The notes beneath the pieces were generated by a model. That model was given only the letters and a program-made list of their open reading frames with translations. It searched no databases and had not been told where the DNA came from. From positions 8,080 to 72,079 of the IMG/VR virus record IMGVR_UViG_3300033073_000980: DNA of 64,000 bases. One strand, given 5' to 3'. This DNA comes from a virus (Duplodnaviria > Caudoviricetes). A program made the position numbers and the translations under genes. Positions within the stretch are counted from its first letter, which is position 1. The number at the start of each line of letters is the position of its first letter. This document shows positions 1 to 64,000 of this stretch, piece after piece.

Positions 1-453
1 AACCAGCTCTTCATATAGAGAGTAGTCAAACGAGATAGCAATCATATCAACATCCAACTTACTATCTAGAGTCTGATAGCATTCAACAATCTCTTCATAG
101 GTCTTTCCTTGAACTACTGCAATGCTTTTTCCTTTAGCGGTTGGTCTATGAAACTGATTCCAAACATAAGCATTAAAGATTGTTCTCTTAGCATCTTCCA
201 AAGCATCTGGAATGATATACCAGGTAGGTTCGAGCTTGTTATTCCATTCAAAGAACTTCTTCATATCAAAAGCTTCTCCTAATTCGAAGATTGAGTTATC
301 CAAAATAACTTCTCGCTCTTTGCAAGCTTTTGTGAATAACTCTTTGTAAGTTTCATCTTCTTCAAGCAAATGCACCAAGCAATAATCATAATCAGTCTTT
401 GACTGAACAAAGTAGAAAAGCCCGGTAGGTGATTCGTGTGCTATCTTGATCAT
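1..453 (-). CDS. DpdA/TGT-like 7-deazaguanine transglycosylase, N-terminal 151 aa (runs off window edge)
   Basis: Not in ORF track. Manual translation from ATG at 453: MIKIAHESPTGLF...VILDNSIFELG...WYIIPDALED...IAVVQGKT...DMIAISFD. The DNS-x-F, PD and VVQG motifs resemble the TGT/DpdA TIM barrel. TAATG overlap with folE. Confidence 0.6.
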   Translation of the reverse strand, partial: MIKIAHESPTGLFYFVQSKTDYDYCLVHLLEEDETYKELFTKACKEREVILDNSIFELGEAFDMKKFFEWNNKLEPTWYIIPDALEDAKRTIFNAYVWNQFHRPTAKGKSIAVVQGKTYEEIVECYQTLDSKLDVDMIAISFDYSLYEELV

Positions 454-1130
454 TACTTACAGCTATAACCTTTTACAAATTCGTAAAACTCTGCTCTTGC
501 TGAATCTTCTTCTAAGAAGCATCCTGAAAGCTTTGAGGTCTTCATAGAAGCTCCTGAATGCTTTACTCCTCGGCAAGATACGCAGTTATGAGTTGCTTCT
601 ACCATTACAGCTACTCCCTGGTTACCTTCACAAATCCTATTAACTGCATTATGTACTGCAACTGTATACTGTTCCTGAATTGTTCCTCGACGACCGAAGT
701 ATTCAACAATCCTATTCAGCTTTGACAAGCCAACAACCTTACCCTCTTTAGAAGGAATGTAACCGATATGAACTCGGCCTTGGATTGTTTGATGGTGATG
801 CGAACACATAGAGGTAATAGGAATATTGCCTTCAAATACCATTCCGTCGTATCCGTCTGAAGGGAATGCAGTGATGTTGTCCATCATGTCATAACGTCCT
901 TTCCACAAGTCAAATACGTATGCTTTTGCTACCCTGCGAGGAGTATCAGAAGAGTTAGGATCATTCCTCCAATCGCAACCTAGTGCGTCTAAAAACTGAC
1001 CGTAAGCTTCTGCTGCTTCATCTACCATCTTCCATTTCTCTTTCTCGGTGAATGGATAACCGGGTGCCTTGCCGTTAGCAAAGCCTAAGCCTGCTAATTC
1101 AAGACCGTCTGAAAATTCTTTTAAATCCAT
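453..1130 (-). CDS. folE: GTP cyclohydrolase I
   Basis: DTPRRVAK, SMCSHHHQTIQG, GLSKLNRIVEYFGRR, ATHNCVSCRG zinc motifs. Confidence 0.97.
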   Translation of the reverse strand: MDLKEFSDGLELAGLGFANGKAPGYPFTEKEKWKMVDEAAEAYGQFLDALGCDWRNDPNSSDTPRRVAKAYVFDLWKGRYDMMDNITAFPSDGYDGMVFEGNIPITSMCSHHHQTIQGRVHIGYIPSKEGKVVGLSKLNRIVEYFGRRGTIQEQYTVAVHNAVNRICEGNQGVAVMVEATHNCVSCRGVKHSGASMKTSKLSGCFLEEDSARAEFYEFVKGYSCK

Positions 1131-1166
1131 AAATATAATATACTAACTTTTGTCTTAATATGCAAC

Positions 1167-1493
1167 TTATAATCCAGCAACAGAAGTTCTTTCTGCCTCC
1201 ACTCTTGTCTGTCCTTCACTGTAAATGATCTTTCCTTTCTCATGCTCATTAGGATTGTATCGGATATTAGTCTTATAATAGTACAAAGGACCTTCGTAAT
1301 CGAAAGTCTCAGTCCCTAATTGCTTACCTAATTCAATCGCTTTTGGCCCAGTTATTCTTCTAGGTCCGTTGAATGATCTAAAATCGATATCTAATACACG
1401 ATACCACTTACCGTTGTTCATTTGAACTTCACACGCCCAAGCAGTATTAAAATCGAATACTAATTTACCAGTATTGCCTCTTTTTTCTCCCAT
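1167..1493 (-). CDS. hypothetical protein
   Basis: 108-aa ORF directly behind a promoter motif (1497-1528). Confidence 0.7.
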   Translation of the reverse strand: MGEKRGNTGKLVFDFNTAWACEVQMNNGKWYRVLDIDFRSFNGPRRITGPKAIELGKQLGTETFDYEGPLYYYKTNIRYNPNEHEKGKIIYSEGQTRVEAERTSVAGL

Positions 1494-1496
1494 GCC

Positions 1497-1528
1497 TAAA
1501 TATACGAATTAATCTGGAAGTAAGCCAG
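1497..1528 (-). promoter_or_regulatory. class 1 promoter (TTG-N20-TAnnTT type, weak -33)
   Basis: CTGGC-N17-CGTATATTTA, 3 nt before the ATG at 1493. Confidence 0.55.
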
Positions 1529-1715
1529 CTTTTTCTACTGCTGTCCAAACTCTAGTTTTCCATAGATTAATATCTACTCCTTCAATTTCTTTAGCACCGT
1601 TAATGGTCTCTTTTGAAAGCTGAACAATGCATAGATCAAACATTCTATCTGCCTGTGCTAAATTTCCTTGTTTTGCAAACTTTCTACCTAGTTTAAATTT
1701 TTCCTTTAATGTCAT
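1509..1715 (-). CDS. hypothetical helical protein
   Basis: Start revised from 1760 to MTLKEKFK at 1715, which lies just downstream of the promoter at 1730-1761. Confidence 0.65.
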   Translation of the reverse strand: MTLKEKFKLGRKFAKQGNLAQADRMFDLCIVQLSKETINGAKEIEGVDINLWKTRVWTAVEKAGLLPD

Positions 1716-1729
1716 AACTACTACTTGTC

Positions 1730-1761
1730 TTAATATACAAACTTTAATTCGAATAAGCAAC
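1730..1761 (-). promoter_or_regulatory. class 1 promoter
   Basis: GTTGC-N17-TGTATATTAA. Confidence 0.65.
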
Positions 1762-1947
1762 TGCTGTATGCTCTAATTCTTCTTTAGCTAATTGGTGATC
1801 CAAGGTCAGAAATAAACAAAGGTCTCGGAGCTGCTGGGGATAGTACAAAGCCATTTCCACCAGCAGTTCGTCCTCCATCGAGTCAAAGACCTGGCTGAAG
1901 TTTGGTACTTCTTCAGCAAGTTGTTGTTTCTTTTTACTCTTCTTCAT
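1744..1947 (-). CDS. hypothetical protein
   Basis: 67-aa ORF, 14-nt overlap with upstream small gene. Confidence 0.55.
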   Translation of the reverse strand: MKKSKKKQQLAEEVPNFSQVFDSMEDELLVEMALYYPQQLRDLCLFLTLDHQLAKEELEHTAVAYSN

Positions 1948-2053
1948 CAGCTACATAAGTCTTTTTCATAACTGGTTTTGGTTTCCTTGCTTTCAAAGAA
2001 TCCAACCATACTTTCAAAACGTGTAGCTTTTGTAAATTTGATGTCTTGCTCAT
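1934..2053 (-). CDS. small basic protein (39 aa)
   Basis: Manual ORF MSKTSNLQKLHVLKVWLDSLKARKPKPVMKKTYVADEEE; ATGA overlap with the SLT stop. Confidence 0.6.
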   Translation of the reverse strand: MSKTSNLQKLHVLKVWLDSLKARKPKPVMKKTYVADEEE

Positions 2054-2577
2054 AATTTAGTCCATTTATTTTTATAATCTTTATTCGATGTTGCGTACTG
2101 GGCGTAAGCGTTTCTGATAGGTTGACCGGAGTTATAAGCACCGCATGCTAATGTCCAGTCTCCATGAATTGAATACCACTTACGAAGCATCTGCATACTA
2201 ATCTTAACATTCAGATCAATATTAGTCTTCAATTCTTTCTCGTTGATGTGCCGTCTAACAAAAGGTCTAGCCCAACGGGTAATAATCTGCATCGGTCCAA
2301 CTGCTCCTGCAAATGACTTCTGATAAGGATTATAATCAAAATCAAAAGGGCCTTGGTATCGAGTTTCTAGATAAGCAACATTGTAAGCAATATGCTTTGG
2401 AATGTCGAAACTATCACTCCAGTGCTCAATCGACTCATACATCTGGAGTGAGATAGTTCCGTTAGCTAAATCTAAACGCTCTTCGAAGTAATCCATCCGA
2501 CGATCAATATTGAAGTACATTGCTCCAATAATTCCGAGGATGATAACCAAATACCAGTTTTTTAATTTAGCAAACAT
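2050..2577 (-). CDS. lytic transglycosylase (SLT domain) with N-terminal membrane anchor
   Basis: VAYLETRY (catalytic E), AVGPMQII, NVKISMQML, ACGAYNSG; hydrophobic N-terminus YLVIILGIIGAMYF. Confidence 0.9.
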   Translation of the reverse strand: MFAKLKNWYLVIILGIIGAMYFNIDRRMDYFEERLDLANGTISLQMYESIEHWSDSFDIPKHIAYNVAYLETRYQGPFDFDYNPYQKSFAGAVGPMQIITRWARPFVRRHINEKELKTNIDLNVKISMQMLRKWYSIHGDWTLACGAYNSGQPIRNAYAQYATSNKDYKNKWTKL

Positions 2578-2585
2578 AATTAGTC

Positions 2586-2903
2586 TTATTTAGTTACTAC
2601 AGGGGCAGCAATCTTAGAAGCATACATCTTAAAGATGATTCGACCTACTGAGTCACTATAAATAGTATAGCTTCCAGTCTTGCGATCCATCATTATTAAT
2701 TTGTCTTCTGAATCGATTGCAATTCGAACTTCCTTATTGAGGATAGTTTCGTTAACTGCTTTTGGCTTCATCTTCAATTCATTGAAGTAGTAGCCCAAAC
2801 CAAAGCCGGCAATCAAAGTTGCTGCAACGATGGTGATGTTCATGAATCGGTTGAAGGTAGTCTTCAACTTTGCTTTTTGTTCTGGTGTGATTAGGTTTTT
2901 CAT
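2586..2903 (-). CDS. single-TM membrane protein
   Basis: TM ITIVAATLIAGFGLGYYF. Confidence 0.7.
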   Translation of the reverse strand: MKNLITPEQKAKLKTTFNRFMNITIVAATLIAGFGLGYYFNELKMKPKAVNETILNKEVRIAIDSEDKLIMMDRKTGSYTIYSDSVGRIIFKMYASKIAAPVVTK

Positions 2904-2909
2904 AACTTA

Positions 2910-3206
2910 TTATTTTTCTTTTAGGTATTTTATTGCATTTACAACTTCCTGGCAAAGCTCATATACTTCGTTCTCTACTAGGATTTCTAAATTCTTCTCT
3001 AAAGTTACGATAAATTCTTCAGGATTGCAAGTCAAATCATAAAATTCATCTTCTTCTTCCATCTCTACTGAGATGATATACACATTTTTTTTAGTAGCAT
3101 CTAAATTTGCCAGTATTGCATTGCATATAATAGCTGCAAGGTTAGCATCTCGTTGTTTAACTTTCTCTATGAAGTCAGCCTCTGATTTAACTCTATAGGT
3201 TCTCAT
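2910..3206 (-). CDS. hypothetical protein
   Basis: 98-aa ORF, acidic, C-terminal EVYELCQEV helix. Confidence 0.7.
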   Translation of the reverse strand: MRTYRVKSEADFIEKVKQRDANLAAIICNAILANLDATKKNVYIISVEMEEEDEFYDLTCNPEEFIVTLEKNLEILVENEVYELCQEVVNAIKYLKEK

Positions 3207-3207
3207 A

Positions 3208-3363
3208 TTAGAAAAGATCTAGAGGGTTTCTTTTAAGTTTGTAGCCTTTCATCTTAGTTGCTTTCTCATCTGCTTTTAAAAGGTCAGTTGCCATTCTCTC
3301 AAGATGTTTCTTTTTTTCCCGTTCCTTGTTTTCAAGGATCTTTTCATGCTTTGTCTTTTTCAT
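3208..3363 (-). CDS. small basic protein (51 aa)
   Basis: Manual ORF MKKTKHEKILENKEREKKKHLERMATDLLKADEK...LDLF; fills the gap exactly. Confidence 0.6.
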   Translation of the reverse strand: MKKTKHEKILENKEREKKKHLERMATDLLKADEKATKMKGYKLKRNPLDLF

Positions 3364-4010
3364 AAGCGGCTAATAAAATCATCCTCCTCAGGCTCTTGAT
3401 CGACTAATCCTAATTCTTTTAATCTCTGGAGTTGGTATTCGTCAAGTTCCCAATCAGGCTCTTCTTGCTTATAAATAGTTACGTGATCTTCAAGTCCTTG
3501 AATTTGCCTGTTATCAAACACATCACCTACTGTTAGGAAAAAGCAATTGTAGCAAAGCAATTCTAGATTTTCTATCCTGTAATTTTTTTTATTTTTGTCT
3601 TTGAAATTCATAATCAAAGGCATTTTGTAATCAAGAACTCTCCTCTCTTGCATATGGCAAACACAACACTCCTCTAATAAGTAGCCTTCTGTTATCAACC
3701 TATCTTTGATCTTCTGAGGGGTGAATGAATGAGGTGATGCAAGACCTTCTGTAATATCTTTCAGCGATGGTTCATCTGACCTACCTACTAGAAATTTTGG
3801 AATACCTGCTCCGGATTGATTCTTATGCTTCTCCCAAAGACTTAAACCTGTTGCTTCGTCCTTATATTCTTTAGCGTATTTTTTATAATGAACAAAAGAT
3901 ACTGAAAGGTACCTAGCTGCTGCTCGGTTAGATCTAGTTCGGCTCATCGCCGACAATATCATATCTTTAGAAAGAAACTTAGTCTTGGTCATTATTTCCA
4001 GGTTCATCAT
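3360..4010 (-). CDS. HTH plus degenerate HNH-fold Zn-finger protein
   Basis: SNRAAARYLSVS helix-turn-helix; CCVC...NYRIENLELLCYNC matches the HNH scaffold but the His positions are replaced; start may be 3992. Confidence 0.65.
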   Translation of the reverse strand: MMNLEIMTKTKFLSKDMILSAMSRTRSNRAAARYLSVSFVHYKKYAKEYKDEATGLSLWEKHKNQSGAGIPKFLVGRSDEPSLKDITEGLASPHSFTPQKIKDRLITEGYLLEECCVCHMQERRVLDYKMPLIMNFKDKNKKNYRIENLELLCYNCFFLTVGDVFDNRQIQGLEDHVTIYKQEEPDWELDEYQLQRLKELGLVDQEPEEDDFISRL

Positions 4011-4236
4011 CCCGGAAGCCGGAAGATGTTTTTACGTCTTTACCGAAGATGTCTACATAAACTTCATGGTCCATAATAACTATATCGTTATAAGTATCTT
4101 CTCCTTCTCCTTTAGTAACAGTTACTGCTCTTTTCATTTTAGAGGAAGAACATTTCACACACGTGGTAGCTCCTGGTAATGCTTTTAAACGCCCTGCTGG
4201 GATCTCTTCTTTACATTTAGTACATAAAACTGTCAT
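3979..4236 (-). CDS. TraR/DksA-type C4 zinc-finger protein
   Basis: CTKCKEEIPAGRLKALPGATTCVKC. Confidence 0.85.
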   Translation of the reverse strand: MTVLCTKCKEEIPAGRLKALPGATTCVKCSSSKMKRAVTVTKGEGEDTYNDIVIMDHEVYVDIFGKDVKTSSGFRDDEPGNNDQD

Positions 4237-4259
4237 AACTTACTTTTTTAATTATTACT

Positions 4260-4291
4260 TAAATATATGAAAATCTTTTGAATAAATCAAC
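4260..4291 (-). promoter_or_regulatory. class 1 promoter
   Basis: GTTGA-N17-CATATATTTA. Confidence 0.65.
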
Positions 4292-4690
4292 TTAAAGGTC
4301 GAATTTGTATACTATAAGTTCATATAAATCTCCCGGTGTCTTGAAAAAGTACTCTGTTCCATCTTCATCCTCCCAGGCAATAATTTCTCCTGCTGCGTTC
4401 TTTCTTTCGTAAACATACCACCATACAATACTTGCAACCTCTTCATTAAAGGTAAACTGTAAGATTTCTTCCATCATAGTCCAGTATGGAGAAACAATAG
4501 TAGAAGTATCAATACCTGTAGTAGTGAAAATTTTATGTTCGTGAGCAACTAATTTTTCTAGATGAGTAATCATCTTAGTAAATAGTTTCTTCTCTTCTTC
4601 TAATCCAGAATCTTCTACTATATCAACAACTTTAAACCTAACCCCAAGAGCTTTTTCTAAAGTCTTTTTTATATTTTCAAAACCTTCCAT
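4292..4690 (-). CDS. hypothetical protein
   Basis: 132-aa ORF with phage-type IVWWYVYE motif. Confidence 0.7.
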   Translation of the reverse strand: MEGFENIKKTLEKALGVRFKVVDIVEDSGLEEEKKLFTKMITHLEKLVAHEHKIFTTTGIDTSTIVSPYWTMMEEILQFTFNEEVASIVWWYVYERKNAAGEIIAWEDEDGTEYFFKTPGDLYELIVYKFDL

Positions 4691-4694
4691 AAAA

Positions 4695-4856
4695 TTATAA
4701 CACTATTGTTGTTATTTCAAAAAGAGATAAAAATGTCTCTATATCTAACCCTTTTAATGCTGCAAAGAACATAGCTGCATCTTTAGAGTTTTGGAATACT
4801 CCGGAATTAATAATTTCTCTCGTTGAGTCGTTTTTGCTGTAAAATCCAAATCTCAT
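4695..4856 (-). CDS. small hypothetical protein (53 aa)
   Basis: Manual ORF MRFGFYSKNDSTREII...ITTIVL; ATGA overlap with upstream gene. Confidence 0.6.
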   Translation of the reverse strand: MRFGFYSKNDSTREIINSGVFQNSKDAAMFFAALKGLDIETFLSLFEITTIVL

Positions 4857-5170
4857 ATTTTTTCAATTATTGTTTTAATCTCTACACACTTTAGGTAATC
4901 CTCTTCCTCTTGATAAATAGTTAGGATAGTATTTAGTAATTTCTTGAACTCTTTCCGCACCAGGCAGAGATCTAATCCGTAGTAAACCATTCTGAATAAT
5001 ACTAGTTCTTCTTTGTGGTTAATAACAGCATCAGCAACTCTATCGTACACTCTTGTTTTTAATATTTCTTTAAACTCCGGAGTTCTAAGAGTTTCTAAGA
5101 AGCTTTGTTCTATATCTTCTTCGTCCTCAAAATAGACTTCGAGGTATATCGGTTCATCTAATTTGTTCAT
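4853..5170 (-). CDS. hypothetical protein
   Basis: 105-aa ORF ending EEEDYLKCVEIK (UVR-like helix). Confidence 0.65.
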   Translation of the reverse strand: MNKLDEPIYLEVYFEDEEDIEQSFLETLRTPEFKEILKTRVYDRVADAVINHKEELVLFRMVYYGLDLCLVRKEFKKLLNTILTIYQEEEDYLKCVEIKTIIEKI

Positions 5171-5934
5171 AGTAGTTTTGAATTATTAATTGGATTATGT
5201 TTTGCATACTGTCCCCACTTATACCTAAAGTATTCGTGACAGGCTTGTTCTTTAACTGCTTTGTTTTGTTTTTCTTCTGGTGTAGCTTCTGTTCCAACCG
5301 AAACAAAATGGTAGAAGTTGCATTTGTAGCTTCTAATCATTTTCATTCCTGATAGTTCACATTTGAGAAAGAATTCCCAATCCACTACCCAAGCACCTGG
5401 GTAAGATTCATCCCAACCACCTACTCGTAAATAGTCTACCTTTGACATAAAGATTGGTAATGTTGATCCTGTCTCCTCTACTTTATCTTCAAGGACAGAG
5501 CACTCATAATCCCAGAATGCCTGTAGGTCAAATGTTTTAGGATCTCTTCCTAAGTTCTTAATGTAGAACTGTCTAAACATAGAAGGGATAGGTTCTATCT
5601 GGTTTGGAGCTACTACAGAGTTTGGTTGATAACTTTCAGCTAATTTAAGATCCCAGTTGCAGGGAAAGACATTATCATCATTTACAATCAGAATCTTATT
5701 GAATTCAGCATTGTATACTCCTAAGTTAGTTGCACGGCAAAGTCCAACGTTCTCTTCTAAATTTAGAATCTCAATAGAGTCTTTATACTTGTCAAGAACC
5801 TCTTTATTAACCTCGTAGAACCCATCTACCACTACTATAATTTGATTGTTACAGGCTTGACCTTCGATTGCTGATCTTAAGCAAACATCAAGCACTTCAG
5901 GTTCTTTGTATGTAGGAATAATTACTGAGATCAT
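5167..5934 (-). CDS. glycosyltransferase family 2
   Basis: ISVIIPTYK, VVVDG, ENVGLCRATNLG, ILIVNDD, VGGWDE, VDWEF. Confidence 0.92.
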   Translation of the reverse strand: MISVIIPTYKEPEVLDVCLRSAIEGQACNNQIIVVVDGFYEVNKEVLDKYKDSIEILNLEENVGLCRATNLGVYNAEFNKILIVNDDNVFPCNWDLKLAESYQPNSVVAPNQIEPIPSMFRQFYIKNLGRDPKTFDLQAFWDYECSVLEDKVEETGSTLPIFMSKVDYLRVGGWDESYPGAWVVDWEFFLKCELSGMKMIRSYKCNFYHFVSVGTEATPEEKQNKAVKEQACHEYFRYKWGQYAKHNPINNSKLL

Positions 5935-6581
5935 TTGGTTGTCTTTTTAGGGAGTAGTAGGTACTGGTTAGTATCTCCGTGGATATACCCTATTCCGTTC
6001 AAGTGTATCAGTTCATAGTTTAAACTCTGTATAAAGGTATACAATTCTTCCTTGTCACATAGATCCCAATGGTGTTCTAGGTAGATAGCTGGTTTGTTAG
6101 CTTTTATAGTCTCCACAGCTCCTTTAAGCATCAAAAGCTCTGCTCCTTCAATATCAACTTTTATCAGCGAAAGACCTTTTAAATTAAAGGAATCTAATGT
6201 ACGTACAGGTACTGGTATGTGATCAACATCTGCCTGTAGTCGATAGACCGGACTACCTCCTTCCATAACTCTCAAATGCCCTTCACCATTGTAATCAGCA
6301 ATAGCATACTCATACACTTCAGCTTGTAAACTATTCAGCTGTAGATTTTCCTTTAATATTTCTGCATTACCCGAATGTGCTTCAAAGCAGATAATACCTG
6401 TATTGTTAAAATTGTCATTTAGGATCAAAGTCATTGTTCCATAATGTGCTCCAATATCTACTATCTTACCTTTTTTAATAGTATGTGTTTTTATAATATC
6501 GATATAGGAATCAAAAACATCTCCCTGGTCTTGGTTATGTTTGAATGGGTAGGGTTTACCTTGTAAATTTATTTCTGTCAT
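5931..6581 (-). CDS. FkbM-family methyltransferase
   Basis: VDIGAHYG, CFEA, IKVDIEGAELLMLKGA; start revised to 6581 (ATGA overlap). Confidence 0.92.
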   Translation of the reverse strand: MTEINLQGKPYPFKHNQDQGDVFDSYIDIIKTHTIKKGKIVDIGAHYGTMTLILNDNFNNTGIICFEAHSGNAEILKENLQLNSLQAEVYEYAIADYNGEGHLRVMEGGSPVYRLQADVDHIPVPVRTLDSFNLKGLSLIKVDIEGAELLMLKGAVETIKANKPAIYLEHHWDLCDKEELYTFIQSLNYELIHLNGIGYIHGDTNQYLLLPKKTTK

Positions 6582-7273
6582 ATTATACTCCAATCTGTTA
6601 AGGGTGATAACCAAGCTGTCTCTCCGTGAGTTGAATATCCTGGAATAGAAGTTATTAGTAATTCTCCTTGTTCTCTCAAATCTAAGAACATTTTAAAGTC
6701 TTCTGGGTAGCTTCCTTGAGTATATTTTCGAAGGGTTGGTTCTGTTTTTTTCAAAGTCTCTACTGTGGCTGCAAATGTCATTGTTGTTGAGTTAGTTATC
6801 TTCCAGTGGGTTGATTTTGTTAAGTAGACTCTAGTATCTTCTGCTCCTCCTTCGCAGTATGGATTTCCTCCTTGGCTTGGAGGAAGGTACTTATCAGGAT
6901 GGTCGTATAAAGATACAAAAGAAGCTCCTAATTCCAAACCTTCTAAAATAATTTTATCTGAATTTGGTTTATGTAGGTAATCATTTTCTAAAAAGTAAAT
7001 AACTTGATCGTCCGCTCCTTCTAAAGCTTCATTTAAAGCTAAGTTGAAAGTTCCAGCACCATGGCCAACAGAGACATACTCAATATAATTTCTAGGAATA
7101 TGTTTCTGAATCATGTCATTAGTCTCTTCTGAGATGTTATCTGCCAAGATTGTCCAATCGTGATCAAACCAAGGGAAGGTTTGAATAGCATTCTTTAGAC
7201 AAGCTTCGTTATTTATGTAGACCGGTTTAACCTTATTATAACCTGAGTCGGATATTCTATAGATTATTTTCAT
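6578..7273 (-). CDS. GT-A-fold glycosyltransferase-like protein
   Basis: FNLALNEAL, IYFLENDYLH DxD-like motif, FVSLYDHPD. Confidence 0.65.
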   Translation of the reverse strand: MKIIYRISDSGYNKVKPVYINNEACLKNAIQTFPWFDHDWTILADNISEETNDMIQKHIPRNYIEYVSVGHGAGTFNLALNEALEGADDQVIYFLENDYLHKPNSDKIILEGLELGASFVSLYDHPDKYLPPSQGGNPYCEGGAEDTRVYLTKSTHWKITNSTTMTFAATVETLKKTEPTLRKYTQGSYPEDFKMFLDLREQGELLITSIPGYSTHGETAWLSPLTDWSII

Positions 7274-7276
7274 ACT

Positions 7277-8164
7277 CTAAGATAGTACTTTTATTATGTG
7301 GTTTGCAACTTCTTTATCAGTTAAGTATGGATCTAATACTACATGGGGATCTCCAAAATACTCTCTAGGTCCTAATCTGGGTTGCTTAATTTTTTTCAAT
7401 ACCCCATTCCATCCATACAGCTGTAAATTAAAATCACCTGTGATGACCGTCTTAGTTCCTACTCCTGCAGCAATCGTAGCTAACCCTCCATCAGTTCCTA
7501 CAAAGGCATCGCAGTATTTCATCACAGATGCTTCAAACAAAAGTGACTTTTGATCATCATCAGGTAGGTGAATAGTTTGCTGTTGATTTGCATCACCGAC
7601 TCCGATTGGATATAAAGTAAAATGCTTCTGCAATTCATCTACGATGTACTGAATATCTCTATGTGCTCCTCCGTATCCTAAATTAGGAACATCAATACCT
7701 GCTTCATATTGCTCAGGAGTGAATAGGTAAGTCTTTGGTTGCCAATTAGTCATCAAAGCAATAACCGGTTTATTATAAGTTACTTTAAGTTCTTCAACCA
7801 CTTGTTCAGCAACTGCATCATATTCAGGTGTCGTATAGATTTTATACTCTGAAGATACTTTCTCCAATCCGGCTTGTTGTTGATACTGCTCACAAGGAGT
7901 AACTTGGTAGTCTAAAGATCCTAACTCAATAACCTTCCCATATTTACTTGTATCTACAGAGCAGTAAGGTTTAGGACCTGGATACTCAGATACAAATACA
8001 TTATCAATACTTGGATTGTTTTGGACCAATTGAGCTACTTGTGGAAAACCAATTAAGTAATCTACTGTTGAGTATTCTTTCTTTAACTTCTCAGCTAGAG
8101 ATGTTGCAAAGATAATATCTCCAAAGAAGCCAAAAGTAATTACTAAACAGTTAGTATTGCTCAT
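7277..8164 (-). CDS. GT9 (heptosyltransferase)-like glycosyltransferase
   Basis: FGFFGDIIFATSL, NNPSIDNV, FVGTDGGLATIAAGVGTKTV; start revised to 8164. Confidence 0.85.
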   Translation of the reverse strand: MSNTNCLVITFGFFGDIIFATSLAEKLKKEYSTVDYLIGFPQVAQLVQNNPSIDNVFVSEYPGPKPYCSVDTSKYGKVIELGSLDYQVTPCEQYQQQAGLEKVSSEYKIYTTPEYDAVAEQVVEELKVTYNKPVIALMTNWQPKTYLFTPEQYEAGIDVPNLGYGGAHRDIQYIVDELQKHFTLYPIGVGDANQQQTIHLPDDDQKSLLFEASVMKYCDAFVGTDGGLATIAAGVGTKTVITGDFNLQLYGWNGVLKKIKQPRLGPREYFGDPHVVLDPYLTDKEVANHIIKVLS

Positions 8165-8528
8165 AAGACTTCTCTTCAACAAACAAGGAACCGGTTAGTA
8201 GATTAATTTCTTTTTTAACCTCTGCTCTCTTATCATTCGTCCGGTAAATTTCTCTAGCTAACCTAATAAACTCTTCGTCAAATAATTTAGCTTTTTCCTT
8301 CATTCGAATATCATCTTCTAGATCCCATAGAGCTTCGTTAACCTCTTTGACTTTGCTGTAAAGAGCAAACACCTGACTGTCTTCTAAAAGTTTAGAACCT
8401 ATTTTAGTAAGCTCTTGATACTCTGTTCGAATGTTTTTTAGTTTACTTTCATCCGCAATACGTTCTGATTTAATTTGTAAGATGCTAATCTTATCTAACA
8501 ACTCTCCATCTGATATTTCTACTTTCAT
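8151..8528 (-). CDS. conserved helical protein of glycan loci (DUF6165-like)
   Basis: EISDGELLDKISILQIK...LWDLEDDIR...YRTNDKRA...FVEEKSY. Confidence 0.75.
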   Translation of the reverse strand: MKVEISDGELLDKISILQIKSERIADESKLKNIRTEYQELTKIGSKLLEDSQVFALYSKVKEVNEALWDLEDDIRMKEKAKLFDEEFIRLAREIYRTNDKRAEVKKEINLLTGSLFVEEKSYEQY

Positions 8529-9259
8529 AAGTTTATTTTGTAATTATTTGATTTAATCCATTTTATGTTTTCTAACTCTGTTGAGATTTCCTCTAGAGTG
8601 TACTCGATATTATTATAACCAATATGCCTGTATTCATAAGCCTTGTGGTAAAGCACTTTACCTTCATAGAAGTCTTTCTGATCTTGTTCTGGTTTAAGAT
8701 GTATCGCTCCATTATCATCATGATACAGGCAAAAATAAGTACCTTCAGACTGTCTCACTACTGGAATGCCAGCCCATCTTAGTCTTTCTCTTAGGTCCTC
8801 ATCTTCGTTACCCCATCCTTTATATAGAGGATTCAAACCGTTAATAACCTCAAACTGTTCTCTTGACATCATCACAACTCCTCCGTAGAAGTTAGGATCG
8901 ATTGCTTGAGAGAAGCTTCTATAACCTCCCGGAATGTCATGTTCAGGTCTTAAGCTTGCATTATCCTTATCTAAGAAAAATGCCTTTGCTCCCATCAACG
9001 TAACAGTCCCGGTAAAGGTATAATCTAAATCATCTGCAGGATAGTAATCTACTTGATGTAAGATAATAACATCGCCAGTTGCTTCTCTAAAGCCAATATT
9101 ATTTACAATAGCAATCTGAAAGTTATCCTGGTTGCCTTGCTCTGAGATTATTATCTCATAATCTTTATCTGCGAACTTGTCTTGAAGTCTTGGAAGTAGA
9201 ACTTCAAGATGTTCCTCTCTATTGCGGTAAGGTATAATAATTGAGTATTTCATCTCCAA
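8525..9259 (-). CDS. GT7 beta-1,4-galactosyltransferase-like
   Basis: IIIPYRNREEHL, FYGGVV, INGLNPLYKGWGNEDEDL; DxD motif reads HQVD. Confidence 0.88.
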   Translation of the reverse strand: MEMKYSIIIPYRNREEHLEVLLPRLQDKFADKDYEIIISEQGNQDNFQIAIVNNIGFREATGDVIILHQVDYYPADDLDYTFTGTVTLMGAKAFFLDKDNASLRPEHDIPGGYRSFSQAIDPNFYGGVVMMSREQFEVINGLNPLYKGWGNEDEDLRERLRWAGIPVVRQSEGTYFCLYHDDNGAIHLKPEQDQKDFYEGKVLYHKAYEYRHIGYNNIEYTLEEISTELENIKWIKSNNYKINL

Positions 9260-10019
9260 ATCTATCGTACTGGTGTATGATTGTATAATCTTTTAAATTG
9301 TTCAAATCAAACTTAACTACCCCTTCTTTAATAACATGAAGATGAATAGCAAACTTATCCTCCAGGCTTGTAAAGGTTGTTTTGTGTTTGTAAGAATTTC
9401 TTGTAAGATAATTAAAAGAAGTCTGATCGGCAACTTTAAATTTACCACAAGACATTAAATAAATATCCTTACATAAAGCCTCAACATCTTCTTTACCTCC
9501 TCCAAAGACTCCAACATTTAAAACTTCCTCCTGTACCAAATCTAATCCTAAGAATCCTAAATTGGTATAGAGGTGCTCTAAGTTCCATCCATGATCTCTG
9601 TACTTAACAACCTCTCCTGTCGCTATAATTCCTTCTTTAGGTACTCTAGGGAAAGGTGATTGAGTAAATATAACATCTTTAACGTCTGTTATAAAAACTT
9701 TCTCGTAGTTAGAATCTCTAAGGAAATTAGCAATATGTAAAAACCGAACGTTATGTACTAGGTTGTAGGAACTCTCCGGAGTTACTCTTCCGGTATCTGT
9801 TAAAAACTCATCTTGTGATTCTCCGAAGAAGTTAACCTGTGGAAGATACACATCAACATTATTTTCGGCTAAGTACGGTACTAAGGGTGAATTTTCATCT
9901 CCGTTGTATAAGTAGAGTGCTCTCTTAGTATCTTCGAAGTTGGATGTCTTAACCCAGTTCTCAATATCCTTAACAGAATAATTTGCACTTATTGCTCCTA
10001 TTAGTAGATTAGCTTTCAT
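9219..10019 (-). CDS. GT-A-fold nucleotide-sugar transferase-like protein
   Basis: VRFLHI, FITDVKDVIF, LNVGVFGG, ADQTSFN, IIHQYDR; start revised to MKANLL at 10019. Confidence 0.7.
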   Translation of the reverse strand: MKANLLIGAISANYSVKDIENWVKTSNFEDTKRALYLYNGDENSPLVPYLAENNVDVYLPQVNFFGESQDEFLTDTGRVTPESSYNLVHNVRFLHIANFLRDSNYEKVFITDVKDVIFTQSPFPRVPKEGIIATGEVVKYRDHGWNLEHLYTNLGFLGLDLVQEEVLNVGVFGGGKEDVEALCKDIYLMSCGKFKVADQTSFNYLTRNSYKHKTTFTSLEDKFAIHLHVIKEGVVKFDLNNLKDYTIIHQYDRFGDEILNYYTLPQ

Positions 10020-10833
10020 TAAAGTTAATGTAGTTAATTTGTGGGTTAACGAACCATCCAATGTTCTTAGAATACTTCTCCTCACCTATCCAGTGATAAG
10101 CATCTCCAGTCATTGGTAGTTCGATAATTCTTTTCTTATCTAAAGCAGAAGCAATAGAAGAAGGTCCTGATAGGTTTCCTACATACAAAGCTGCTGAATT
10201 GATTACTGTAAACCAATTATTTACATCTCCTATCTGATAGAACTCACATTGATCTCTGAATGGAAATAGATCGTAATCTTTCTTCTCAGTACCAATAAAC
10301 ACAACCTGTCCTGGGTAAGCTTCCATAATGCTCTGATAAGGAAAATCATTATTGATTCTAGAATGGCTGTACCTTCTGTTAATAATAACCTTATCAGCGA
10401 AGTAAGGATCGATCTTATCAAACTTTATCCATTGAGCTGGTCCTTTAAGTTCAAAGTTAAAAGTTAAACTCAAAATCTCAGACCAACAAGTCTTGTATAG
10501 GTGAGGAGATCTCATAAAGTCTTCTAAGTGTATAAATCCTTCTTGGATTAGTTTAGGTTCATAGACTTCAATAGGTCCGCTAATTACATTAGGATTAGTA
10601 GGAACTATCTTAAAGTTCTCAAGCATTTGAAAGGAATTAACGAACGGCTGATTCATTACTATGTCAAGTAACTCCTTGTATGCCGTATCAGTTCCTAATT
10701 CAAATCCTCCTTCAACATGGTAGAGGTAAATATCTGCCTGCGTATTATTCTTCTCACATATGTGTTTCATAGCAAACATCATATGCACAAAGTCTCCAAG
10801 CTTACCGCAGATAGTAAAGTTTTGAGTTCTCAT
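10009..10833 (-). CDS. GT9-like glycosyltransferase
   Basis: GKLGDFVHMMF, LYVGNLSGPSSIASAL. Confidence 0.7.
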   Translation of the reverse strand: MRTQNFTICGKLGDFVHMMFAMKHICEKNNTQADIYLYHVEGGFELGTDTAYKELLDIVMNQPFVNSFQMLENFKIVPTNPNVISGPIEVYEPKLIQEGFIHLEDFMRSPHLYKTCWSEILSLTFNFELKGPAQWIKFDKIDPYFADKVIINRRYSHSRINNDFPYQSIMEAYPGQVVFIGTEKKDYDLFPFRDQCEFYQIGDVNNWFTVINSAALYVGNLSGPSSIASALDKKRIIELPMTGDAYHWIGEEKYSKNIGWFVNPQINYINFNES

Positions 10834-11462
10834 TAAATTCTTTTCTTAAAGCAACCTGTTAAGATGTTTGGTGATAATGTTTTATCAACTCGAACCTTAT
10901 CTTCAAGATTGCAATAATTAATCATATCAAAGCCTTGTCTGTTCATAAATGCTTCTAAGCTCTTTTCTGTAAAATGATATAGATGTTCATCAGGCTTTCT
11001 ATGCTTCCAGGTTTCAAACCAAATATCATCTAACCCATTAACACACCAAGGCAAGCTGATAACAGCATACTTACATTGTAGATTCTTAACAAATTCAATA
11101 TCACTGAAATGTTCTAAGCTATCAAAGAAGGTAATAACATCAGCATACTGACTGGTAATATCTTCAACAAAATCGATACCTGGGTTTAATGGGTAGGCTG
11201 GTTGAATATCATTTCCGTAGAGTTCTGGGATAAATCCGCGACAAGACTCTAAAAAGTCTCCATTGCCGTATCCTACATCCATAAGCGACTTAGGAACCTC
11301 TCCAGTAGCACCGATGATGTAACCTAATCGCAGGTTTAAAATATTCCCCCTATCGCTAAAATGAGAATACCTACTGTCGGAATAATCGATATCGTAGTTG
11401 TAGGGTTTGTGTTCGATTTGCTTGATAACACCGTCTTGTGTTAATTCATAATTGTTTAACAT
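10833..11462 (-). CDS. class I SAM-dependent methyltransferase
   Basis: LMDVGYGNGDFL, TFFDSLEHF, PDEHLYHFT. Confidence 0.88.
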   Translation of the reverse strand: MLNNYELTQDGVIKQIEHKPYNYDIDYSDSRYSHFSDRGNILNLRLGYIIGATGEVPKSLMDVGYGNGDFLESCRGFIPELYGNDIQPAYPLNPGIDFVEDITSQYADVITFFDSLEHFSDIEFVKNLQCKYAVISLPWCVNGLDDIWFETWKHRKPDEHLYHFTEKSLEAFMNRQGFDMINYCNLEDKVRVDKTLSPNILTGCFKKRI

Positions 11463-11505
11463 AGTATTTTATTATAAGAATTAATTTAGTAAAAAACAAC
11501 TTCTT

Positions 11506-12333
11506 TTATGAAAAGTCATCATCTGTTGCCCAATATGCATGACCGCCTCTTTCTGTCTCCATAACATCGTAGTGGTATTGCGGCATTCCATTTTTAGGCC
11601 ACTGCATTTGTATTTTGGGAAAAAGTAAAAACAGCTCCTCCATAACTTCTTGACTTGTCTGTAAAGCTTCTGATACTTTAGGTGCTTTGTCTTTTAAATA
11701 TGTATCAGGATCGGTAAGGTGTTTTGCTGCTTCTTGATTATACTTTGCAACATAAGGAGTAGTCAAATACACTTCTGATCTTGTGTAGAGTTCTTCATAA
11801 GGTCTTTGTAGAGCTACTTCATCGTACCAAGAGTTATCATACTCAATATTAAATAATGTTAGGAGATCTTCTTTCCTTCCCCAAAAGATATGATCAATAG
11901 GATGGTAAGGATAATCTCTACACATACCCATAATACCAATCTTTGCGAAAGGTTTCGGACCTTCTTGAAAGTATTGTGAATTAATTTCGTTCTTACTAAA
12001 GTAGTAATCGTAAAGTCTTAACATGCTCTCTAAAGATACTATTTGATCTGCTCGCATCTTTATTACGTAATCAGCAGCTGTTGCTTTGATACCTTCGTAA
12101 GAAGATTTGATTAGCCGGTTACGATTCCAGCTTCCAGGAAATTCAACATCTTTATTTTTAAGAACATAAATTTTTGGATTTTCCCAATCAATCATACTAT
12201 CATCAATATCCGGACAGGTTTCCCAGCAAGATATAACAACAGCATTTACATAAGGTAGCTTAGTATAATGATCAGCAATTCTAGCTGTGTATGGCTGTAG
12301 AGGGCCTTGCAGTACAATATCCACAGGTATCAT
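11506..12333 (-). CDS. WavE-like LPS/glycan biosynthesis protein
   Basis: IVLQGP, VVISCWE, YVIKMRADQ, YHPIDHIFWG. Confidence 0.75.
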   Translation of the reverse strand: MIPVDIVLQGPLQPYTARIADHYTKLPYVNAVVISCWETCPDIDDSMIDWENPKIYVLKNKDVEFPGSWNRNRLIKSSYEGIKATAADYVIKMRADQIVSLESMLRLYDYYFSKNEINSQYFQEGPKPFAKIGIMGMCRDYPYHPIDHIFWGRKEDLLTLFNIEYDNSWYDEVALQRPYEELYTRSEVYLTTPYVAKYNQEAAKHLTDPDTYLKDKAPKVSEALQTSQEVMEELFLLFPKIQMQWPKNGMPQYHYDVMETERGGHAYWATDDDFS

Positions 12334-12788
12334 ATCATCTGCCTAAGTACGTTTAGGTGATCTGAACATACACCGTAAGTTTGTTCAGCTAAGTAACCAT
12401 ACCCTTCAATGCTCTCCAAGTCTAGTAACGGTATAATAGATCTGTTACTGGTAGAAGTTAAATCGTGAGACCAGATTAGATTAGTATTGTTAATAATGCT
12501 CTGGCTTTCTTGTTCGTGAAAGAATACTCTCAGTCCTGTCTCAATCAAGGAATTTAAACTTTCAAAATCTTTAGCATGTATCCAAAGGTCATTTTTCCTT
12601 TCTAACAGCCATTCTAACTCTACCCTATATTGAGGGAAATCATGCCCAAGATACAGCTGCCCTTCTTTTGTTCGAACATCAATCTCAACATTATACCCTA
12701 AAGTAATAGTATCCTGGATGTAGCTAGGTCGGTTTTCGGACTCAGGTATCCTACCTGTAATGTTTCCTCTATGTGAAATTAAAATCAT
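12330..12788 (-). CDS. truncated glycerophosphodiester phosphodiesterase-like protein
   Basis: ISHRGN, VEIDV, LYLGHD, WIHAK, GVCSD. Confidence 0.75.
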   Translation of the reverse strand: MILISHRGNITGRIPESENRPSYIQDTITLGYNVEIDVRTKEGQLYLGHDFPQYRVELEWLLERKNDLWIHAKDFESLNSLIETGLRVFFHEQESQSIINNTNLIWSHDLTSTSNRSIIPLLDLESIEGYGYLAEQTYGVCSDHLNVLRQMI

Positions 12789-13135
12789 AATTCTTCTATT
12801 CGTTTTGCTTTATCATCAATAACTAAATCGTAAAGAGGTTTCTTATCACCAACCTCTAGCTTATGGAACTTTGCTCCCCAATCTGTTAATTGTTTGAGAG
12901 TTAATGCTCGATACTCTTCCATACGTTCTTTGTTAGTCGGATCAGAACTTCCTCTTGCTGTCCAATAAGTAATAATCCACCCTTCGTCGTAAAGCTTATT
13001 TACCTTTTCAATATTCTCCTGATTTGGTATGGCTAGTTCATAAATTCTATCTCCTTCATAAAAGCAGATTGTTTCATCTATATCAACAAAAGCTATAGGA
13101 GTAGCGTTGTTTTTACTGTGTATCTCCTTGTTCAT
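12785..13135 (-). CDS. HAD-superfamily phosphatase (capsule-locus type)
   Basis: FVDIDETIC, YWTARG, KP-x-YDLVIDDKA. Confidence 0.85.
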   Translation of the reverse strand: MNKEIHSKNNATPIAFVDIDETICFYEGDRIYELAIPNQENIEKVNKLYDEGWIITYWTARGSSDPTNKERMEEYRALTLKQLTDWGAKFHKLEVGDKKPLYDLVIDDKAKRIEEL

Positions 13136-13943
13136 TATACTTCCTCCAGTACTTATAAGTTCTAACTAAATCCTCTTCGTTCCTAATCTGCAAACCTTTT
13201 AAGATTGTTTGCCATGCTTCGAAGTTCTCAACTTCTTCCGGAGTACCGAACACAGTAACGAAATCAGTTGGGTAACAAGTTACTTTTAAATTATCTTGAA
13301 TCAGAAGATTATAGACTAAGGTAACGTAATATTCTCCGTTGTAGTTTATATCTAAGTCCATCAGCTTCTGAAAGTATTTCTTAATGTATGCTCCTTTTTT
13401 AAAATAATAGGTACCTGTAGAGGCATGTTCCTGCATTGGATCTTCCGTGTAAGGCTCTTTCTCTTTTATTTCAGAAACTACTAAGTTACTTTCTTTCATA
13501 TAAGCCATAAAAGTAGAACTTAGTCGATGAGGATGAAAACCAACATGACTTAAGATACAACCATCACTTTCACTTTCTCTAACCCATTTTTTAAAATCTA
13601 CGTAGTTCCATAGGTAGGGATTGTCGCAGTAGCAAACGATAACTTCTTCATTATCATCAATATACTTCTCCATCCCAATCATAGTATAAACCGGACCTTT
13701 CTTATGTGAAGGTACTAAAGCAATAGTTGCACCAGGTCTAATTTGATTTATGATCTCCCTCATAGGGGTTGTTGCTAAATGGTAGTCGTTACATATAAAA
13801 ATCAACTCATCTTCAGCATCGAACATTCCACAGATGTACTCAAGGATTCTTTTTCCATTAACTGTGATAAGTGGTTTTGGATCTGAGTAACCTGCTGCAA
13901 CAAATCGATTGCCAAACCCGGCCATTGGTATAATTACTTTCAT
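13113..13943 (-). CDS. sugar-phosphate nucleotidyltransferase
   Basis: VIIPMAGFGNRF, PKPLI, IKEK, STGTYYF, GTPEEV. Confidence 0.88.
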   Translation of the reverse strand: MKVIIPMAGFGNRFVAAGYSDPKPLITVNGKRILEYICGMFDAEDELIFICNDYHLATTPMREIINQIRPGATIALVPSHKKGPVYTMIGMEKYIDDNEEVIVCYCDNPYLWNYVDFKKWVRESESDGCILSHVGFHPHRLSSTFMAYMKESNLVVSEIKEKEPYTEDPMQEHASTGTYYFKKGAYIKKYFQKLMDLDINYNGEYYVTLVYNLLIQDNLKVTCYPTDFVTVFGTPEEVENFEAWQTILKGLQIRNEEDLVRTYKYWRKYNEQGDTQ

Positions 13944-15412
13944 AAACTTTTTCTATATTTTTCTGATTCTAAACTTAAAAGCTCAAACATATTTTCGCTT
14001 GATAGTATATGTCGGGACTGTAAAGTTTCTGTAATGTAATGAATATAATTGTTAAAAGCAAGCACTTCTTGATTTTGTTTCTTATCCGAAAAGATAACAG
14101 CATCAGGGAAGTAGAAATAAGGACTTTTTTTCTCCTTGGCAAAATCTAAAGTAAAGCTTCTAAAGTTTGGTATTTGTTCTTGTAAGTACTTCTGTGCTTG
14201 ACCTACTACATCAATAGTAGTTAATAAAGCTTCTTGTTTTGAATCTGAACTTATAACCACTCCGTGATTTTGTAGAAATATAATATCTGACTTAGCATCT
14301 AGGTTTTCTAAGTCTTTAAATAAAGAATAACCGGGAGTTGTATAAGGAAGGTAGTTATACTTATACCCTTTATAAAGTTCTTTAATAATTTCTTCTGAGT
14401 TGCCTAAGCAAAGTAAAGCTGTTAAATAAACCGGGTGTAAGTGTATAGTATACTTTTTTAATAAAGCATGTAGCCCCACTTCCATAGAAGGTCTCTTACC
14501 TGTATAAAACAGTTCGGATTCGAATAAAGCATCATACCCCTCAGAAGATGTAATGTTACTCATTGTGTTTGGACGAACAATTGAATAGCCATCCACTCTA
14601 CTAACATTCTTCATATGTGTTCCTGAAGCTTTTATAAGCATATAATCTCCGGCTTTAACTGAAATATTTCCTCCTGTATGTTGACATAGGTTAATGTCCG
14701 ATCCAAGGTTATTAGAAAGTTCAATAAAGTCTTTTATACTCTGGTTATAGTCCTTAACGAAGGAAAATAAAAGCTCATTGGAAGATTTAACAAACCGGTA
14801 TGTTATAACAACATCAACTATCTCATTTTTATCCCCAATGTTGTTGATTGGCTTTTCCGGAACCATATCAACAATGACATCTGCAACAGCGATCTGCTTT
14901 TCATTTATCTTAACAGCGTCAGGCTTTCTCCTATTAATTGCATCTATAACAGCACTATACTTATAACCTCTTTTTTCAGTATCTCTAATTATCTTCCAGT
15001 GAGTACGTAATGTTTCATCTGTATTAATAAAGATTTTAAGATCGGTCAACTCTTGAGCTTTCTCGGTATAGAATGCATGAAGTCCTTGGTTAATAATAAT
15101 TCTACTAGGTTTGATCTTTACCGGTGCTTTAAACGTTCCTGTATTGTGATCATAAGTAGATCGGTATATAGAATTACCATTAGTTAGTTCCTCAAGTTGT
15201 AAATCTCCCAACTCCAAGTTATTAGCTTCTGGGTTTAGGTGGGTGAACTTATCCCAATTAGGGCTTGTTCTTTCCCACCTATGTAAGTCATCCGTACTAA
15301 GACTAATCGTATTTTCAGCTCCAAAAAATAAGCGAACAATATTAGTCATTGTAGATTTACCTACTCCAGACTCTCCAGCAATACCTATTATATAAGGTTT
15401 TACTAAACTCAT
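13940..15412 (-). CDS. fusion: phosphoribulokinase/uridine kinase-like domain + class II aldolase/adducin domain
   Basis: GIAGESGVGKST, DDLH, GLHA, WKIIRDTEKRG; then GGNISVK, IKASG, RPSMEVGLH, HLHP, LQNHG. Confidence 0.85.
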   Translation of the reverse strand: MSLVKPYIIGIAGESGVGKSTMTNIVRLFFGAENTISLSTDDLHRWERTSPNWDKFTHLNPEANNLELGDLQLEELTNGNSIYRSTYDHNTGTFKAPVKIKPSRIIINQGLHAFYTEKAQELTDLKIFINTDETLRTHWKIIRDTEKRGYKYSAVIDAINRRKPDAVKINEKQIAVADVIVDMVPEKPINNIGDKNEIVDVVITYRFVKSSNELLFSFVKDYNQSIKDFIELSNNLGSDINLCQHTGGNISVKAGDYMLIKASGTHMKNVSRVDGYSIVRPNTMSNITSSEGYDALFESELFYTGKRPSMEVGLHALLKKYTIHLHPVYLTALLCLGNSEEIIKELYKGYKYNYLPYTTPGYSLFKDLENLDAKSDIIFLQNHGVVISSDSKQEALLTTIDVVGQAQKYLQEQIPNFRSFTLDFAKEKKSPYFYFPDAVIFSDKKQNQEVLAFNNYIHYITETLQSRHILSSENMFELLSLESEKYRKSL

Positions 15413-16638
15413 TACTTACCAATAATCTCAAATTTAGGACAGGGTACAATAAACTTACCGCCTTCATTTAAGAAGTCTTGCTCTCTTGAAACAAATTCAC
15501 TGATAAAATGCCAAGGTAGTACCAATAAGTAATCAGGCTTAGCTGCTCTCATTTCATCTTCTGAGATGATTGGAATGTTTGTTCCGATTGTTTTTAATCC
15601 AAACTTATAAGGACTGCGTTCGGCAATAGCTGTAATTAAAGTATGATCTAATTCAAAGTACTGAAGTAATGTATTTCCTTTTGTTGATGCTCCATAACCG
15701 TAAACAGTCTTTCCTTTGGCAACTTCTTCTTTGATAAAAGAAACTGTTTGCTCTTTTAAAGCATCAATCTGTTTTTGATATTCTGCCCATACTTCTGGAG
15801 ATTCGATATTGATCTTTTCTTCTAAAGAAAGAATAGATTGAATGCGATAATTACAAACATCTCTAAGTGGTGAAGTTCCAAACGATGTAAGTTCAGCATT
15901 ATTCTTCTGTACGTAGATGCGGAAGCTTCCTCCGTTAACGTCATTTAGTTCACAGTCAACAATCTTCAAGCCATGGTTGGCGAATAGATTCATAACTGTT
16001 TTTAGTGAGTAGTAATAACGATGCTCATGGCAAATGTTATCAAATGCAAGTTGTTGAATCATTAATGGAGTATAACTCAATTGTAATACCCAAACCCCAT
16101 TATCATCTAAGATTCTAGTAACATCATTTACAAAAGGATTTGGATCAGATAAGTCGTAAAACATTGCAATAGTTGTAATTATTTTTGCTTTCTTATCTCC
16201 ATGACCTGTTCTCTGATAAGCATCATAAGAAAAATAGTCTTGAATAACTGTTCCATACTTAGAAGACTCTTGGTAAAAAGAATCATCGCAGGGATCGATT
16301 CCTAGCTTAATAAACTCACCAGGTATCTGTTTAAGTAAAGTACCATCATTGCAAGCAATGTCTAACCAGACATCTCCTTCTTTGTATTTAACTCTGGAGG
16401 TAATCTCATTAACGATATTACCTAACTCTTTTGTCATAGTAGCATTAATACCAGAACGGTACCAGTACTTACCCCACATTGTCTCGTTAGGAGCATCTTC
16501 TACTAACCTGACAGCACCAGTGCTTTCTTCTATTTGTAGATCCAAACTGTATTTGTTTCTACCTTCGTAATCTGTTTCATCTTTAATAAAATCTGAAACG
16601 TAGTGTGAATTTAATTTTAATACTGTATTTGTTCTCAT
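15412..16638 (-). CDS. NDP-hexose C-methyltransferase-like
   Basis: WLDIACNDGTLL, FDNICHEH, NGGSFR, YGYGASTKGNTLLQY, LLVLPWHF. Confidence 0.88.
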   Translation of the reverse strand: MRTNTVLKLNSHYVSDFIKDETDYEGRNKYSLDLQIEESTGAVRLVEDAPNETMWGKYWYRSGINATMTKELGNIVNEITSRVKYKEGDVWLDIACNDGTLLKQIPGEFIKLGIDPCDDSFYQESSKYGTVIQDYFSYDAYQRTGHGDKKAKIITTIAMFYDLSDPNPFVNDVTRILDDNGVWVLQLSYTPLMIQQLAFDNICHEHRYYYSLKTVMNLFANHGLKIVDCELNDVNGGSFRIYVQKNNAELTSFGTSPLRDVCNYRIQSILSLEEKINIESPEVWAEYQKQIDALKEQTVSFIKEEVAKGKTVYGYGASTKGNTLLQYFELDHTLITAIAERSPYKFGLKTIGTNIPIISEDEMRAAKPDYLLVLPWHFISEFVSREQDFLNEGGKFIVPCPKFEIIGK

Positions 16639-17591
16639 TTGTTTAAATCATGGTTAACCATTTTTGTAATCATCTCTTCGAATGAGGTCTTAGGAGCCCA
16701 CCCTAAATGATTGTTTATTTTACTGTAATCTCCTTTTAGGTCCTGTATGTCGTTATTACGGACAAACTTCGGATTAATTGTAATATAAGTACTGTAGTCA
16801 GTTATTCCAACTGCTTTGAAAGCAACTTCCAACAAATACCTTAAAGAATGAGATTGATTGGTTGATATCACAAAATCTTCCGGAGTATCATTCTGCAACA
16901 TTAGCCACATAGCTTCAACGAAGTCAGGAGCATATCCCCAGTCTCTTGTAATATCTAAGTTTCCTAATTCAATAGTATCTATTTCTCCTTTAGCTATTTT
17001 AGCTACCCCATTAGTAATCTTTCTAGTAACAAATTCCAAACCTCTTCTTTCTGATTCGTGGTTGAAACTAATTCCATTACAAGCAAATAGTCCGTACGAC
17101 TCTCTATAGTTTCTAATAATCCATTGAGCGTATAGTTTAGCTACTCCGTAAGGGGATTTTGGATAAGGAATAGTCTGCTCGTTAGCTGTAGTGTATTTTA
17201 AGTTACCAAAAATTTCGCTAGTGCCAGCTTGATAGAACTTAATCTCAGGATTGACTTGTTTAATTGCTTCCAGGAATCTCAATACGCCAACACCATTTAC
17301 GTTAGCGGTATACTCTGGAGTAATCCAGCTATTCGGTGCAAAAGATACTGCACCAAAGTTATAAATTTCATCTGGGTTAGCTTGTGTAACTGCTTTATAT
17401 AAGGATGCTTGGTCATTTATGTCGACTTGTAGAAAGTTTATTTTATCTTGAATATCTGAAATATTATCTTTCTTAGACGTGTTTATATCTCTAGTTGTTC
17501 CGTAGACAGTATAACCTTTCTCTAAAAGGAAATCTGCCATATGGCTTCCAACCATTCCAGTAACTCCTGTTATAAGTGCTGTCTTTGTCAT
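16635..17591 (-). CDS. gmd: GDP-mannose 4,6-dehydratase
   Basis: ALITGVTGMVGSH, FYQAGTSE, PKSPYGVAK, FNHESERRG, LGNLD, RDWGYA. Confidence 0.93.
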   Translation of the reverse strand: MTKTALITGVTGMVGSHMADFLLEKGYTVYGTTRDINTSKKDNISDIQDKINFLQVDINDQASLYKAVTQANPDEIYNFGAVSFAPNSWITPEYTANVNGVGVLRFLEAIKQVNPEIKFYQAGTSEIFGNLKYTTANEQTIPYPKSPYGVAKLYAQWIIRNYRESYGLFACNGISFNHESERRGLEFVTRKITNGVAKIAKGEIDTIELGNLDITRDWGYAPDFVEAMWLMLQNDTPEDFVISTNQSHSLRYLLEVAFKAVGITDYSTYITINPKFVRNNDIQDLKGDYSKINNHLGWAPKTSFEEMITKMVNHDLNK

Positions 17592-17593
17592 AA

Positions 17594-18217
17594 TTAACCT
17601 ACATACTTAAAAAGATAGTGATCCTCGAAGGATACTTTTTCCCACTCGTACCCAGGTAGCAATGCCTGCACAGCTTGTACTGTAACTCCTAAATGTATCT
17701 CAACCATAACATCAGGATGACTTGCTGCAATCAGTTCTTGAGCTCCTTTTAGTACTTCCAATTCTAATCCTTCAACATCAATCTTAATAAAAGTTACATC
17801 TTTAAAAGCATAACTATCTAACGTTTTTATCTGTATTGGATGTCCAGAATCTCCTAATTTAGAGGTTCCTGAGTTGTGATTTACATCCCCAGCTGTATCT
17901 AAAAACCCCTCTTTATTTGTAGATGAGATACCTACTTCGTAAATTTCGCAAGTAGGGCAGTTCTTATAGAGTAGGGGTAGGTTATCCGGATGTGGTTCAA
18001 AGCAAACAACCCTTTTAGCTTCACAGACTTCTTTAAAGAAAAAAGCATGATTTCCTATATTAGCTCCAACATCTATAACAAAGTCAAAAGACTTTACTTT
18101 TTCATGCAACGGAGTTAACAGCCACTCTTCAAAGAAGGTATTTTTTTCCGAGGCTATTCTACCTATTAAGTCGGGATGGTAATGTACTGCGTATTCTTTA
18201 TCTTTGTATTTGATCAT
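17594..18217 (-). CDS. FkbM-family methyltransferase
   Basis: IDVGANIGNH, CFEP, IKIDVEGLELEVLKGA. Confidence 0.93.
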   Translation of the reverse strand: MIKYKDKEYAVHYHPDLIGRIASEKNTFFEEWLLTPLHEKVKSFDFVIDVGANIGNHAFFFKEVCEAKRVVCFEPHPDNLPLLYKNCPTCEIYEVGISSTNKEGFLDTAGDVNHNSGTSKLGDSGHPIQIKTLDSYAFKDVTFIKIDVEGLELEVLKGAQELIAASHPDVMVEIHLGVTVQAVQALLPGYEWEKVSFEDHYLFKYVG

Positions 18218-18222
18218 AGTAA

Positions 18223-18831
18223 TTATAATGTATCGTAGTAAGCGTTTTGTTTTTCCTGTCTTTCGATTGTCTTAGGGTGAATTAAAGATAGAACATCTAC
18301 CTCAGGAAGTACTGTAAAGTGCCTATAGCCTTCAATAACTTCGTGAACTTTATTCCTCCATTTAATATCTGAATTGTTTCTATAAATTCTAGTTTGGTAG
18401 TCAGGGTAGTTTACTCTTCCGTTCTTAACTCTCCAACCCCATTTTTGTATATGCTCCTCGGTGAGACCACTTACGGTATTAATCCGAGGAACATAATACA
18501 AATCTACTTCCGGATTTGCTTCAAGTATTTGATGAAGCAGTTCAATAAATTCGTCCGGAAGATACTCATCAGCATCAATCTGGAATATAAAATCTCCAGT
18601 GCAGAGGCTGCTCAGTTTGTTTTTCCAGTCAGCAAAATGTCCATCAAAGTTATCCCAAACTAATTTAATTCCTTCTACTGATTGTAGGTAATCAAATACT
18701 TCCTTTGTGCCATTGTTATCGTACAGGACAACTATTTCATCTTCGGAATGCTTTTGAGTAATTAACTGAGAGAGTAATCTTTCAATCTCTGTAAGTTCGT
18801 TACAGACTGTGACGGCATAGCTAACTTTCAT
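18223..18831 (-). CDS. glycosyltransferase family 2
   Basis: VSYAVTVCNE, IFQIDADE, YPDYQTRIY, VHE; start revised to 18831. Confidence 0.85.
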   Translation of the reverse strand: MKVSYAVTVCNELTEIERLLSQLITQKHSEDEIVVLYDNNGTKEVFDYLQSVEGIKLVWDNFDGHFADWKNKLSSLCTGDFIFQIDADEYLPDEFIELLHQILEANPEVDLYYVPRINTVSGLTEEHIQKWGWRVKNGRVNYPDYQTRIYRNNSDIKWRNKVHEVIEGYRHFTVLPEVDVLSLIHPKTIERQEKQNAYYDTL

Positions 18832-18847
18832 AATAGTAATATATGAA

Positions 18848-19303
18848 TTAAGACTGGAACATGCCAATGTATTCTAGAGCTTCTATGAAGTCTTTTTCTC
18901 CAAAGTACTTAGCTGTAGACATATCCATTCTGTATTCATAATATTCGTTTTTCTTACCTGGCTTAGGATACTTCTTCTTCTCTTCTTCTGTTACTTTAAC
19001 TGCCTTCACTCCAGTCCAGCGCCAGTTGTCTCGGTTGTTTCCTTGAGCAAACACCATTCCTTTATCAGGATGATTAACCATATTTGGCATCCAAACCTTT
19101 CCATGCTGATCAGTGATCATAAGGTCTTTGTAAAGCTCAGGAAGGATTTCAGCCTGCTGGGCTAGGAATTCACTCCCTTCAGTCATAAGACTGTTAGAGA
19201 GGAATCCACAACCGTAGCAAAGGTAGTTAGTAATTTCAGGAGATACTTCCTGAGTATAGCAGGCATCAGAGCCGCATCTATCACAAATTGTTAAATTGTC
19301 CAT
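18848..19303 (-). CDS. Zn-ribbon hypothetical protein
   Basis: CDRCGSDAC...CYGCG. Confidence 0.7.
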   Translation of the reverse strand: MDNLTICDRCGSDACYTQEVSPEITNYLCYGCGFLSNSLMTEGSEFLAQQAEILPELYKDLMITDQHGKVWMPNMVNHPDKGMVFAQGNNRDNWRWTGVKAVKVTEEEKKKYPKPGKKNEYYEYRMDMSTAKYFGEKDFIEALEYIGMFQS

Positions 19304-20604
19304 TATAACTTCTTCAATTTAGGTAATTCAATTTTCTTTAGAGTAGGTAGTTGTAACTTAACTTCTTTTGGAAACTCTGGGATATGCTTTTCAAAATAGC
19401 TTCCTAGTTTCTCTTTCATCTTCTCGTAAGAGAATTCTGATTTAGATCTAAAGGCCTGTCTCTTTGCATTCTCAGAATACTTTTTATAGTTCTCAAATAC
19501 ATCCTTCAAGTAATGCCCTACATAACCTAAGTCGGGTGAGAACCAAGAAGATTCAGCCAAGATCATATTAGGCACTACTGCACTTGCATGTACTGGTTTA
19601 ACCTCTCCTCCTACCATAGGAATAAGCTCTGGATCTAAATAATCAGTATGTCCAGACCAATTAGTAGTTATGATTGGTTTCTTTACTAGAGAGAATTCAA
19701 GCAAAGGTCTTCCAAAGCCTTCTCCTTTAGTCAAGTTAACCATCGCTTTTACTTTAGGATGATTGTAGAGCTGGTTAATTTCATTATCTGAGAATTCACC
19801 ATGAAGTAGATAAACGTTAGGTACATTAACAGAATTAACTGTGCTTCTAATCATTGCAATCCTTTTCAAGATCTCTTCCCGGTCCATATAAGATGTTCCT
19901 GTGATTGATGTTTTTAAGATCAATGCAGGCTTCTTCATCTTATTCTTGAACGTTTCGTAGAATGCTTTTACTAGTAACCCAACGTTCTTTCTATCCTCTC
20001 CAACATCACCTTGCAGCCAATGACCTACAAACAGGTAAGCAAAGTCTTCTTTAATGTTAGAAAGGTCTATAGAGGTTATCTCTTTAGTTTCAATCGGCTT
20101 GTATACATCAATGTTAGCTCCTTCAAACAACACCTCAACCGGTTTTTCTAATTTAACCATTTTAACTATTTGATTAGTCTGTTGGTCTCTCTGTTCGAAA
20201 GTAGAATCCTCAAATACCTTCTTTGCATGCTCTGAAGATACATAAGTAATGTTCATTCTGTTAACTCCTTCAACCCATTCCGGAGCACACATCGTAGTTT
20301 CAATACCGGCTGTGAATCCGATATTGTACTTACCAACTGGTTGGAACTCATTAGGAACTGTAACTTGGGCCCAGATCTCCGGCTGCTTTGGCAGCTGAGG
20401 CTGTCTCAACATATGCTCTTCAAGGAAGCCCCAACTCTCCTGATGGTCTTGAATAAAGTTCCAAGGAGTGTTTCCCCATCGTTGAGGAAGAATTTTAACA
20501 TCGTACTTATCTAATTCGATGATTGCTTTGACCAAGTCTCTTGATCTTGATCCATACCCAGAGTAGGTATCAATAGGACAACTTATTACAAATAACGGCT
20601 TCAT
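19303..20604 (-). CDS. GT4-like glycosyltransferase
   Basis: YSGYG, EDRKNVGLL, TKGEGFGRPLLEF, NWSGH. Confidence 0.88.
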   Translation of the reverse strand: MKPLFVISCPIDTYSGYGSRSRDLVKAIIELDKYDVKILPQRWGNTPWNFIQDHQESWGFLEEHMLRQPQLPKQPEIWAQVTVPNEFQPVGKYNIGFTAGIETTMCAPEWVEGVNRMNITYVSSEHAKKVFEDSTFEQRDQQTNQIVKMVKLEKPVEVLFEGANIDVYKPIETKEITSIDLSNIKEDFAYLFVGHWLQGDVGEDRKNVGLLVKAFYETFKNKMKKPALILKTSITGTSYMDREEILKRIAMIRSTVNSVNVPNVYLLHGEFSDNEINQLYNHPKVKAMVNLTKGEGFGRPLLEFSLVKKPIITTNWSGHTDYLDPELIPMVGGEVKPVHASAVVPNMILAESSWFSPDLGYVGHYLKDVFENYKKYSENAKRQAFRSKSEFSYEKMKEKLGSYFEKHIPEFPKEVKLQLPTLKKIELPKLKKL

Positions 20605-22040
20605 TAATAAACTAATTTATGAACTAACTTCTTTTTAGCAACTTCTCCTGCAAGGACTAATTCGTATTTCTCTCTTGGCTTCCAAGTTTCAAATAGAACA
20701 TCCATATGCTTAATAATTTTATCACTCATCTTCTGAGAAGTGAATCCTGCTTCATCTCCTGTAGCCCATACCCGGCCTGCTTCTCCTCTTGCCTTTCTTT
20801 CTTCAGCACCAAGTTCATAAACGGCCTGGATTTGTTTTGCAGCATCCTCTGCCTCACATCGATCATCGTAGATGTATGGAGTCGGAATTGATCCTACTAT
20901 CGATCTTGAAGTTGGGAATACTGGGAAGGCCCACTCTCCACACTCCTTATAAGTACCTCTGTGGTTACTTGGAAAGTCTGCATCAAAGTCCAACCACTTA
21001 CCATCTTTAACAAATCGCATCTGATCCTGCATACCGCCGGTAACGTTTGCAATAATGGGCGTTGCTGAAAGCAATGCTTCGGTCAAACTCAAACCCCATC
21101 CCTCATTCGAAGTTAATAGAATGCAAGTATCAGCCAGGTTATACAACCAGTTCATCCTAATTGAATCGAACATACCTCCTGTGAAATGAACATTGCAATA
21201 ATCCTCCGGACATAACAATTCAATAACTGCATTCAAGTCTGTACCATGCTCATCGGCCGGCTGGGTATGAAGAAGTAGTAAGCACTTCTGTGCTTTCTCT
21301 TTCGGTAAGGTATCCACAAAATGCCTGAATGCCAAGATTGTATCCGGGATCTGTTTCCGGCGAATGTTACGCGAATTAAATAGAACGACGAAGTCGATCT
21401 CCTTTCCTTGAAACATCTGCTTTTTAAACTCTTTAAACTCTTTTGAGTCTAATTCACTTTCAGTCAAAGGTCTAAAATTGTTTTCATTAACTCCGTGAGG
21501 TACATACTCAATCATTTTATATTGAGCCTTCTCTCCTAAGACGAGTTTGTTGATATTAACCGTCTGTTTTGAAATACCGAACAATGCATCACAAGACTCA
21601 TAGAACTCCTTGTTGTAGAGAGGTGCAGGATAGTCATCCCAAATATTCAAATACACAATCGGGATGTGCTTTCTAATTTCATTCTCCATTTGGAACAACC
21701 AAGTCCAATAACGTGGATCGGTAATGATAAAGATTGCATCTGGCTTTTCAATTGCAATCAATTGACGTACTAGATCGGGACTACCGTACCCGTCGGTTGG
21801 GTAGAGCATGACAGAGGCATCTTGGATGCCGATCTGTTTGCCGGTATCGTCGGAGAGGTCAAAGCGTTGACCGGCTTCCGGGTGCTTAATAGCACCTCCA
21901 ACGTTTACCCAATTGTAGTGGTGGGCGGTGTTAATTACTAACTCCCTTCCCATGTGCGCGATTCCGGAATGAACGCGAATGTCATCGCACATCAATAAAA
22001 TTTTCTTTCGTTTGTCTTTTGGTATATAACCGTCTTTCAT
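20604..22040 (-). CDS. GT4-like glycosyltransferase
   Basis: HSGIA, NSRNIRRK, SNEGWGLSLTEAL, NVTGGMQDQ. Confidence 0.9.
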   Translation of the reverse strand: MKDGYIPKDKRKKILLMCDDIRVHSGIAHMGRELVINTAHHYNWVNVGGAIKHPEAGQRFDLSDDTGKQIGIQDASVMLYPTDGYGSPDLVRQLIAIEKPDAIFIITDPRYWTWLFQMENEIRKHIPIVYLNIWDDYPAPLYNKEFYESCDALFGISKQTVNINKLVLGEKAQYKMIEYVPHGVNENNFRPLTESELDSKEFKEFKKQMFQGKEIDFVVLFNSRNIRRKQIPDTILAFRHFVDTLPKEKAQKCLLLLHTQPADEHGTDLNAVIELLCPEDYCNVHFTGGMFDSIRMNWLYNLADTCILLTSNEGWGLSLTEALLSATPIIANVTGGMQDQMRFVKDGKWLDFDADFPSNHRGTYKECGEWAFPVFPTSRSIVGSIPTPYIYDDRCEAEDAAKQIQAVYELGAEERKARGEAGRVWATGDEAGFTSQKMSDKIIKHMDVLFETWKPREKYELVLAGEVAKKKLVHKLVY

Positions 22041-22082
22041 AATATAACTTTAAAATAACTAATTAATTGTAAAAGGGCAAGC

Positions 22083-22271
22083 TCAATCCTCTTGGTGGTT
22101 GAGAATAGCCCGGCGGAAGTCTTGGTCGTTCAAATAAAGGTCCATGCATCGATTAACCAAGTTCGTGAGTGTGAACCTGTCGCGTACGCATTCTACTTTG
22201 AAGTCATTGAAGCGGTCTTGCTCTACCTTCACGGAGGTCAAAACCATTTTCTTTTCTGTAACTTTTGTCAT
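22083..22271 (-). CDS. ribbon-helix-helix DNA-binding protein
   Basis: TSVKV strand followed by two helices (FNDFKVEC; LTNLVNRCMDLY). Confidence 0.65.
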   Translation of the reverse strand: MTKVTEKKMVLTSVKVEQDRFNDFKVECVRDRFTLTNLVNRCMDLYLNDQDFRRAILNHQED

Positions 22272-22283
22272 AATATATTTTAT

Positions 22284-22291
22284 TATAAATA
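22284..22291 (-). promoter_or_regulatory. class 2 (TATTTATA) putative late promoter
   Basis: TATTTATA 12 nt upstream of the ATG at 22271. Confidence 0.5.
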
Positions 22292-22320
22292 TATATGGTA
22301 GAAAAATCGCGGTCCAAATC

Positions 22321-23274
22321 TTACTTTATTTTTGCCCCTGCGTACTCGCAATGCTGCGGCTGTTCGTAAAACGGACAAAACTTACAAGCACTTGCCGAAG
22401 GAGTTCTTGGATACACTCTCTCTTTTATCTCCCCTGTCGGTTCGAAACATTCTCTAATAAACTCTTCCATTTTCCCCACAGCTTTCTTTGTCTTTATTGG
22501 ACCGGAAGCCGGAATAAACTCCTGCACTCTCTTTTGGACGAAGTCCGACTGTTCCCAAATCTTTCTCTTAACAATAAAGAACTTGATGTGGATCTTCTCC
22601 GGATCAATTCCAAACTGTTTATTAAAGAAATTCTTATAGAGAATCAATTGAGATTGTTTCATCTCATCTTTCTTTTCTTTATCACCCCATCCCCGAGTCG
22701 AAGTCTTGATATCAAAAATATGATACTCATCCGAAGGTTCATGGTATAGAACTAAATCGATAAATCCTTTAAATAGTACTCCCGAGTAGTCTTCCACTGG
22801 TTGAACCATTAGAGGGATTTCAACTCCAACTAAATGCCAGCCTTGCTTACCAAAGTAAGCTGCTCTATTCTTTTTAATGTACTTAAGGATAGTGCAGCCG
22901 TCTTCGTAAAACTCTTTTAAGTCTTTGGCCTCAACAAAATGCTCATCGTTATTATTCTTCTTCTCGTCTGAGTAATGGAAGATTAATCCTTGGTAAAGTT
23001 TATCTTCTAAGTCCATTGCATCAGCTGCCACTCCAGATACTTCATACAAGGTTGTTAACCACTCCTGAACCGTTTCATGAAATGCTTTTCCGAATACTGT
23101 ATGAACGGAAGGCTTATAGACTTTGATCTTATCTTTATAAGTTAACTTCCAACGATGAGGACATTGGTTATAGACCTGCATCTGAGAATAAGAAATATTC
23201 TTCTGAGTCTCTTTATTGATCTCTAGAAGTTTATGCTCCCGGATCTCTTTAATTACTTTCGGTAGCTTGGTCAT
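22321..23274 (-). CDS. PD-(D/E)XK Cas4/RecB-like exonuclease
   Basis: SYSQMQVYNQCP, GFIDL, DIKTS, QLILY, CKFCPF...C (1+3 Cys pattern); start revised to 23274. Confidence 0.85.
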   Translation of the reverse strand: MTKLPKVIKEIREHKLLEINKETQKNISYSQMQVYNQCPHRWKLTYKDKIKVYKPSVHTVFGKAFHETVQEWLTTLYEVSGVAADAMDLEDKLYQGLIFHYSDEKKNNNDEHFVEAKDLKEFYEDGCTILKYIKKNRAAYFGKQGWHLVGVEIPLMVQPVEDYSGVLFKGFIDLVLYHEPSDEYHIFDIKTSTRGWGDKEKKDEMKQSQLILYKNFFNKQFGIDPEKIHIKFFIVKRKIWEQSDFVQKRVQEFIPASGPIKTKKAVGKMEEFIRECFEPTGEIKERVYPRTPSASACKFCPFYEQPQHCEYAGAKIK

Positions 23275-23485
23275 TGATCTCCTGTTTGAGTCTTTCCAAA
23301 TAGAGAATACCATCCATAAGTTCTTCTTGGGCGTGGTTGATCCATTCTACTTTAGAAAGATCTTTTCTATCGAGAGTGTTGTTGTACTTAGTAAAGCCCA
23401 TCTCAGCTCTATCAACAAACTTGTTTAGGATAGCGTCCACTACCGAATCGGGAACAAAGGAAGTATAATTAATCTTCTTGCTCAT
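23249..23485 (-). CDS. small all-alpha protein, possibly MazG-like nucleotide pyrophosphohydrolase
   Basis: KYNNTLDR...WINHAQEELMDGILYL (EExxD helix). Confidence 0.5.
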   Translation of the reverse strand: MSKKINYTSFVPDSVVDAILNKFVDRAEMGFTKYNNTLDRKDLSKVEWINHAQEELMDGILYLERLKQEINDQATESN

Positions 23486-23714
23486 CAGCGTATTCCTCTC
23501 TCAAGTCTTTAGGTAAAGTATCTAACAGAATCTTTCCTGTTTGAACGTCGTAGAATACCGGCACAGGCATCACTGCATCTTCACTAGTACCTGCAACAAA
23601 GCGGGAAATCTTTCTTAGGACAACACCTTCTGCAAAGACGTGATTGCCTTCAGGTGAAGTTACCGGTTGGGTGTTTTTAAGGTCAATGTTAATTTTTAAG
23701 TCTTGATTCTTCAT
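23469..23714 (-). CDS. hypothetical protein
   Basis: 81-aa ORF in an overlapping gene chain. Confidence 0.7.
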   Translation of the reverse strand: MKNQDLKINIDLKNTQPVTSPEGNHVFAEGVVLRKISRFVAGTSEDAVMPVPVFYDVQTGKILLDTLPKDLREEYADEQED

Positions 23715-23907
23715 GTTCTTGTTTATGTTTTTTCCAATCTAAGTAAAAGCCAGCAGCAACTAAAATATTCATTCCAAACGAAGCAATTATCTCGTAGATG
23801 TCTTCATACACGTTCATTGTTAAGTGAACATGGCCAACCATCCAGAATGGAATAGATAAGTTACCTGATATCCAAGATAAGGTATATCTCAGAAAAAGCC
23901 ACCTCAT
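23689..23907 (-). CDS. 2-TM membrane protein
   Basis: Two hydrophobic segments. Confidence 0.6.
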   Translation of the reverse strand: MRWLFLRYTLSWISGNLSIPFWMVGHVHLTMNVYEDIYEIIASFGMNILVAAGFYLDWKKHKQEHEESRLKN

Positions 23908-24170
23908 ACTATATAATCTCCGTAAATAGAGTATTGCTTTGGTTTCTCTTCTTCAATTTCTACTTCACTGGTTCTGATTGCAAATAGCTTTCCTTGAATA
24001 GGTTCCAGGCGATAGGCAATCGGCTTATTACTTGCTTTCTGGTAATAAGCTTCCAAAGCATCAGTTATGCTCTTCCTGATCTCTGTCTCCCCCTCCAAGG
24101 TCCATCTGTCCCCCGGTGGTGTCCTCTGAGCTATCAGCTGTAAGCTCTCCTTGATTTCTGTCTTGTTCAT
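23904..24170 (-). CDS. hypothetical protein
   Basis: 88-aa ORF, ATGA overlap. Confidence 0.65.
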   Translation of the reverse strand: MNKTEIKESLQLIAQRTPPGDRWTLEGETEIRKSITDALEAYYQKASNKPIAYRLEPIQGKLFAIRTSEVEIEEEKPKQYSIYGDYIV

Positions 24171-24369
24171 CTTCTATTGGTTCAATTACTTGTACTTCGT
24201 TAACAAAATAATATTCGTCTCCGTGTTTGAATACTTTCTCGGCATGCCAAGCATCTTTCATTTCGTTAGTTGATTCGGTCGGGAGAACAGCTCCCATTTT
24301 GACCTTTAGTATCCTAACGATCTCATACATGGTATCCTGTATATAAACTGTTCTCCCTAACCCAACCAT
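24061..24369 (-). CDS. hypothetical protein
   Basis: TAATG overlap with the groEL stop; C-terminus overlaps the next ORF. Confidence 0.55.
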   Translation of the reverse strand: MVGLGRTVYIQDTMYEIVRILKVKMGAVLPTESTNEMKDAWHAEKVFKHGDEYYFVNEVQVIEPIEDEQDRNQGELTADSSEDTTGGQMDLGGGDRDQEEHN

Positions 24370-25994
24370 TATCCTAACATTAACTGCTTGGTCATATCAT
24401 CCATGTCGTTAGAACCGTTCTGAGAAGGTTCGTCTGCAACGACACATTCGGTCAATAGGATTGTTCCTGCTACTGATGCTGCATTCTCCAAAGCCGTTCT
24501 AGTTACTTTGAATGGATCAATAATCCCGGCATCTTTCATATTATCGAGGTTCTCTTCTTTAATATTCCAGCCTGTCCACATATCAGGAGTAGCGTTAATC
24601 TTAGCAACAATATAACTCACCTCCATAGAATCATAACCGGCATTGGTTAAGATCTTATGAAAAGGCATTAGACATGCTGCTGAGATGATCTGATAACCGG
24701 TGCTTGTATTCTTATTAACGGCACGTGAACTTTGTAACAAAGCAATACCACCACCGGGAACAATTCCTTCTGCAATAGCAGCTCTAGTTGCATGCAAGGC
24801 ATCCTCTACTCGGTCCTTCTTCTCTTTCATTTCAAGTTCTGAATTACCTCCAACGTGGATGATTGATACACCGCCTGTAAACTTAGCTAAACGCTCTTGA
24901 AGCTTCTCCATCTCAAAAGGACTCTTTGCATTATCGATCTGAGCTTTCAAGTCTTCAATACGAGAAGTAATAGCATCCATATCACCTTTACCGTCAATGA
25001 TGGTAGTTGATTCTTTTTGGATGTTTGCTTTACGAGCTTGACCCAACCATGCTTTATCTACCCGGCTCAACTTCATTCCTTTCTCAGGAGAGATTACTTG
25101 ACCGCCGGTCAATACTGCGATGTCTTCCATGATAAGCTTTCTCCTATCACCGAAGTCAGGAGCTTTAACTGCACATACTTTGATAGTACCCCGCATCTTA
25201 TTTACAATCAAGGTAGCCAAAGCTTCGTTGTCAATATCTTCGCAGATGATCAACAATGATTTATTATCAGATGAAACTGATTCAAGAATAGGAAGAAGGT
25301 CTTTAGCCTGTGAAAGCTTCCCATCATAAATTAAAACTAAAGGACTGTCTAGTACTGCTGACATAGTTGCATTGTCAGTAACGAAGTGAGGAGATTTAAA
25401 TCCTCGATCGAACTGAATACCCTCAACTGTTTCTAGATAAGTTTCACCTGTTCTAGATTCTTCAATAGTAACAATCCCGTCTCTGCCTACTGCAGCCAAA
25501 GCCGAAGTAATTAGAGAGCCTACTTCAGGGTCGTTGTTTGCGGACACAGTTGCGATCTGGTCTAACTGCCCCTCTGAAGTAATATCTTCAACGATATTTT
25601 CTTTGATGTAAGCAATTACTTCTTTAACTGCTTTATCAATATCGCGTTTAATTTGTACTGCATTACCTCCTTCATCCAAAGCTTTCAATCCTTGGTTAGT
25701 AATGAATTGAGCTAGCAAAGTTGAGGTTGTAGTTCCATCACCGGCAATGTTTGCAGTCTTGATTGCTGCTTGCTTAAGCATATCAACGGCGATTGAATGT
25801 ACGGGGTCTTTCAAAGAGATAATCTTTGCAACCGTAACTCCGTCCTTGGTAGAACGAACTTCACCTGTCTCATTTCTATAAACAACATTTCGGCCATTAG
25901 GACCTAAAGTGGATGTAACTGCGTTAGCTAGCTTATCAATTCCTTCTGATAACTGCTTACGTGCTTGGTTTGAATATTCTATCTGCTTACTCAT
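24369..25994 (-). CDS. groEL: chaperonin GroEL
   Basis: TLGPNGRNV, TKDGVTVAK, AGDGTTTST, GIQFDRG, KAPDFGDRR, EGIVPGGG. Confidence 0.98.
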   Translation of the reverse strand: MSKQIEYSNQARKQLSEGIDKLANAVTSTLGPNGRNVVYRNETGEVRSTKDGVTVAKIISLKDPVHSIAVDMLKQAAIKTANIAGDGTTTSTLLAQFITNQGLKALDEGGNAVQIKRDIDKAVKEVIAYIKENIVEDITSEGQLDQIATVSANNDPEVGSLITSALAAVGRDGIVTIEESRTGETYLETVEGIQFDRGFKSPHFVTDNATMSAVLDSPLVLIYDGKLSQAKDLLPILESVSSDNKSLLIICEDIDNEALATLIVNKMRGTIKVCAVKAPDFGDRRKLIMEDIAVLTGGQVISPEKGMKLSRVDKAWLGQARKANIQKESTTIIDGKGDMDAITSRIEDLKAQIDNAKSPFEMEKLQERLAKFTGGVSIIHVGGNSELEMKEKKDRVEDALHATRAAIAEGIVPGGGIALLQSSRAVNKNTSTGYQIISAACLMPFHKILTNAGYDSMEVSYIVAKINATPDMWTGWNIKEENLDNMKDAGIIDPFKVTRTALENAASVAGTILLTECVVADEPSQNGSNDMDDMTKQLMLG

Positions 25995-25996
25995 AT

Positions 25997-26287
25997 TTAG
26001 TCTTCGATGATTGCTAGTATTTGATTCTCAGGACCGATGTAGTAATCTTCTCCTTTAAATTCGAATTTAGTAAAGCCCATAGTAGGAAGCACTGCAATGT
26101 CTCCAACCTTGGCTGTAGTTTCTACAAAACCAACCCCGGCAATAGTAATACCTTCTCCAACAGATACTACTTTTCCAATTTTGTTCTTTTCGTTACCCAA
26201 ATCGGGAACGATAATGTTTCCATGTAACTCTTCCTCAAACTCGTAAGGCTTAAGAATAACTGCGTTATAAATTGCTTTTAATTTCAT
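25997..26287 (-). CDS. groES: co-chaperonin GroES
   Basis: GNIIVPD mobile loop, GKVVSVGEG, KVGD, QILAII; adjacent to groEL. Confidence 0.93.
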   Translation of the reverse strand: MKLKAIYNAVILKPYEFEEELHGNIIVPDLGNEKNKIGKVVSVGEGITIAGVGFVETTAKVGDIAVLPTMGFTKFEFKGEDYYIGPENQILAIIED

Positions 26288-26571
26288 TTTATTGTGATTT
26301 GTTTTAGTTCTTGTAAACGTGCTTTGTGGTTAGAAATAAACTCCTGCAAGGAAGTGTAGTCTTGATTCTTAATTGAATCTTCCGCAATAACATCTAAGCA
26401 TCTTTCTAGATCAGAATAATAACCAATTGTCTGGTCTCTTTCTCTTCCAGAGGTTCCAGCAACAACTTTTTTAATAGCTGTGTAGCAATACTGATCGTAT
26501 TGAATGTAATAAGGTTCTAATGACGGATCGGTAATCGTGTAAATACTCGAGTTTTTCTCTTTTTTATCCAT
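26284..26571 (-). CDS. hypothetical protein
   Basis: 95-aa ORF, IGYYSDLERCL motif. Confidence 0.7.
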   Translation of the reverse strand: MDKKEKNSSIYTITDPSLEPYYIQYDQYCYTAIKKVVAGTSGRERDQTIGYYSDLERCLDVIAEDSIKNQDYTSLQEFISNHKARLQELKQITIK

Positions 26572-26580
26572 AACTTTACT

Positions 26581-26612
26581 TTAATTTATTAACTTTTATT
26601 GTAAAATGCAAC
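26581..26612 (-). promoter_or_regulatory. class 1 promoter
   Basis: GTTGC-N17-AATAAATTAA upstream of the groES/groEL run. Confidence 0.5.
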
Positions 26613-26629
26613 TTGTTTGTTTATTATAA

Positions 26630-28966
26630 TTAGTGACCATCTCGGAAGTTCTTTGCAATTTCCGGTGGTGCTTTTAATGTTACTCCGGGTAATTGTGTAG
26701 TAGTTTCCATAATATGCTTGACAACTCCTGCTGCTTCATGAGCTAGTTCTTCTTTAACCTTGATGATTAATTGGTCATGAATCTGAGCGATAACAATACC
26801 GTCCCAACCTCTTCTATTAAACTCTCTGTTAATAGCTAAAGCTGCTCGGTTAACAACCGATGCTGCAAGAGACTGAATCTGAAAGTTCAAGCAGTTATTC
26901 AAAGCATTTTTATAATCACCATAGAGCTTCTTAACATTATCTCCTCCAATCTCTTTAGTCAAATCGTTTCTAAACTTCCAATCCATGATCTTCTCTCCAA
27001 AGGCATCATAAACAGCTTTACCTCTCTCAAGGTGTCTGATTCGACCTACTTGGTTTCTGATAAAGCCGTCTCTTTTAAATAATGCTCTTGAGTTATCAAC
27101 CCATTGAGCAACTCCAGGAAACCCTGCCATGTAACCTTCGTGAAGTCTCTTTCCTTCTTCTTGAGATACTCCTAATGACATCGCTAGTGCATAAGGAGAC
27201 ATTCCGTAAGCAACTCCTAATGAATAAGCCTTCGCTTGGTTTCGTTTAGGGGCATCAAGCTTCTTAAGGAAGTTAGGAGCTTTTTTATCTGCCGATACTC
27301 CATCAGGGTACTTGTCTCTCTGTTCATCAAGCTTCTCAGTTCGGATAGCAACTGTTGAGTAGAAGTCATGACCTTGGTTAAAGATCTCCTGCAAGTTTTC
27401 ATCGTTGGAGATAGAAGCAAAGATGTGAGGCTCTAATGATTCGAAGTCATTATCAATCAATAAGTAACCCGGGTCGGTAATAAAGAAAGCTCTAATCTCG
27501 TTATTATACTTAACGATAATTGGATCTGCTTCTCCATCCTCTTTCGGCTTAGGTAACTGCTGAAGGTCGGATCCGTACCGGCCGGACACAGTTCCGTTCT
27601 GTTTGAAGTAGGGATAAAAACGTCCATCCTCTGCTGAGTCATAGAATCGATCCACATAGGTAGATTTAATCTTTAGAAGCTTATTATAGATGCGAAGGTT
27701 TCTACACCATTCATATTTATCAGACAAAGCTTGAATCATATCATCATCGAATTGAGCTTGTCCTTTAGCTGTCTTCGATAATGGTTTCTCTTTTAAGTAA
27801 TCAAAAGCAATCTCACCTAACTGCTTCTTTGACTGAATGTTAATAAACTCACCGTCGTTGTTATCCTTCCACATCTTCATAGATACTCTAACAACAGTTT
27901 CTTCTGATAAATGGGATAAGTCTCCAGATAAAAGGTATTCACGAACTGGATGCTCTTCAAGCATTAAAACGTTTGCTTGCTTCAAAGAATAACCTCTAGA
28001 TGTTTTCGGCATAGGTAGTCCATAAAGGTCAACCAAAGTACCTGCCCACTTTCCTTTCTGAGAAGGTGGAAACTCTTTCAAGGCTGAATCAATAATCCAT
28101 TCTTTAACTTTAGGTAACTTTAATAATTCATCAATAACAGCCCGGCGATACTTCTCCTGGTCAGCAACAATATCTTCTCGAGTCTTTTCTATCAAAGGTA
28201 TATCAAGGGCTATGCCTTCTATCTCCATTGGAATAGTAACCTCTCTATAAAGAGGCATCACTTCGTCTTCGAAAAAGAACTTAGTTAGTCCTTCTCCTTC
28301 TAAAACAGGTAAGAAGTAATTACAGATACGTAGAGTTAAATCAGTATCGGCAGCAGCATACTCCCCTAGGAGGTTCATATCTGCTTTGTAGATCTCAAAG
28401 TTATCTTTCGTAACTGATCCTCCATTCTCTTTGATTGAGTTCTTAAGATTGATCTGTTCTTGGTTAGCTGCTTCTTCAACATTCAAACCAATCTTATCCT
28501 GAATCATAATAGCAATCGATTTCAATCCGAAAGGACTAGCACCGTATCCAAATGCTCCTTCCTCTTTTACTGTATGAACTAGCAAAGCAGTATCAACCCA
28601 GAGAGAAGGTAGTAGATCTACTCCATAAAAGTTATTAGTATATCGGCAGTCAAAAGAAGCATTATGCATTACTAACTTCTTTCCAACTAGCATTGAGATT
28701 AGCTTCTTTGCTATTCGATGACATCCAATGCCTTCAATCTGACATTCCTCTAAAGTTTCAGTCTGAGTATTCCAGGCCATGGTTGGCATATAGAAACCTA
28801 AACCTTCTTCGCCGGAAACAGAAAAACCAACTATCTTTCCTTTGCGAGGATTAAGAGAGTCTGTCTCCGTATCATAAGCAATGATTTCTTTTTCGTTAAT
28901 ATGTTGAATAAGAAGATCAACTAGCTCTTTGCTGTTGACAAGGTAATACTTTTTTTCGATAACCAT
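26630..28966 (-). CDS. polA: family A DNA polymerase with 3'-5' exonuclease domain
   Basis: AYDTETD, HNASFD, YAAADT; motif A DFESLE, motif B RNQAKAYSLGVAYG, motif C QIHDQ. Confidence 0.97.
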   Translation of the reverse strand: MVIEKKYYLVNSKELVDLLIQHINEKEIIAYDTETDSLNPRKGKIVGFSVSGEEGLGFYMPTMAWNTQTETLEECQIEGIGCHRIAKKLISMLVGKKLVMHNASFDCRYTNNFYGVDLLPSLWVDTALLVHTVKEEGAFGYGASPFGLKSIAIMIQDKIGLNVEEAANQEQINLKNSIKENGGSVTKDNFEIYKADMNLLGEYAAADTDLTLRICNYFLPVLEGEGLTKFFFEDEVMPLYREVTIPMEIEGIALDIPLIEKTREDIVADQEKYRRAVIDELLKLPKVKEWIIDSALKEFPPSQKGKWAGTLVDLYGLPMPKTSRGYSLKQANVLMLEEHPVREYLLSGDLSHLSEETVVRVSMKMWKDNNDGEFINIQSKKQLGEIAFDYLKEKPLSKTAKGQAQFDDDMIQALSDKYEWCRNLRIYNKLLKIKSTYVDRFYDSAEDGRFYPYFKQNGTVSGRYGSDLQQLPKPKEDGEADPIIVKYNNEIRAFFITDPGYLLIDNDFESLEPHIFASISNDENLQEIFNQGHDFYSTVAIRTEKLDEQRDKYPDGVSADKKAPNFLKKLDAPKRNQAKAYSLGVAYGMSPYALAMSLGVSQEEGKRLHEGYMAGFPGVAQWVDNSRALFKRDGFIRNQVGRIRHLERGKAVYDAFGEKIMDWKFRNDLTKEIGGDNVKKLYGDYKNALNNCLNFQIQSLAASVVNRAALAINREFNRRGWDGIVIAQIHDQLIIKVKEELAHEAAGVVKHIMETTTQLPGVTLKAPPEIAKNFRDGH

Positions 28967-28970
28967 TACT

Positions 28971-29002
28971 TAAATATATGAAAAAAGCCCTTGGAATGCA
29001 AG
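28971..29002 (-). promoter_or_regulatory. class 1 promoter of polA, overlapping a terminator
   Basis: CTTGC-N17-CATATATTTA, 4 nt before the ATG. Confidence 0.65.
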
Positions 29003-29006
29003 GGCT
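28981..29006 (-). terminator. rho-independent terminator
   Basis: 8-bp stem AGCCCTTG/CAAGGGCT, 5-nt loop, followed by U6 on the minus strand. Confidence 0.85.
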
Positions 29007-29030
29007 CTTTAAAGTTTATTTTTGTTTTAA

Positions 29031-29630
29031 TTACTTCATCATGCTTGACAAGTAAGCAAGAACGTCGTGCTTAGCTTCTTCAACCATCTCAGGTTCAGTC
29101 ATCGGTCCTTCTTTCCACTCATCCCAAGCTTCAAGTATTTTTGCAACTCCTTCGTCGAAGGCAGGATTCATTTCAAGCAGTTCTAAATAACCACCGTGCA
29201 TCTCTTCTTTGAGAGTTTGCTTTTGAGCCCATGCAGCAACAATCTTTTCTGCTTCAGCAAGAACATCATCCTGGTCAATTTTTGCTATAAGCTCTTGAAT
29301 ATACTTATCAGCTTCCATTTTAGAAACTACTCCGGAAAGGAATTCATTTGCCTTTGCATTCTCTTCTCCTCCTAGTTCATCTGCAAGCATCATAATCATA
29401 CCCATCTGTTCGAAGGTAATCTTGTTAGATGGTCTGTTTAAGATAGCAGCTGCTTTACTAGCTTCTTCTTCTAAACTAGGTTCTTCTTTTGGACCTACAG
29501 CGTATTTGTTTGCCTCTTCTTCTTCGTAGTCAGCAACCATCTTTTCTTCTTCAGGAGTCATTTCACCACCCTTGGGTGCTACTTCAAGCATTGACTTTTT
29601 AATAAGTTCTTTTAAGTCTGAACGTTTCAT
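29031..29630 (-). CDS. acidic hypothetical protein
   Basis: 199 aa starting MKRSDLKELIK; own TATTTATA motif and terminator. Confidence 0.75.
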   Translation of the reverse strand: MKRSDLKELIKKSMLEVAPKGGEMTPEEEKMVADYEEEEANKYAVGPKEEPSLEEEASKAAAILNRPSNKITFEQMGMIMMLADELGGEENAKANEFLSGVVSKMEADKYIQELIAKIDQDDVLAEAEKIVAAWAQKQTLKEEMHGGYLELLEMNPAFDEGVAKILEAWDEWKEGPMTEPEMVEEAKHDVLAYLSSMMK

Positions 29631-29634
29631 ATAT

Positions 29635-29642
29635 TATAAATA
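29635..29642 (-). promoter_or_regulatory. class 2 (TATTTATA) putative late promoter
   Basis: 4 nt upstream of the ATG at 29630. Confidence 0.5.
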
Positions 29643-29644
29643 TG

Positions 29645-30154
29645 TTATTTTTTCTGTTCCCATGCATTAGTACCACCCTGCCACTGACCGTTGTAGAGTT
29701 CGTCTACAGGAGCGTTCTGATGGAAGAACATTTGAGCTGCTCTTGCATTCTTTTCTAGGATCAAAAATACGCTAACAATCATAACCGTACCCATCTTTTC
29801 TGTTTCGTATCCTGAATCCCATACCGGAGAAACGATTGAAGTTCCTGTACGGTACAAAGAAGATCTATGAAGAACAAACCCGGTTGCATCTGCAGGTATC
29901 TTACATCCTTCGTTGAAAGTAATTGCATAACTACCCTTATCTAATCTCCAGCATTCCTTACCGTCAATCTTAACAGTATCAACTTCGATAAAGTTCATAG
30001 GATCTAAGATAGTTTTGTCTTTATAAACTACCGAACCTCCTAAGATTCTTTCTACTTTACATACTGAAAGGTCAATTCCAACTTGGGTTGGTTTTGAATA
30101 CTCTGAAGGAATTACAATCCCTCTCTCTAATATTTCTTTGCTTGTTAGTAACAT
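29645..30154 (-). CDS. dut: trimeric dUTPase (dCTP deaminase/dUTPase fold)
   Basis: GIDLSV, HRSSLYR, WDSGYE, YNGQWQG; no obvious deaminase Glu. Confidence 0.8.
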   Translation of the reverse strand: MLLTSKEILERGIVIPSEYSKPTQVGIDLSVCKVERILGGSVVYKDKTILDPMNFIEVDTVKIDGKECWRLDKGSYAITFNEGCKIPADATGFVLHRSSLYRTGTSIVSPVWDSGYETEKMGTVMIVSVFLILEKNARAAQMFFHQNAPVDELYNGQWQGGTNAWEQKK

Positions 30155-30155
30155 A

Positions 30156-30665
30156 TTATTCCTCTATTATTTGTCCGGTGATGAAGGGCTGGTTTCTTTT
30201 ATGTCCGTTGGTTGCATCCAGGCCGTAACCTACCAACCAGGCTTCGTTATGCAATTCAAAGCCGTACATAAGACCATCCATGTAAGAATAGCTTCTCTTA
30301 AATAAAGTAACCGGAGTAATCGACCTAGGTCCTTTAGTTTGAAGATGGGCTATCAAGCGTTTCATAGTATTACCCGAATCATAAATATCATCTACTAAGA
30401 AGATATCTTTGCCCTTAATATCAATTGAGATATCCTTTGTAATGTCAACTCGGTCTTGAACTTGACCTAGGTAAGATTTTGCTTGCATGAAATCGATTTC
30501 ACAATCAACCTCTAAATTACGAACTAAGTCTGCAAAGAACATAAATGCTCCATTCAGAACTCCAATCATTACCCGTGAGTTATTTTCGGGATTGTTTTTG
30601 TAACTTACCTCTGTAGCAAGACTTTTAACTCTTGTTTGAATTTCTTCTTCTGTAAATAAAACCAT
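30156..30665 (-). CDS. hpt: hypoxanthine/guanine phosphoribosyltransferase
   Basis: IGVLNGAFMFFADL, LVDDIYDSGNTM, WLVGYGLD. Confidence 0.93.
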   Translation of the reverse strand: MVLFTEEEIQTRVKSLATEVSYKNNPENNSRVMIGVLNGAFMFFADLVRNLEVDCEIDFMQAKSYLGQVQDRVDITKDISIDIKGKDIFLVDDIYDSGNTMKRLIAHLQTKGPRSITPVTLFKRSYSYMDGLMYGFELHNEAWLVGYGLDATNGHKRNQPFITGQIIEE

Positions 30666-30674
30666 AATCTATAA

Positions 30675-30682
30675 TATAAATA
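30675..30682 (-). promoter_or_regulatory. class 2 (TATTTATA) putative promoter
   Basis: 9 nt upstream of the hpt ATG. Confidence 0.45.
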
Positions 30683-30690
30683 TAGGAACT

Positions 30691-30999
30691 TTACTCAGTG
30701 ATTCCAACTGGTTTTATCTTTTCTAGATATTCCCAAAGTGTTTCATGACTATAACAGATTGGATTTTTATTCTCATCCCATGCCTCTAATCCTTTAGTTC
30801 CAAAATCATTTTCATAACAGAACCAGTTAAACCAATCAACTCCTTCCTCGCCGTATATTTCTTTCATGAGAGTTTGTACAATGCCGTGGTAAGGATCTAC
30901 AAACTCAATCAAGTCAACTTTATTTTTATAGAGGTTATCTATAATTCTGTCCTGTTTTTGTAATTGTAAAATTACTTTTAAAAAATTTTCGTACATCAT
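30691..30999 (-). CDS. hypothetical protein
   Basis: 102-aa ORF, DWFNWFCYE motif. Confidence 0.7.
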   Translation of the reverse strand: MMYENFLKVILQLQKQDRIIDNLYKNKVDLIEFVDPYHGIVQTLMKEIYGEEGVDWFNWFCYENDFGTKGLEAWDENKNPICYSHETLWEYLEKIKPVGITE

Positions 31000-31001
31000 A
31001 A

Positions 31002-32120
31002 CTAATTGCTTAACGGTGCTTTGATTGCCGGATGTGACTGGTAATTAATTAACTGCAAGTCTTCTTCAAGTAAGCATTTACAGAAATTATCATCCTTAAA
31101 CGAATTAAGGATTGCTGTAGCATCTAAAGGACCTACTCCGCATTCGCCTGATTCTGTTGGCCAGAACTCTGTATTGATGTTTAAGGTAGGTAGTAGATCA
31201 AACGACTCTCTTTCTATCTGCTCTTTAGCCTGCTCAATATGATTCAAATATAAATGAGTATCTCCTAAATTACCAATCAATTCATCAGGAACCATATTAA
31301 CCATCTTAGCAATAATCTCAAGTAATAAACCATAAGAAGCAATGTTGAATGGTAAACCTAAAAATGTATCTACTGAACGTTGATTCCACATTAGAGAGAT
31401 TGCTCTAGTTGGTATGTTTAACTTATCTACTCGTTCTAAGTTATCTTCATGGGTTCTTATTTTTTCTTCTCCTATTATTGTACTAACTAAGTTTAATCGT
31501 TCTTCCAAACTCAACTCTCTTGTATAAACTTGAAATCCATAATGACAAGGTGGAAGAACCATTTGGTCTAATTCACCTACATTCCAAGCTGAAACCATTA
31601 ATCGTCTTGAGTCTGGGTTTGTTTTAAGGTCGTTGATTAGGTTTGATATTTGGTCTACTGGTGTTGGGTCAATATCGTATTTATTATGAGCATCCCAACT
31701 TCTCCATTGTTTACCGTAAATTGGTCCTAATACACCCCACTTCTTAGCAAACTCATCATCTGTTTTAATTTTGTTAATGAATTCTTCTTGTGTTAGAATA
31801 GCTTTACCATCAATATATTCAATATTTGGTTCCCAATACTTAACATACGCTTTATAAGCATCACCATCCCAAATATGACAACCATTATCAACTAAGTACT
31901 TAATATTTGTATCACCTCTTAAGAACCATAGTAACTCAGTTACCATTGTTTTCCAAGCCATTTTTTTAGTAGTAAGCAAAGGAAACCCCCAACTCATTTT
32001 ATGTCTGATAGTATAACCAAATATTGATTTAGTACCTGTGCCGGTCCTGTCTTTCTTTTCTACTCCATAGTCTAAAATAGCCTGAAGTAATTCTTGGTAT
32101 TGTGCATCTAAACTATTCAT
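31002..32120 (-). CDS. thyA: thymidylate synthase
   Basis: GFPLLTTKK, ELLWFLRG, PIYGKQWR, SRRLMVSAWN, LPPCH, QRSVDTFLGLPFN, DTHLYLNH; several insertions. Confidence 0.97.
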   Translation of the reverse strand: MNSLDAQYQELLQAILDYGVEKKDRTGTGTKSIFGYTIRHKMSWGFPLLTTKKMAWKTMVTELLWFLRGDTNIKYLVDNGCHIWDGDAYKAYVKYWEPNIEYIDGKAILTQEEFINKIKTDDEFAKKWGVLGPIYGKQWRSWDAHNKYDIDPTPVDQISNLINDLKTNPDSRRLMVSAWNVGELDQMVLPPCHYGFQVYTRELSLEERLNLVSTIIGEEKIRTHEDNLERVDKLNIPTRAISLMWNQRSVDTFLGLPFNIASYGLLLEIIAKMVNMVPDELIGNLGDTHLYLNHIEQAKEQIERESFDLLPTLNINTEFWPTESGECGVGPLDATAILNSFKDDNFCKCLLEEDLQLINYQSHPAIKAPLSN

Positions 32121-32343
32121 TTCCTAATTGTTTTAAAACCATTTGTTTAATCTCTTCAATTTCTTTATCGGTAGCATTAATAGCATTGTAACATTCAAAC
32201 TCTACTTTCTCAGTGTGGTTTTCAATCAGCGGTAAAACGTGATAGTCGGGTAATTTATTTTCTAACCATCTAGTTGTATGTTCAAAAGATTCCTTGAGAT
32301 TAGACGAGTGTGGAAATCTAATTATAAAAATTGGTTTGCTCAT
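32113..32343 (-). CDS. hypothetical protein
   Basis: 76-aa ORF. Confidence 0.65.
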   Translation of the reverse strand: MSKPIFIIRFPHSSNLKESFEHTTRWLENKLPDYHVLPLIENHTEKVEFECYNAINATDKEIEEIKQMVLKQLGNE

Positions 32344-32741
32344 AACTTTGATGGTGGTGTATTGAAGACTCTCTTAACTTGTTCTGAAATTGGAATGGGA
32401 ATCCCTTCTTCGTCTACTCGAACAAACGTCATTGTGGTTGCAAGTAGAACTACTTCATCGCCTCTGAAGACATTATATCCTCTTGCTTCAACTGCAAAGG
32501 TTGCCGAAGTATTTCCGATCTTTGTCATCTGAGCATAGATCTTTACTAGCTGCTTTTCTTTAGCAGGTTTCCTAAAAACACACTGGTCAAGAGCAATCGT
32601 GATCATATTTTGTGATCTGCATTTCTCCATTGCATAAGCTGCTAAGGCAGCATCTACCCAAGAGAGTAACTTGCCTCCAAATAAATTACCGTGGAAGCCT
32701 AAATCTGATTTCTTGACCGGGTGTGTTGATAGTAAGTCCAT
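32340..32741 (-). CDS. HotDog-fold acyl-CoA thioesterase (YciA-like)
   Basis: DLGFHGNLFGGKLLSWVD, FRKP, IGNTS, TFVRVDEEG. Confidence 0.88.
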   Translation of the reverse strand: MDLLSTHPVKKSDLGFHGNLFGGKLLSWVDAALAAYAMEKCRSQNMITIALDQCVFRKPAKEKQLVKIYAQMTKIGNTSATFAVEARGYNVFRGDEVVLLATTMTFVRVDEEGIPIPISEQVKRVFNTPPSKL

Positions 32742-32965
32742 TAATTCTCTTTTAAATAATCTCTAATTTCAGCAGCTCTTTCATACTCCTCTACCTCAGG
32801 TAAGATAGCATAATCCATTATATCCTGAAGTAATGCTTTAAGGTTTCCTTTATGTTTCCAATCCAGGATGTCTTGTAGCCGGATTTTCTCTTCAAAAGGA
32901 ATATTTGAATTATAAATTTCCGGATGCATTTTGTCTTTATAAAGGAGTTGAATGCTGTAGTCCAT
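32741..32965 (-). CDS. hypothetical protein with UVR-like C-terminus
   Basis: EEYERAAEIRD. Confidence 0.6.
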   Translation of the reverse strand: MDYSIQLLYKDKMHPEIYNSNIPFEEKIRLQDILDWKHKGNLKALLQDIMDYAILPEVEEYERAAEIRDYLKEN

Positions 32966-33762
32966 TAAACTGCTCTTTTAGTATCGTAGCTAATAATATG
33001 ATCTCGGCCAGTCCAATTGTATCCCATTTCAAATGCTTTCTCTAATGAGATTGGATATTGCTTGATCAATTCTTCTCTGTTATCACCGGCAGGCATCAAC
33101 CAAGTCTTGTTCTTAGGAATGTTGTGCTTTACTCTGAATTCTTCAATCTCTTGAATATTTTCTTCAGTTCCATCATACACTGGTTTATAATGGTAATCCG
33201 AATGGTATGCAAGGGTCTGTGCAATTGCTTCATGATTCAAACGTAAACTGTTATGTTTATCAATCATTTTTTGGTCCACCAACTTACCCATTGGAGTAGT
33301 AACATCAAGCTTAGGCACACTATTACTAAACTTAGGTGATAAGGAAATAAGACCAATCGGATAATCAGTTTCAACAAAATGTGAACCTTCTGTCTCAATA
33401 GTTATGAATATTCCTCTTTCGTTAGCAAAGTGAGTCAATTCATTCACCAAATCCGGCTGCATGGTAGGCGAACCTCCTGTTAACATCATTTCAGTAATGC
33501 CTGGATTCTCATCGTAGATCTTAATGATGTCGTTAAACGTATAAGTTCCTTTACCTGGATGGATAGAAGTATACCAGCTATCACACCAACCACCTGCTCC
33601 AAACCAGCAACGGTGAGTACATCCTGTTGTTCTAACTGCAACTGTTGGTCTACCTTGTCTTGAACCTTCTGATTGAATACAGGTATAAAGTTCAAGGATA
33701 GGTAATGTCTTATCGTAATCGGTAATCCTACCTGGCTTCTTATTTATCTTTTCTGTCGTCAT
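32965..33762 (-). CDS. queE: 7-carboxy-7-deazaguanine synthase (radical SAM)
   Basis: IQSEG, GCTHRCWFGAGGWCDS, LTGGSP, IETEGS, LSPK. Confidence 0.92.
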   Translation of the reverse strand: MTTEKINKKPGRITDYDKTLPILELYTCIQSEGSRQGRPTVAVRTTGCTHRCWFGAGGWCDSWYTSIHPGKGTYTFNDIIKIYDENPGITEMMLTGGSPTMQPDLVNELTHFANERGIFITIETEGSHFVETDYPIGLISLSPKFSNSVPKLDVTTPMGKLVDQKMIDKHNSLRLNHEAIAQTLAYHSDYHYKPVYDGTEENIQEIEEFRVKHNIPKNKTWLMPAGDNREELIKQYPISLEKAFEMGYNWTGRDHIISYDTKRAV

Positions 33763-34297
33763 AATTCATAACTCCTTTATCTTGAGCATAATTGTTTACT
33801 GCAACGTAGTTTGCTTCCATCCAATTAGAAGCTTCGCTATTTGAGATTGAATCCTTAAAACAGGTAGTCCAGCAGTTTGGAGTCTCCCAAAGGGTTATCT
33901 TGTGTATGCGAAGGTCTTTGTAGGATTGAAATAGAACGGTCATTGCAAGGAAGATCTCTTTGGCAATATTCTCTGCTGAAGGATTACAATACTCACCTCC
34001 ACCATTAAGACTCATGTACCAAATCTTTGAACCGGTCTTAAGTGCTGCTTCAATAACTGCTTCATCTTTTGGGTTAACCAACACTCCATGATCCATCAAG
34101 TCATCAATCCACTGGCATCCAACTCGCTTCAATTCTTTGAAGTCGATTGCATATCCGATAGATTCCATTTCGTTAAATTCGAATTCCAATTCACAATGGT
34201 AAGTATGACCATGTAGGTTAAAGCACTTCATCTTCTCGTTCATCACTCGATGCCCGGAATCGAAAGTACATTTGCGGGTAATATATTGCTTCTTCAT
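33740..34297 (-). CDS. queD: 6-carboxytetrahydropterin synthase
   Basis: FDSGHR, CFNLHGHTY, IDFKELK, DHG, PSAENIA, WETP. Confidence 0.92.
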   Translation of the reverse strand: MKKQYITRKCTFDSGHRVMNEKMKCFNLHGHTYHCELEFEFNEMESIGYAIDFKELKRVGCQWIDDLMDHGVLVNPKDEAVIEAALKTGSKIWYMSLNGGGEYCNPSAENIAKEIFLAMTVLFQSYKDLRIHKITLWETPNCWTTCFKDSISNSEASNWMEANYVAVNNYAQDKGVMNYDDRKDK

Positions 34298-34301
34298 TAT
34301 T

Positions 34302-34333
34302 CTAATATACGAAACTTACTCATTAGAGGCAAG
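34302..34333 (-). promoter_or_regulatory. class 1 promoter of queD-queE
   Basis: CTTGC-N17-CGTATATTAG, 4 nt before the ATG. Confidence 0.65.
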
Positions 34334-34334
34334 C

Positions 34335-34583
34335 TTAAGCATTATTATATGCACTCATAACCTTAGCTGGGTCTTGTACTCCAACCATTCGATTAACTGC
34401 TTGACCGTCTTTCAAAATAACAATTGTTGGTACACTGCGTACTGAGTAAGCATTTGCTAAATCAGGTTGTTCGTCAACGTTAATCTTCTGAACAGGATAA
34501 GCTCTTCCTACCTGCTCCATTACTGGTCCAAATTGCTTGCAAGGACCGCACCAAGGTGCACTAAAATATAAAATCTTTTTCAT
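34335..34583 (-). CDS. trxA: thioredoxin
   Basis: WCGPCK, VRSVPT. Confidence 0.95.
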   Translation of the reverse strand: MKKILYFSAPWCGPCKQFGPVMEQVGRAYPVQKINVDEQPDLANAYSVRSVPTIVILKDGQAVNRMVGVQDPAKVMSAYNNA

Positions 34584-34735
34584 ACTAATTCTTCTATAAT
34601 ACCTATTAGTTCGCTAATAATTAAGATAACTGCTCCAAGGCTAACGCTCCAGAATAGAGCAACGTAACCGGAGATTCTAACAGCTGATTTCAAAAAGCTG
34701 ACTAATTGATGTAATTTTGGGTCTGGGTGATTCAT
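34580..34735 (-). CDS. small membrane protein (51 aa)
   Basis: Manual ORF MNHPDPKLHQLVSFLKSAVRISGY...ELIGIIEELV; ATGA overlaps at both ends. Confidence 0.65.
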   Translation of the reverse strand: MNHPDPKLHQLVSFLKSAVRISGYVALFWSVSLGAVILIISELIGIIEELV

Positions 34736-34902
34736 AGTTCTAATAATTCTGTTCCTGGGTTTAATTTTAATATTCGTGATGTATTCTCTTTATGCAAAAG
34801 TTTTCCTTCAGACCAATCGTGAGTCCAGACAAGGGAGCCTTGTACCATACCGGCATAGGCTTCCCCTTCTCTGTTCACTATCAGATAATACTTATCCTTC
34901 AT
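34732..34902 (-). CDS. small hypothetical protein (56 aa)
   Basis: Manual ORF MKDKYYLIVNREGEAYAG...ELLEL. Confidence 0.6.
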   Translation of the reverse strand: MKDKYYLIVNREGEAYAGMVQGSLVWTHDWSEGKLLHKENTSRILKLNPGTELLEL

Positions 34903-35749
34903 GCTTACTTAGAATGTTTTTAACATGTTCAACTACTTGCTCCCAAGTAACTGGACCTCCTTCGTCGGCATATTGAACTGGATCTTTTCTTCCTAGTTTA
35001 ATAAATGCTTCTACTCGTTCTACTGAAGATGCTGATTTGTAATCAGAGTACCATTGACCTCTGGCTCCAAACATTGCTGTCTCAGGTTTGCCATTAAACG
35101 GCCAAAAGATTGGCTTGTATGAGGTATTAGTCTTTTCATAAACAGAATCAAAGTCAATATGCATTCTATCACAGCACTTCTCTCCATCTTTTAAGATTCC
35201 AAACTTATTACTATTCAAGTAAGGAGTATACAAACTTACTTTCTCAGCACCCCAGTTGCCTGATTTAAATGCTTCGAAGTCTACATCTCTAAACTCCTGC
35301 CTGCAGTCTGGATAGATAGCATGATCACCTGCGTGGATGCCCATTGCAATAACTGCTTCAGTATTCTTTTGTTCAGCAACTGATAATGCAACTGCTTGAA
35401 TAATAGAACTAAAGATTTTATTCCTATTCGGAACAACCGTTGCTTTCATATTCTCTTCAGCATAATGCCCTTCAGGAACGTCTGCACCGCCTGTAACTAA
35501 GGCCGAGTTAAGCAATTGGGTCAATCCGTCAAGCTTAATTACCTGATAACGAATCAAAGGATAACCTAATGCAGGTAGTTGATTGTTTAAATACTGAACC
35601 AAAGATTGAGCTCTTTCAAGTTCTACTTTGTGTTTCTGTCCATAATCAAAGGACAATGCTGTAACTTCGTAGCCATCGGCAAGTAGACGAAGCAGTAGGG
35701 TAGAACTATCCATTCCACCGCTCAACGATAATACTGCTTGTTTTGCCAT
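34892..35749 (-). CDS. queC: 7-cyano-7-deazaguanine (preQ0) synthase
   Basis: SGGMDS, FDYGQKH, VPNRN, YPDCR; the C-terminal Zn cysteines are replaced (TSY...DYKSASSVER). Confidence 0.92.
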   Translation of the reverse strand: MAKQAVLSLSGGMDSSTLLLRLLADGYEVTALSFDYGQKHKVELERAQSLVQYLNNQLPALGYPLIRYQVIKLDGLTQLLNSALVTGGADVPEGHYAEENMKATVVPNRNKIFSSIIQAVALSVAEQKNTEAVIAMGIHAGDHAIYPDCRQEFRDVDFEAFKSGNWGAEKVSLYTPYLNSNKFGILKDGEKCCDRMHIDFDSVYEKTNTSYKPIFWPFNGKPETAMFGARGQWYSDYKSASSVERVEAFIKLGRKDPVQYADEGGPVTWEQVVEHVKNILSKHEG

Positions 35750-35750
35750 G

Positions 35751-36095
35751 TTAGAAAGATACTGTTAAGATTGTTCTAATAGAAAGATCAGACATTTCGT
35801 AATCAGCTAAATCTTTGTCTCTAGCTACTTGGAAATCTACTGATTGTCCGTTCCTGGTTTCTACCCAAAGTTCTTTAATGAACTCGGTCTTAATGATTCT
35901 CTCGTCTTCGTCTCTTGTGACTTTAAAGACTGCTACTTTATTTTGCATAATCTGTTTTGATGTTGCTTGTGTAAAATTGATTGGTGTTGAAAATGATACT
36001 GTGTTGTTAGGACTAGTACTGATTGTTGGGATGTAGGTTGTTCCACTGCTTATACATAACCCTGCTGTGGTTCCTGTTGATGTAAATGTTTCCAT
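35751..36095 (-). CDS. hypothetical protein, Thr/Ser-rich N-terminus
   Basis: 114-aa ORF. Confidence 0.65.
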   Translation of the reverse strand: METFTSTGTTAGLCISSGTTYIPTISTSPNNTVSFSTPINFTQATSKQIMQNKVAVFKVTRDEDERIIKTEFIKELWVETRNGQSVDFQVARDKDLADYEMSDLSIRTILTVSF

Positions 36096-36096
36096 A

Positions 36097-36354
36097 TTAA
36101 TATTTATTTGCTAAGTTAATTATAAACTGTTCTTCTTCTAATGTAAGATAAATTCTCTTATGTTGCAACTTACTTAGAGCTTCTTTAAAAGAAATGTCCA
36201 TTAAATTATCCCTGTCTGGTTCGGTAACAATTGGTTCGTCAATGTGACCATCGTCAATTAAAGCTTCAATTAGTTCTTGAATTTCCTGTCTGTCACAAGC
36301 ATCTACAAACTCACTTGGATCGATGTCGATATCTTCTGAATAAAATGTAGGCAT
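36097..36354 (-). CDS. acidic hypothetical protein
   Basis: 85-aa ORF. Confidence 0.65.
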   Translation of the reverse strand: MPTFYSEDIDIDPSEFVDACDRQEIQELIEALIDDGHIDEPIVTEPDRDNLMDISFKEALSKLQHKRIYLTLEEEQFIINLANKY

Positions 36355-36358
36355 AATT

Positions 36359-37072
36359 TTATAAATTTCTTCTTAGATCCCACTCAGATATTTCACCTAT
36401 CAAAAATAAGTTCAAAGTTTCAGAAGCGGTGTTTACTTTTACTTGAAGTTCCTTAATGGCTTTATTCCACTCAGACACATACTTGTCTTGAAGTCTTTCC
36501 AAAGCTAACTTCTTTAATTCTTCCATAGGACGCAACTCATCAGCCCAACGAGCAATTAGATACTGATTAGTCTGAGTGTTTGTATCGTTGTAAGACCATC
36601 CCATAGTTTCAACATAATCCTTTGCTTGTTCTTTAGAAGTAAAGTCATACCCTGTGCTTTCTCTATTATAGTAACTGCCTTTTGCTTTTTCTTCTTCTGT
36701 CTTGTAGTAAGTGGCAGAGTAACGAGTGCAAGTACCTACAGCGATAGGATCTGGGGTCTTATCGTCATACCAGATTTTAATGTCACTGAAGTAGTTTTCG
36801 GATTTACAAAATGCTAACTCCCTCATCACCTCCAAAGGCATAGGTGTCTTTGAATACTCTTTAAAGTCAATTTTAGTAGGGCATAAAGTACCAAAGATGT
36901 TTTGCATACTCTGGTTCATGTAGGGGTAGGGGAGTGGCGACTTTGCAGCTTGTACAAATTCCATCTGCTTGTTCAATCCCATTTCGGCAGCTAATTGCTT
37001 CCATTCGTCCTGGTCTCCTATTTCAAGGATGACGTTGTCTAATTCTGCGTTTCTGAATGATTGTATTGTCAT
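36359..37072 (-). CDS. phage hypothetical protein
   Basis: 237 aa; LCP...PLEV...IWYD...DPIAVG pattern. Confidence 0.75.
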   Translation of the reverse strand: MTIQSFRNAELDNVILEIGDQDEWKQLAAEMGLNKQMEFVQAAKSPLPYPYMNQSMQNIFGTLCPTKIDFKEYSKTPMPLEVMRELAFCKSENYFSDIKIWYDDKTPDPIAVGTCTRYSATYYKTEEEKAKGSYYNRESTGYDFTSKEQAKDYVETMGWSYNDTNTQTNQYLIARWADELRPMEELKKLALERLQDKYVSEWNKAIKELQVKVNTASETLNLFLIGEISEWDLRRNL

Positions 37073-37083
37073 AACTATTTTGT

Positions 37084-37335
37084 TTAAAAAAGTAGGTCGT
37101 CTGGTTCGTTGTAAAGGATTTCTGTGTCTGAAGTAGCTCCGGTATCAAAGTATCCTTCTAACCAGAATACAGGATACATTTTGATTTCTCCTTTATATTG
37201 TTTGTTTGAAACATTTTTTGTCTGTGTTGGAATTCCTTCTATCATAGCTGCTTTAGCTACTTCTTTTCCTAACTGAGGACCGGCAGCTTTGCCGAGGAAG
37301 TCAAAAAGTGATTTGTATTCAATTTTATTGCTCAT
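37084..37335 (-). CDS. hypothetical protein
   Basis: SLFDFLGKAAGPQLGKEV motif. Confidence 0.7.
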   Translation of the reverse strand: MSNKIEYKSLFDFLGKAAGPQLGKEVAKAAMIEGIPTQTKNVSNKQYKGEIKMYPVFWLEGYFDTGATSDTEILYNEPDDLLF

Positions 37336-37525
37336 CGTCTGAGTCCTCCTTTCCTTGTTCTAAAGTCTCTAGATAGATAAAGAGCATACTAATACCCAAT
37401 GATGCATGACCAAGTGCTGTCCAGTAACTCTTTACATACATTGCTAATCCTACTCCAATAACGTTGCAGGACAAAGCGAAAAGGATCCATCCTTGCCATA
37501 ATTTTTTTCGTGTAACTTTTTTCAT
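37325..37525 (-). CDS. 2-TM membrane protein
   Basis: Two hydrophobic segments. Confidence 0.6.
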   Translation of the reverse strand: MKKVTRKKLWQGWILFALSCNVIGVGLAMYVKSYWTALGHASLGISMLFIYLETLEQGKEDSDDEQ

Positions 37526-37531
37526 AATAAC

Positions 37532-37732
37532 TTATTTAACGTATTTAACTTTTTTCTTTTTTTCCTTTAATGAGTCTAGATATTCTTTTGAGTATTTATG
37601 CTCTACCCGGTATGGGCCGGTAGTAGAAATGCTTTTATCATAGTACCAAGTCGATACTATGCCTGTTTCGTTAATATGCTCTCGGACATATTTATCTAAA
37701 GGAGCTGCAGGTGTTTTAGGTACGTAAGCCAT
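37532..37732 (-). CDS. hypothetical protein
   Basis: 66-aa ORF behind promoter 37748-37779. Confidence 0.65.
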   Translation of the reverse strand: MAYVPKTPAAPLDKYVREHINETGIVSTWYYDKSISTTGPYRVEHKYSKEYLDSLKEKKKKVKYVK

Positions 37733-37747
37733 AACTCTTATTTTACT

Positions 37748-37779
37748 TAAATATACGAACTAGTTAGAATAAAAGCAAC
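37748..37779 (-). promoter_or_regulatory. class 1 promoter
   Basis: GTTGC-N17-CGTATATTTA. Confidence 0.7.
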
Positions 37780-37801
37780 TATCTCTAAACTATTTTCAAT
37801 T

Positions 37802-37945
37802 TTAAAAATTAAAACTGTCAGTTAAATTCAAGCAAGTGTCTGGTGTATTCTGCTGATAATCTTGTATATCAATTGTTTTACTTGATACCCATACTATAAT
37901 GCTGAATAGTAATATTAGAGCAACACTGTAAGGGTTTAGTTTCAT
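37802..37945 (-). CDS. small membrane protein (47 aa)
   Basis: Manual ORF MKLNPYSVALILLFSIIVWVSSK...; TAATG overlap. Confidence 0.5.
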   Translation of the reverse strand: MKLNPYSVALILLFSIIVWVSSKTIDIQDYQQNTPDTCLNLTDSFNF

Positions 37946-38340
37946 TAAGGGAAGAAGTAGAAGCTTGTTCTATTAGTTTTATCAAACACAACAATACCTA
38001 ACCCACCTTCAATCTGTTTAACAACGATCTCCATATTCCTCTGGGCTTTGGTATTATAAACCTTAACATAAGCTGCATCACCTGCTCTTTTATACTCTAA
38101 GATATCATAATTAACAGTCCCGTTAGAAATCATTCCTGTATTATAATCAGTAATGTTGAATGTCCAATCTGTTACAAAGGTAGTAAGATCGTTGTTTGAA
38201 ACAAAGTCCCATTCCTCTGTTTGGTAGTTGTAAATCATTTTGGAAGTACTTACTGTGTTAGTTCGTACTGTGGTTGTGGTGTATTGGGCTGAGGCTGTGC
38301 CTGAGATTAAAACCAATAATATTAATAATAACCGTTTCAT
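37945..38340 (-). CDS. secreted beta-rich protein
   Basis: Signal peptide MKRLLLILLVLISGTASA|Q. Confidence 0.75.
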   Translation of the reverse strand: MKRLLLILLVLISGTASAQYTTTTVRTNTVSTSKMIYNYQTEEWDFVSNNDLTTFVTDWTFNITDYNTGMISNGTVNYDILEYKRAGDAAYVKVYNTKAQRNMEIVVKQIEGGLGIVVFDKTNRTSFYFFP

Positions 38341-38413
38341 ATATTGTTAAAATAGCATGTATATTGTTTGTTCTTCTTTTTCGTCTACTTTACATAGCAA
38401 TCTCCACCAAGCA

Positions 38414-39187
38414 TTACTTGATAGTGATTTTGGAATTTTGGATGACCCGTAGTTCTTTTTCTTGGTGCTTTTTCTTTGGCGAGAGATTTTCATAGATTTT
38501 TAAGTTAAGTTTATCTATAATACATAGTGCCATCTTTCTGTGTCCTGAAGCTGTCATATGGCAAAGAAAATCTCCACAGTCGGTTCTTGAAATACAGTGT
38601 GTCTTAACGACTACTGCTCCTTTAATAGAATCAACAAGTAGCTGTTGGAACCTAGCATAGCGTTGAGGATAACCTTTATATGCACTCCTTCCTGTAATAT
38701 CAATACAAGTCACCGGATCAAACCCAGTAATAACAATTGGAGTAACATGAACCTTCTTGCATAGATTAACAATTGCTTGAATGTTCTTAACTGAATTCAT
38801 AGCAGGTCGGTTACCGGCCATGTCGTTAGCACCACCGTAAATGAAGCAGTAATCAAAGTAAGGAGTTACTTTATGCCTTGCTTCTTCCAACATCCATGCT
38901 GTTTGCTTTCCACCAACTGCTGTATTCAAATAAGTCATACCGGTCTTTTTACAAACCTGATGCTGCCATCCAAAGTCTGCCGCCGTATGAGAGTCTCCAA
39001 TAAATAAAGCTTTCTTTCCTTTAACTGAAATGACTGTGTCTTGTTTGATAGTATCTTGTTTGGTAGTATCTACTTTAGGTAGTTCACCCCATGCTAAAGG
39101 ATCTCTAACAGCAGGTTTAGATTCTACTACTACATAACCTACTATGAAGCTTAGGGCCATTAAAAATACTCCGTCTTTAATTCTCAT
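38414..39187 (-). CDS. membrane-anchored SGNH/GDSL hydrolase
   Basis: IGDSHT, GGKQT, YGGAND, DFLCH; N-terminal hydrophobic segment. Confidence 0.88.
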   Translation of the reverse strand: MRIKDGVFLMALSFIVGYVVVESKPAVRDPLAWGELPKVDTTKQDTIKQDTVISVKGKKALFIGDSHTAADFGWQHQVCKKTGMTYLNTAVGGKQTAWMLEEARHKVTPYFDYCFIYGGANDMAGNRPAMNSVKNIQAIVNLCKKVHVTPIVITGFDPVTCIDITGRSAYKGYPQRYARFQQLLVDSIKGAVVVKTHCISRTDCGDFLCHMTASGHRKMALCIIDKLNLKIYENLSPKKKHQEKELRVIQNSKITIK

Positions 39188-39600
39188 CCTATTATCATTT
39201 TATAACCTGTTTCAATTCGCTCAAAGCCGACAACCTTACCTTCCATCTTTGGGATAAACATAAGAGCTGGCATTCCAGTAGTTACGTAAGGTCCGCCTGA
39301 AGGGTCAATCATACCGATCTTACTAGTATCTGAATAGACTAACGGTGCATATTTTTTAGACAAAGGAGAATATTCAAACGTTTCTTTATTAAATTCATGA
39401 ACTGCTTCTTGAAACTCACCCATAGTCATTCGTTCGTCAGTATCAACATCGGCACAATAAGCTTCGTAAGCCTTATCGTAAACGTTAGGCCAACTAAATC
39501 GACACCATTCGAATTTACCTTCCCAAAGGATATTCCCATCCTCAGTTTCTGTAAAGGTGAATTTATCACCGTACCGGTTAGTATGTACTTTACTTCGCAT
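39184..39600 (-). CDS. hypothetical protein
   Basis: NRYGD...IDPSGGP phage-type motif. Confidence 0.7.
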   Translation of the reverse strand: MRSKVHTNRYGDKFTFTETEDGNILWEGKFEWCRFSWPNVYDKAYEAYCADVDTDERMTMGEFQEAVHEFNKETFEYSPLSKKYAPLVYSDTSKIGMIDPSGGPYVTTGMPALMFIPKMEGKVVGFERIETGYKMIIG

Positions 39601-39892
39601 TATACTCCTCCCAGTTACTGTAAGTTAATCCCCACTGAACGTTAAACCACATCATTTCTCTTTCTGCCTGAAATGCACGCATTCTTAAATTCTTCATAAG
39701 GTATTTCTTACCCCACTTAGTAAATTCTTCTGCTTGCTCAACAGTCATTGAATATTCTTGGTACCAGTTCTCTTTACCTAGAATATCATCGTAGGTAACA
39801 TCATGACCGGCAATAATAAACATTTGATTGATCAGATCAACAACTGCTTTTTCTCGCTTTTCTTCTCTACTTAATCGTTTTTTAGTCTCCAT
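39590..39892 (-). CDS. hypothetical protein
   Basis: 100-aa ORF. Confidence 0.7.
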   Translation of the reverse strand: METKKRLSREEKREKAVVDLINQMFIIAGHDVTYDDILGKENWYQEYSMTVEQAEEFTKWGKKYLMKNLRMRAFQAEREMMWFNVQWGLTYSNWEEYNAK

Positions 39893-39910
39893 AACTTTTA
39901 TTTGATAACA

Positions 39911-39942
39911 TTAATATACGAATAATTTTTCTAAATTCCAGC
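39911..39942 (-). promoter_or_regulatory. class 1 promoter (weak -33)
   Basis: GCTGG-N17-CGTATATTAA. Confidence 0.5.
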
Positions 39943-40473
39943 TTAATTCCACCAATGTTCAATCTTTCTTTCAAGAATTTTAAACAATAATTTACGAGCT
40001 TTTAGATGCCGTTCAATACCTACTGCTAAAGATAATCCTCTATCTGTTTTTCTATAATTCTTATATACTGGATTAGCTTTTACAAGTTTAATGGTATTTG
40101 GGTACTTAGCTAAATAATCTTTAATATCACCAATTGGTTTATTATTAAAATCATCTAGGTAGTTAAAATATTCTGATTGATAATAGTCGTCTTGGATTCT
40201 TTCAATTAATTTAACACAAATTCTCATATCCCTAACATCCTCCTCTACACCAACATATCTAGGATTAGTCACAAAGTAATCAGCTGTATTCTTAATTTTG
40301 AATTTTAAAGCCTCAAAAATAAAGTGGTCATCCCAATCTCTATCCTTCCAAATAATAGGAAACCATTTCCAAAGATTTTTAATACCTTGAGATATATCTC
40401 TAGGAAGATGTTTGAATTCCCATCTAAACCATCTGTAGAGTTTCCAGTACCATTTGTTATATTCTTCGCTCAT
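39943..40473 (-). CDS. phage hypothetical protein
   Basis: WKWFPIIWKDRDWD...IEHWWN. Confidence 0.7.
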   Translation of the reverse strand: MSEEYNKWYWKLYRWFRWEFKHLPRDISQGIKNLWKWFPIIWKDRDWDDHFIFEALKFKIKNTADYFVTNPRYVGVEEDVRDMRICVKLIERIQDDYYQSEYFNYLDDFNNKPIGDIKDYLAKYPNTIKLVKANPVYKNYRKTDRGLSLAVGIERHLKARKLLFKILERKIEHWWN

Positions 40474-40817
40474 AACTTAAATAATTCGTAATTACTATTT
40501 TGTGTTTTGAATTTAATATAGTCTTCTCGCTCTTCCACAATTTCTGTAATAGAAGTTGTTAGCCAAGTAAAGTTTATTCTTGGGTCTAAGATACAAGATA
40601 AACCGACAGCAGGCTTATCATGCTTTGCTTTAAACCTACCATCTTCACCCCATTCAATCCAACCCATCTCTCTTCCATACTTTGTTAAACCGTCTCGTTC
40701 ACGAACTAGCTTCCAATTCTTAATTCGGTTTTCCATTGCTTCTAGTTCTAGAGCAAGTCTTAAAATATCATCCTCAGTTAATTCTACTGGGATTTTGTCT
40801 TGTTTAATTTTACTCAT
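40470..40817 (-). CDS. hypothetical protein
   Basis: WLTT...FKTQNSNYEL. Confidence 0.7.
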   Translation of the reverse strand: MSKIKQDKIPVELTEDDILRLALELEAMENRIKNWKLVRERDGLTKYGREMGWIEWGEDGRFKAKHDKPAVGLSCILDPRINFTWLTTSITEIVEEREDYIKFKTQNSNYELFKL

Positions 40818-41068
40818 CGTCTTTTAATCATAAACTTAAAACATCCTTTCCAGATTAGCAACCGGCAGATCCATTTAGGTAACCAACCTGCCATAAACGG
40901 TTCGGTTTTAGCTAGTACATAATAAGCTACTTCCGGTCCACCTTCTACTTTACTGAACTCGATAGTTGCACTCTCCCATCTGGATCTAAAGTAGAAGTAG
41001 TGACCTAAAAAGTATCCTTCAGCCTGTACCGGGCAGTTGCCTGAAGGTTTGTAAATCCATTTAATCAT
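40814..41068 (-). CDS. hypothetical protein
   Basis: CPVQAEG...YFRSRW. Confidence 0.65.
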   Translation of the reverse strand: MIKWIYKPSGNCPVQAEGYFLGHYFYFRSRWESATIEFSKVEGGPEVAYYVLAKTEPFMAGWLPKWICRLLIWKGCFKFMIKRR

Positions 41069-41079
41069 TTTGCTTTTTA

Positions 41080-41757
41080 TTATAAGTTTAATTCTTGAGC
41101 TTGTTCAGTTAGAAAGTCTAATGCTTCTTCCTGTTTCTTTTTTGCCATTATTTCTTCTAGCTGCTTTTCTAAGCGTTCAATACTACCCCAAATGATTTGT
41201 GCCTCTGGATCTGCTTGTTTGATGAAGTAAACTAATTCTTTTTGTTTACCTCTGGAATAGTATCCATGTTCTATGTCTTCTGCTAGATCTTGTAGGTGTT
41301 CAGGAGCATAAATAGAAATACGTAGGTCATAATCTTGCCATTTAGTCTTATAATCTACAAACCTAATCCCCCTAGTTAACTTATTAAACAAGTTATGCAA
41401 AGTCCAGTTTCTTACTCTCACTATAGACGAATCATTCCCAAATACATCTAGGAAGCGTAGAAACCATCTTGGGCAAAACTTAGGCTTAGCTTCATGGTCC
41501 ATAGCTAAAACCAGAGGGTAGATAGCCTGGAAGTAATTACTAGATTCGTTATAAGGTATAGATCCTAAATAACCATACTTCTCATGGAAATCTTTAGGAA
41601 AGAATATAGGTCTAATTTCTCTCCATCCTATATCTATAGTATGAACCATTCCTTTCTTTCTTCCTTTCCAGAACAGGATTGTGTATTTAAGATTTTCTAA
41701 ACGCTGTTTAAACGTTGGCGGTTTATAAAATTTGCTATTTTTATTTACTTTGCTCAT
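41080..41757 (-). CDS. hypothetical protein
   Basis: 225-aa ORF. Confidence 0.7.
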   Translation of the reverse strand: MSKVNKNSKFYKPPTFKQRLENLKYTILFWKGRKKGMVHTIDIGWREIRPIFFPKDFHEKYGYLGSIPYNESSNYFQAIYPLVLAMDHEAKPKFCPRWFLRFLDVFGNDSSIVRVRNWTLHNLFNKLTRGIRFVDYKTKWQDYDLRISIYAPEHLQDLAEDIEHGYYSRGKQKELVYFIKQADPEAQIIWGSIERLEKQLEEIMAKKKQEEALDFLTEQAQELNL

Positions 41758-41762
41758 AACTT

Positions 41763-42119
41763 TTATTTTCCATAAAATGTTTCGTAGAACCAGTTTGACC
41801 AGCTGCGTTTCATTTTAGTGATCTTAATATCAACCCGGCGCTTGGCACAGGTAATCATATAAGTCTTCGGCTTTTCTTCTTGACTCTTAACATACTGCTT
41901 CAAGGCTTTGCCGAAATCCTTCTTGTAGATATTAAACAAGAAGAAGAATAACTTGCGTTGGTTGTAATCGTCAAAGCGCCACTTTCCATTTCTCATTTCA
42001 GCAATTTTAACCTCTGAAGAAGATTCATGCTTGCTGTAGATAGCAAAATGAGTTAAATAAGTCTTGAAGAATAGCGAATCGGTATCGCTCAAATGATAGG
42101 TAAATTCTGATGTGATCAT
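41763..42119 (-). CDS. hypothetical protein
   Basis: 118-aa ORF behind promoter 42150-42181. Confidence 0.65.
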   Translation of the reverse strand: MITSEFTYHLSDTDSLFFKTYLTHFAIYSKHESSSEVKIAEMRNGKWRFDDYNQRKLFFFLFNIYKKDFGKALKQYVKSQEEKPKTYMITCAKRRVDIKITKMKRSWSNWFYETFYGK

Positions 42120-42124
42120 AACTT

Positions 42125-42262
42125 TTATTTGCGTCTTTTTAGTTTGTACTTAATATACGAGAGTCCTGGCAAGGAGGCAACCCCTCCTATTAGAAAAGTG
42201 AAAATATTTGGATGCCAGTGTTCACCACATAGTCCAAACATATGCTTTATTGCCTCTATCAT
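42125..42262 (-). CDS. microprotein with CGEHWH motif (45 aa)
   Basis: Manual ORF MIEAIKHMFGLCGEHWHPNIFTFLIGGVASLPGLSYIKYKLKRRK with its own promoter. Confidence 0.6.
   Translation of the reverse strand: MIEAIKHMFGLCGEHWHPNIFTFLIGGVASLPGLSYIKYKLKRRK
42150..42181 (-). promoter_or_regulatory. class 1 promoter
   Basis: GTTGC-N17-CGTATATTAA. Confidence 0.7.
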
Positions 42263-42266
42263 ACCG

Positions 42267-42298
42267 TAAAGATATGAAGAATGTTTTAATAAAACAAC
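42267..42298 (-). promoter_or_regulatory. class 1 promoter
   Basis: GTTGT-N17-CATATCTTTA, 4 nt before the ATG at 42262. Confidence 0.55.
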
Positions 42299-42300
42299 TA

Positions 42301-42441
42301 CTAATTTTCTTCTTCTAGATCCTCTACCATTACATTTAATGCTAGATCTAGTGCATGGAGGTCATCCCACAAATCTTCTTCTCCTAAGTCGGCATCAAGC
42401 CACTCTCTGTCTTCGTCTGTTAATTCTTCCGGTGTAACCAT
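42301..42441 (-). CDS. highly acidic microprotein (46 aa)
   Basis: Manual ORF MVTPEELTDEDREWLDADLGEEDLWDDLHALDLALNVMVEDLEEEN; TAATG overlap with the holin. Confidence 0.55.
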   Translation of the reverse strand: MVTPEELTDEDREWLDADLGEEDLWDDLHALDLALNVMVEDLEEEN

Positions 42442-42842
42442 TATTCTGATTTATGTCTGTCAATTTTATTTAGGATTGCTGCTAAGGCATCGTTCTTAAT
42501 AAAGCCGGCTTGTTCTGCATTCTTTAATGCACTTATAACCTGGAATACTATTAATGGAATTAAAATCGTTTCTGATAACCATGATGTTCCTTTGAAACCT
42601 GCTTCAACCATTATTAGTGCCGTCAAAGTAATAATCCAGGCAACTAATGTTTTTAATATTCTTATTGCTTTGTAGGTCTTAAATCCTTCTCTTTTAGTTC
42701 CAGCAATAACGCCAAAGAAACCATCCATAAAGATTACTGCAACAACGGCCAGATATTGGTCCGAGTTTTCCATTGCTAAGTTAAAAAAGTAGCTGCATAC
42801 AAACGCAAATGCAGCCGTTGTTGTCAGTAGAGTCTCTTTCAT
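42441..42842 (-). CDS. phage holin (3 TM)
   Basis: FMDGFFGVIAG...GFKTYKAIR...FQVISALKNA, typical holin pattern; near the endolysin. Confidence 0.75.
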   Translation of the reverse strand: MKETLLTTTAAFAFVCSYFFNLAMENSDQYLAVVAVIFMDGFFGVIAGTKREGFKTYKAIRILKTLVAWIITLTALIMVEAGFKGTSWLSETILIPLIVFQVISALKNAEQAGFIKNDALAAILNKIDRHKSE

Positions 42843-42843
42843 G

Positions 42844-43224
42844 TTATCCTATTTCTTCGTCTAAGTGATCTGGTATTCCGTCTCCGTCAACGTCGCAAAT
42901 TTCAACGTATCCGAATGCTTTCATGAATTTAGCAACCCTTTCCTTCAGGTCGTTATCACTATCCTCAAACCAATCTTCTTTTAGATTGTCGTGATCTAGA
43001 ATATTAATTAGAGCATCGTAAAGCTTATCAACATCTTCTACTAAATAAATATCAGATGCTGCAAAGTCTAAACTAAAAGCATAGTCGTCAATTTGAGGAA
43101 TTTTTAATAAATCATCAATCTTGCCGATCTTCTTTTCTTTTAAAGGCATTTCCTTTCCAAACTTGTGGAAGTACTCACCTACATAGATGTACCCTTGTCC
43201 TTCTTTTAATTGAAACTCACTCAT
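42844..43224 (-). CDS. degenerate GIY-YIG/T5orf172-like protein with DxDxDG motif
   Basis: GYIYV...KKIGK...EDWF; C-terminal DVDGDGIPDHLD. Confidence 0.45.
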   Translation of the reverse strand: MSEFQLKEGQGYIYVGEYFHKFGKEMPLKEKKIGKIDDLLKIPQIDDYAFSLDFAASDIYLVEDVDKLYDALINILDHDNLKEDWFEDSDNDLKERVAKFMKAFGYVEICDVDGDGIPDHLDEEIG

Positions 43225-44057
43225 TACTTTAATAAATTATAATATTCTCTGAAATGTTTAATTCTGTCTGCCAGGCCAATAGTACCTCCGTTAACTCTTT
43301 TAGTAACAGCCGTAACTGTTGCATCATCAGCTCCTCTGTCGCAGATACCCCAAAGTCTGTTTGTATCAAAGAACCAAGCAGCAGATGCTAAAGGATACTT
43401 TGTAGCTACTAAATCAGGATTGGCTGTTGTATCTTCAGGTACAAACTTATCAAAAGCCACGTAGTTTGCTTTTCCAGTTAATTGGATATAACCACGACCT
43501 CTATATTTGTAACCTTCTCCTGTTGCTTCAGGACCGTTACCCATTCTACCTCCGTAAACTCTTGAGGCAATCTTCTCTGGCTTACGAGCATAAGCTTCAG
43601 CTAAAGCCAAAGTTGGAAAGTATCTTCCAAAAATACCCATCAAACCTTTTGAAGAATAGTTTAGATTCTCCTGAACAGCTTTGAAACCTCCTGATTCATG
43701 ACCACATTGTGCCAAGAAATGGGCAAGTCTCAAAGGAGATGTTATATTAAATTTAGCAGCAGTCTCAGGAATCTGAGCAAGTACTGCATCGGGAACGTGT
43801 CCCTTTAGATTGTTTAACTTTAATGGACCTGATGAGATTGGAGCTGCAGCTGGTGCAGGGGCAGTACCTGGAGTTATCCCGAACATTTTATTCCATGTTC
43901 CGTCTCCTACTATACCGTCAGGAGTTAAGCCATTGGCTGCTTGCCAAGCCTTAACTGCCTCTTCAGTCTTAGGTCCAAAGTTTCCTATAGGCTCCACGCC
44001 TAATTTTACCTGGAGCTTTTTAACGTTTTCGTTATTATCACCTCTTTTTAGTAACAT
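43224..44057 (-). CDS. endolysin: peptidoglycan-binding domain + GH19-family catalytic domain
   Basis: FGPKTEEAVKAWQ...PDGIVG; LAHFLAQCGHESGGF, YRGRGYIQLTGKANY, VTKRVNGG. Confidence 0.93.
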   Translation of the reverse strand: MLLKRGDNNENVKKLQVKLGVEPIGNFGPKTEEAVKAWQAANGLTPDGIVGDGTWNKMFGITPGTAPAPAAAPISSGPLKLNNLKGHVPDAVLAQIPETAAKFNITSPLRLAHFLAQCGHESGGFKAVQENLNYSSKGLMGIFGRYFPTLALAEAYARKPEKIASRVYGGRMGNGPEATGEGYKYRGRGYIQLTGKANYVAFDKFVPEDTTANPDLVATKYPLASAAWFFDTNRLWGICDRGADDATVTAVTKRVNGGTIGLADRIKHFREYYNLLK

Positions 44058-44059
44058 AA

Positions 44060-44320
44060 TTAACCTTCTTCTTCTGGGCTTTTGTTATCTTGTTTCTTGT
44101 TAATCCATTTATCTACTGATGCAATACCAAATGATCCTAGAACCATTACCATGAAACCATCAAAAATAATCTTGTTAAGAACAAACTCCTTACCAGAATA
44201 ACCAGTGATGATGTCTACAATAAATGCAATACATAGCATAAAGAATGCAACAAATCCTACAACACTTTTTTCATTAATGCTGTTGTTGTCGTCGAATAAT
44301 TGTGAGAAAAATTTTTTCAT
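44060..44320 (-). CDS. 2-TM membrane protein (holin/antiholin-like)
   Basis: Two TMs, charged termini, directly upstream of the endolysin. Confidence 0.6.
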   Translation of the reverse strand: MKKFFSQLFDDNNSINEKSVVGFVAFFMLCIAFIVDIITGYSGKEFVLNKIIFDGFMVMVLGSFGIASVDKWINKKQDNKSPEEEG

Positions 44321-44321
44321 A

Positions 44322-44774
44322 TTAGAATTGTTTAGTTGTTTTAGTTAAACTTTCTTGTAACGCTTTAGAAAACGCCTTTCGGTTTAACGGAACTTCGTTG
44401 TTTTCAACGTTTAAAAACATTGCAAAAACAAACGTTCTTCTTTCACCAACTGATTTGAAACAACCTGAACCAATACAAATACTGGTCTCAACAATATAAT
44501 CTTTTCTCAACCATTGGATTCCCATGATGTTTAGTATTTGCTGGGGTGAGTAAATACTATCTATCCCAACCTGAACATCAAAAGCAACTCCTGAATCAAC
44601 AGGGGTGTATCCTTTATTGATTAAAAGCTCTTCGACTTCTTCTTTAACTCCAAAAGTAACATTCCTACCCCCAATCGTTTCGATGTGCTGGTTGTTATTA
44701 ACATGCACTTTAACGAAGGTAGTATCTTTAATTGGAGCTAATGCAAATAGTATAGAAGCGAGTGTGCTTAACAT
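44322..44774 (-). CDS. exported alpha/beta protein, CsgG/TolB-N/LptE-like fold (tentative)
   Basis: Short hydrophobic N-terminus; GVKEEVEELLINKGY helix...AFSKALQESL C-terminal helix. Confidence 0.45.
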   Translation of the reverse strand: MLSTLASILFALAPIKDTTFVKVHVNNNQHIETIGGRNVTFGVKEEVEELLINKGYTPVDSGVAFDVQVGIDSIYSPQQILNIMGIQWLRKDYIVETSICIGSGCFKSVGERRTFVFAMFLNVENNEVPLNRKAFSKALQESLTKTTKQF

Positions 44775-44778
44775 CTAT

Positions 44779-44786
44779 TATAAATA
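44779..44786 (-). promoter_or_regulatory. class 2 (TATTTATA) putative late promoter of the lysis run
   Basis: 4 nt upstream of the ATG at 44774. Confidence 0.5.
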
Positions 44787-45770
44787 TCAGTAAGTCACCT
44801 GTCCGGCATAGCCTGGAGCAATAATATACAAACTTAATGTACCTCCTGAAGTTAAAGTTGAGGTTGTATATGTAGATACTCCCGGGTAAGTAGCTCTTGT
44901 GTTTATTTTTGCTGCTTTGATAGCATTATATTCAGCAGTAGTGAAAATACGAACATCAGGAGCTGTTCTCCATCTAGAAAATAAGCCAGCCTTCCTCGCT
45001 GCCACGTAATATTTATCTGCTATTGAAATCGCCCCGTCATCATTAACATCAAACATATGATAAGACAATCCATTCCTAACTGTCTTCCCTAATATTAAAT
45101 TAGATACTCCTTGAATGTCTGTGTTGTTATAAGCTTGAACTCTGGTTGGGGCTGATATTTCAATATAATATTCTTTTGAAGGATCATAACTTTCCGAAAT
45201 AGAGTAGTACCCTGATGAATTAGTGTAGATAGTTTTGTATAAAGTCCATGAAGAAGTTGTAACTAGGTATTCAAATTCCAATACATAAGCAAGGCTAGAA
45301 GTTCCATTTAAGTCATTCCATCTTCCTCCAGATACAAATTGAACATAATCTTCATTACCTGAGTTATTTGGTTCTCCTGAGTTCCAGTTAGTGTAGGAAT
45401 AAGTTTCTCCTGTGACCCATCTCCAAGTTCCCTCTGTTACTTCATCTGTAAGTCCGATCCACCCTGAGGGCCATAATCCGAATATGAACGATTGCTCTCC
45501 TGAGCTTGTAATTGTTACTAAATGCCCGCCCATATTTGCACAATTAGACTTCGCTATTTGCCAGTTTGCCGTTCCTGTAGATCTATAATAAGAATGCCCG
45601 TTGTAGTTCTGCTGGTTAGTGAATCCAGTGATAGTTGAGTTTGTTCTTCTATAAAGTTTAACAGCAACGTTATTTGCTCCTGATCCGTTTGCATTATACA
45701 AATACCCTGAATAAGTAAATTGTCCTAGCAGAGAATTTGTTAATAGTAAAAATACAACAAGTAATCTCAT
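44787..45770 (-). CDS. secreted C-type lectin + dockerin-like protein
   Basis: SP ...SLLG|Q; CTL motifs YNGHSYY, WIGLTD, WNSGEPNN, WND; dockerin-like NLILG...DVNDDGAISIAD. Confidence 0.85.
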   Translation of the reverse strand: MRLLVVFLLLTNSLLGQFTYSGYLYNANGSGANNVAVKLYRRTNSTITGFTNQQNYNGHSYYRSTGTANWQIAKSNCANMGGHLVTITSSGEQSFIFGLWPSGWIGLTDEVTEGTWRWVTGETYSYTNWNSGEPNNSGNEDYVQFVSGGRWNDLNGTSSLAYVLEFEYLVTTSSWTLYKTIYTNSSGYYSISESYDPSKEYYIEISAPTRVQAYNNTDIQGVSNLILGKTVRNGLSYHMFDVNDDGAISIADKYYVAARKAGLFSRWRTAPDVRIFTTAEYNAIKAAKINTRATYPGVSTYTTSTLTSGGTLSLYIIAPGYAGQVTY

Positions 45771-47095
45771 AATAGTAATTTAGCTCCCATTAATATTTGG
45801 TAGTTAAGTACACTCTGACTAGCAACATAAGTTCCACCTCCGGTTAATCCAACTCCAAACGTCTTAGTTAGTTTATAATTAAAGTTAAAGAAGGGAATGA
45901 TGATTGGCTTTGCTTCAAAGAGAGACTCTGTGTAATACTTGGTATACGGTGAATATACACAGGCTGCTATTATAGTAGCATCCAAAGCTCTTGCTAACTT
46001 ACCTTTGTACATAAACCCTCCAATAGCTAAAGTTGAAATCATTTCTTCTCCGTAAAGGTTTCCATAGGTTCCAGCTGCTCCGTAGAGTGCTGTAAAGTTT
46101 TTAACTGAGTTTACTCTGACTGCTAATGCTGTATTAGACCAAGATTTAGGTAAGATACCAAAAGCATCTGAAACTACATTGATGTGTTTGTTTCCTTTTT
46201 TGTTAACTCCAATCCAGGATCTCATTACTGAAAGGTTTCCAATCCGGGCATTAACCATGTAATCGGCTGAGAATCCTAATGAGGCTGTTCCGTCTCCTTT
46301 TACTCTAGTGAAGGACATAGTTCCTCTTGCATCCCTAGATCCATCATCTGCTTTTTGAACTCCAACAATATCTCCTGTAACTAAGATTGCAGGCTTGGCA
46401 ACTTCTGCTTTTGCTTTAGAGGTTGACTTAGCTGTTGAGTTAGAAGACTCTTTCTGAGTTTCGGTCTTCTGTTCTTCTACTTGCTGTTCGGTTGGCTTGT
46501 CTTCTGTTTTCGGTTCTTCTGTTTGTCCTTGTCCAGACCCGGAACCGCCGCCATTGCCACTGCTACCAGAAGAGGACCCACTGCTACCACTAGAACTAGT
46601 ATTGCCTGAAGTATTGCTTGCATCGGAGTTCTGGTTCGTATTCGACTGAGGATTTCCATCTTCTTGTTTGTTATTTGAAGTACTTACCGATCCGGTACCT
46701 GTTGAAGTTGCACCTCCTACATTTGTTCCTACTGATGTAAATGACCCAACGTTGGCAATAGAATTTAAGTTCATTACACTATTAACAACGTTTGAAGCCA
46801 AGTTACTCGATGTGGTCGTTGTAGTTGTTGCTACTGCCCCTTGACATGGAGAGGTTGACTTGTATTTATTATAAGTATCAAGCATCCATAAATCAAAGGT
46901 TCCATCTTGTAGTTCAACATAGCTAAACGTTCTAATCTGATTATAATAAACAACCACAATCGGGCTATTCATATCAGCGGTTATAAACTTGCTTTCTTTC
47001 GTACAAGGATCAATATACGAATAAAGAAAGGACTGCCCGTTTAGAGACAGTCCTATCATAAATAAAAATAATAATATTTTAGTTTTTAAAGACAC
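45767..47095 (-). CDS. exported protein with Ser/Gly/Thr linker and predicted outer-membrane beta-barrel C-terminus
   Basis: SP ...SLNG|Q; low-complexity linker; alternating strands ending FNYKLTKTFGVGLTGG...YQILMGAKLLL. Confidence 0.65.
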   Translation of the reverse strand: MSLKTKILLFLFMIGLSLNGQSFLYSYIDPCTKESKFITADMNSPIVVVYYNQIRTFSYVELQDGTFDLWMLDTYNKYKSTSPCQGAVATTTTTTSSNLASNVVNSVMNLNSIANVGSFTSVGTNVGGATSTGTGSVSTSNNKQEDGNPQSNTNQNSDASNTSGNTSSSGSSGSSSGSSGNGGGSGSGQGQTEEPKTEDKPTEQQVEEQKTETQKESSNSTAKSTSKAKAEVAKPAILVTGDIVGVQKADDGSRDARGTMSFTRVKGDGTASLGFSADYMVNARIGNLSVMRSWIGVNKKGNKHINVVSDAFGILPKSWSNTALAVRVNSVKNFTALYGAAGTYGNLYGEEMISTLAIGGFMYKGKLARALDATIIAACVYSPYTKYYTESLFEAKPIIIPFFNFNYKLTKTFGVGLTGGGTYVASQSVLNYQILMGAKLLL

Positions 47096-47774
47096 CGTTC
47101 CTGATTAAGCTTTCAATTACTTTAGTTGTAGCAGTCTCTAAAGACTTTCTAGTTGCTTTACCAACAGTGCTTTGTGAAAACTTCATATCAAGACTCTTCA
47201 GGAATGATTCTCCTACTTTAGTTGCTTCTCCCTCTCCTGAGCCGATGTATACTTGTCCGGTCATTGCATCCACGAACCGAACTTGGAGGCGTAAGAAAGT
47301 AGTAACGACAACTTTGCTCTTACCTTTCTCAACAGTCTCGTCTTCATCAACAGCAAAATCGGCCACAGTAACATAAACAAAGTAACGAGCAGCTTTAATT
47401 TTACCCTTTCCATCAATGGGCTCTTCGAAGACTCCTTTCTTTGAGGCTTTGAATTGGGTAACCATCCGTTCTTTGATTTCGGACTTTTCTTCGGTGAATA
47501 TAAATCTTCCTGTTTCATCTAAATAATCTAATACTGATTCTGCAAAACCTAAACCAACATTCTTTTCTTGAAGGTCTGGGTATAGAGCTAGAACCTTGGT
47601 CATATCAACGTTAATTACCTGAACAGCATATTTTAAACTGTCTGTGTAATTAGATACTGTTGAGATGTCTTTGGTCTCAATAACATCCTGCTCGGTGGTA
47701 GTCTTCATAGAACCACATCCGGCTAATGTCATAACCACCAAGGTCATAAACTTATTGAACCATTTTTTTACCAT
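47079..47774 (-). CDS. CsgG-family lipoprotein
   Basis: Lipobox LAG|C; GFAESVLDYLDETGRFIFTE, YFVYVTVADF, LQVRFVDAMTGQVY. Confidence 0.75.
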   Translation of the reverse strand: MVKKWFNKFMTLVVMTLAGCGSMKTTTEQDVIETKDISTVSNYTDSLKYAVQVINVDMTKVLALYPDLQEKNVGLGFAESVLDYLDETGRFIFTEEKSEIKERMVTQFKASKKGVFEEPIDGKGKIKAARYFVYVTVADFAVDEDETVEKGKSKVVVTTFLRLQVRFVDAMTGQVYIGSGEGEATKVGESFLKSLDMKFSQSTVGKATRKSLETATTKVIESLIRNGVFKN

Positions 47775-48094
47775 GGATCTTCTTCTTTAGCGGGTTCAGC
47801 TTTAGCAGGAGCAGCTGCTGGCTTTTCAACTACACGCTCTTTAATGATTGTGTTTGTTCCACCACCTTGCTTAACTTGCTGTTTGTTCTCTTGATTCTGT
47901 TGAACGTTAATTACAACAGGAGCAGCAGAACTAGCAGGAGCTGCTTGTTCAGTTTTAACTTCTTCTTTAGGCTCGTCACCACCGCCTAAGTGGGTTACAA
48001 ACCAAGCACCGCCGGCTGTAACTGCTGTAGTGATAGCACCAATGATTGCTTTCTTGGTAGCTGACATTACGCTTTCTTCTTTTTCTTCTGACAT
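47768..48094 (-). CDS. single-TM protein with low-complexity periplasmic stalk
   Basis: TM AIIGAITTAVTAGGAWFV; Ala/Pro/Glu/Gln-rich, ends EEDPW. Confidence 0.7.
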   Translation of the reverse strand: MSEEKEESVMSATKKAIIGAITTAVTAGGAWFVTHLGGGDEPKEEVKTEQAAPASSAAPVVINVQQNQENKQQVKQGGGTNTIIKERVVEKPAAAPAKAEPAKEEDPW

Positions 48095-48095
48095 A

Positions 48096-49988
48096 TTATT
48101 TATTTATAATTATTTTTGAAGTTGAGATTTTAGTATCTGTTTTTACAGACATTAAATAAAAGCCGTTATCTAAAGGAGTTAAATTTACTAAGTATTTGTA
48201 TTCTCCAGCAGGCATTTTGGTATTGATAACCTCCATTACCTCTCTTCCAATCAAATCACTAACAGATACTTCAGTTTGAGATTCTTGCTCAACTTTAAAT
48301 TGAACCATTACCTCACCTTGGGTTGGGTTAGGAAAGATAATAACTTCTCCTAAGTCGGTCAACTTAACAGGCTTATTAATTCTTCTTACTTCAATTACTC
48401 CCATGGCTGGAGTGATGTTCATATCTCTTGCATCATCACCTCCAACAAATTTAGGACCGGTCCAGATTGCAGCACTACCCCATTCTGATTGAGGCTTCTT
48501 AGCAATGAATTGCATAGTTAAGATCTGCTCACCATCGTTGATTAATTGATTACCTTTTAAGTCAGCAGCACCAAAAGCAACTACTCCGTTATCAGGGCTA
48601 GTGTATGAAGTCCAATTCATCATCTTTTCAGTCAAGTCAATTTTCTTGAACTCAAGTAATGCTGTGTCGTACTTTAACTCTAATTGAACTGCACCTAACT
48701 GTTTTCCGTTAGTAAGCATCTTAACAGGAACGTTAACTAAGTTACCTTCATCAACTTTAACCTTAGGCATATTAACTTCAATAGTCTCAGTTACATCATC
48801 ATACTGAACTGTGTTATCAATAATGTAATTCTTAGCATTGGTTGGGTTGATAATCTTAATAGGAGTCAAACGAGCCATCTTAAAGCCAGTTGCGTTTGCA
48901 TCTCCTTTAACTGCTACATAGTAAGTAATTGAATCCTTACCATCAATTGAGTAAGTCAAGTTATTAACAGTAGAGTAAGTAGAAGTTAAGTTAGTAGCTG
49001 CTCCATTGATTGCATTAAATTCGGCAACAGTGAAGAACATTACATCCTTTTTAGAATTAGGCCAAGCATTAAATCTACCTGCCAATCTTCCATATACTGA
49101 ATAAACATCTACAATGCTGATTGTTCCATCAGTTCCGTTAACGTCCATTGTGTAGTAATCAAATCCTGAAGGAGTGTATTGAGCTAAGACTGCTTGGTTG
49201 ATCTTCTGTGCATCAGCAGTTGAGAATACTGAACCAGGAGTCATTGTATCTCCTTTGATTGCCATTCTAACATCCCAGTAGGTAGTATCTAAGAATTTTC
49301 TGAATACAACATGACCTAGTGAGTTAGTTGCTTTAGCTTCTACTTGAGTCCAGGTTGAAGAACCTTTTGCTCTTTTCTCTAAAGATACCCACAAGTTCTT
49401 AGCATCTGAACCTGTAACGTTCTTAAACTTAGCAGCAAATCTTAACACCTTCTGATTGAAACGACCACCGTAAGAATAAACTACCAAAGTAGTATCATTA
49501 CCCCAGTTAGTAGCAGCTTTGTTTGCAAATGATTTAACTCCGGCTACTTTTAAAGTCTTAATAGAATCTAAGTTGTTCCAGATAGCTTCTCCGGCATGAG
49601 TGAAAGTTAAATCAAAGGTTGCTCCATCAGAATAATTGAAAGTTGAGTTAGTACCTGTGTAAACAACAGTAACTGTTAAGAACCCTTGAGCATTACTATC
49701 TACATACTGTAAGTACTGGTCTGTAGTAGAAATCTTCAATGTAGGAACAACTCCGGTGAATGCAGTGTTATCGTAGTAAATACGGTACTGCATACCTGTA
49801 ATCTTCTCAGAAGTAGATGTGTTGTAAAAATAAAGAGGGGCAACAGTTTGTCCGACAGTAGTTGTAGCTACTTGATAACCAGAATCAATTACTACCCAGT
49901 GCCCTGTTCCAGGTGAGGTTGATGCTGATTGTGCCGATACTCCGAAAACGGCTAAGGCCGTTAGAAGAAATGCGATGAGTTTTTTCAT
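48096..49988 (-). CDS. T9SS type A cargo: cohesin-like, dockerin-like, cohesin, CTD (scaffoldin-like)
   Basis: SP ...GVSA|Q; ITGMQYRIYYD; DVNGTDGTISIVD...KGDAN; VNVPV...LGAVQLELKYDTALLEF; IFPNPTQG...DLIGREV...NGFYLMSV...KIIINK. Confidence 0.85.
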   Translation of the reverse strand: MKKLIAFLLTALAVFGVSAQSASTSPGTGHWVVIDSGYQVATTTVGQTVAPLYFYNTSTSEKITGMQYRIYYDNTAFTGVVPTLKISTTDQYLQYVDSNAQGFLTVTVVYTGTNSTFNYSDGATFDLTFTHAGEAIWNNLDSIKTLKVAGVKSFANKAATNWGNDTTLVVYSYGGRFNQKVLRFAAKFKNVTGSDAKNLWVSLEKRAKGSSTWTQVEAKATNSLGHVVFRKFLDTTYWDVRMAIKGDTMTPGSVFSTADAQKINQAVLAQYTPSGFDYYTMDVNGTDGTISIVDVYSVYGRLAGRFNAWPNSKKDVMFFTVAEFNAINGAATNLTSTYSTVNNLTYSIDGKDSITYYVAVKGDANATGFKMARLTPIKIINPTNAKNYIIDNTVQYDDVTETIEVNMPKVKVDEGNLVNVPVKMLTNGKQLGAVQLELKYDTALLEFKKIDLTEKMMNWTSYTSPDNGVVAFGAADLKGNQLINDGEQILTMQFIAKKPQSEWGSAAIWTGPKFVGGDDARDMNITPAMGVIEVRRINKPVKLTDLGEVIIFPNPTQGEVMVQFKVEQESQTEVSVSDLIGREVMEVINTKMPAGEYKYLVNLTPLDNGFYLMSVKTDTKISTSKIIINK

Positions 49989-50446
49989 TTTTGTATGTTA
50001 GTTAATTGAGTTATTGCATGCTGTTTTAACCAAGGTTCAGGATTGTCTAACTTGTCAATAAAGTCAAGCTCGTACCTGTAACACCATGCTTCCTCTTGCT
50101 CAGGAATTATGATGTACCCTTTCTGTAAAACATGCAAATGCAAACTCTCATGAACTAACACCACTGCAAGGTTGTTAATTGAATTTAACTGCACATCTTT
50201 TATGGCAACCAGTATCGTTCCTTTGTTTCCATAACTTCCTTCATTAGAAGAAAAACCGGAAGACCAGAACTCTACCCTCTCACAAACACTATCTAACAAC
50301 TGATACTTTTCAATATCTGTTTTTTTAATTAACTGTAATGCTGAATCTATTTTTTGATCCCATCCGTCACCGGCTTTGTCTACTTTTATTTGAGCGTAAG
50401 CTAAGTTGGCTATAAGTAACAAACTAGTTAGAAATAGACCTTTCAT
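49985..50446 (-). CDS. secreted zinc metallopeptidase-like protein
   Basis: SP ...LAYA|Q; LVHESLH plus downstream EEAWCY. Confidence 0.7.
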   Translation of the reverse strand: MKGLFLTSLLLIANLAYAQIKVDKAGDGWDQKIDSALQLIKKTDIEKYQLLDSVCERVEFWSSGFSSNEGSYGNKGTILVAIKDVQLNSINNLAVVLVHESLHLHVLQKGYIIIPEQEEAWCYRYELDFIDKLDNPEPWLKQHAITQLTNIQK

Positions 50447-50454
50447 GATTCTGT

Positions 50455-50462
50455 TATAAATA
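50455..50462 (-). promoter_or_regulatory. class 2 (TATTTATA) putative late promoter of the surface module
   Basis: 8 nt upstream of the ATG at 50446, immediately after the nrdJ terminator. Confidence 0.55.
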
Positions 50463-50463
50463 G

Positions 50464-50490
50464 AAAAAGGCCTGCGTTAACAGGCCCTTT
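50464..50490 (-). terminator. rho-independent terminator after nrdJ
   Basis: GGCCTG/CAGGCC stem, 6-nt loop, U5 on the minus strand. Confidence 0.8.
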
Positions 50491-50511
50491 CTCAAACTTT
50501 TTCGATTAAGT

Positions 50512-52368
50512 TTATTTGATCTCACAAGCACCGCCGGCACAAGCAGCTTCTCCTGCTAGATCGGTCATATCTTCCATCTCAACTACCTTAGTCAAATCAA
50601 GGTCTGCCAATACAGAAAGTAACTTTTCGTAAGTCTCTTTATCGCAATCCTCAAAAGGTAACTGCGGGTAATTAGGATCACTGTAAGGAAGTACTGAAAG
50701 TCCATTGTAAGATTTTCTATTCTCCCACATCCATTCTCCAACTGCTTCCCATTCGTTATCTTTAATAGAGATTGTGGCAGAGACGTTGTGAGTATTGTTT
50801 CCTTTGCGGTGACCGGGCTTAATCCACTCCTTAGTTACTCGTTTTACTCTTTCTAGAAGATCAAAAGGTGATTCTGTTCTTAGAATTGCTCCTTCTGGTG
50901 CTTTTTGAGGCACGGTAATGATTGCAGTATCGTGAGGACGGTTCTCGCAATCCTCGATTAACTCTGGGTGATTGATTGAAAGGTAAGTGTAAATTGCTTC
51001 ATTCTTACCTACTCTCATTCTTCTTAGATAGTAGTCGTTATGCCATGCATGAATTCCACTAGAAGTTCCAAGTGTTAGAGAGGTTGTACCTGCAGGCTTA
51101 ACTGTAGTACATCTGGCGGCACAATTGATTCCTAAGATACCGGCAACCCTTTCATTCTCTGCTTTTACTATCTCGGCAGCCTCTGTCATATCGTAATTCA
51201 AAACAACGCCTGAACCAATACCGGTCATTGATACTCCAATCAAAGCTTCTTTCTCAGTTGTTCTTTTCCAAACCTCTCTCAAGTAATGGAAGTCAGAATA
51301 ACCTGCTTGCAAAGTTCCGATCAAGGTTGCTGCTTTAACTCTACTGTTAAAATCTTCCTGAGACTCGATATCAGAAACATTTACTTCGCATAAGTTACAG
51401 AATTGGAAAGGACGTAAAGCAATCTCACAGCATGGGTTAGTTCCCCACTCTAAGTTATTGGTGAAGTAGATTCCTGGTTCACCTGCTCCTGAATGTTCGA
51501 TTCTTTTCCAGATATCCAAGAACTGTTCTTTCTCGGTTGTGCCTCTAAGCAAAACTGCTGAGTTGTTAGCTCTTCCACGTTGAGGGTTCAATTCATACCA
51601 AGCACCAGACTTGGCAGCGATCATCTCATCGTCATCGGCTGAGAATAAAGAAATCAAAGCAGCTCTTCTAATACCGCCGGCCAATACTGCATCAGCAATA
51701 TGACAAACCATATCGTGAACTTCGATAGTAGTTAATCTTTGACCGTCTTGTTTTGCCTCAAGCATACCTTCTAACTTTGCCAAACACTCTCTCAAAGGAG
51801 CAGGTCCGGGTGCTTTACCGCCGGCAGTAACCAACCTAGCACCTTTAGGTCTGATATCTGAAAAATCAAACTCAATAGTAGAAGTTCCTCTGAAATAGGA
51901 TTTCATTAGAACCTTAACTGCATCAGCCCATCCTTCAATAGAATCTCCAACTAAGAATCTTTTCTTTCTGTTTGGATTTGGTTTTCTGATTTCAGGTAGT
52001 TTTTCTACATGCTCGTATTGAACTGAGTAACCAACTCCGGTTCCGCCTAGTAACAAGAACATTACTTCACCAAATGCTCTCCAATCATCGATTGGTAAGA
52101 AAGCACAGTTGTAAATACGGGCAGGATTCACTTCGATAGGACGGCCGGCAAACTGCATCGACCTCATCGAAGGTAAAACCTTCTTGTCGTAAACGTACTT
52201 ATAAGCTGCCTCAATTTCTTCTGCCATCGCAGGGTACTTCTTTTGATGCATCTCCTTGTTTCTTGAAACCAACTCTTCCCATGTTTCTCTTCGGTTCAAA
52301 TGCGGTTGGTATTTCGCATATTTTAAAAAGACCGTAACGTCGCTTAAAATTTTCTGACTAATATTCAT
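50512..52368 (-). CDS. nrdJ: class II (adenosylcobalamin) ribonucleotide reductase
   Basis: IYNCA, GTGVG, RRAALISL, TNPCCEI...CNLCE, TTVKPAGT, ACAGGACE. Confidence 0.95.
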   Translation of the reverse strand: MNISQKILSDVTVFLKYAKYQPHLNRRETWEELVSRNKEMHQKKYPAMAEEIEAAYKYVYDKKVLPSMRSMQFAGRPIEVNPARIYNCAFLPIDDWRAFGEVMFLLLGGTGVGYSVQYEHVEKLPEIRKPNPNRKKRFLVGDSIEGWADAVKVLMKSYFRGTSTIEFDFSDIRPKGARLVTAGGKAPGPAPLRECLAKLEGMLEAKQDGQRLTTIEVHDMVCHIADAVLAGGIRRAALISLFSADDDEMIAAKSGAWYELNPQRGRANNSAVLLRGTTEKEQFLDIWKRIEHSGAGEPGIYFTNNLEWGTNPCCEIALRPFQFCNLCEVNVSDIESQEDFNSRVKAATLIGTLQAGYSDFHYLREVWKRTTEKEALIGVSMTGIGSGVVLNYDMTEAAEIVKAENERVAGILGINCAARCTTVKPAGTTSLTLGTSSGIHAWHNDYYLRRMRVGKNEAIYTYLSINHPELIEDCENRPHDTAIITVPQKAPEGAILRTESPFDLLERVKRVTKEWIKPGHRKGNNTHNVSATISIKDNEWEAVGEWMWENRKSYNGLSVLPYSDPNYPQLPFEDCDKETYEKLLSVLADLDLTKVVEMEDMTDLAGEAACAGGACEIK

Positions 52369-52401
52369 TGCTTTGTGTTTTGTAATGTATTTGATAAGTA
52401 T

Positions 52402-52434
52402 CCAGTTTTTTTAAAAAATTCCCTGTTTTTTTAA
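52402..52434. repeat. 13-nt direct repeat pair upstream of nrdJ
   Basis: CC(A/T)GTTTTTTTAA at 52402 and 52422 (20-nt period). Confidence 0.6.
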
Positions 52435-53801
52435 GAAAAAGTTGAAAGTTGCATGAATTTTTTAGCTAATTCTCTTTTATCGAAGCTATCTACCTGAGAA
52501 AAGGTTGCGGGTGTGTTAGAAGTTCCATCTTCGTAGGTTGGCATATCTTCGGTAAGTTCGATATGACCATTGTTCGTATCGATCTTTGCTCCGTAAGTCA
52601 TACCATCCATCCCGTAACGATTCTTCATAACGTGTACTCGACCGGTACCATGAACCTTATCTTCTTTCTTTCTGGAAAGCGATAGGCAGAAATCGGCAAC
52701 CATAATCTTATCATACGAACCTGCTGCCTTATCTCCTTCGATAATATCGTCTTTTGCACCCATTCGGTTAACCTGAGAAGGAGAAAGAACAGTTACTTTA
52801 AATTCTTTAGCAAGGCCCTTACATGCAACATACATATCATCAATCTCATCTTTCCTTTCAGTAAACTTTTTGGAAGGTGGTCGGAGATAATCGATATAGT
52901 CAATCACAACCATATCGGGTTTAATATCTGCATCAATACATTTTTGAATATGGGCTTTCAAGGTTGCCACAGTGGCTGCCTTAGGAGGATATTCTTTTAC
53001 TACTAGCTTACCAGCCAGGCCTTCAACTACCCTCTCAACCTCATCTCTGTGATGCTGGACTTGTTCGATAGAATGTCCGGTAAAGAAACAGTCAAAGCGT
53101 TTACCAACATAATCCTGACCTAATTCCAAAGTATAGTAAATTACGTTGTATCCCATTCTTACTGCATGAGCTGCCATAGCAACCATCATCCAAGATTTAC
53201 CTCCACCCGGATTACCAAATACAATACCTAAATCACCAGGACCAAATCCTCCTTGGGTTAATTGATTCAACATAGGCCAGGGAGTAGGAATAGTGGGGCG
53301 ATAATCCTCCCGGTAACGGGTCTCAATATCTTTATTATATTCGTGCCCAATATTCCTATCCTGTCCAGCCTTTAACGCGTTATCAATCAAGTGACGAATT
53401 GAATCGTAGTCACCTGAGTTTAGAAGGTCAACTGAGTTTAGTAGTGCTGTTTTTAATTGCTGGTTCTTACAGAAGGCAGTAAATTCTTCTTCAACGTATT
53501 GGAGTTCGTCATCTGAATGTCGGTAAGCTTCTTTGATCTGCTCAACAATAGAGGTCTTAAGTACATCGTTATCAATCTTCTTAACTTCTACTTTGAGGGT
53601 ATCCATTGAGATGACTGTGTGGTATTTATTCCAGTATCTTAGAATCTCATTAATAATCCATTTGTGAGCAGGGTTTGGAAAATGCTCATCAGATAAAATA
53701 TCGTAAATGTTCTGAACGAATTCTTTTCTGGTCAATAATGCTCCGATAGTCTTAACCTGGAAAGGAGCTCCGTAATCTACTAATGTCTTTAACGCTGCCA
53801 T
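52431..53801 (-). CDS. DnaB/gp41-like replicative helicase
   Basis: GNPGGGKS, YYTLE, MVVIDYIDYL, SQVNR, KNRYG. Confidence 0.95.
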   Translation of the reverse strand: MAALKTLVDYGAPFQVKTIGALLTRKEFVQNIYDILSDEHFPNPAHKWIINEILRYWNKYHTVISMDTLKVEVKKIDNDVLKTSIVEQIKEAYRHSDDELQYVEEEFTAFCKNQQLKTALLNSVDLLNSGDYDSIRHLIDNALKAGQDRNIGHEYNKDIETRYREDYRPTIPTPWPMLNQLTQGGFGPGDLGIVFGNPGGGKSWMMVAMAAHAVRMGYNVIYYTLELGQDYVGKRFDCFFTGHSIEQVQHHRDEVERVVEGLAGKLVVKEYPPKAATVATLKAHIQKCIDADIKPDMVVIDYIDYLRPPSKKFTERKDEIDDMYVACKGLAKEFKVTVLSPSQVNRMGAKDDIIEGDKAAGSYDKIMVADFCLSLSRKKEDKVHGTGRVHVMKNRYGMDGMTYGAKIDTNNGHIELTEDMPTYEDGTSNTPATFSQVDSFDKRELAKKFMQLSTFS

Positions 53802-53828
53802 ATAACTTCTTTGTATAACTTATTTTAT

Positions 53829-53860
53829 GTAATATATGAATTTATTTGAATTGAGACAAC
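53829..53860 (-). promoter_or_regulatory. class 1 promoter of the helicase
   Basis: GTTGT-N17-CATATATTAC. Confidence 0.6.
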
Positions 53861-54882
53861 TTAAAAAAGGTATCTGTTGTCCAGTAATCAATGTTTTTAA
53901 TAAAATGAGACAGTCCATCCATCTCGTAAAGTTCAATAAAGTGCTTCTTGTGAAAACCGTTATTTTCCTCATTAATCAATTCGTTGATGTAATCAATCTG
54001 CCTATCGTCCAAAATTGGATTTTTAAGATCCATTAACTTATAGTGATTTAAAAGATTCTGTTTTGCAAACAATACCCGGGCATAGATCTGATGTTCCTTT
54101 AAGTGATCTTCGGCATGATCGAAGATATCTTTCATTGTTAGAGGTACATTAACAATGTCTGGGAATAGTTTTAAAAGCGTCTTTGGACCTAATCCTTTGA
54201 TACCTTCAATCTTATCTGATTGGTCTCCAAGCATTGTTTTGTAGATAATAAAATTATCTGGATGTATTCCAAACTCTTTTTGAACATCCTTCGGTCCGTA
54301 GAATACTTTTGTGACTGGTCTGTAAAGGGTAACGTGGTCGTTTACCAGCTGAAGGTAATCCTTATCAGAAGAAACAATTACCATTTGAGTGTCGAACCTT
54401 CTTGGTAATTCTCTAGACATGAAAGCAATCATATCATCTGCCTCTGCTTTATCAATCATTCCAACTTTAACTGGAAGGCATTGTAGGTAATGAATGATTC
54501 TAGTAATTTGACCAACCTTTGCATCATTCTCATCTTCCAATGATTCAAAAGCATCCCAGTTTGTAATCCGGTTAATGCCTCGGTTTGATTTGTATTCAGG
54601 TAATAAATTCTTTCTGTTAGTAGAAGATCCTACTCCGTCAAAGATTACGTAAACGCCTGTTGGTTGTACCAGCTGAATTAACGAACCTAATGATCTAACG
54701 AATCCAGCTAGTCCTCCAATGTGAGCTCCATCCTGATTAACCATGTTAATGGTTGCAAAGTTTCTAAAGAATAGATTCAATGCATCGATTACTAATACTC
54801 GGGAGTGAAAATTTTCGTCTGTCGGTATTACTTCTTCTACTTCCTTGATGTTATCAAGCAAAGCTTTGTATTCTGCTTTCAT
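53842..54882 (-). CDS. 5'-3' exonuclease / flap endonuclease (Pol I N-terminal, T4 RNase H-like)
   Basis: VIDALNL, IFDG, EYKSNR, EADD, SSDKD, GDQSDKIEGIKGLGPKT. Confidence 0.95.
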   Translation of the reverse strand: MKAEYKALLDNIKEVEEVIPTDENFHSRVLVIDALNLFFRNFATINMVNQDGAHIGGLAGFVRSLGSLIQLVQPTGVYVIFDGVGSSTNRKNLLPEYKSNRGINRITNWDAFESLEDENDAKVGQITRIIHYLQCLPVKVGMIDKAEADDMIAFMSRELPRRFDTQMVIVSSDKDYLQLVNDHVTLYRPVTKVFYGPKDVQKEFGIHPDNFIIYKTMLGDQSDKIEGIKGLGPKTLLKLFPDIVNVPLTMKDIFDHAEDHLKEHQIYARVLFAKQNLLNHYKLMDLKNPILDDRQIDYINELINEENNGFHKKHFIELYEMDGLSHFIKNIDYWTTDTFFKLSQFK

Positions 54883-54891
54883 AAGTTACTA

Positions 54892-54923
54892 TTAATATAA
54901 TAAAAAAGCCCTTGACTTGCAAG
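54892..54923 (-). promoter_or_regulatory. class 1 promoter of the 5' exonuclease, overlapping a terminator
   Basis: CTTGC-N17-ATTATATTAA. Confidence 0.6.
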
Positions 54924-54927
54924 GGCT
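54902..54927 (-). terminator. rho-independent terminator after recA
   Basis: AGCCCTTG/CAAGGGCT stem + U6; near-identical to 28981-29006. Confidence 0.85.
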
Positions 54928-54951
54928 CTTTAAGATTTATTTTTTGGAATC

Positions 54952-56031
54952 CTATTCCGGCTCTTCCTGGAAATAACCAGGTGTTGCATCCTCATAAGCT
55001 TCTTCTACTACATCGAAGTCTCCTCCTCCTAGAATAGCTGACCATTCTTTAGCATGAGCATCTTTGTACTTCTTAAGCTCTTTCTCATCATCGTTGATGA
55101 ATCCGTGAGGTGTCATAATGATTCTGCCTCGGGTTGTAATTCCATTGATATGATTCTTATCAATCTGGAGATTAGTTCTCTTGGCAAATTCTACCTGCTT
55201 ACCATCCTTGATTGCTTTAATCTTGGAAGTTCCTGCATTCATGATGTTACCAAACGTTACAACGAACGTTGCATCATACCACATAGCAAATCCGCCCTTA
55301 TTCATAAGTTTGGGTTGACCCATGGGTGATTCAGGCTTCTGAGTCCATACCTTATTAACTACTACGAGAGTGTTAGTGTAAGGAGAAGACTCTTTCCGAG
55401 ACATAACAATGCGTTGGTTTACACCGTTACCGAACTGAGTCGACATTGCACCTGCATTCCATTCGTTGTTATTCTTGTTAGAACGTACTGAAAGTTCACA
55501 GGGCACTGAACCGATTGAATCCCAGAGGAACAATAAGTCATGAGGTAGACTTCCTTTCTTCTGTTCGTCAATCAAGTCTAGAATAAATCCGGCAACGTCT
55601 TCGATTGTATTCAAGGTCTCTCTATCAACATAGATAAAGAATCCTCCGTAATCAACAACCTCACCGGTCTCTTCATCAACCGTTTGATCTACTTGCAGAC
55701 CCATCTGAATAGCATGTTCCCAATTCCATTTCATCTCTGTAATGATGAATACTGGAAGGATGCCTGCTTTCTGGGCTGATACTGCAGCTTCAAGCAATGC
55801 TGTGGTCTTTCCTGTATCGGAATGACCTCTCAGCATTACAATGTGGCCCATCGGGATTCCAGGGATTGAAGTTACTTCCTGGAAGGAAGGTGATAGAGGA
55901 ATCCATTTCTGCTCTTTGAACTTAACGTTGCTCTTAAGAAGCTTCTTCTCTTTGAATTTATCTAGAGAAAATCCTTTCTTAAGTTCAGCAGATACAGCCT
56001 CTGTTAACGAACCTCTTTCTTTTTTAGCCAT
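54952..56031 (-). CDS. RecA/UvsX-like recombinase
   Basis: GHSDTGKTT, FLWDSIGSV, LVVVNKVW, GGFAMWY. Confidence 0.92.
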   Translation of the reverse strand: MAKKERGSLTEAVSAELKKGFSLDKFKEKKLLKSNVKFKEQKWIPLSPSFQEVTSIPGIPMGHIVMLRGHSDTGKTTALLEAAVSAQKAGILPVFIITEMKWNWEHAIQMGLQVDQTVDEETGEVVDYGGFFIYVDRETLNTIEDVAGFILDLIDEQKKGSLPHDLLFLWDSIGSVPCELSVRSNKNNNEWNAGAMSTQFGNGVNQRIVMSRKESSPYTNTLVVVNKVWTQKPESPMGQPKLMNKGGFAMWYDATFVVTFGNIMNAGTSKIKAIKDGKQVEFAKRTNLQIDKNHINGITTRGRIIMTPHGFINDDEKELKKYKDAHAKEWSAILGGGDFDVVEEAYEDATPGYFQEEPE

Positions 56032-56037
56032 AGTCTA

Positions 56038-56901
56038 TTAGAAAGGTAAGTCGTTATCGTCGTCGTTGAATAGTGAATCGAACTTGTCAGCTTTTGATTC
56101 TACTTTCTTACCTTGTGCTTCCAAAGAGAATTTACTCTCGGGCTTTTTCCAAGGAAGTTCTTCAGTGGCGGCAGCTGCAGGCTTAACATCGTCGAAAGTT
56201 GCAGCAGGTTCAGAAGAGATTACTCCTTCTTCTTCGTCAGGTGCCAACCATTTTTGCAATACAGACTTCATATCATCGAAAGACATTCTAGAGAATACTT
56301 TCAAAGGATCTGGTTGATCGTTAAGAATGATCTGAAGCAATGCTTGATCTTCGGTCAAAACAGATTCTTTAGTACGTGCACGAACGGTAGTCTTATTAAA
56401 ACCAGTTCCTGTAGTATCGGCACCAACAGTAGTCAAGTTCAAGTCACGACCTGAAATGATGTCAGTGTAATCCCCGATATCCTCATCTTCTACCATAGAA
56501 AGCAATTCCATGTAGATCTCTTTACCGAAGCCCCAAAGCTTAACGCCTTCGGCTTCTTGACCTCTAACGATAATAGGTACGAATACTCGCATTTTAGGTT
56601 CGAGTTTACGAGCCAATCTCCAAGATTCTTTGTCTTTAGATTGACGCAATTGTTTTGCGAATTCAACAATAGGATCCTTCTCACCCCAGTTTGTAGGAGA
56701 GATGATTGGGTTCTTGTCGATTCCGTAGTGGAAAAACAACTCCGAAAAAGGATTTGATTTGTTGTACACAGAAGGTACAATACGAATTGTTTGCTTGCCC
56801 ACGGCAGGTTTCCAGAAGACATTCTTACGTGCCTCTCCAGAAGGACGGCTGTTCTGAGTTTGCAAAGAGTTAAGCTTTGCTCTAATTGAATTGATATCCA
56901 T
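56038..56901 (-). CDS. gp32-like single-stranded DNA-binding protein
   Basis: FWKP...IRIVP...FHY...DPIVE...KLWGFG...GRD; acidic tail ending DDDNDLPF. Confidence 0.85.
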   Translation of the reverse strand: MDINSIRAKLNSLQTQNSRPSGEARKNVFWKPAVGKQTIRIVPSVYNKSNPFSELFFHYGIDKNPIISPTNWGEKDPIVEFAKQLRQSKDKESWRLARKLEPKMRVFVPIIVRGQEAEGVKLWGFGKEIYMELLSMVEDEDIGDYTDIISGRDLNLTTVGADTTGTGFNKTTVRARTKESVLTEDQALLQIILNDQPDPLKVFSRMSFDDMKSVLQKWLAPDEEEGVISSEPAATFDDVKPAAAATEELPWKKPESKFSLEAQGKKVESKADKFDSLFNDDDNDLPF

Positions 56902-56912
56902 AATTTTTATTA

Positions 56913-56944
56913 TTAATATATGCTATTTGTTTCTGAATTGCAAC
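56913..56944 (-). promoter_or_regulatory. class 1 promoter of ssb-recA
   Basis: GTTGC-N17-CATATATTAA. Confidence 0.7.
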
Positions 56945-56948
56945 TTGT

Positions 56949-57227
56949 TTATTGCTGCTCATTGTTACCTCCAAATGTTTCGTTGTAGTATTGTTTTGCT
57001 GATTTGTATTTTTGTTCCCAAGTTCCATCCGGTAAATCAATACAATAATCTCCTTTATCCCAAGCATCTTCAATCTCCTCCTCATGCATTGCTTTACCTT
57101 GTTCAACTATTTCATTATACTTTCTGTTAAAAAATTCAACACCTATTTCTCTTCTAGATAATAAAGCGTGTATTAATGTTAAGTTTTCAATCACCCACTC
57201 AACACTACTTTGTTTATTGTTGCTCAT
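56949..57227 (-). CDS. cassette micro-gene (SSVEW...YYNETFGG family)
   Basis: MSNNKQSSVEW...YYNETFGGNNEQQ; start revised to 57227. Confidence 0.75.
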   Translation of the reverse strand: MSNNKQSSVEWVIENLTLIHALLSRREIGVEFFNRKYNEIVEQGKAMHEEEIEDAWDKGDYCIDLPDGTWEQKYKSAKQYYNETFGGNNEQQ

Positions 57228-57231
57228 AATT

Positions 57232-57453
57232 TTATCCGTTACGTTGTCCGCATTTGTGTTTGTGTTGAACATACCACATTATTCTAAATGTATTCAATAC
57301 AAAGAAGTAAGTATCAAATTCATTAATTTCATCTGTTGATTTACATATACCAGTATGGTACGCTCTTACTTTTGTTTTAAGTGTTTTTGCTGATTTTGGG
57401 AAAGTTTCAAACGATATAGCATATCGCTTTGTTAATTCAAAAGATTTATACAT
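57232..57453 (-). CDS. hypothetical protein
   Basis: 73-aa ORF inside array 1. Confidence 0.55.
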   Translation of the reverse strand: MYKSFELTKRYAISFETFPKSAKTLKTKVRAYHTGICKSTDEINEFDTYFFVLNTFRIMWYVQHKHKCGQRNG

Positions 57454-57470
57454 ATAATTTAGTAGTTTGT

Positions 57471-57596
57471 TTATTGTTGCTCATTGTTACCTCCTTTGTA
57501 AAGTCTGTCCATGTTTTGGTCAAAGTAGTCTACGATATACTTAAATGGAAGTGCATTCCACACTGTCTGAAAGATACTTTGTTTATTGTTGCTCAT
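57471..57596 (-). CDS. cassette micro-gene (41 aa)
   Basis: Manual ORF MSNNKQSIFQTVWNALPFKYIVDYFDQNMDRLYKGGNNEQQ. Confidence 0.65.
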   Translation of the reverse strand: MSNNKQSIFQTVWNALPFKYIVDYFDQNMDRLYKGGNNEQQ

Positions 57597-57843
57597 TGTT
57601 CATTTGGTTATAGTTATCCATTTCACTTTTTTCCTCCATCGCATTGTAGTCTGCAATATATTGCTCATTGTCTTCTATATGATTATGAAGTAACTCACAT
57701 ACCCAAGCATTTTCAAATTCGTAAATACCACAGTGTAGTAATGCATTATCGTAATCATCAAATATCTTAACACTGCCATCAACATTTTTGAAAAATTCTT
57801 TGCTGATAATATCAACGATGATATATTGTTTATTTTTGCTCAT
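57583..57843 (-). CDS. cassette micro-gene
   Basis: MSKNKQYIIVD...MNNEQQ; start revised to 57843. Confidence 0.7.
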   Translation of the reverse strand: MSKNKQYIIVDIISKEFFKNVDGSVKIFDDYDNALLHCGIYEFENAWVCELLHNHIEDNEQYIADYNAMEEKSEMDNYNQMNNEQQ

Positions 57844-58063
57844 TGTTACCTCCAAATGTTTCTTTATAGTAATCTTCAAATGTCTGGTAGTTACTCATCA
57901 AGTATTGCTTATATGTTCGCTCATGTTCCTTCTTATGTATTGCTTTAGCTTGTTCGGCAAAAATACTAATCAATTTTGGTGAAATTGAACCATACGTAGC
58001 TATTTCTTTCTGGATTTTGCTTTCTAGCCATTCAACGCTCATTTGTGTTTCGCCGTACTCCAT
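57830..58063 (-). CDS. cassette micro-gene (SVEW...YYKETFGG family)
   Basis: ...MSVEWLE...YYKETFGGNNEQK. Confidence 0.7.
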   Translation of the reverse strand: MEYGETQMSVEWLESKIQKEIATYGSISPKLISIFAEQAKAIHKKEHERTYKQYLMSNYQTFEDYYKETFGGNNEQK

Positions 58064-58066
58064 ATC

Positions 58067-58372
58067 TTATTTTTTAAATGTCCCCATAAATTCATCTATC
58101 GAAAATTTACTATCACCGTTCTGTGCTTTAAATAATTCAGATTGTACCTCATCATAAAAATTAATTCTATCCATAATAAAAGCAGCATCACTCTCTACTG
58201 CCATAAATTCTAAGGTCAGTATAATTTTTTTAACGCATACTAAAGCACAGTATATAGCTTCTCTGTAGCGTGATTCACAGCTATTAATACCTTCTTTTAA
58301 TGAACCGTTATTCGGTAGCATGAAGTAGTAATCATGAATCAGCTCTAATGCTGCTTTCTGGTGTGGTGTCAT
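58067..58372 (-). CDS. phage hypothetical protein
   Basis: MTPHQKAALELI...AIYCALVCV. Confidence 0.7.
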   Translation of the reverse strand: MTPHQKAALELIHDYYFMLPNNGSLKEGINSCESRYREAIYCALVCVKKIILTLEFMAVESDAAFIMDRINFYDEVQSELFKAQNGDSKFSIDEFMGTFKK

Positions 58373-58397
58373 TATTTTTTATTTCTTCTTGTGTTAG

Positions 58398-58428
58398 GTA
58401 ATATAATAAAAAATCCCCAAAATAGCAA
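58398..58428 (-). promoter_or_regulatory. class 1 promoter (spacer 1 nt short)
   Basis: GTTGC-N16-TATATATTAC. Confidence 0.45.
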
Positions 58429-58448
58429 CAAAAATGTTAGTAATTTCA

Positions 58449-58622
58449 TTATTCTACTATTGTTTCAACTACTGTTCTGTTGATTGGGAAGTACCAACTT
58501 TGGCTTGTTTCATTATTATAAAAACTATAAACCCCTGCTTGTGAATATATAAAATTATTTGCTTCAATTACCATATCAAATGAGTGAGTACCTATTTGAC
58601 CCCAAACTTTATATTTTTTCAT
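58449..58622 (-). CDS. small hypothetical protein (57 aa)
   Basis: Manual ORF MKKYKVWGQIG...VETIVE with AAGTTATG start context. Confidence 0.6.
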   Translation of the reverse strand: MKKYKVWGQIGTHSFDMVIEANNFIYSQAGVYSFYNNETSQSWYFPINRTVVETIVE

Positions 58623-58630
58623 AACTTATT

Positions 58631-58891
58631 TTAGTCAATTTTGATTACTGATTCGATTCGTGTTGTTTTACCTTCATGTACTTGATAGTTCAACACTGTT
58701 GGCATTTTGTCTGCTGTATCTTTTGGATACATTATCCAAATAGCATCATATCCATCTTCAGGTACAATACGTACTAGTTTATAGACTTTACCGTTTATTT
58801 CAATAAATTCTTGAGGTTGGTGTGTTATTTCACCTCTTTTTTGACATGAACCTAAAACAACAATGCTTAATACTAATAATATTTTTTTCAT
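58631..58891 (-). CDS. small lipoprotein
   Basis: MKKILLVLSIVVLGS|C. Confidence 0.75.
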   Translation of the reverse strand: MKKILLVLSIVVLGSCQKRGEITHQPQEFIEINGKVYKLVRIVPEDGYDAIWIMYPKDTADKMPTVLNYQVHEGKTTRIESVIKID

Positions 58892-58894
58892 AAC

Positions 58895-59044
58895 TTATTT
58901 TTTTATCTTACTAATACGCCATTCAATACTACTTTTTCTATGTATATGAATTTCATCCTGGAATGTTGTTTCTTTTCCTATCTCTAGATTAGCTGCAACG
59001 GTTGATATGTCGGCTATTGTTATTACTTTCTTTTTATTATTCAT
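58895..59044 (-). CDS. small hypothetical protein (49 aa)
   Basis: Manual ORF MNNKKEVITIAD...ISKIKK with AAGTTATG context. Confidence 0.55.
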   Translation of the reverse strand: MNNKKKVITIADISTVAANLEIGKETTFQDEIHIHRKSSIEWRISKIKK

Positions 59045-59047
59045 AAC

Positions 59048-59317
59048 TTATTTTTCTTCAAAAGTGTAAATGTATGTTGTGTCTGCTTTATTATCTTTAA
59101 TTGTAATTTCAATTGATGGTTTTACTTGGTGTTTTACTTTTTTATCTATTTGTTCTCCAATAGATATTCCTACACAAAACATGCCAAATAATGCTAATGC
59201 CAGTCCTGCTAAAAATAAATTTGTACTAGCTTCATCATCATAGTCACTTTTACTTGAATAACCAATAAATGTCATCAAAACACCTATAAATGCTAAAAGT
59301 CCAAATATCCATTCCAT
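59048..59317 (-). CDS. 2-TM membrane protein
   Basis: Two hydrophobic segments; ends DTTYIYTF. Confidence 0.7.
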   Translation of the reverse strand: MEWIFGLLAFIGVLMTFIGYSSKSDYDDEASTNLFLAGLALALFGMFCVGISIGEQIDKKVKHQVKPSIEITIKDNKADTTYIYTFEEK

Positions 59318-59320
59318 AAC

Positions 59321-59725
59321 TTATTTTGTTTTAGTTGAATCACTAGTTGTTTCATCAATATACTCTTCCATCTTTTTCAAAACCAACTCAGTTGCTTTGT
59401 ATGGAATTTTCTGAAGTGATGTATCTTTTTGAACATAGTCTAATGTTTTACTACCGGCAACAATCAAGATTGCTTCTTTAGTGTCAGGTGTCATGACGGC
59501 AAATAGTATAAAGATAATAGATGTGATACCCCACCTCTTCATTCCTTTGTGTCCGGCTGCTATTTTCTTTTCATCTGGTTTTTCACCATAAAAAATGTCA
59601 TATTGACTCATAGTGTAGATAAAATAACCTAATGCGCACATACCTGTAAAAATAGCCAATCCTACAAATAGTCCTTGAATTGAACTCAACCTAGTGAGTA
59701 AGTAAATAAATAATGTATTGTTCAT
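59321..59725 (-). CDS. membrane protein
   Basis: 2-3 TMs, TPDTKEA motif. Confidence 0.7.
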   Translation of the reverse strand: MNNTLFIYLLTRLSSIQGLFVGLAIFTGMCALGYFIYTMSQYDIFYGEKPDEKKIAAGHKGMKRWGITSIIFILFAVMTPDTKEAILIVAGSKTLDYVQKDTSLQKIPYKATELVLKKMEEYIDETTSDSTKTK

Positions 59726-59728
59726 ATG

Positions 59729-59968
59729 TTATATTTTATTGAATTTTCTTGTTTGTATTTTTACTATGTATTTTTGTGCTATTTTATGCCACCACCAATC
59801 AAAATCTCTATTGTAGTAAGTACATTTATGTTCTAGTATTTCTAGGAAAGCATCTTCAAAAGTGGTATGTGTTGTTCTGTATTGTCCATCTCTCAACACA
59901 TACCATACACCATTTTTAAATTTGAATTTGTAGTTTTTTCTTATATTCTTTAATAATTTAGTTTTCAT
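59729..59968 (-). CDS. basic hypothetical protein
   Basis: MKTKLLKNIRK start. Confidence 0.6.
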   Translation of the reverse strand: MKTKLLKNIRKNYKFKFKNGVWYVLRDGQYRTTHTTFEDAFLEILEHKCTYYNRDFDWWWHKIAQKYIVKIQTRKFNKI

Positions 59969-60037
59969 CGATCTTTCAGTTTATCGTTTATAGCACCTAA
60001 GTAAAGTATTACCACTATTAATAAAAATACAACCATA

Positions 60038-60451
60038 TTAATCTTCTATTTCAGCGTCCCACTCAGTTAAAACAAATTTCAAATCCAATCCTGTAATTTT
60101 AGTTTTATCTTCATTACAGAAAGCCATTGCCTGAAATCCGCCAGTGCTATGAATAATGCCTTGTTCCCAATGTGTATCTTTGTATTGACCTAATCTAGCT
60201 TCAGCAGCACCTCTAAGTAAACGTTCTGCTTCTTCTCTTAGCATTTCAATAGTCACATATTCACCAACCCATTTCCAACCTAAGTAGTCCATTGTATTTT
60301 GGACTTTAGCAAAATTGAATTCATCTAAAATTTCATCAATCATTTGATTGACAGGATCCAAATGCACCTTTTCAGTTGATTGTGGATTCATTTTGTTAAG
60401 CAAGGTCTGTAATTGCTTCAACTCTTTGGGGTTTAAATTTCCAATATTCAT
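60038..60451 (-). CDS. phage hypothetical protein
   Basis: IDEILDEFNFAKV...LGWKW...STGGFQA. Confidence 0.7.
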   Translation of the reverse strand: MNIGNLNPKELKQLQTLLNKMNPQSTEKVHLDPVNQMIDEILDEFNFAKVQNTMDYLGWKWVGEYVTIEMLREEAERLLRGAAEARLGQYKDTHWEQGIIHSTGGFQAMAFCNEDKTKITGLDLKFVLTEWDAEIED

Positions 60452-60457
60452 ATTAAG

Positions 60458-61264
60458 TTAAAAGGGGAGTATTTGTTGTTCTTTTTTATTAGTAGCTACA
60501 GTAGGTCTTGGAGCCAACCCAGCACTTATAATTTCCATGATATCATTCTTATGTTTTGCTTGTCCGTTTAAAGCATATCGCATTTTAGCTTCAAAGATAG
60601 TAAGCAGATTAGATACTTTGTACTTGAATCCTTTATACTCAATAATTTCATATCTTTGTTTTGGATCAATTTTATAATCAACTTTGACTCCATCATAAAT
60701 AAAAGTCTCATCAAAATCATTAGCTGAGGCTTTACCGTCTAAATGTTGTACTATACCTTCTTCTCCTTCTGGGTCCTCAACTAATACAAAGTATGGGGAA
60801 ATCATGTCTAAATCTGATGAGTTTTTATCTATCCAACGTTTTAGTCTTACTCCATGAAGAAATAACCCTACAGATCCGCCAACATGAAACATAGGGTATC
60901 TTTCTTGAATCTCTTTAACAATATCCAAACGCAGTCTACTTTCTATTTTAGTTATGTGTTTTTCAGTTTGTTTTTGAGTAAGTTCGTACCTTGAAATCTC
61001 TTTTAAAATTTTAAACGAGGTAGTAACTGATTTGTCTTTTTCATCTGTATAAGTTCCCAGAATTTGGATCTCACAGAACCGATTAGAATTGTTATCTGAG
61101 TAGTGATCAAAAACATCCTCTAACTTATTGCAGTAATGATAGCCATCAGCGGTACATGTTCTTGGGTTTTTAATTTCTAAATTTTTAGAGTAAACTTCAC
61201 CTATGGCAAATTGCTCTCCTCGACATTTTAAGTCTTTATCAAAACCTTTGTATGCTATTTTCAT
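60458..61264 (-). CDS. two-domain protein: phage AYKGFD domain + nucleotidyltransferase-like domain
   Basis: AYKGFDKDLKCRG...GYHYC...RFCE; HVGGSVGLFLHG...DLD. Confidence 0.6.
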   Translation of the reverse strand: MKIAYKGFDKDLKCRGEQFAIGEVYSKNLEIKNPRTCTADGYHYCNKLEDVFDHYSDNNSNRFCEIQILGTYTDEKDKSVTTSFKILKEISRYELTQKQTEKHITKIESRLRLDIVKEIQERYPMFHVGGSVGLFLHGVRLKRWIDKNSSDLDMISPYFVLVEDPEGEEGIVQHLDGKASANDFDETFIYDGVKVDYKIDPKQRYEIIEYKGFKYKVSNLLTIFEAKMRYALNGQAKHKNDIMEIISAGLAPRPTVATNKKEQQILPF

Positions 61265-61269
61265 AACTT

Positions 61270-61542
61270 TTATTTTAATTTAACTAATTCACTGATTAAC
61301 ATTGCAACATCATCTGTTGTTTGACGAGGCATAACATCCGATTCACCCTTTGGATAAACTGTCCAATGTCCATCGTTCCAAGTCATCCAATCACCATCAC
61401 CGTTCCAAGCAGCAACTTCTGCTGTTGTTTCACCTTCATCACAATAATTGCCTTTGCTAAATTGAACACTAATAGTGCATCCGTTAGCGAAGTCCATTTG
61501 AAACCCGTGATGCCATTCGTTGTTTTCTGCTCTAAAATTCAT
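61270..61542 (-). CDS. phage hypothetical protein
   Basis: FANGCTISVQ...NYC...AEVA. Confidence 0.7.
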   Translation of the reverse strand: MNFRAENNEWHHGFQMDFANGCTISVQFSKGNYCDEGETTAEVAAWNGDGDWMTWNDGHWTVYPKGESDVMPRQTTDDVAMLISELVKLK

Positions 61543-61556
61543 AACTCTTATTTATC

Positions 61557-61588
61557 TAAATGTACGAAGATTACTTTGAAGAGGCAAC
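61557..61588 (-). promoter_or_regulatory. class 1 promoter
   Basis: GTTGC-N17-CGTACATTTA. Confidence 0.7.
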
Positions 61589-61590
61589 TG

Positions 61591-61806
61591 TTATTTTCTT
61601 TTTCTTGCCTTTTTAGCTGCTTTAGCCTTAGCTCTTGACTTAGTTTGCTTTTTGGTGAGCGGTCCTTTAGTAGGAGTTGAAGATCTTCCGTACATTGATT
61701 CATCCCAATCAAAATGTTCCATTGCTCGTTTTAACCCCTCAGTGTAGTCTGTTCCTGTTAGAATACCTGCTAAAGGTAGAATTGATTCTTTGCTTAATTT
61801 TGTCAT
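61591..61806 (-). CDS. small protein with basic tail
   Basis: Ends KSRAKAKAAKKARKRK. Confidence 0.65.
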   Translation of the reverse strand: MTKLSKESILPLAGILTGTDYTEGLKRAMEHFDWDESMYGRSSTPTKGPLTKKQTKSRAKAKAAKKARKRK

Positions 61807-61820
61807 AACTTCTATTTATC

Positions 61821-61852
61821 TAAATGTACGAATTAAATTTTAAAATTCCAAA
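61821..61852 (-). promoter_or_regulatory. class 1 promoter
   Basis: TTTGG-N17-CGTACATTTA; -7 element and leader nearly identical to 61540-61568. Confidence 0.6.
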
Positions 61853-61854
61853 TA

Positions 61855-62046
61855 TTACTTTCGAAAATTTGAAATTAAAACCGGTACCCAGCATGCAACA
61901 AATGTGACTGTTATTCCAAATAGGATACCGTGCATTGGATTTTTAAAACTTGTGTTCGAAGCTCCGGCTAATGCTCCCATTAAAGTCATTATAAGTGCTA
62001 TGTTCAGTCCCGGATGTTCTTTTAGCCTCTTAAAGTAGTTTTTCAT
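61855..62046 (-). CDS. 2-TM membrane protein
   Basis: Two hydrophobic segments. Confidence 0.65.
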   Translation of the reverse strand: MKNYFKRLKEHPGLNIALIMTLMGALAGASNTSFKNPMHGILFGITVTFVACWVPVLISNFRK

Positions 62047-62281
62047 TTAGTTCTTCGAGTTGTGTTTCTAGTTCTTGTATTTGCTGCTTTAATTCCTCAA
62101 TCTCCTCATCCTTTCTTTCAATACAGGAAGGGCAAGCGTTTACTTCTACCTGTAGGTAACCTCTACTCCTGCTCTTACGGGTACTAGATTCTGAGCATAG
62201 TCCCTCTCCACAAGTACCGCAAAAGACTTCAAAGTCCACAGTGGTAGTAGCTGTTACTTCTACATCATCAAAACTAGGCAT
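62030..62281 (-). CDS. Zn-finger + coiled-coil small protein
   Basis: CGTCG...CPSC then coiled coil; start revised to MPSFDD at 62281. Confidence 0.65.
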   Translation of the reverse strand: MPSFDDVEVTATTTVDFEVFCGTCGEGLCSESSTRKSRSRGYLQVEVNACPSCIERKDEEIEELKQQIQELETQLEELNEKLL

Positions 62282-62516
62282 CTTGACCTCCAAATGTTTC
62301 GTTGTAGTAATGTTCGGCTTGGTGTAAATTAGCCCCAAATCCTGTTGTATAAGATTTTTTTATCTCCTCCTTCTGCATTGCTTTGGCTTGTTCTTCTATT
62401 TTTATGAGTTTTGCATCATATTCAATTGGTGAAATTAGCCCTAAACGGCTTTGAATTTCTATAGTATGTCTTTCAATAATATACCACTCTACACTACTTT
62501 GTTTATTGTTGCTCAT
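62274..62516 (-). CDS. cassette micro-gene (SSVEW...YYNETFGG family)
   Basis: MSNNKQSSVEW...YYNETFGGQDA. Confidence 0.75.
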   Translation of the reverse strand: MSNNKQSSVEWYIIERHTIEIQSRLGLISPIEYDAKLIKIEEQAKAMQKEEIKKSYTTGFGANLHQAEHYYNETFGGQDA

Positions 62517-62706
62517 TGTTACCTCCTTGTATTTCAGTTAGTTTTTCTTCTATGCATTGTTTTTGATACTCAAGATGCAGTATTTCTGAATGTTTTTTTA
62601 TTACTAAATATGCATTGTCTAATAATTCTTTTTCTTGTTCTGTTCGCCATCCTGTTTTCATAATGCACAGTGCATCAATTAGCGATAGTTGTTTATTATT
62701 GCTCAT
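62503..62706 (-). CDS. cassette micro-gene
   Basis: MSNNKQLSL...IQGGNNEQQ. Confidence 0.75.
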   Translation of the reverse strand: MSNNKQLSLIDALCIMKTGWRTEQEKELLDNAYLVIKKHSEILHLEYQKQCIEEKLTEIQGGNNEQQ

Positions 62707-62960
62707 TTGTTACCTCCTTTGTTTTCTGGGTGAATAGGATTCTTACAGTTACCCTTATGACACAAACTGTATCTGTGGCCTGAACTGTATTCAAAGTACT
62801 CACAGTCCTCTATAACGATTAGTTTTAAGGGCTTGTTACCGTACTCGGTTACAATTTCAGTTGATTGTCTTGTGACTGTTGGTTCATCGCAACTACTTAT
62901 CATTCCTATAAGTAATGTTGCTAATATTAGTTTTTTCATGATTTGTTTATTGTTGCTCAT
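62703..62960 (-). CDS. cassette micro-gene encoding a lipoprotein
   Basis: MSNNKQI-MKKLILATLLIGMISS|C...LCHKGNCKNPIH...GGNK. Confidence 0.75.
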   Translation of the reverse strand: MSNNKQIMKKLILATLLIGMISSCDEPTVTRQSTEIVTEYGNKPLKLIVIEDCEYFEYSSGHRYSLCHKGNCKNPIHPENKGGNK

Positions 62961-63207
62961 TGTTACCTCCTTGTATTTTATTAGAAAAATATTTTGTATA
63001 ATACCACTTTAATCTTGCACCTTGTGATTCTTCAAGAAATCCCAATTGAATTTCAGTATCAATATAAAAAATGTATCTTTTCAATATCTCCTCCTCGCTT
63101 GGTAGTTCGATTGGGTTCATTTTGTCAATAAATTGAACGATGTCTTCATCCCTTACTTGAAAAAAATCCAACATTTCTTTTACTTGTTCTTCTGTGTATA
63201 GTCTCAT
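62947..63207 (-). CDS. cassette micro-gene (LYTE...PIELPS family)
   Basis: MRLYTEEQV...PIELPSEEEI...KIQGGNNEQQ. Confidence 0.75.
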   Translation of the reverse strand: MRLYTEEQVKEMLDFFQVRDEDIVQFIDKMNPIELPSEEEILKRYIFYIDTEIQLGFLEESQGARLKWYYTKYFSNKIQGGNNEQQ

Positions 63208-63449
63208 TGCTCACATCCTCCGTAGGTTTCGTTGTAGTGTTCATCAAAATCTTTTTTGAATGTCATTTCTGCTGCGTTATCAAATTGAGAAGTCGAATCA
63301 AGCCAAGTTTTTTTGTGTTGTTTCTTCTCCATTTCTTTGGCTTCTTGGTATGCTACAAGGTTAGTGTATTCATTGTAAACTAATAATCCTTGATTTGCTA
63401 ATGTCTCAAAAGCAAAATCCACTGCCGTTTGTTGTTTATTGTTGCTCAT
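63204..63449 (-). CDS. cassette micro-gene (TAVDF...YNETYGG family)
   Basis: MSNNKQQTAVDF...HYNETYGGCEQ. Confidence 0.75.
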   Translation of the reverse strand: MSNNKQQTAVDFAFETLANQGLLVYNEYTNLVAYQEAKEMEKKQHKKTWLDSTSQFDNAAEMTFKKDFDEHYNETYGGCEQ

Positions 63450-63660
63450 TGTTAAATATATTTTTTACAAATGTTACTTCTTCAAAATCATTTTCTAAAA
63501 TAAGTTTTGTTAAATCGCTTTGGTCGTACCCATAACTTTTTGACATTCTTTCTTCAAAGTAATGCCAAGTGTTGTTGAACCATAAGAATTTAGATACACC
63601 ATTTACTGTTTGACCTATATCAAACACATCTCCGTTTTTTATTTGTTTATTGTTGCTCAT
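63436..63660 (-). CDS. cassette micro-gene
   Basis: MSNNKQIKNGDVF...FNNEQQ. Confidence 0.75.
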   Translation of the reverse strand: MSNNKQIKNGDVFDIGQTVNGVSKFLWFNNTWHYFEERMSKSYGYDQSDLTKLILENDFEEVTFVKNIFNNEQQ

Positions 63661-63907
63661 TGTTACCTCCTTGTATTTTACTAATTACCATTTTTGCACC
63701 ATTAAAAAAACTCAATTCAAAGTATTCCCTTTTAAGTGCTTCTTCCTCAATCTCCTTATCACTTGGTAGTTCGATCGGAGTTATGTTTTTCAACTCTTCC
63801 GAAAATATGAATGGGTTATAATTTTTACCTGCTGTAAATGCCGCTTTGGCTAATTCAATTAATTGGTCTTCTGTGTATAGTTTCATACTTTGTTTATTGT
63901 TGCTCAT
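63647..63907 (-). CDS. cassette micro-gene (LYTE...PIELPS family)
   Basis: MSNNKQSMKLYTEDQL...PIELPSDKEI...KIQGGNNEQQ. Confidence 0.75.
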   Translation of the reverse strand: MSNNKQSMKLYTEDQLIELAKAAFTAGKNYNPFIFSEELKNITPIELPSDKEIEEEALKREYFELSFFNGAKMVISKIQGGNNEQQ

Positions 63908-63919
63908 AACTTTTATTTT

Positions 63920-64000
63920 TTAGTGTGTGTGTAGTAATTCCTGATAGACTTTTCCGTCTAAGGTTTCTTTCTTTAATGCTTTATTCTCAGAGTCACATAC
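63920..64000 (-). CDS. 3' end of a gene entering from the right edge
   Basis: Open frame VCDSENKALKKETLDGKVYQELLHTH-stop. Confidence 0.35.
   Translation of the reverse strand, partial: VCDSENKALKKETLDGKVYQELLHTH

Follow-up and report, generated by a model that had tools for sequence, protein, structure and literature searches.

The window, a 64,000-nucleotide stretch of DNA from a large phage of Flavobacterium type, contains a block of seven ORFs (g1 to g7), all on the minus strand like every other feature located below, which overlap or are spaced by gaps of 1-12 nt. These are, in order, g1 (49985-50446; 153 aa, secreted), g2 (48096-49988; 630 aa, cargo of the type IX secretion system, or T9SS), g3 (47768-48094; 108 aa, bitopic inner-membrane protein), g4 (47079-47774; 231 aa, outer-membrane lipoprotein), g5 (45767-47095; 442 aa, signal peptide and C-terminal barrel), g6 (44787-45770; 327 aa, secreted, with a C-type lectin head), and g7 (44322-44774; 150 aa, exported). 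From the end of g7, a contiguous run leads through g8 (44060-44320; 86 aa, two TM segments) and an endolysin gene (PG_binding_1 and GH19; 43224-44057), which is neighbouring context outside the module, to a holin gene (42441-42842). The coordinates and tight packing bear out an earlier sequence-only reading, in which seven coupled genes run into the lysis cassette. That reading also reported a terminator and a motif upstream. Past the ribonucleotide reductase gene, there is indeed an intrinsic-terminator-like hairpin with a 12-bp stem (50464-50491); next come CTATTTATAA and the start codon of g1. With 13 matches versus 14.4 expected, this motif shows no enrichment in the window and therefore provides no promoter evidence. 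The seven genes are under purifying selection (dN/dS of 0.06-0.13). A PHROG search returned no match for the block proteins, and hence no tie to known virion or lysis families.

As read from their sequences, g1, g2, g5 and g6 have Sec signal peptides exposing a terminal Gln (that of g1 ends in ...AYA, before the Q), in accordance with the Bacteroidetes Q-rule (PMC5837995); g4 has an LAGC lipobox and g3 a single TM segment. The N terminus of g7 is atypical in the window; divergent orthologues display a canonical signal peptide (alignment A3). All block products thus appear to bear Bacteroidota-style export signals, in agreement with the previous claim of an export signal or TM in each gene, which for g7 holds through these orthologues.

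Analysis of g2 using Pfam, NCBIfam and alignment A5 reveals, from N to C terminus, a signal peptide, a putative cohesin-like region, a beta-sandwich plus dockerin-like module (residues 207-366; 48891-49370), a cohesin (residues 403-507; 48468-48782), and a type A T9SS CTD (residues 551-628; 48105-48338). Both domains named by the sequence-only reading score above their Pfam cut-offs: the cohesin matches PF00963 (E 6.3e-11, 43.1 bits versus a cut-off of 24.1), and the CTD matches PF18962 (E 9.8e-12) and TIGR04183 (E 3e-11). The CTD displays the motifs PNP, GxY, and K-I-I-x-N-K on visual inspection. Profile matches to the PDB are F. johnsoniae CTDs (8glk_D, E 8e-4) and transthyretin-like folds, the internal module giving such a match at E 0.002. 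This module and the one at the C terminus of g6 are paralogues sharing 32% identity (alignment A6, last row). g2 is, therefore, a cohesin protein addressed to the host T9SS. As for g1, its HESxHL motif, E118/E119, C122, and Y123 are invariant (alignment A4). Hints of a zincin are weak (SprT-like at E 0.008, Tox-MPTase2, DUF5700), language-model features point to DUF6647 and eCIS_core, and there was no match in the PDB or to any peptidase family. The motif behind the earlier label of HExxH peptidase is thus genuine, whereas the word peptidase derives from that motif alone, and g1 can be regarded as a candidate mini-zincin.

The N-terminal part of g6 is a C-type lectin domain (residues 68-163; 45282-45569), which matches PF00059 above the Pfam cut-off (E 1.2e-17). 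Its sugar site is intact: EPN lies at residue 133, WND further downstream, and these motifs are kept in all 25 of the 25 lectin-type orthologues as well as in immuto gene 13. No T9SS CTD is present in g6. The C-terminal module (residues 170-327; 44790-45263) contains one canonical calcium loop, DVNDDGAISIAD, and invariant D72, N74, and D83 (alignment A6 numbering). It matches Dockerin_1 below the Pfam threshold (E 0.1 here, 0.005 in the orthologue from locus L029) and, weakly, the CipA X-dockerin 2b59_B (E 0.13). The lectin half of the proposed lectin-dockerin was thus verified, whereas the dockerin half, below threshold and with its single canonical loop, was not. g6 is a secreted protein in which a C-type lectin, its calcium/sugar site intact, is fused to a dockerin-like module.

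g3 consists of an acidic N terminus, a KK pair, one TM segment, and a periplasmic tail rich in Gln/Asn and Pro/Ala, ending in an invariant ...EEDPW (alignment A7). It is an inner-membrane protein with a tail crossing the periplasm. It overlaps by 7 nt with g4, which is better conserved than any other block gene (82-99% identity across relatives). Profile A1, built on g4, matches E. coli CsgG (E 9e-5), 16 and 6 of 40 g4 homologues match the Pfam families CsgG and LpoB, respectively, and the best Foldseek matches of its AF2 model (pLDDT 85) are CsgG, followed by FlgT and PelC, with LptE-like folds also in the match list. These findings confirm that g4 has a CsgG-family fold. A CsgG pore, which was also considered, is not supported, because the membrane hairpins of CsgG are missing: the hairpin that g4 does have is short with a charged tip (DEDETVEKGKSK), and the second is absent. 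The designation of g4 as a CsgG-like lipoprotein is hence valid for its fold, but not for a pore. g7, previously called CsgG/LptE-like, is probably a shortened paralogue of the same fold; it is tied to the family through a bridging ORF in locus L084 to which the profiles of g4 and g7 each match, and direct profile-profile comparison of g7 and g4 was not significant.

In g5, the signal peptide is followed by a two-Cys N-domain (residues 22-85), a poly-Thr stretch, a hypervariable Ser/Gly/Asn linker, conserved Lys/Glu-rich helices (residues 203-232), and a C-terminal barrel (residues 236-442; 45770-46390) ending in G-A-K-L-L-L, as assessed using alignment A2 and an AF2 model. The barrel has twelve predicted strands, modelled with moderate confidence (pLDDT about 65-75). 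All Foldseek matches are outer-membrane barrels (TamA, NalP, KdgM, FapF), and the best VIA match is the NalP translocator (Z 15.5 over 224 aligned residues), other barrels being within about 1 Z. No match to the Pfam Autotransporter family was found. This moderate-confidence model and its matches corroborate the earlier description of g5 as beta-barrel-like, and support a 12-stranded outer-membrane barrel with an autotransporter-like layout of helices, long flexible linker, and small knob.

Across the 162 viral loci in which the block is co-conserved, its genes come in at least eight orders around a core, g2-g3-g4-g5, that never varies; such an arrangement is far beyond chance. The head of g6 is swapped on its conserved module, including between close relatives, a PA14, GEVED, or ConA-like domain replacing the lectin. 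The block is phage-specific: among 185,579 species genomes, there was one match, a 16.5-kb MAG contig with the entire block. The only cultured carriers are Flavobacterium immuto phages, in which all block genes are annotated as hypothetical; the host, Flavobacterium, belongs to a T9SS-bearing phylum. Relatives of the block are represented among the contigs of one RNA library, which is no proof of transcription. Despite rearrangements, an endolysin gene adjoins the block in 51 of the 81 loci of a second, divergent set, a positional tie to lysis genes across lineages that had been overlooked; the 9-kb flanks inspected around the block of immuto phages show no lysis genes next to it. Also overlooked was g8, which is found in 102 of the 162 loci, between g3 and g4 in four of them (L155, L160-L162), and elsewhere preceding or following the block. 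It probably encodes an eighth member, or else a holin/antiholin.

We consider it about an even bet (probability of roughly 0.5) that the block encodes a late, phage-built envelope/surface complex displaying glycan binders. The exported phage module proposed by the sequence-only reading thereby keeps its co-conserved cohesin/T9SS protein, CsgG-fold lipoprotein, barrel, and lectin, and the swappable head fits a modular glycan-binding assembly, but the CsgG pore is unsupported. An infected Flavobacterium-type cell would export seven or eight phage proteins, which would assemble in its outer envelope. g5 would be the outer-membrane anchor, partnered in the periplasm by g4 and its probable shortened paralogue g7 in the manner of the lipoprotein and barrel pairs PelC/PelB and LptE/LptD, and the invariant ...DPW tail of g3 would tether the g5/g4 complex to the inner membrane. 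The T9SS would carry g2 to the cell surface, where the dockerin-like module of g6 may plug into a g2 cohesin and thereby present an exchangeable glycan-binding head (lectin, PA14, GEVED, or ConA-like). There is no known outer-membrane route for g6, g1, and g7, since the membrane hairpins of CsgG are missing from g4. The complex probably acts late, since the block is packed against lysis genes; endolysin adjacency and the presence of g8 inside the block in some lineages are equally compatible with a lysis-related role. Most likely, it would serve to coat or mask glycan receptors, both those of infected cells and those of debris, or to make cells stick to each other. The roles put forward by the sequence-only reading (aggregation, receptor masking, grazer deterrence) are all hypothetical.

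The main rival, which we regard as unlikely, is a lysis/egress accessory for the Bacteroidota envelope, in which g3 and g4 would span the periplasm like a two-component spanin and, together with g5, the metalloprotein g1, and the proteins at the surface, would weaken or open the outer membrane/surface layers after holin and endolysin have acted. The block directly abuts g8, endolysin, and holin, the endolysin keeps this place in most divergent-set loci, the two-TM g8 sometimes separates g3 from g4, and g3 and g4 overlap and follow the order of i-spanin and o-spanin in a lysis region where domain and PHROG searches recognised no spanin. However, g4 is a 231-aa globular protein, whereas o-spanins are short and proline-rich, and the low-complexity tail of g3 has no evident coiled coil. 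Moreover, membrane fusion gives no obvious role to lectin heads, cohesin, and T9SS tag, T9SS export has to precede the collapse of the proton-motive force by the holin, and the immuto block lies apart from lysis genes within the flanks examined.

The signal peptides of g6, g1, and g7, which have no T9SS tag, imply that some outward route is needed. This favours a curli/holdfast-type secretion module, in which g4 (with g7 as accessory) and/or g5 would form a phage-built outer-membrane conduit exporting g6, g1, and possibly a protein that forms fibres, making infected cells sticky. Pelagimyophage csgG/csgF clusters, a published phage operon of unknown function (PMC7029224), have been proposed to act by such "sibling capture". 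Although g4 belongs to the CsgG/HfaB family by homologues and fold, and an amyloid exporter, FapF, is among the structures that g5 resembles, we find this quite improbable: the charged tip of the g4 hairpin and the missing second hairpin make a CsgG-like barrel unlikely, domain searches detected no CsgF, CsgE, CsgA, or CsgB homologue, and the block has no amyloid-repeat protein. Lectin, PA14, and Ig-like domains are also found on phage fibres and capsid decorations, and head swapping between close relatives is reminiscent of receptor-binding proteins. Nevertheless, it is very unlikely that the products are virion components (fibres, decoration) or unrelated accessory neighbours. Every product has a Sec signal, lipobox, TM, or T9SS tag and cannot be reconciled with virion assembly in the cytoplasm, no PHROG structural family was matched, and variation affects the N-terminal head, whereas fibres usually vary at their distal C terminus. 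Chance neighbours are contradicted by the invariant core order and co-occurrence in 162 loci.

The envelope/surface complex that we favour has partial counterparts in several known systems. g4 and g5 resemble PelC/PelB and LptE/LptD in being a periplasm-facing lipoprotein and a barrel encoded by adjacent overlapping genes, and g3 followed by g4 near lysis genes mimics the order of Rz/Rz1 two-component spanins. However, none of the block proteins belongs to these families by sequence, the block has no linked genes for polysaccharide export or LPS, and, compared with Rz/Rz1, g4 far exceeds the size of an o-spanin and g3 has no evident coiled coil. g5 shares with type Va autotransporters (NalP, EspP) a signal peptide, N-terminal passenger-like part, helix, and 12-stranded C-terminal barrel, but its passenger is merely a knob of ~60 aa with a disordered linker, and it does not match Pfam Autotransporter. 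As in cellulosomal and non-cellulosomal cohesin-dockerin assemblies such as that of C. thermocellum CipA, there is a cohesin above the Pfam threshold and exchangeable heads on a constant docking module, and the beta-sandwich plus calcium-loop helix module weakly matches the CipA X-dockerin. In contrast to these assemblies, the block is encoded by a lytic phage, its heads are lectins rather than enzymes, its scaffold relies for anchoring on a T9SS sorting domain instead of SLH or sortase, and its dockerin-like module is sub-threshold with one canonical loop instead of two.

Two prior reports, on phage csgG/csgF clusters (PMC7029224) and phage T9SS cargo (PMC7468147), had been missed previously. 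The csgG/csgF "curli" cluster of pelagimyophages of the HTVC008M group (Zaragoza-Solas et al. 2020) is likewise found in large aquatic myophages, between replication and late genes, and is a small operon of exported proteins with a CsgG-family outer-membrane lipoprotein and no assigned function. The block differs by its host phylum, the absence of CsgF and of CsgG membrane hairpins in g4, and the addition of a cohesin/T9SS protein, lectins, an autotransporter-like barrel, and a putative inner-membrane tether. Type A T9SS sorting domains are likewise borne by proteins of the Bacteroidota phage named Cryophage (Bellas et al. 2020); one of these proteins has PA14, and they are highly variable between variants. 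Whereas the Cryophage cargo consists of single enzymes or the PA14 protein, each with its own CTD, the block carries a CTD on the cohesin scaffold only, with glycan binders devoid of CTD in a conserved multi-protein setting.

Bioinformatic analysis of the window predicts seven ORFs (g1 to g7) on the minus strand at 44322-50446, in exact agreement with the sequence-only reading of this DNA, which had proposed that they form a cell-surface assembly module. The source is an IMG/VR viral contig of 72 kb (∼44% complete according to CheckV), all genes of which lie on the minus strand. Its phage replication genes encode a DNA polymerase, a ribonucleotide reductase, an exonuclease, a UvsX-like recombinase, and a DnaB-type replicative helicase, the last named from its match to the annotated helicase of immuto, a cultured Flavobacterium phage. 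Also phage-encoded are a full-length GroEL-like chaperonin (24369-25994; phrog_5725, E 3e-147) and two neighbouring glycosyltransferase-like genes (19303-22040; phrog_2170), which might conceivably be connected with the lectins discussed below or with the Ser/Thr-rich g5 linker.

The seven genes have the ribonucleotide reductase gene on one side and the lysis genes on the other, and neighbours either overlap or lie no more than 12 nt apart. As had been proposed, the block leads into the lysis cassette: g7 is followed in an unbroken run by g8 (44060-44320), which encodes a protein of 86 aa with two TM segments, and then by the genes for an endolysin (PG_binding_1 plus GH19) and for a holin. A 126-aa acidic protein encoded between endolysin and holin (42844-43224) has no family match and is kept in many relatives. 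Of the two elements thought to mark the upstream boundary, a strong terminator-like hairpin is present ahead of the block (50491-50464). The TATTTATA string that follows it does not exceed its chance frequency in the window, and for this lack of enrichment was rejected as a promoter. Sigma-70-like sites are rarer than in shuffled sequences, in a scan that does not model Bacteroidota promoters. In one metatranscriptomic library, contigs of relatives span the whole block, and one 1,080-nt contig runs across g5-g4-g3; such contigs cannot show transcription, DNA carry-over being possible.

The g2 protein (630 aa) carries the two domains that had been assigned to it. A cohesin (PF00963) at residues 403-507 scores 43.1 bits (E 6.3e-11), well above the curated threshold of 24.1, and residues 551-628/629 at the C-terminal end form a type A T9SS sorting domain according to both PF18962 (45.4 bits, cut-off 27) and TIGR04183 (43.1 bits, cut-off 23). 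This tail also matches solved CTD chains of F. johnsoniae (E 8e-4). We infer the host of the window phage from the Flavobacterium host of its immuto relatives. Residues 207-366 of g2 and the C-terminal module of g6 are paralogous. By eye, the 150 N-terminal residues look cohesin-like; a comparison of this region with the cohesin region by hhalign was not significant (E 0.46).

The g6 protein (327 aa) had been described as a lectin-dockerin, of which the lectin half stands. Its C-type lectin domain (PF00059) scores 65 bits (cut-off 22.6), with an intact calcium/sugar motif: the EPN at residue 133 and the downstream WND are retained by each of the 25 lectin-type orthologues, and likewise by immuto gene 13. 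We take EPN...WND to be the mannose/GlcNAc-type signature of C-type lectins. The C-terminal 158 residues are conserved, and the head is exchanged in close relatives for PA14, GEVED, ConA-like (Laminin_G_3), Ig_7, or unknown domains. For this C-terminal module, Dockerin_1 (PF00404) stays under its cut-off of 22.9 bits both in g6 (13.2 bits, E 0.1) and in the best orthologue (17.4 bits, E 0.005); in g2 PF00404 has no match. The module contains one canonical EF-hand-like loop (D-x-N-x-D-G-x-I-x-x-x-D), in which D72, N74, and D83 are invariant in the family alignment. The second calcium loop of dockerins is absent, the upstream repeat retaining its helix without the calcium ligands, and matches to CipA X-dockerin structures are weak (E 0.13). 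Because PF00404 is sub-threshold, only one loop is canonical, and the CipA matches are weak, the predicted module is fairly called dockerin-like, and the name dockerin is not established.

The g5 protein (442 aa) consists of a signal peptide, a small N-terminal domain with two conserved cysteines, a poly-Thr stretch, a hypervariable S/G/N linker, and a conserved K/E-rich helical segment, with helices at 203-232 preceding a barrel. In a moderate-confidence model (pLDDT ∼65-75), the C-terminal 200 residues form twelve predicted strands (236-440), and the structural matches are outer-membrane barrels in every case, in line with the beta-barrel proposed before. The best match at this moderate model confidence is the NalP translocator (Z 15.5, rmsd 4.7, 224 residues aligned), and 12- to 16-strand porins and transporters score close to it. 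The Pfam Autotransporter beta-domain has no match in g5 at E values up to 10. The layout of the model is autotransporter-like or FapF-like, without sequence membership in either family. The 108-aa g3 is a bitopic protein of the inner membrane; its periplasmic tail is of low complexity, and its C terminus is an invariant ...(E/D)(E/D)(P/S)W. The 153-aa g1 has a signal peptide and the expected HExxH motif, as an invariant HESxHL with an invariant E118/E119 15-16 residues downstream; zincin-family matches are weak (E 0.008 or more), and a PDB search returned no match. The signal peptides of g1, g2, g5, and g6 are each followed by Gln, which corresponds to the Q-rule of Bacteroidetes (PMC5837995), noted previously for Porphyromonas phage proteins (PMC10367356).

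The g4 protein (231 aa, lipobox LAGC) is the most conserved of the block, with 82-99% identity (at least 86% among the homologues listed), and had been proposed to be a CsgG-like pore. The fold is borne out. Although g4 itself has no Pfam match, 16 of 40 homologues match CsgG (PF03783, best E 1.9e-17) and 6 of 40 match LpoB, and the g4 family profile finds E. coli CsgG (E 9e-5). The AF2 model (pLDDT 85) has CsgG chains as top Foldseek matches (E 1.7e-6, TM 0.4-0.5), followed by FlgT, PelC, GNA1162, and LptE-like lipoproteins. The pore is not: the two amphipathic barrel-forming hairpins of each CsgG subunit are not present in the g4 sequence and monomer model. It has one long hairpin, whose tip (AVDEDETVEKGKSKV) is charged; where CsgG has its second membrane hairpin, g4 is ∼10 residues shorter and polar, and the alignment with CsgG has gaps. 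The charged tip and the short polar region lead us to read g4 as a putative periplasm-facing lipoprotein with a CsgG fold rather than a pore. Distant g4 relatives occur on contigs of 1-3 kb only, and fused homologues (kinase-CsgG and others) show no link to g5.

The 150-aa g7 had likewise been called CsgG-like. Direct profile-profile comparison with g4 is not significant (probability 0.8%), and a PDB sequence search gave nothing meaningful. The assignment is recovered indirectly, in a search of all ORFs, through a 173-aa ORF located after a g4-g5 pair on a marine contig, one of the 1-3-kb contigs with distant g4 relatives. This ORF matches both the g4 and g7 profiles (E 1e-14 and 2e-7). Because this ORF bridges the two families, g7 is probably a shortened paralogue of the g4 fold.

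To assess distribution, viral contigs were scanned with g4, yielding 129 relatives, and then with its homologue from phage immuto, yielding 117 further relatives. These seeded scans place a g4 relative on at least 246 viral contigs, which come from samples of freshwater, aquaculture, wastewater, estuary, and marine origin. We fetched 162 loci, many of them incomplete contigs, and searched them with per-gene profiles. The co-conservation expected of a functional block was found: g5 is present in all 162 loci, g3 in 158, g2 in 154, g7 in 145, the g6 docking module in 144, g8 in 102, and g1 in 100. There are at least eight gene orders, in all of which g2-g3-g4-g5 is invariant; g1 lies at either end of the block, in cases on the opposite strand, g6 and g7 exchange places, and in the immuto group g2 is in two pieces. 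Pairwise dN/dS is 0.06-0.13 across all seven genes, a range that includes the endolysin (0.12). Additional genes occur in single lineages, i.e. a 120-aa ORF without Pfam match between g4 and g5 (L117:8678-9040) and a GIY-YIG/NUMOD3 homing-endonuclease-like gene directly upstream of g2 (L160:2424-3005); genes of the latter kind might contribute to reshuffling of the block. An Endonuclease_NS gene (DNA/RNA non-specific, E 4e-19) lies beside or within the block in two lineages (L001:9575-10153, which is immuto gene 12, and L160:9677-10261). Its product has a Sec signal peptide ending in Q and resembles a nuclease that the phage would secrete; no such gene is present in the block of the window.

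Among 50,697 phage isolates, the block was found only in the immuto phages, where its genes are annotated as hypothetical or by domain name only (cohesin- or lectin-domain-containing protein), and no PHROGs family is matched by g1-g8. A scan of 185,579 bacterial species genomes with the g5 profile gave one match, a 16.5-kb MAG contig (RFPL01000028.1, "Sphingomonadaceae bacterium"). It encodes g8, g1, g2, g3, g4, g5, and part of g6 at ∼60% identity, and is probably phage DNA mis-binned into an alphaproteobacterial MAG. Within the genomes and isolates searched, the block is thus phage-specific as far as seen.

In the second set of loci, the more divergent of the two, the endolysin immediately adjoins the block in 51 of 81 cases; whether it lies upstream or downstream depends on the lineage. 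Because this adjacency persists despite the change of side, the block appears to be under pressure to stay with the lysis genes, and this tie suggests late expression. The position of g8 also varies: it can precede or follow the block, or separate g3 from g4. It is therefore probably an eighth member; a holin/antiholin is a candidate alternative identity. There is a weak, sub-threshold match of g8 to TssN of the Bacteroidota T6SS (E 1.7e-4).

With export signals, domain identities, and co-conservation in hand, we put at about one in two (∼0.5) the probability that the block encodes an exported, phage-built envelope complex. In such a complex, g5 would anchor in the outer membrane with g4 and g7 beneath it and g3 as a tether, the host T9SS would deliver g2, and g6 would dock on g2 via its dockerin-like module, and the outcome would be an infected cell, or debris of it, that bears exchangeable glycan binders. 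The tie to the endolysin keeps a role in lysis or egress alive, as does the placement of g8 between g3 and g4 in some lineages. A spanin-like lysis accessory would account for the TM segment of g3, the lipobox of g4, their 7-nt overlap, and the neighbourhood, but g3 shows no evident coiled coil and g4 is a large globular protein, unlike a small o-spanin; we regard this explanation as rather unlikely. Less probable again is a secretion conduit of the curli or holdfast type, which the CsgG fold and the g5 barrel bring to mind: g4 lacks the membrane hairpins, and CsgF, CsgE, and CsgA/B have no Pfam or NCBIfam match in g1-g8. That these are virion parts, or chance neighbours, is very improbable next to the export signals and the invariant g2-g3-g4-g5 order.

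As for what an envelope complex would do, heads are swapped between near-identical phages, which suggests that they target glycans varying from strain to strain; this fits receptor masking or cell capture. We tentatively propose, as a possibility clearly short of even odds, a plug-and-socket surface display in large Flavobacteria phages, in which a T9SS-exported cohesin scaffold and a phage outer-membrane anchor present exchangeable lectin heads on the dying host, masking glycan receptors on infected cells and debris or capturing neighbours. Aquatic Flavobacteria are key degraders of algal polysaccharides. If the proposal is true, a widespread clade of 150-300-kb phages of these bacteria rebuilds the host surface by means of a modular assembly that binds glycans and exploits the host's own T9SS. 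This would be a new class of phage-driven surface change, with effects on adsorption, aggregation, and particle attachment, and would give a concrete function to the "exported hypothetical proteins" that are so numerous in the late regions of Bacteroidota phage genomes. The question is directly testable, since phage vB_FspM_immuto and Flavobacterium sp. LMO8 form a cultured pair.

As the sequence-only reading had supposed, the literature searched holds no characterised phage system of this architecture, i.e. none combining a cohesin, a dockerin-like module, lectins, a CsgG-fold pair, and an autotransporter-like barrel, and nothing relevant on a phage cohesin-dockerin system or a CsgG-type superinfection-exclusion lipoprotein. 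The nearest precedents are a single report, from metagenomes, of phage-encoded T9SS cargo, including a PA14 protein (PMC7468147), and a csgG/csgF operon of unknown function in pelagimyophages (PMC7029224). We class the block as a phage-encoded host-envelope modification assembled from known domain families. If it works as proposed, it would provide a natural cohesin-dockerin-like pair outside cellulolytic bacteria, and the display system would amount to an analogue of the cellulosome scaffold that is encoded by a virus and turned to the ends of phage ecology.

Follow-up and report, generated by a model that had tools for sequence, protein, structure and literature searches.

A phage-encoded candidate cargo of the host type IX secretion system, with cohesin and dockerin-like domains and a lectin-bearing neighbour

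The scaffold gene and its envelope-targeted neighbours

The window, the whole 64,000-nucleotide stretch of DNA analysed here, is a viral contig with kinship to Flavobacterium phage immuto. Its minus strand carries a real open reading frame at 48096-49988 that encodes, as the earlier note gave, a protein of 630 aa, here called the scaffold. The gene has replication genes on one side and lysis genes on the other, away from the structural genes, and belongs to a module that forms one tightly packed array continuing into the holin/endolysin genes. In order of transcription, the features of the module are:

50464..50491, minus strand: terminator-like hairpin (12-bp stem, T run) that separates the ribonucleotide reductase gene from the module
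49985..50446, minus strand: small secreted HESxH protein; its stop and the start of the scaffold gene overlap by 4 nt
48096-49988, minus strand: the scaffold
47768..48094, minus strand: single-pass membrane protein of 108 aa, its tail rich in Pro/Ala/Lys/Glu and with (D/E)PW at the end
47079..47774, minus strand: 231-aa lipoprotein with lipobox LAGC, CsgG/LpoB-like from language-model neighbours only
45767..47095, minus strand: secreted protein of 442 aa, rich in Ser/Gly/Thr in its middle, whose conserved C-terminal region has an unrecognised fold
44787..45770, minus strand: secreted C-type lectin partner, whose C-terminal half is the same sandwich and dockerin-like module as in the scaffold

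The scaffold's neighbours are all targeted to the envelope as well, by a signal peptide, a lipobox or a transmembrane segment. PDB sequence searches with the 231-aa lipoprotein and the S-rich 442-aa protein returned no match, a PHROGs family was absent for all seven module proteins, and megablast of the 8.4-kb region against phages gave zero matches. A sigma-70 promoter scan found 24 sites where 28 were expected, an uninformative result, and such a scan is in any case unsuited to Bacteroidota.

Export signals and domain order of the scaffold

Sequence and model together place a Sec signal peptide, a cohesin-like domain (D1), a transthyretin-like sandwich with a dockerin-like insert, a cohesin (D4), a linker and a type A C-terminal sorting domain (CTD) of type IX secretion systems (T9SS) along the scaffold in the following order:

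49932..49988, minus strand: Sec signal peptide, aa 1-19, predicted cleavage VSA|Q
49449..49916, minus strand: D1, cohesin-like beta-sandwich at the N-terminal end, aa 25-180, more conserved than any other domain
49251..49448, minus strand: first five strands of a transthyretin/CnaB-like beta-sandwich (Foldseek, VIA), aa 181-246
48969..49250, minus strand: dockerin-like helical insert, aa 247-340, which runs from a degenerate loop 1 through a helix and a short helix to a Ca-type loop 2 and a further helix
48885..48968, minus strand: last two strands of the sandwich, aa 341-368, ending in an invariant GDANxTG, the fission point in immuto
48792..48884, minus strand: inter-part linker, aa 369-399, pLDDT 51-61 (<50 in a second model)
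48378..48791, minus strand: D4, bona fide type I-like cohesin (PF00963, fold match), aa 400-537
48342..48377, minus strand: flexible pre-CTD linker, aa 538-549, pLDDT <50 at 537-546
48099..48341, minus strand: T9SS type A CTD (PF18962, TIGR04183), aa 550-630

Both export signals reported in the earlier note were recovered. By inspection, the N-terminus has a positive n-region, a hydrophobic core and a c-region ending VSA|Q; Q20 is invariant in relatives down to 42% identity, and a Q at +1 also occurs in three neighbouring Sec-type proteins. The AF2 model places a helix at residues 2-14 within the signal peptide, with low confidence after it. At the extreme C-terminus, aa 551-629 of 630 match the type A CTD models of both Pfam (PF18962, 45.4 bits, cut-off 27) and TIGRFAM (TIGR04183, 43.1 bits, cut-off 23), while no match of the scaffold to the type B CTD model was reported. 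The CTD is modelled as a beta-sandwich with strands across 550-628 (pLDDT about 80-93); within it P553, P555, G581 and Y611 are invariant, and N554, F564, G595 and G609 are conserved in at least 90% of sequences. PorV recognises type A CTDs (PMC12618676). Every folded domain, including the CTD, is under purifying selection across 78 phage genes, in which dN/dS is 0.065 for D1, 0.29 for the CTD and 0.97, or neutral, for the pre-CTD linker. A sorting domain that passes curated thresholds, on a viral contig and under purifying selection in phage genes, bears out the suggestion that this phage protein is addressed to the host T9SS as far as sequence can indicate, and we infer that the phage may hijack that system.

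The scaffold could instead be a virion or otherwise intracellular protein, and the apparent signals at its two ends would then be Ig-like or hydrophobic features that arose by chance. Ig-like domains are a frequent decoration of phage virions, and past rank 3 many of the scaffold's structural neighbours in BFVD belong to the tail or capsid decoration proteins. However, two curated CTD models score above their cut-offs, the signal peptide is conserved, and the C-terminal part gained a signal peptide of its own where it is split off in immuto; all neighbours are directed to the envelope, and the gene sits with replication and lysis genes rather than structural ones. We therefore rejected this very improbable reading on signals, neighbours and position.

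The scaffold had been described as carrying two cohesins, and the second of these is well supported. D4 matches PF00963 at 43 bits (cut-off 24.1) over aa 403-507, has the nine-strand jelly-roll of cohesins, and its AF2 model superimposes on type I cohesins with a VIA Z of 17.3 and an rmsd of 2.2 A over 137 aligned residues (6kgf_C). D1, by comparison, is only cohesin-like: it reaches 16.6 bits (E 0.009) against the same Pfam family, below the cut-off, its hhalign comparison with D4 was not significant (E 0.078), and profile and sequence searches of the PDB with D1 found no match. Its model is a confident beta-sandwich (pLDDT about 90) and its language-model (Atlas) neighbours are cohesin-labelled clusters (0.93), and that D1 is a cohesin is plausible.

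Between D1 and D4, fold searches agreed with the earlier reading of a beta-sandwich and identified it as transthyretin/CnaB-like (Foldseek 2igl_A, E 6.4e-4; VIA Z 9.0, model range 1..182). In searches with the 181-400 model, transthyretin-like chains dominate and mask the helical insert. The insert has helices at 257-267, 277-281 and 292-302 in the AF2 model, in the order expected for a dockerin. Its first loop is degenerate, and its second (aa 282-294) has a canonical D-x-N...D pattern, with 12 residues in most relatives and 13 in the scaffold. D259, D282, N284, D294, G362 and D363 are invariant in relatives. The motifs cited in support of a permuted dockerin are thus present and conserved, but the permutation is wrong: they follow the canonical order, and VKGDAN forms the final strand of the beta-sandwich that hosts the insert. 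Nor does the scaffold match Dockerin_1 (PF00404; cut-off 22.9 bits). Sub-threshold Dockerin_1 matches occur in five of 15 module copies (best E 7e-4), the lectin's copy scores 13-16 bits (best 16.3, under the cut-off), and the module profile retrieved from the PDB only non-significant dockerin matches amid noise. The insert is a dockerin-like Ca-loop/helix segment in normal order inside a transthyretin-like sandwich.

Phage relatives and exchangeable partner heads

The nearest cultured relative's host is Flavobacterium. That relative, immuto (Flavobacterium phage vB_FspM_immuto, Immutovirus, NC_055915), has an orthologous module at gp013-gp015 with about 30% identity, annotated in its record only as 'hypothetical' and 'cohesin domain-containing protein'. 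Both immuto and the window carry the lectin, the adaptor, the cohesin and CTD anchor, the transmembrane protein, the lipoprotein and the S-rich protein in synteny. They differ in that the lectin gene is upstream in immuto and downstream in the window, and in that adaptor and anchor are two immuto genes, each with its own signal peptide, whereas they are fused in the window. The immuto fission falls exactly at the module end, and the part with the cohesin and the CTD has a new signal peptide; in split forms, a stop and this new signal peptide take the place of the linker at aa 369-399. The text of PMC7077304, on Baltic Flavobacterium sp. LMO8 phages, contains no mention of immuto, cohesin, lectin, dockerin or secretion. 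The wider family is near-exclusive to viral contigs, with 172 loci in IMG/VR and 2 among about 185,000 species genomes, and our literature search found no paper on phage-encoded T9SS cargo or on phage cohesin/dockerin.

The lectin partner matches Lectin_C at 65 bits, and its module is 34% identical to scaffold aa 210-341 (E 4e-15). In relatives, the lectin head is swapped for PA14, GEVED or unrecognised heads while the module stays constant, and a second module-bearing gene is present in 67/67 loci with enough flank, though these are related genomes and the counts are non-independent. The shared module, the swapped heads, this co-occurrence and the immuto split give comparative support to the earlier suggestion that the scaffold recruits the lectin, with the binding step itself a prediction from these patterns.

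Another reading is interference, in which an abundant phage cargo would occupy or re-route T9SS/PorV or cap receptors, stopping gliding or the secretion of a host adhesin that serves as phage receptor, and so cause superinfection exclusion. Several Flavobacterium phages depend on T9SS- or gliding-related surface components, and the module array runs on into the holin/endolysin genes, both of which would fit. However, immuto and the L020-type loci do not keep this position beside lysis genes, and jamming would call for neither swappable heads nor strong purifying selection that conserves the cohesin, D1 and the lectin partners, so we consider interference improbable.

Proposed surface display and its cellular counterparts

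Tails of the form (prealbumin-like)-Dockerin_1-Cohesin-Por_Secre_tail occur in T9SS cargo of cellular Bacteroidota/FCB (L089, L091, L087), and metagenomic proteins with multiple cohesins and a CTD were also seen. The scaffold shares with this cellular cargo the C-terminal domain order and the type A CTD. Because the same dockerin-cohesin-CTD tail is found there, the scaffold's architecture is borrowed, not invented. The two differ in that the cellular proteins are encoded by cellular genes and have enzyme or adhesin heads, whereas the scaffold is viral, conserved in a large phage clade and paired with swappable lectin-type partners, and has its dockerin-like segment inside a beta-sandwich. We found no biochemically characterised cellular dockerin-cohesin-CTD cargo. 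In Ca. Stygibacter (Cloacimonadota), a CTD-anchored cohesin scaffoldin has been inferred to be surface-attached and to recruit dockerin proteins (PMC8542988).

Such cellular proteins matter for one alternative, that the scaffold is genuine T9SS cargo whose modules bind host surface proteins or act as a spacer or stalk, with no pairing among phage partners; the lectin's module would then serve some host component as a shared stalk or anchor. Cohesin- and dockerin-bearing cargo of cellular Bacteroidota could supply real partners, the sandwich resembles pilin and adhesin stalk domains (CnaB, SdrD and transthyretin type), and the dockerin membership is sub-threshold. Yet the Ca-loop residues of the insert are invariant down to 23% identity, and the fusion and fission of adaptor and anchor, with strict co-occurrence of a module-bearing partner, point to a partnership internal to the phage. 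We regard this alternative as unlikely. The recurrence of the same arrangement in cellular cargo tails, and the presence of socket or sockets and plug on one polypeptide, would also fit self-polymerisation, which the earlier note had raised: the module would plug into the cohesin of the next molecule to build a surface chain or lattice, with the lectin as terminator or decoration. Specific support for this is nil, however. In immuto one protein bears the plug and another the CTD-linked socket, which suggests a defined anchor-adaptor-cap stack rather than an open polymer, and the 31-residue linker of the scaffold may equally permit binding in cis; we give open polymerisation little credence.

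We lean, by a modest degree, toward the scaffold being a phage-made T9SS cargo, an adaptor-anchor fusion that displays an interchangeable glycan- or ligand-binding head on the infected cell. By analogy with established T9SS biology, it would cross the inner membrane by Sec and fold in the periplasm; the T9SS translocon and the PorV shuttle would recognise its CTD, and the protein would then reach the cell surface or the medium, the CTD probably being removed at the unconstrained linker. Comparison with immuto, in which the adaptor (D1 and the dockerin-like module) and the anchor (cohesin and CTD) are separate proteins, suggests that the anchor cohesin may hold the module of the adaptor, either in cis or from one molecule to another. 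A cohesin-type socket, probably that of D1, would in turn hold the identical module that the neighbouring secreted partner carries at its C-terminus; the head of this partner is a C-type lectin in the window and PA14, GEVED or another domain in relatives. The infected cell would thereby display an interchangeable binding head, and candidate purposes are its attachment or aggregation, or the masking of surface glycan receptors, which would guard against superinfection and keep progeny from being lost. Counting against this display model, the partners are without a CTD, and the whole immuto genome has a single one, so that they would have to cross the outer membrane by some other means.

A fuller version, which we put forward only tentatively and think rather doubtful, is that widespread large aquatic Flavobacteriia phages build a three-tier, cellulosome-like assembly on the infected cell, in which the anchor is a cohesin with a CTD tag, the adaptor is cohesin-like and the cap is an interchangeable lectin/PA14/GEVED head. 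The anchor would leave via the host T9SS, and the CTD-less partners would either ride it through the wide translocon or be exported via the phage CsgG-like lipoprotein and companion envelope proteins. Whole-chain Foldseek placed 4fl4 and 3kcp, the anchoring end of the clostridial cellulosome (C. thermocellum CipA CohI9-X-DocII), among its top matches. The type I-like cohesin fold is common to both systems (Z 15-17), the scaffold's beta-sandwich adjoining a Ca-loop dockerin-like module resembles cellulosomal X-Doc dyads, and the proposed anchor-adaptor-cap tiers follow a similar logic. The phage system differs in having a Gram-negative host and T9SS CTD anchoring where the cellulosome uses SLH or sortase, in having putatively paired partners that are lectin-type binders and not enzymes, and in its sub-threshold dockerin with a degenerate first loop.

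T9SS cargo has hitherto been treated as part of the cellular repertoire, and a conserved, selected virus-encoded cargo would show Bacteroidota phages writing their own proteins onto the host surface via T9SS. The three-tier assembly, if true, would be a first for viruses on two counts, as a virus-encoded T9SS substrate set and as a cohesin-dockerin system, and would reprogram the way the host adheres or hide glycan receptors. Exchangeable lectin-type heads on a docking module that stays constant have the look of a device for an arms race or for niche tuning, and the putative cohesin/dockerin pair, compact and natural to a Gram-negative envelope, could serve surface display. The cultured pair of immuto and Flavobacterium sp. 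LMO8 makes the system directly testable. Because the family is very abundant in aquatic metagenomes, effects on Flavobacteriia particle attachment or phage resistance could matter ecologically. As a separate observation, the MAG with L084 has 13 CTD matches, two of them on a phage-like 254-kb contig.

Domain architecture and predicted secretion signals of the scaffold protein

The scaffold gene is a single, intact open reading frame of 630 aa at 48096..49988 (-), lying within a tightly packed array in which all genes run in one direction; the window makes up the greater part of an IMG/VR viral contig of 72 kb, for which CheckV gives a completeness of 44%. The following genes accompany it:

49985-50446 (-): HESxH protein, 153 aa, secreted, upstream of the scaffold
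47768-48094 (-): TM protein, 108 aa, single-pass, with a Pro/Ala/Lys/Glu-rich tail
47079-47774 (-): lipoprotein, 231 aa, lipobox LAGC
45767-47095 (-): S-rich protein, 442 aa, secreted
44787-45770 (-): partner, a secreted C-type lectin
within 43224-44320 (-), directly downstream of the module genes: holin candidate, an 86-aa membrane protein
within 43224-44320 (-), directly downstream of the module genes: endolysin, 277 aa, with PG_binding_1 and a GH19-like domain

The proposal of the earlier note that this phage protein is addressed to the host type IX secretion system (T9SS) is well supported by sequence: a type A C-terminal sorting domain (CTD) at aa 551-629 scored 45.4 bits against PF18962 and 43.1 bits against TIGR04183, above both curated cut-offs (27 and 23 bits, respectively), and on inspection the N-terminus looks like a Sec signal peptide ending in VSA|Q. 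Glutamine at +1 is known from Bacteroidota proteins cleaved by signal peptidase I, and it recurs in the three neighbouring Sec-type proteins; the 231-aa neighbour has a lipobox. The AlphaFold2 model of the scaffold, built from 61 family sequences, is confident (mean pLDDT 83.4, pTM 0.68) and renders the CTD as a beta-sandwich after a low-confidence linker (aa 537-546). T9SS substrates require a CTD in addition to a Sec signal peptide, and the PorV shuttle recognises type A CTDs (PMC12618676). By this rule the scaffold would be exported by the host T9SS and afterwards be surface-attached or released.

The same note had counted two cohesins, which holds for domain D4 and overstates the case for D1. 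D4 matched Pfam Cohesin at aa 403-507 with 43 bits against a cut-off of 24.1, and aa 400-537 superposed on type I cohesins (Z 17.3, rmsd 2.2 A, 137 residues). D1 (aa 25-180) is modelled as a confident beta-sandwich with the strand rhythm of D4, and, of the 30 named clusters closest to it in language-model features, 28 carried the Cohesin label (scores 0.92-0.93; a lead only). Its Pfam Cohesin score was 16.6 bits (E 0.009), below the cut-off, the profile-profile comparison with D4 gave no significant match (E 0.078), and a D1 profile search of the PDB returned nothing relevant. We call D1 cohesin-like and stop short of naming it a cohesin.

Between the two, aa 181-400 were modelled separately (pLDDT 83, pTM 0.78), with aa 181-246 and 341-368 forming one transthyretin/CnaB/SdrD-B-like sandwich (best match 2igl_A, Z 9.0, model range 1..182; Foldseek E 6.4e-4) and the helical aa 247-340 inserted between its fifth and sixth strands. 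The insert begins with a degenerate first loop (GDT...STAD), a helix and a short helix, followed by a canonical Ca-type loop (D-V-N...D; 13 residues in the scaffold, 12 in most relatives) and another helix; D259, D282, N284 and D294 are invariant among relatives down to 23% identity. A permuted dockerin had been proposed here, wrongly, because VKGDAN belongs to the final strand of the sandwich and the insert reads in normal dockerin order. Pfam Dockerin_1 had no match in the scaffold, although the lectin copy of this sandwich-plus-insert module reached 16.3 bits (E 8.8e-4 for the window's genome), under the cut-off, and sub-threshold matches were found in 5 of 15 module copies (best E 7e-4). 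We therefore call the insert dockerin-like, a putative member of the dockerin family.

A shared module and a split scaffold

Scaffold aa 210-341 aligned with the C-terminal half of the neighbouring lectin at 34% identity (E 4e-15), so both proteins carry the same module. Among relatives, proteins in the lectin slot keep the module constant and vary the head (C-type lectin, GEVED, PA14, Lectin_C plus Laminin_G_3, or unassigned), and a second module-bearing gene was present in all 67 loci with sufficient flank.

The closest cultured relatives are the 160-kb Baltic Sea phages vB_FspM_immuto (Immutovirus), which infect Flavobacterium sp. LMO8. Their counterpart is ~30% identical to the scaffold protein and lies in a syntenic region with the 5'-3' exonuclease, DnaB, ribonucleotide reductase, lectin and cohesin protein, together with three more envelope proteins. 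There the scaffold gene is split directly after an invariant GD(A/V)NxTG: the N-part (363 aa) terminates at this motif, the same end point as the lectin, and the C-part (243 aa) has its own signal peptide, followed by a cohesin (36.7 bits) and a CTD (34.6 bits). Stand-alone forms of both parts are present in further lineages too. When two proteins encoded apart in one genome are found fused in another, this is a classic sign that they work jointly.

Reading the scaffold and lectin as partners is reasonable on this comparative evidence. The simplest picture would comprise an anchor (cohesin plus CTD), an adaptor (D1 plus module) and a cap (head plus module), with adaptor and anchor fused in the window's lineage and cohesin-type domains putatively serving as sockets for module plugs. 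The shared module, swapped heads, constant co-occurrence and immuto split give good comparative backing to lectin recruitment, which had been suggested earlier and is plausible; the accompanying suggestion of self-polymerisation is unsupported. The immuto genome has exactly one CTD and the partners have none; to cross the outer membrane they might be co-exported while bound to the anchor, or rely on the accompanying envelope proteins. Candidate roles include adhesion or aggregation of infected cells, receptor masking and T9SS interference.

Accompanying envelope and lysis genes

The order HESxH protein, scaffold, TM protein, lipoprotein, S-rich protein, partner and 150-aa protein is common to ~80 loci. 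The HESxH gene end overlaps the scaffold start by 4 nt, and the motif is invariant in 63/63 recovered copies, with a conserved EE..CY.YE after it. No family match was found in Pfam, NCBIfam or PHROG; the protein may be a small zinc peptidase, for which the scaffold or its CTD could be a substrate. The TM protein, whose gene overlaps that of the lipoprotein in the window, has a conserved acidic C-terminus, (D/E/A)PW, in all loci inspected. This recalls a stalk that spans the periplasm, or a spanin-like pair. Identity of the lipoprotein is 76-99% across IMG/VR loci and falls to 42-52% for immuto and locus L084. Its nearest named Atlas clusters in language-model features were the CsgG/HfaB and LpoB families (0.95-0.96; a lead only) and Pfam gave no CsgG match; the phage might thus encode its own outer-membrane channel or periplasmic adaptor in this lipoprotein. 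In the S-rich protein, a long low-complexity middle rich in Ser, Gly and Thr precedes a conserved C-terminal region; no family or PDB match was found.

Downstream, the array continues gaplessly into the putative holin and the endolysin, an adjacency that is not conserved in immuto or in loci of the L020 type. Upstream, a strong terminator-like hairpin (50464-50491 (-); 12-bp stem plus T run) separates the module from the ribonucleotide reductase gene. It sits 18 nt ahead of the HESxH start codon and leaves nearly no promoter space, so transcription of the module genes may depend on read-through or on an unconventional promoter that overlaps the T run.

Distribution, selection and cellular counterparts

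The scaffold family is large and essentially viral. We found 1052 near-length matches, on contigs as long as 191 kb; the best 120 were 87-98% identical, and full-length relatives reach down to 23% identity. IMG/VR held 172 confirmed loci, compared with just two among ~185,000 species genomes: one on a 16-kb contig of an alphaproteobacterial MAG, probably mis-binned, and one, 41% identical, in a Bacteroidetes MAG, on a phage-like contig of 254 kb. On the latter contig another protein, of 284 aa and unrelated to the scaffold, also combines a signal peptide with a type A CTD (57.5 bits; L097 1483-2337, G001:C291), and such phages may have several T9SS cargo proteins.

Several cellular proteins share the scaffold-type tail. 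Cohesins occurred in 9 of 81 sampled genomes from the class of the L084 MAG, and the tail of Dockerin_1, Cohesin and CTD follows a beta-helix in L089 (Dockerin_1 29.8 bits, above the cut-off) and PKD in L091. Some metagenomic proteins combine a CTD with three to six cohesins, and a Cloacimonadota scaffoldin with tandem cohesins and a T9SS CTD was inferred from Antarctic-lake MAGs (PMC8542988). Given these proteins, the scaffold is a viral variant of an experimentally unstudied design already known from cells. The initial observation was largely right. A UniProt/BFVD homologue from an uncultured phage (41% identical; auto-named 'Secretion system C-terminal sorting domain') matches the scaffold model along the whole chain (TM 0.79), and the next two BFVD matches, of 363 and 243 aa, have the lengths of immuto gp014 and gp015. 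In the literature searched we found no paper on phage-encoded T9SS cargo or on phage cohesins or dockerins; the sole paper found on the Baltic Flavobacterium sp. LMO8 phages lacks the words immuto, cohesin, lectin, dockerin and secretion.

In the Bacteroidota locus L087 (G063), a CarboxypepD_reg/SdrD_B plus Dockerin_1 ORF (114-1343) adjoins a Cohesin...CTD ORF (1270-3348) in consecutive, overlapping frames, either a cellular counterpart of the split adaptor and anchor or a single frameshifted gene.

Across 78 full-length genes, every folded domain was under purifying selection, with median dN/dS of 0.065 in D1, 0.11 in the dockerin-like insert, 0.13 in the cohesin and 0.29 in the CTD, compared with neutral drift (0.97) in the 12 residues ahead of the CTD; these values are rough, as dS is near saturation and gene pairs are non-independent. 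This contrast is what would be expected if the secretion signal is functional and the linker before it works regardless of its sequence. Divergence among relatives is much faster in the anchor half (48099-48791) than in the adaptor half (48885-49916), with mean identities to the window of 75% (cohesin) and 56% (CTD) versus 86% (D1) and 83% (insert), which could reflect CTD adaptation to the T9SS of different hosts or recombination between the halves. Several relatives have 1-2.5 kb of extra small, non-secreted genes between the scaffold and TM-protein genes, one resembling a GIY-YIG homing endonuclease by eye, and mobile inserts seem to favour this junction as a hot spot:

L012, 9897-11715: insert at the scaffold/TM-gene junction
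L021, 9890-11824: insert at the same junction
L040, 9860-12426: insert at the same junction
L024, 4929-5897: insert at the same junction

What the first reader, a model, noticed from the sequence alone, without database searches (positions are those of the whole stretch)
56945..63907. Micro-gene cassette arrays joined by a 28-nt repeat that is both the stop of one gene and the start of the next
Seen: GGAGGTAACAATGAGCAACAATAAACAA occurs 4x exactly, 3x near-exactly and 4x as 18-22-nt partials, in two clusters. Frame 1 reads GGNNEQQ-stop; frame 2 reads MSNNKQ. Consecutive ORFs therefore overlap by 14 nt, and 40-95-aa proteins share identical ends around unrelated cores. One copy has a +1 A that converts the junction to an ATGA overlap and keeps coupling intact. 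Inference: recombination between any two junctions deletes, duplicates or swaps whole genes while preserving stop, start and translational coupling. That is an integrase-free gene-cassette system, possibly driven by the phage RecA/SSB encoded right next to array 1. Shared termini could also serve as common targeting or degradation tags.
Basis: partly seen in the sequence, partly recalled or inferred. Interest (0 to 1): 0.85.

Follow-up and report, generated by a model that had tools for sequence, protein, structure and literature searches.

The report
Gene-swapping stop/start joint in phages
A 28-base sequence that ends one tiny gene and starts the next is shared, letter for letter, by many otherwise unrelated viruses of Bacteroidota bacteria, and comparing them shows that whole small genes are gained, lost and swapped at exactly this sequence.

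Summary
The 18-base core ATGAGCAACAATAAACAA occurs 11 times (at most 1 mismatch), all on the minus strand, in two clusters. Six copies carry the full 28-mer and one carries the +1A form; none is expected by chance.

The window is the end of a 72-kb fragment of a roughly 166-kb Bacteroidota phage. The arrays are promoterless small early genes upstream of the gp32-like SSB gene.

The exact 28-mer is in 31 other viral contigs, and the core is in more than 119. It is attached to at least 30 protein families, in phages of 65 to 295 kb that share almost nothing else with this one.

Homology between contigs starts or stops at the repeat. Relatives with 88-93% identical SSB carry 0 to 7 copies in different orders. 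91% of MSNNKQ leaders use one codon string that codon usage predicts at 0.7%, so conservation is at the DNA/RNA level, not the peptide level.

Best reading: a portable stop/start junction that doubles as a short-homology crossover point. It resembles the PeSL cassettes of T4-like phages but is translational rather than transcriptional.

The cores are not all unrelated: two paralog families dominate. A link to RecA/SSB and a peptide-tag role are not supported.

This scan has reported the same kind of junction array in at least eight other phages.

The parts
63647..63907 (-). Cassette, family F1 (86 aa, MSNNKQ-S-MKLYTEDQ...KIQGGNNEQQ). Its leader at 63890-63907 has no junction upstream. The contig ends 93 nt further on.
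63643..63670 (-). Junction repeat, 28/28: tail GGNNEQQ-stop, GGAGG, and ATG leader of the next gene; 14-nt overlap
63436..63660 (-). Cassette, family F3 (74 aa). About 75% aa identical to a gene of the unrelated 65-kb phage G005, whose copy runs about 20 aa further where this one switches to ...NNEQQ.
63432..63453 (-). Partial junction (22/22, no GGAGGT); tail ...IFNNEQQ-stop
63204..63449 (-). Cassette, F0-like (81 aa, MSNNKQ-QTAVDF...HYNETYGGCEQ); ATGA overlap with the next gene
62947..63207 (-). Cassette, F1 paralog without leader (86 aa, MRLYTEEQ...KIQGGNNEQQ)
62943..62970 (-). Junction repeat, 28/28
62703..62960 (-). Cassette, family F2 (85 aa): a lipoprotein-like signal (MKKLILATLLIGMISSC) preceded by the add-on leader MSNNKQI; ends GGNK
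62689..62717 (-). +1A junction variant (GGAGGTAACAA + ATGAGCAATAATAAACAA); ATGA overlap; a recurrent allele
62503..62706 (-). Cassette, family F7 (67 aa). 88% aa identical to a gene of phage G004 that starts MSNYEN instead of the leader.
62499..62526 (-). Junction repeat, 28/28
62274..62516 (-). Cassette, family F0 (80 aa, MSNNKQ-SSVEW...AKAMQKEE...YYNETFGGQDA); predicted helical hairpin
62279..62291 (-). Half junction GGAGGTCAAGATG: tail-type GGAGGT plus the start of a gene without leader (62030-62281)
57830..58063 (-). Cassette, F0 without leader (77 aa, ...YYKETFGGNNEQK); first cassette of array 1
57826..57853 (-). Junction repeat, 27/28
57583..57843 (-). Cassette, family F8 (86 aa, MSKNKQYII...). 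92.6% nt identical to a cassette in relative L057. The homology is bounded by the two flanking repeats, and L057 has the cassette in a different position.
57579..57600 (-). Partial junction (22/22); tail ...QMNNEQQ-stop
57471..57596 (-). Cassette, family F12 (41 aa)
57467..57494 (-). Junction repeat, 28/28. Its leader opens only a 12-aa orphan ORF (57446-57484), so here it serves as the tail of the preceding cassette.
56949..57227 (-). Cassette, family F0 (92 aa); leader-only copy at 57210-57227
56945..56972 (-). Terminal junction repeat, 27/28. Its leader opens a 26-aa ORF (56882-56962) that runs through the conserved 5' region of the SSB gene and overlaps its start.
56038..56901 (-). gp32-like SSB gene: the conserved downstream anchor of array 1
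58067..58372 (-). Conserved small gene (MTPHQKAALE...): the upstream anchor of array 1 in relatives

Best explanation
The 28-mer is a portable gene junction. It carries the last codons and stop of one small early gene, a GGAGG block 5 nt before the ATG, and the first six codons of the next gene. Promoterless genes are therefore chained with overlapping stop and start.

Because the same nucleotides sit at many gene borders, in this phage and in many other Bacteroidota phages, the junction is the preferred point of homologous (short-homology) crossover. Recombination between any two copies, within a genome or between co-infecting phages, deletes, duplicates, inserts or replaces whole genes and leaves every reading frame and start intact.

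Shown here: the anatomy; nucleotide-level conservation; spread across phage lineages; variable cassette content among close relatives; breakpoints at the repeat.

Inferred: that the genes are translationally coupled; that recombination is homology-driven (by a phage or host recombinase, or by template switching); and that recombinability, rather than expression, is what keeps the sequence identical.
For: 1. Real and non-random: 11 copies in one orientation, against 0 in shuffles.

2. Widespread. The exact 28-mer is in 31 other IMG/VR stretches with GC 27-43%. In 185,579 bacterial species genomes there are only 4 MAG contigs, and three of them carry the same cassette arrays.

3. Attached to at least 30 protein families, including lipoprotein, membrane and 629-aa proteins. 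Members of one family occur with and without the leader or tail.

4. Nucleotide-level conservation. 77 of 85 MSNNKQ leaders use the identical 18-mer, although this phage's codon usage predicts about 0.7% (the AGC Ser codon is 8%). Variant copies mostly change the peptide: 62 non-synonymous against 15 synonymous codon changes.

5. Breakpoints. In 29 junction pairs one flank is highly similar (up to 150/150) and the other unrelated, with identity starting or stopping at the repeat edge. One such pair lies within a single 126-kb genome. In array regions 38% of internal homology endpoints lie at a leader, against 6.3% expected by position. 51% of leader sites carry a breakpoint, against 15-22% of other gene starts.

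6. Relatives. Between the same two anchor genes, phages with 88-93% identical SSB carry 0, 2, 3, 4, 5 or 7 leaders in different orders. One cassette is shared at 92.6% nt identity, bounded by two repeats, in another position. The complete relative G001 (RecA 97%, PolA 90%) lacks almost all of 56902-64000.

7. Cross-lineage. Only 9 ORFs of this contig have a homologue in the 65-kb phage G005, and 8 of those lie in the arrays. G004 and G005 have no detectable PolA, SSB or RecA homologue of this phage.

8. No other machinery. No promoter or terminator excess, no inverted repeats, no tyrosine integrase, no Rfam family.

9. Scars. There are orphan leaders that only terminate the preceding cassette (57446-57484, 56882-56962). 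The leader is joined to the SSB 5' region in three different registers in relatives.

10. Contig ends. 18 of 51 whole contigs end within 150 nt of a leader, against 2.1 expected. This fits assembly graphs branching there because neighbours differ within populations.
Against: All comparisons use metagenome-assembled contigs; no reads, circles or experiments were available.

Phage mosaic joints fall at gene borders anyway, so part of the enrichment is expected. The control with other gene starts gives only a 2.3- to 3.3-fold excess, and the pairs are not independent.

28 nt is near the lower limit for efficient RecA-type exchange (my own knowledge, not tested here).

Exact conservation of the core even where no gene reads into it (63890, 57210) fits direct selection on the mRNA start region equally well.

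The one recent tandem duplication I could resolve (G003 versus G002) has a leader-like patch of non-parental sequence at its joint, not a clean crossover inside the repeat.

Translational coupling is inferred from the overlaps only. Bacteroidota, and 115 of 131 genes of this phage, do not use Shine-Dalgarno sites, so the role of GGAGG is unclear.
Confidence: 0.68

Rival explanations
1. The sequence is kept identical mainly because it is an optimised or regulated translation start region. It could be an unstructured, A-rich initiation and re-initiation site, or the common operator of a translational repressor or nuclease that shuts off early genes together (as T4 RegA, RegB or gp32 do). Shuffling at it would then be a by-product.
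For: It covers the ribosome-binding region and first codons. It has no predicted structure (MFE 0), and leader starts fold slightly less than other starts (-2.5 vs -4.1 kcal/mol, p = 0.08). The core is exact even at first-in-array copies with no upstream gene. GGAGG occurs almost only at these junctions in an otherwise SD-less genome. All copies lie in the early region and in one orientation.
Against: Family members work without it: 21 of 120 F1 homologues start directly at MKLYTE. No RegA or RegB homologue was found, though those Pfam models rang in no control genome, so this is weak evidence. Phages with nothing else in common would all need the same trans-factor, which could then only be a host factor. 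Orphan leaders open meaningless 12- and 26-aa ORFs. This reading does not explain why other blocks inside the genes are also conserved at nucleotide level.
Confidence: 0.22
2. The shared ends are functional peptide tags (N-terminal MSNNKQ, C-terminal GGNNEQQ) for targeting, packaging or degradation.
For: Many different proteins carry the same ends.
Against: One codon string accounts for 91% of the leaders, which peptide selection does not predict. Variants mostly change the peptide. The tail alternates with GGNK, GGEQ and others through 1-nt shifts. The leader precedes an intact lipoprotein signal peptide with its own Met. In the F0 model residues 1-7 and 76-80 are coil.
Confidence: 0.04
3. 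The repeats are merely the conserved ends of one tandemly duplicated gene family, with no role of their own.
For: Two paralog families (F0, F1) make up 6 of the 11 cassettes in the window and are very large: at least 282 and at least 388 homologues.
Against: At least 30 families with unrelated cores carry the same ends. The ends are nucleotide-identical while the cores are unalignable. Homologues exist without the ends.
Confidence: 0.03
4. A dedicated site-specific recombinase, as in integrons, moves the cassettes, with the 28-mer as its site.
For: The cassettes are promoterless, co-oriented and bounded by repeats. One leader-bearing phage (G005) has a serine recombinase gene 1.3 kb from its array.
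Against: There is no tyrosine integrase in five phages. No serine recombinase was found in G000, G001, G002 or G004. The site has no inverted repeat or hairpin. Joints occur in different registers.
Confidence: 0.03

Closest known systems
PeSLs (promoter-early stem-loops) of T4-type phages (Arbiol et al. 2010, PMC2839356; Comeau et al. 2014, PMC4122927)
   Same: Short conserved regulatory motifs repeated in hyperplastic early regions, next to small orphan genes. Insertions, deletions and replacements between relatives have their ends in the motif. The proposed mechanism is homologous recombination between copies, including excised mini-circles. The moved gene brings its own expression signal.
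   Different: A PeSL is intergenic, about 100 bp, and made of a sigma-70 promoter plus a terminator stem-loop. Here the element is 28 nt, lies inside two overlapping reading frames, has no promoter, terminator or stem-loop, and supplies the translational signals (stop, GGAGG, start, first codons). It is also shared between phages with no common core genes, not only within one phage family.
Linker or boundary sequences of the modular theory of phage evolution (Susskind and Botstein 1978; conserved boundary sequences in lambdoid phages, Clark et al. 2001); cited from my own knowledge, not read here
   Same: Short conserved sequences at gene borders that guide homologous exchange of modules between otherwise dissimilar phages.
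   Different: Those are few, weakly conserved and intergenic. Here one exact sequence is repeated up to 11 times per genome fragment and is dual-coding.
Start-associated sequences (SAS) of Cluster K mycobacteriophages (Pope et al. 2011, PMC3203893)
   Same: An asymmetric repeat in one orientation that contains an SD-like core. It lies a few bases before the ATG of many non-structural genes of different families, is sometimes overlapped by the upstream stop, is phage-specific, and has no known partner.
   Different: The SAS is 13 bp, lies wholly upstream of the start, and is restricted to one phage cluster. It was proposed to act in translation, with no reported role in shuffling. The sequence is unrelated.
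Integron gene cassettes (attC sites and IntI)
   Same: Promoterless, co-oriented single-gene cassettes bounded by a repeat; arrays differ among relatives.
   Different: No integrase. No hairpin-forming imperfect inverted repeat. The repeat is coding and supplies the start and stop.
Mini-cassette organisation of Neisseria pilE/pilS (my own knowledge)
   Same: Short nucleotide-conserved blocks alternate with hypervariable segments and serve as crossover points for segmental exchange. Compare the blocks inside families F0 and F1.
   Different: That is a bacterial antigenic-variation system with one expression locus and silent donors. Here all copies appear to be expressed genes, and exchange is between phage genomes.

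Membership tests
PeSL cassettes of T4-type phages | Repeat contains a sigma-70-type early promoter | tested here: not met
   32 promoter-like sites in 56000-64000 against 34.9 expected, none tied to the repeat. The genes overlap, so there is no intergenic space. The Bacteroidota-type motif TTTG..TAnnTTTG is also absent there.
PeSL cassettes of T4-type phages | Repeat contains a stem-loop terminator or attenuator | tested here: not met
   The 28-mer folds with MFE 0. Terminator-like sites: 3 against 2.7 expected. No inverted repeats.
PeSL cassettes of T4-type phages | Concentrated in hyperplastic regions next to small orphan genes | tested here: met
   All copies lie in the early small-gene region. 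The cassettes have no Pfam family. The region is almost absent from the complete relative G001.
PeSL cassettes of T4-type phages | Indels and replacements between relatives end in the repeat | tested here: met
PeSL cassettes of T4-type phages | Excised mini-circles carrying one chimeric repeat | not testable with these tools
   Needs PCR or long reads from infected cells or virions.
Integron cassette system | IntI-type tyrosine recombinase encoded with the array | tested here: not met
   PF00589 is absent from G000, G001, G002, G004 and G005; the control genomes scored 14/14.
Integron cassette system | attC: imperfect inverted repeat that folds as a hairpin | tested here: not met
Integron cassette system | Promoterless, co-oriented cassettes | tested here: met
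Start-associated sequences (Cluster K mycobacteriophages) | 13-bp consensus GGGATAGGAGCCC 3-7 bp upstream of start codons | tested here: not met
   The sequence differs, and more than half of the repeat lies inside the downstream ORF. It is a functional analogy only.
T4 RegA/RegB-type post-transcriptional control of early genes | Phage encodes a RegA or RegB homologue | tested here: inconclusive
   No PF01818 or PF10715 match in five phages, but these models rang in no control genome and G000 is only 44% complete.
Translationally coupled overlapping genes (general) | Stop of the upstream gene overlaps or abuts the start of the downstream gene, with an SD-like site inside the upstream gene | tested here: met
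   Overlaps of 14, 4, 11 or 8 nt with GGAGG 5 nt before the ATG. Actual coupling was not tested.

The most novel reading that the evidence does not exclude
Freshwater Bacteroidota phages of unrelated lineages draw on one common pool of small early genes that is built combinatorially at two levels. Whole genes are exchanged at the dual-coding stop/start junction. Halves of genes are exchanged at further nucleotide-conserved blocks inside them (the codons for MKLYTEEQ, IELPSDEEI, AKAMHKEE, YYNETFGG and KIQGG). On this reading the conserved blocks persist because lineages that keep them can keep recombining (second-order selection). That would be a standing, enzyme-independent 'grammar' for inventing host-takeover or anti-defence proteins.
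Probability: 0.3. Interest if true: 0.8.

Novelty: new variant of a known kind. Interest (0 to 1): 0.6.

Why it matters
The modular theory of phage evolution has long postulated linker sequences that guide exchange of genes between dissimilar phages. Clear examples are few, and PeSLs of T4-like phages are the best one.

Here one exact dual-coding sequence marks the exchange points for dozens of gene families in phages that otherwise share nothing. Every recombinant is viable by construction, because frame, stop and start are all preserved.

This gives a concrete, testable route for how small early genes (typically host-takeover and anti-defence genes) spread and diversify among phages of Bacteroidota. 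It also raises the question of what a GGAGG site does in a host group that largely ignores Shine-Dalgarno sequences.

Practically, such junctions explain why assemblies of these phages break in early regions. They could also serve as primer sites to survey the cassette pool.

Tried and rejected
- **blastn of 56001-64000 against 50,697 GenBank phages:** no match, so there is no cultured relative to lean on.
- **PHROGs and Pfam on ten cassettes:** nothing usable.
- **Structure of family F0:** a confident helical hairpin (pLDDT 85.7) but no PDB match at E <= 0.001, so the function of the cassettes stays unknown.
- **Rfam on the arrays:** nothing.
- **RegA, RegB and ribosomal protein S21 homologues:** none found. 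The RegA/RegB searches are uninformative because the controls did not ring.
- **mRNA structure at leader starts:** only slightly and not significantly weaker than at other starts, p = 0.08.
- **Tandem duplication in G003 versus G002:** examined as a possible clean unequal crossover in the repeat. The joint is at a leader but contains a non-parental leader-like patch, so it is only loosely supportive.
- **The neighbouring RecA-like/SSB genes as the dedicated engine:** rejected as a general explanation, because array-bearing phages G004 and G005 lack homologues.
- **Literature search:** text searches for the peptide and DNA motifs found nothing.
- **Earlier notes by sequence:** nothing found.

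Full report
**1. Observation**

The full 28-mer occurs four times exactly and twice with one mismatch, all on the minus strand. No match occurred in 100 dinucleotide-preserving shuffles. The 18-base core ATGAGCAACAATAAACAA occurs 11 times with at most one mismatch. The copies form two clusters, 56945-57853 and 62499-63907. There is no further copy in the whole 72,079-bp contig.

The upstream gene ends GGNNEQQ-stop, the next starts MSNNKQ, and they overlap by 14 nt. The copy at 62689-62717 has one extra A, which gives GGNK-stop and an ATGA overlap.

Two corrections are needed. The element is on the minus strand. The 11 cassettes fall into 7 families, not 11 unrelated cores. Family F0 (SVEW...AKAMHKEE...YYNETFGG) has four members and family F1 (MKLYTEEQ...IELPSDEEI...KIQGG) has two.

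**2. Context**

The window is the last 64 kb of an IMG/VR contig that CheckV rates 44% complete. A complete relative is 166 kb with terminal repeats.

All genes lie on the minus strand. Downstream of array 1 come these genes:
- a gp32-like SSB
- a RecA-like protein
- a flap endonuclease
- a DnaB helicase
- a ribonucleotide reductase
- PolA
- a chaperonin
- a protein with a type IX secretion sorting domain, which points to a Bacteroidota host

The arrays are therefore small early genes in front of the replication module. They show no excess of promoter-like or terminator-like sites, no inverted repeats and no Rfam family.

115 of 131 genes have no Shine-Dalgarno-like site, as is usual for this host phylum. 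Seven of the ten GGAGG sites placed before a start are in the arrays, six at junction repeats and one at the half junction.

**3. Distribution**

The exact 28-mer is present in 31 other viral contig stretches with GC from 27 to 43%.

It occurs in clusters in nearly complete phages of 65, 126, 166, 233 and 295 kb. Of these, only the 166-kb phage shares PolA and a close SSB with this one, and only the 166-kb and 295-kb phages share the RecA-like protein.

Against the 65-kb phage, only nine ORFs of this contig find a homologue, and eight of them lie in the arrays.

One genome for each of 185,579 bacterial and archaeal species gave four hits. All are MAG contigs. Three are from Bacteroidota bins and carry the same F0/F1 cassettes; the fourth is a lone chance match. 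The element is thus phage-borne and crosses phage lineages.

**4. What is conserved**

Across the window and the loci in hand the leader is attached to at least 30 protein families. Members of one family occur with and without it. In F1, 76 of 120 homologues start MSNNKQ-S-MKLYTE and 21 start directly at MKLYTE. A lipoprotein family has its own Met and signal peptide after the leader.

Of 85 distinct MSNNKQ leaders, 77 use the identical codon string. This phage's codon usage would give that string a probability of about 0.007, since AGC is only 8% of Ser codons. Variant copies mostly change the peptide.

In an AlphaFold model of F0 (pLDDT 85.7) the leader and tail residues are coil outside a helical hairpin.

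Conservation is therefore at the DNA or RNA level, which speaks against peptide tags.

**5. Shuffling**

Among 94 junctions, 29 pairs have one flank highly similar (up to 150 of 150 bases) and the other unrelated. Both flanks are similar only in near-identical contig pairs. Alignments show identity beginning or ending at the edge of the repeat. One such pair lies within a single 126-kb genome.

In array regions 38% of internal homology endpoints lie at a leader, against 6.3% expected by position. 51% of leader sites carry a breakpoint, against 15-22% of other gene starts.

Eighty loci were anchored on the SSB gene. Among them, relatives with 88-93% identical SSB carry 0, 2, 3, 4, 5 or 7 leaders in many different orders between the same two anchor genes. 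The cassette at 57583-57843 recurs at 92.6% identity in another position, with the homology bounded by two repeats. The complete relative lacks almost all of 56902-64000.

Orphan leaders that open only 12- and 26-aa ORFs mark the ends of sub-arrays. The last one abuts the conserved 5' region of the SSB gene in three different registers among relatives.

Eighteen of 51 whole contigs end within 150 nt of a leader, against 2.1 expected, and this contig ends 93 nt past one. That is what assembly graphs do when neighbours differ within a population.

**6. Mechanism and rivals**

The best-supported account is a portable stop/start junction that chains promoterless genes. Because it is identical at many borders, it channels homologous crossovers, so every product keeps frame, stop and start. 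No tyrosine integrase is present in five array-bearing phages. Only one has a serine recombinase.

The main rival, which is not exclusive, is that the sequence is kept by direct selection as an initiation or operator site. It is unstructured and exact even where no gene reads into it. However, relatives do without it, no RegA/RegB-like partner was found (weak evidence), and phages with no shared genes would need a common (host) factor.

Adjacency to RecA/SSB is a consequence of the early-region layout, not a specific link.

Caveats:
- All evidence is from assembled metagenomes.
- The breakpoint counts are not independent events.
- 28 nt is short for RecA-type exchange (my own knowledge).
- The one recent duplication I resolved has a non-parental leader-like patch at its joint.

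**7. Comparison with what is known**

The closest system is the PeSL cassette of T4-type phages. These are repeats in hyperplastic regions at which relatives differ by insertions, deletions and replacements, with excised mini-circles.

The present element works like a PeSL but fails its two defining structural features, the promoter and the stem-loop. It is dual-coding and translational, and it is shared across unrelated phages. It resembles the start-associated sequences of Cluster K mycobacteriophages in position and integron cassettes in layout, but it meets the defining features of neither.

I found no paper containing these motifs.

Earlier notes of this scan describe the same kind of dual-coding junction array, with other sequences, in at least eight other phages. 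Those notes are unchecked here and are not counted as evidence. They do mean the kind is recurrent.

**8. Verdict**

This is a real and well-supported feature: a new variant of a known kind (recombination linkers in phage hyperplastic regions).

Three points deserve follow-up:
- exact cross-lineage conservation of the junction
- GGAGG in an SD-poor system
- further nucleotide-conserved blocks inside the cassettes that appear to support exchange of gene halves

Noticed in passing
window 62274-62516, 56949-57227, 63647-63907, 62947-63207; homologues P0001-P0240: Inside families F0 and F1, short blocks are conserved at nucleotide level while the segments between them are hypervariable. The MKLYTEEQ block is identical in 25/32 24-mers, the AKAMHKEE block has 20/26 copies in two 24-mers one base apart, the IELPSDEEI block is identical in 17/33 27-mers, and the KIQGG block is identical in 39/43. 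N- and C-halves assort independently: one N-half cluster is joined to many C-half clusters, and four-gamete cases exist. This suggests sub-genic shuffling at internal linkers.
   Followed up: partly
whole contig; junctions in 56945-63670: 115 of 131 genes have no SD-like site. GGAGG 5 nt before an ATG is almost confined to the junction repeats (7 of 10 cases lie in the arrays). Its role in a Bacteroidota host, where SD pairing is generally not used, is unexplained.
   Followed up: partly
window 56882-56962 and the 45 nt before the SSB start at 56901: A 26-aa ORF opened by the terminal leader overlaps the SSB start. The SSB 5' region beginning AAGTTGC is conserved in all relatives with or without a leader, and may be a promoter or regulatory element of the gp32-like gene.
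   Followed up: partly
L121 (G003:C1:140500-146800) versus L122 (G002:C1:203500-208800): A 233-kb jumbo phage has a 1.08-kb tandem duplication of two cassettes relative to its 99-100% identical 295-kb relative. The joint is a leader-like patch (MTNDKQQTAIG) from neither parent copy.
   Followed up: yes
G005:C1:49363-49809: A small serine recombinase gene (Resolvase domain, E = 1e-43) lies about 1.3 kb from the cassette array of the 65-kb phage. It is absent from the other four array-bearing phages searched.
   Followed up: no
window 44322-50446 versus G004 27.6-36.0 kb: The cell-surface module (T9SS-sorted cohesin protein and its neighbours) is shared at 58-85% aa identity with the otherwise unrelated 126-kb phage G004. 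This is a second horizontally shared block besides the arrays.
   Followed up: no
51 whole IMG/VR contigs (e.g. L124, L170, L187); window end 64000: Contigs end within 150 nt of a leader far more often than chance (18 against 2.1 expected). This contig ends 93 nt past its last leader.
   Followed up: yes
L077, about 80-110 nt upstream of its SSB start: A relative has what looks like the 3' end of a tRNA gene (GGTTCGAGTCC T-arm) where this phage has array 1.
   Followed up: no
loci L007, L011, L013, L015, L024-L026, L034: A second junction class, GGAGGTGAGCA + ATGACAAACAATAAACAA (tail GGEQ-stop, leader MTNNKQ, 4-nt overlap), often extended to MTNNKQQTA, co-occurs with the main class. There are 23 distinct copies.
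   Followed up: partly
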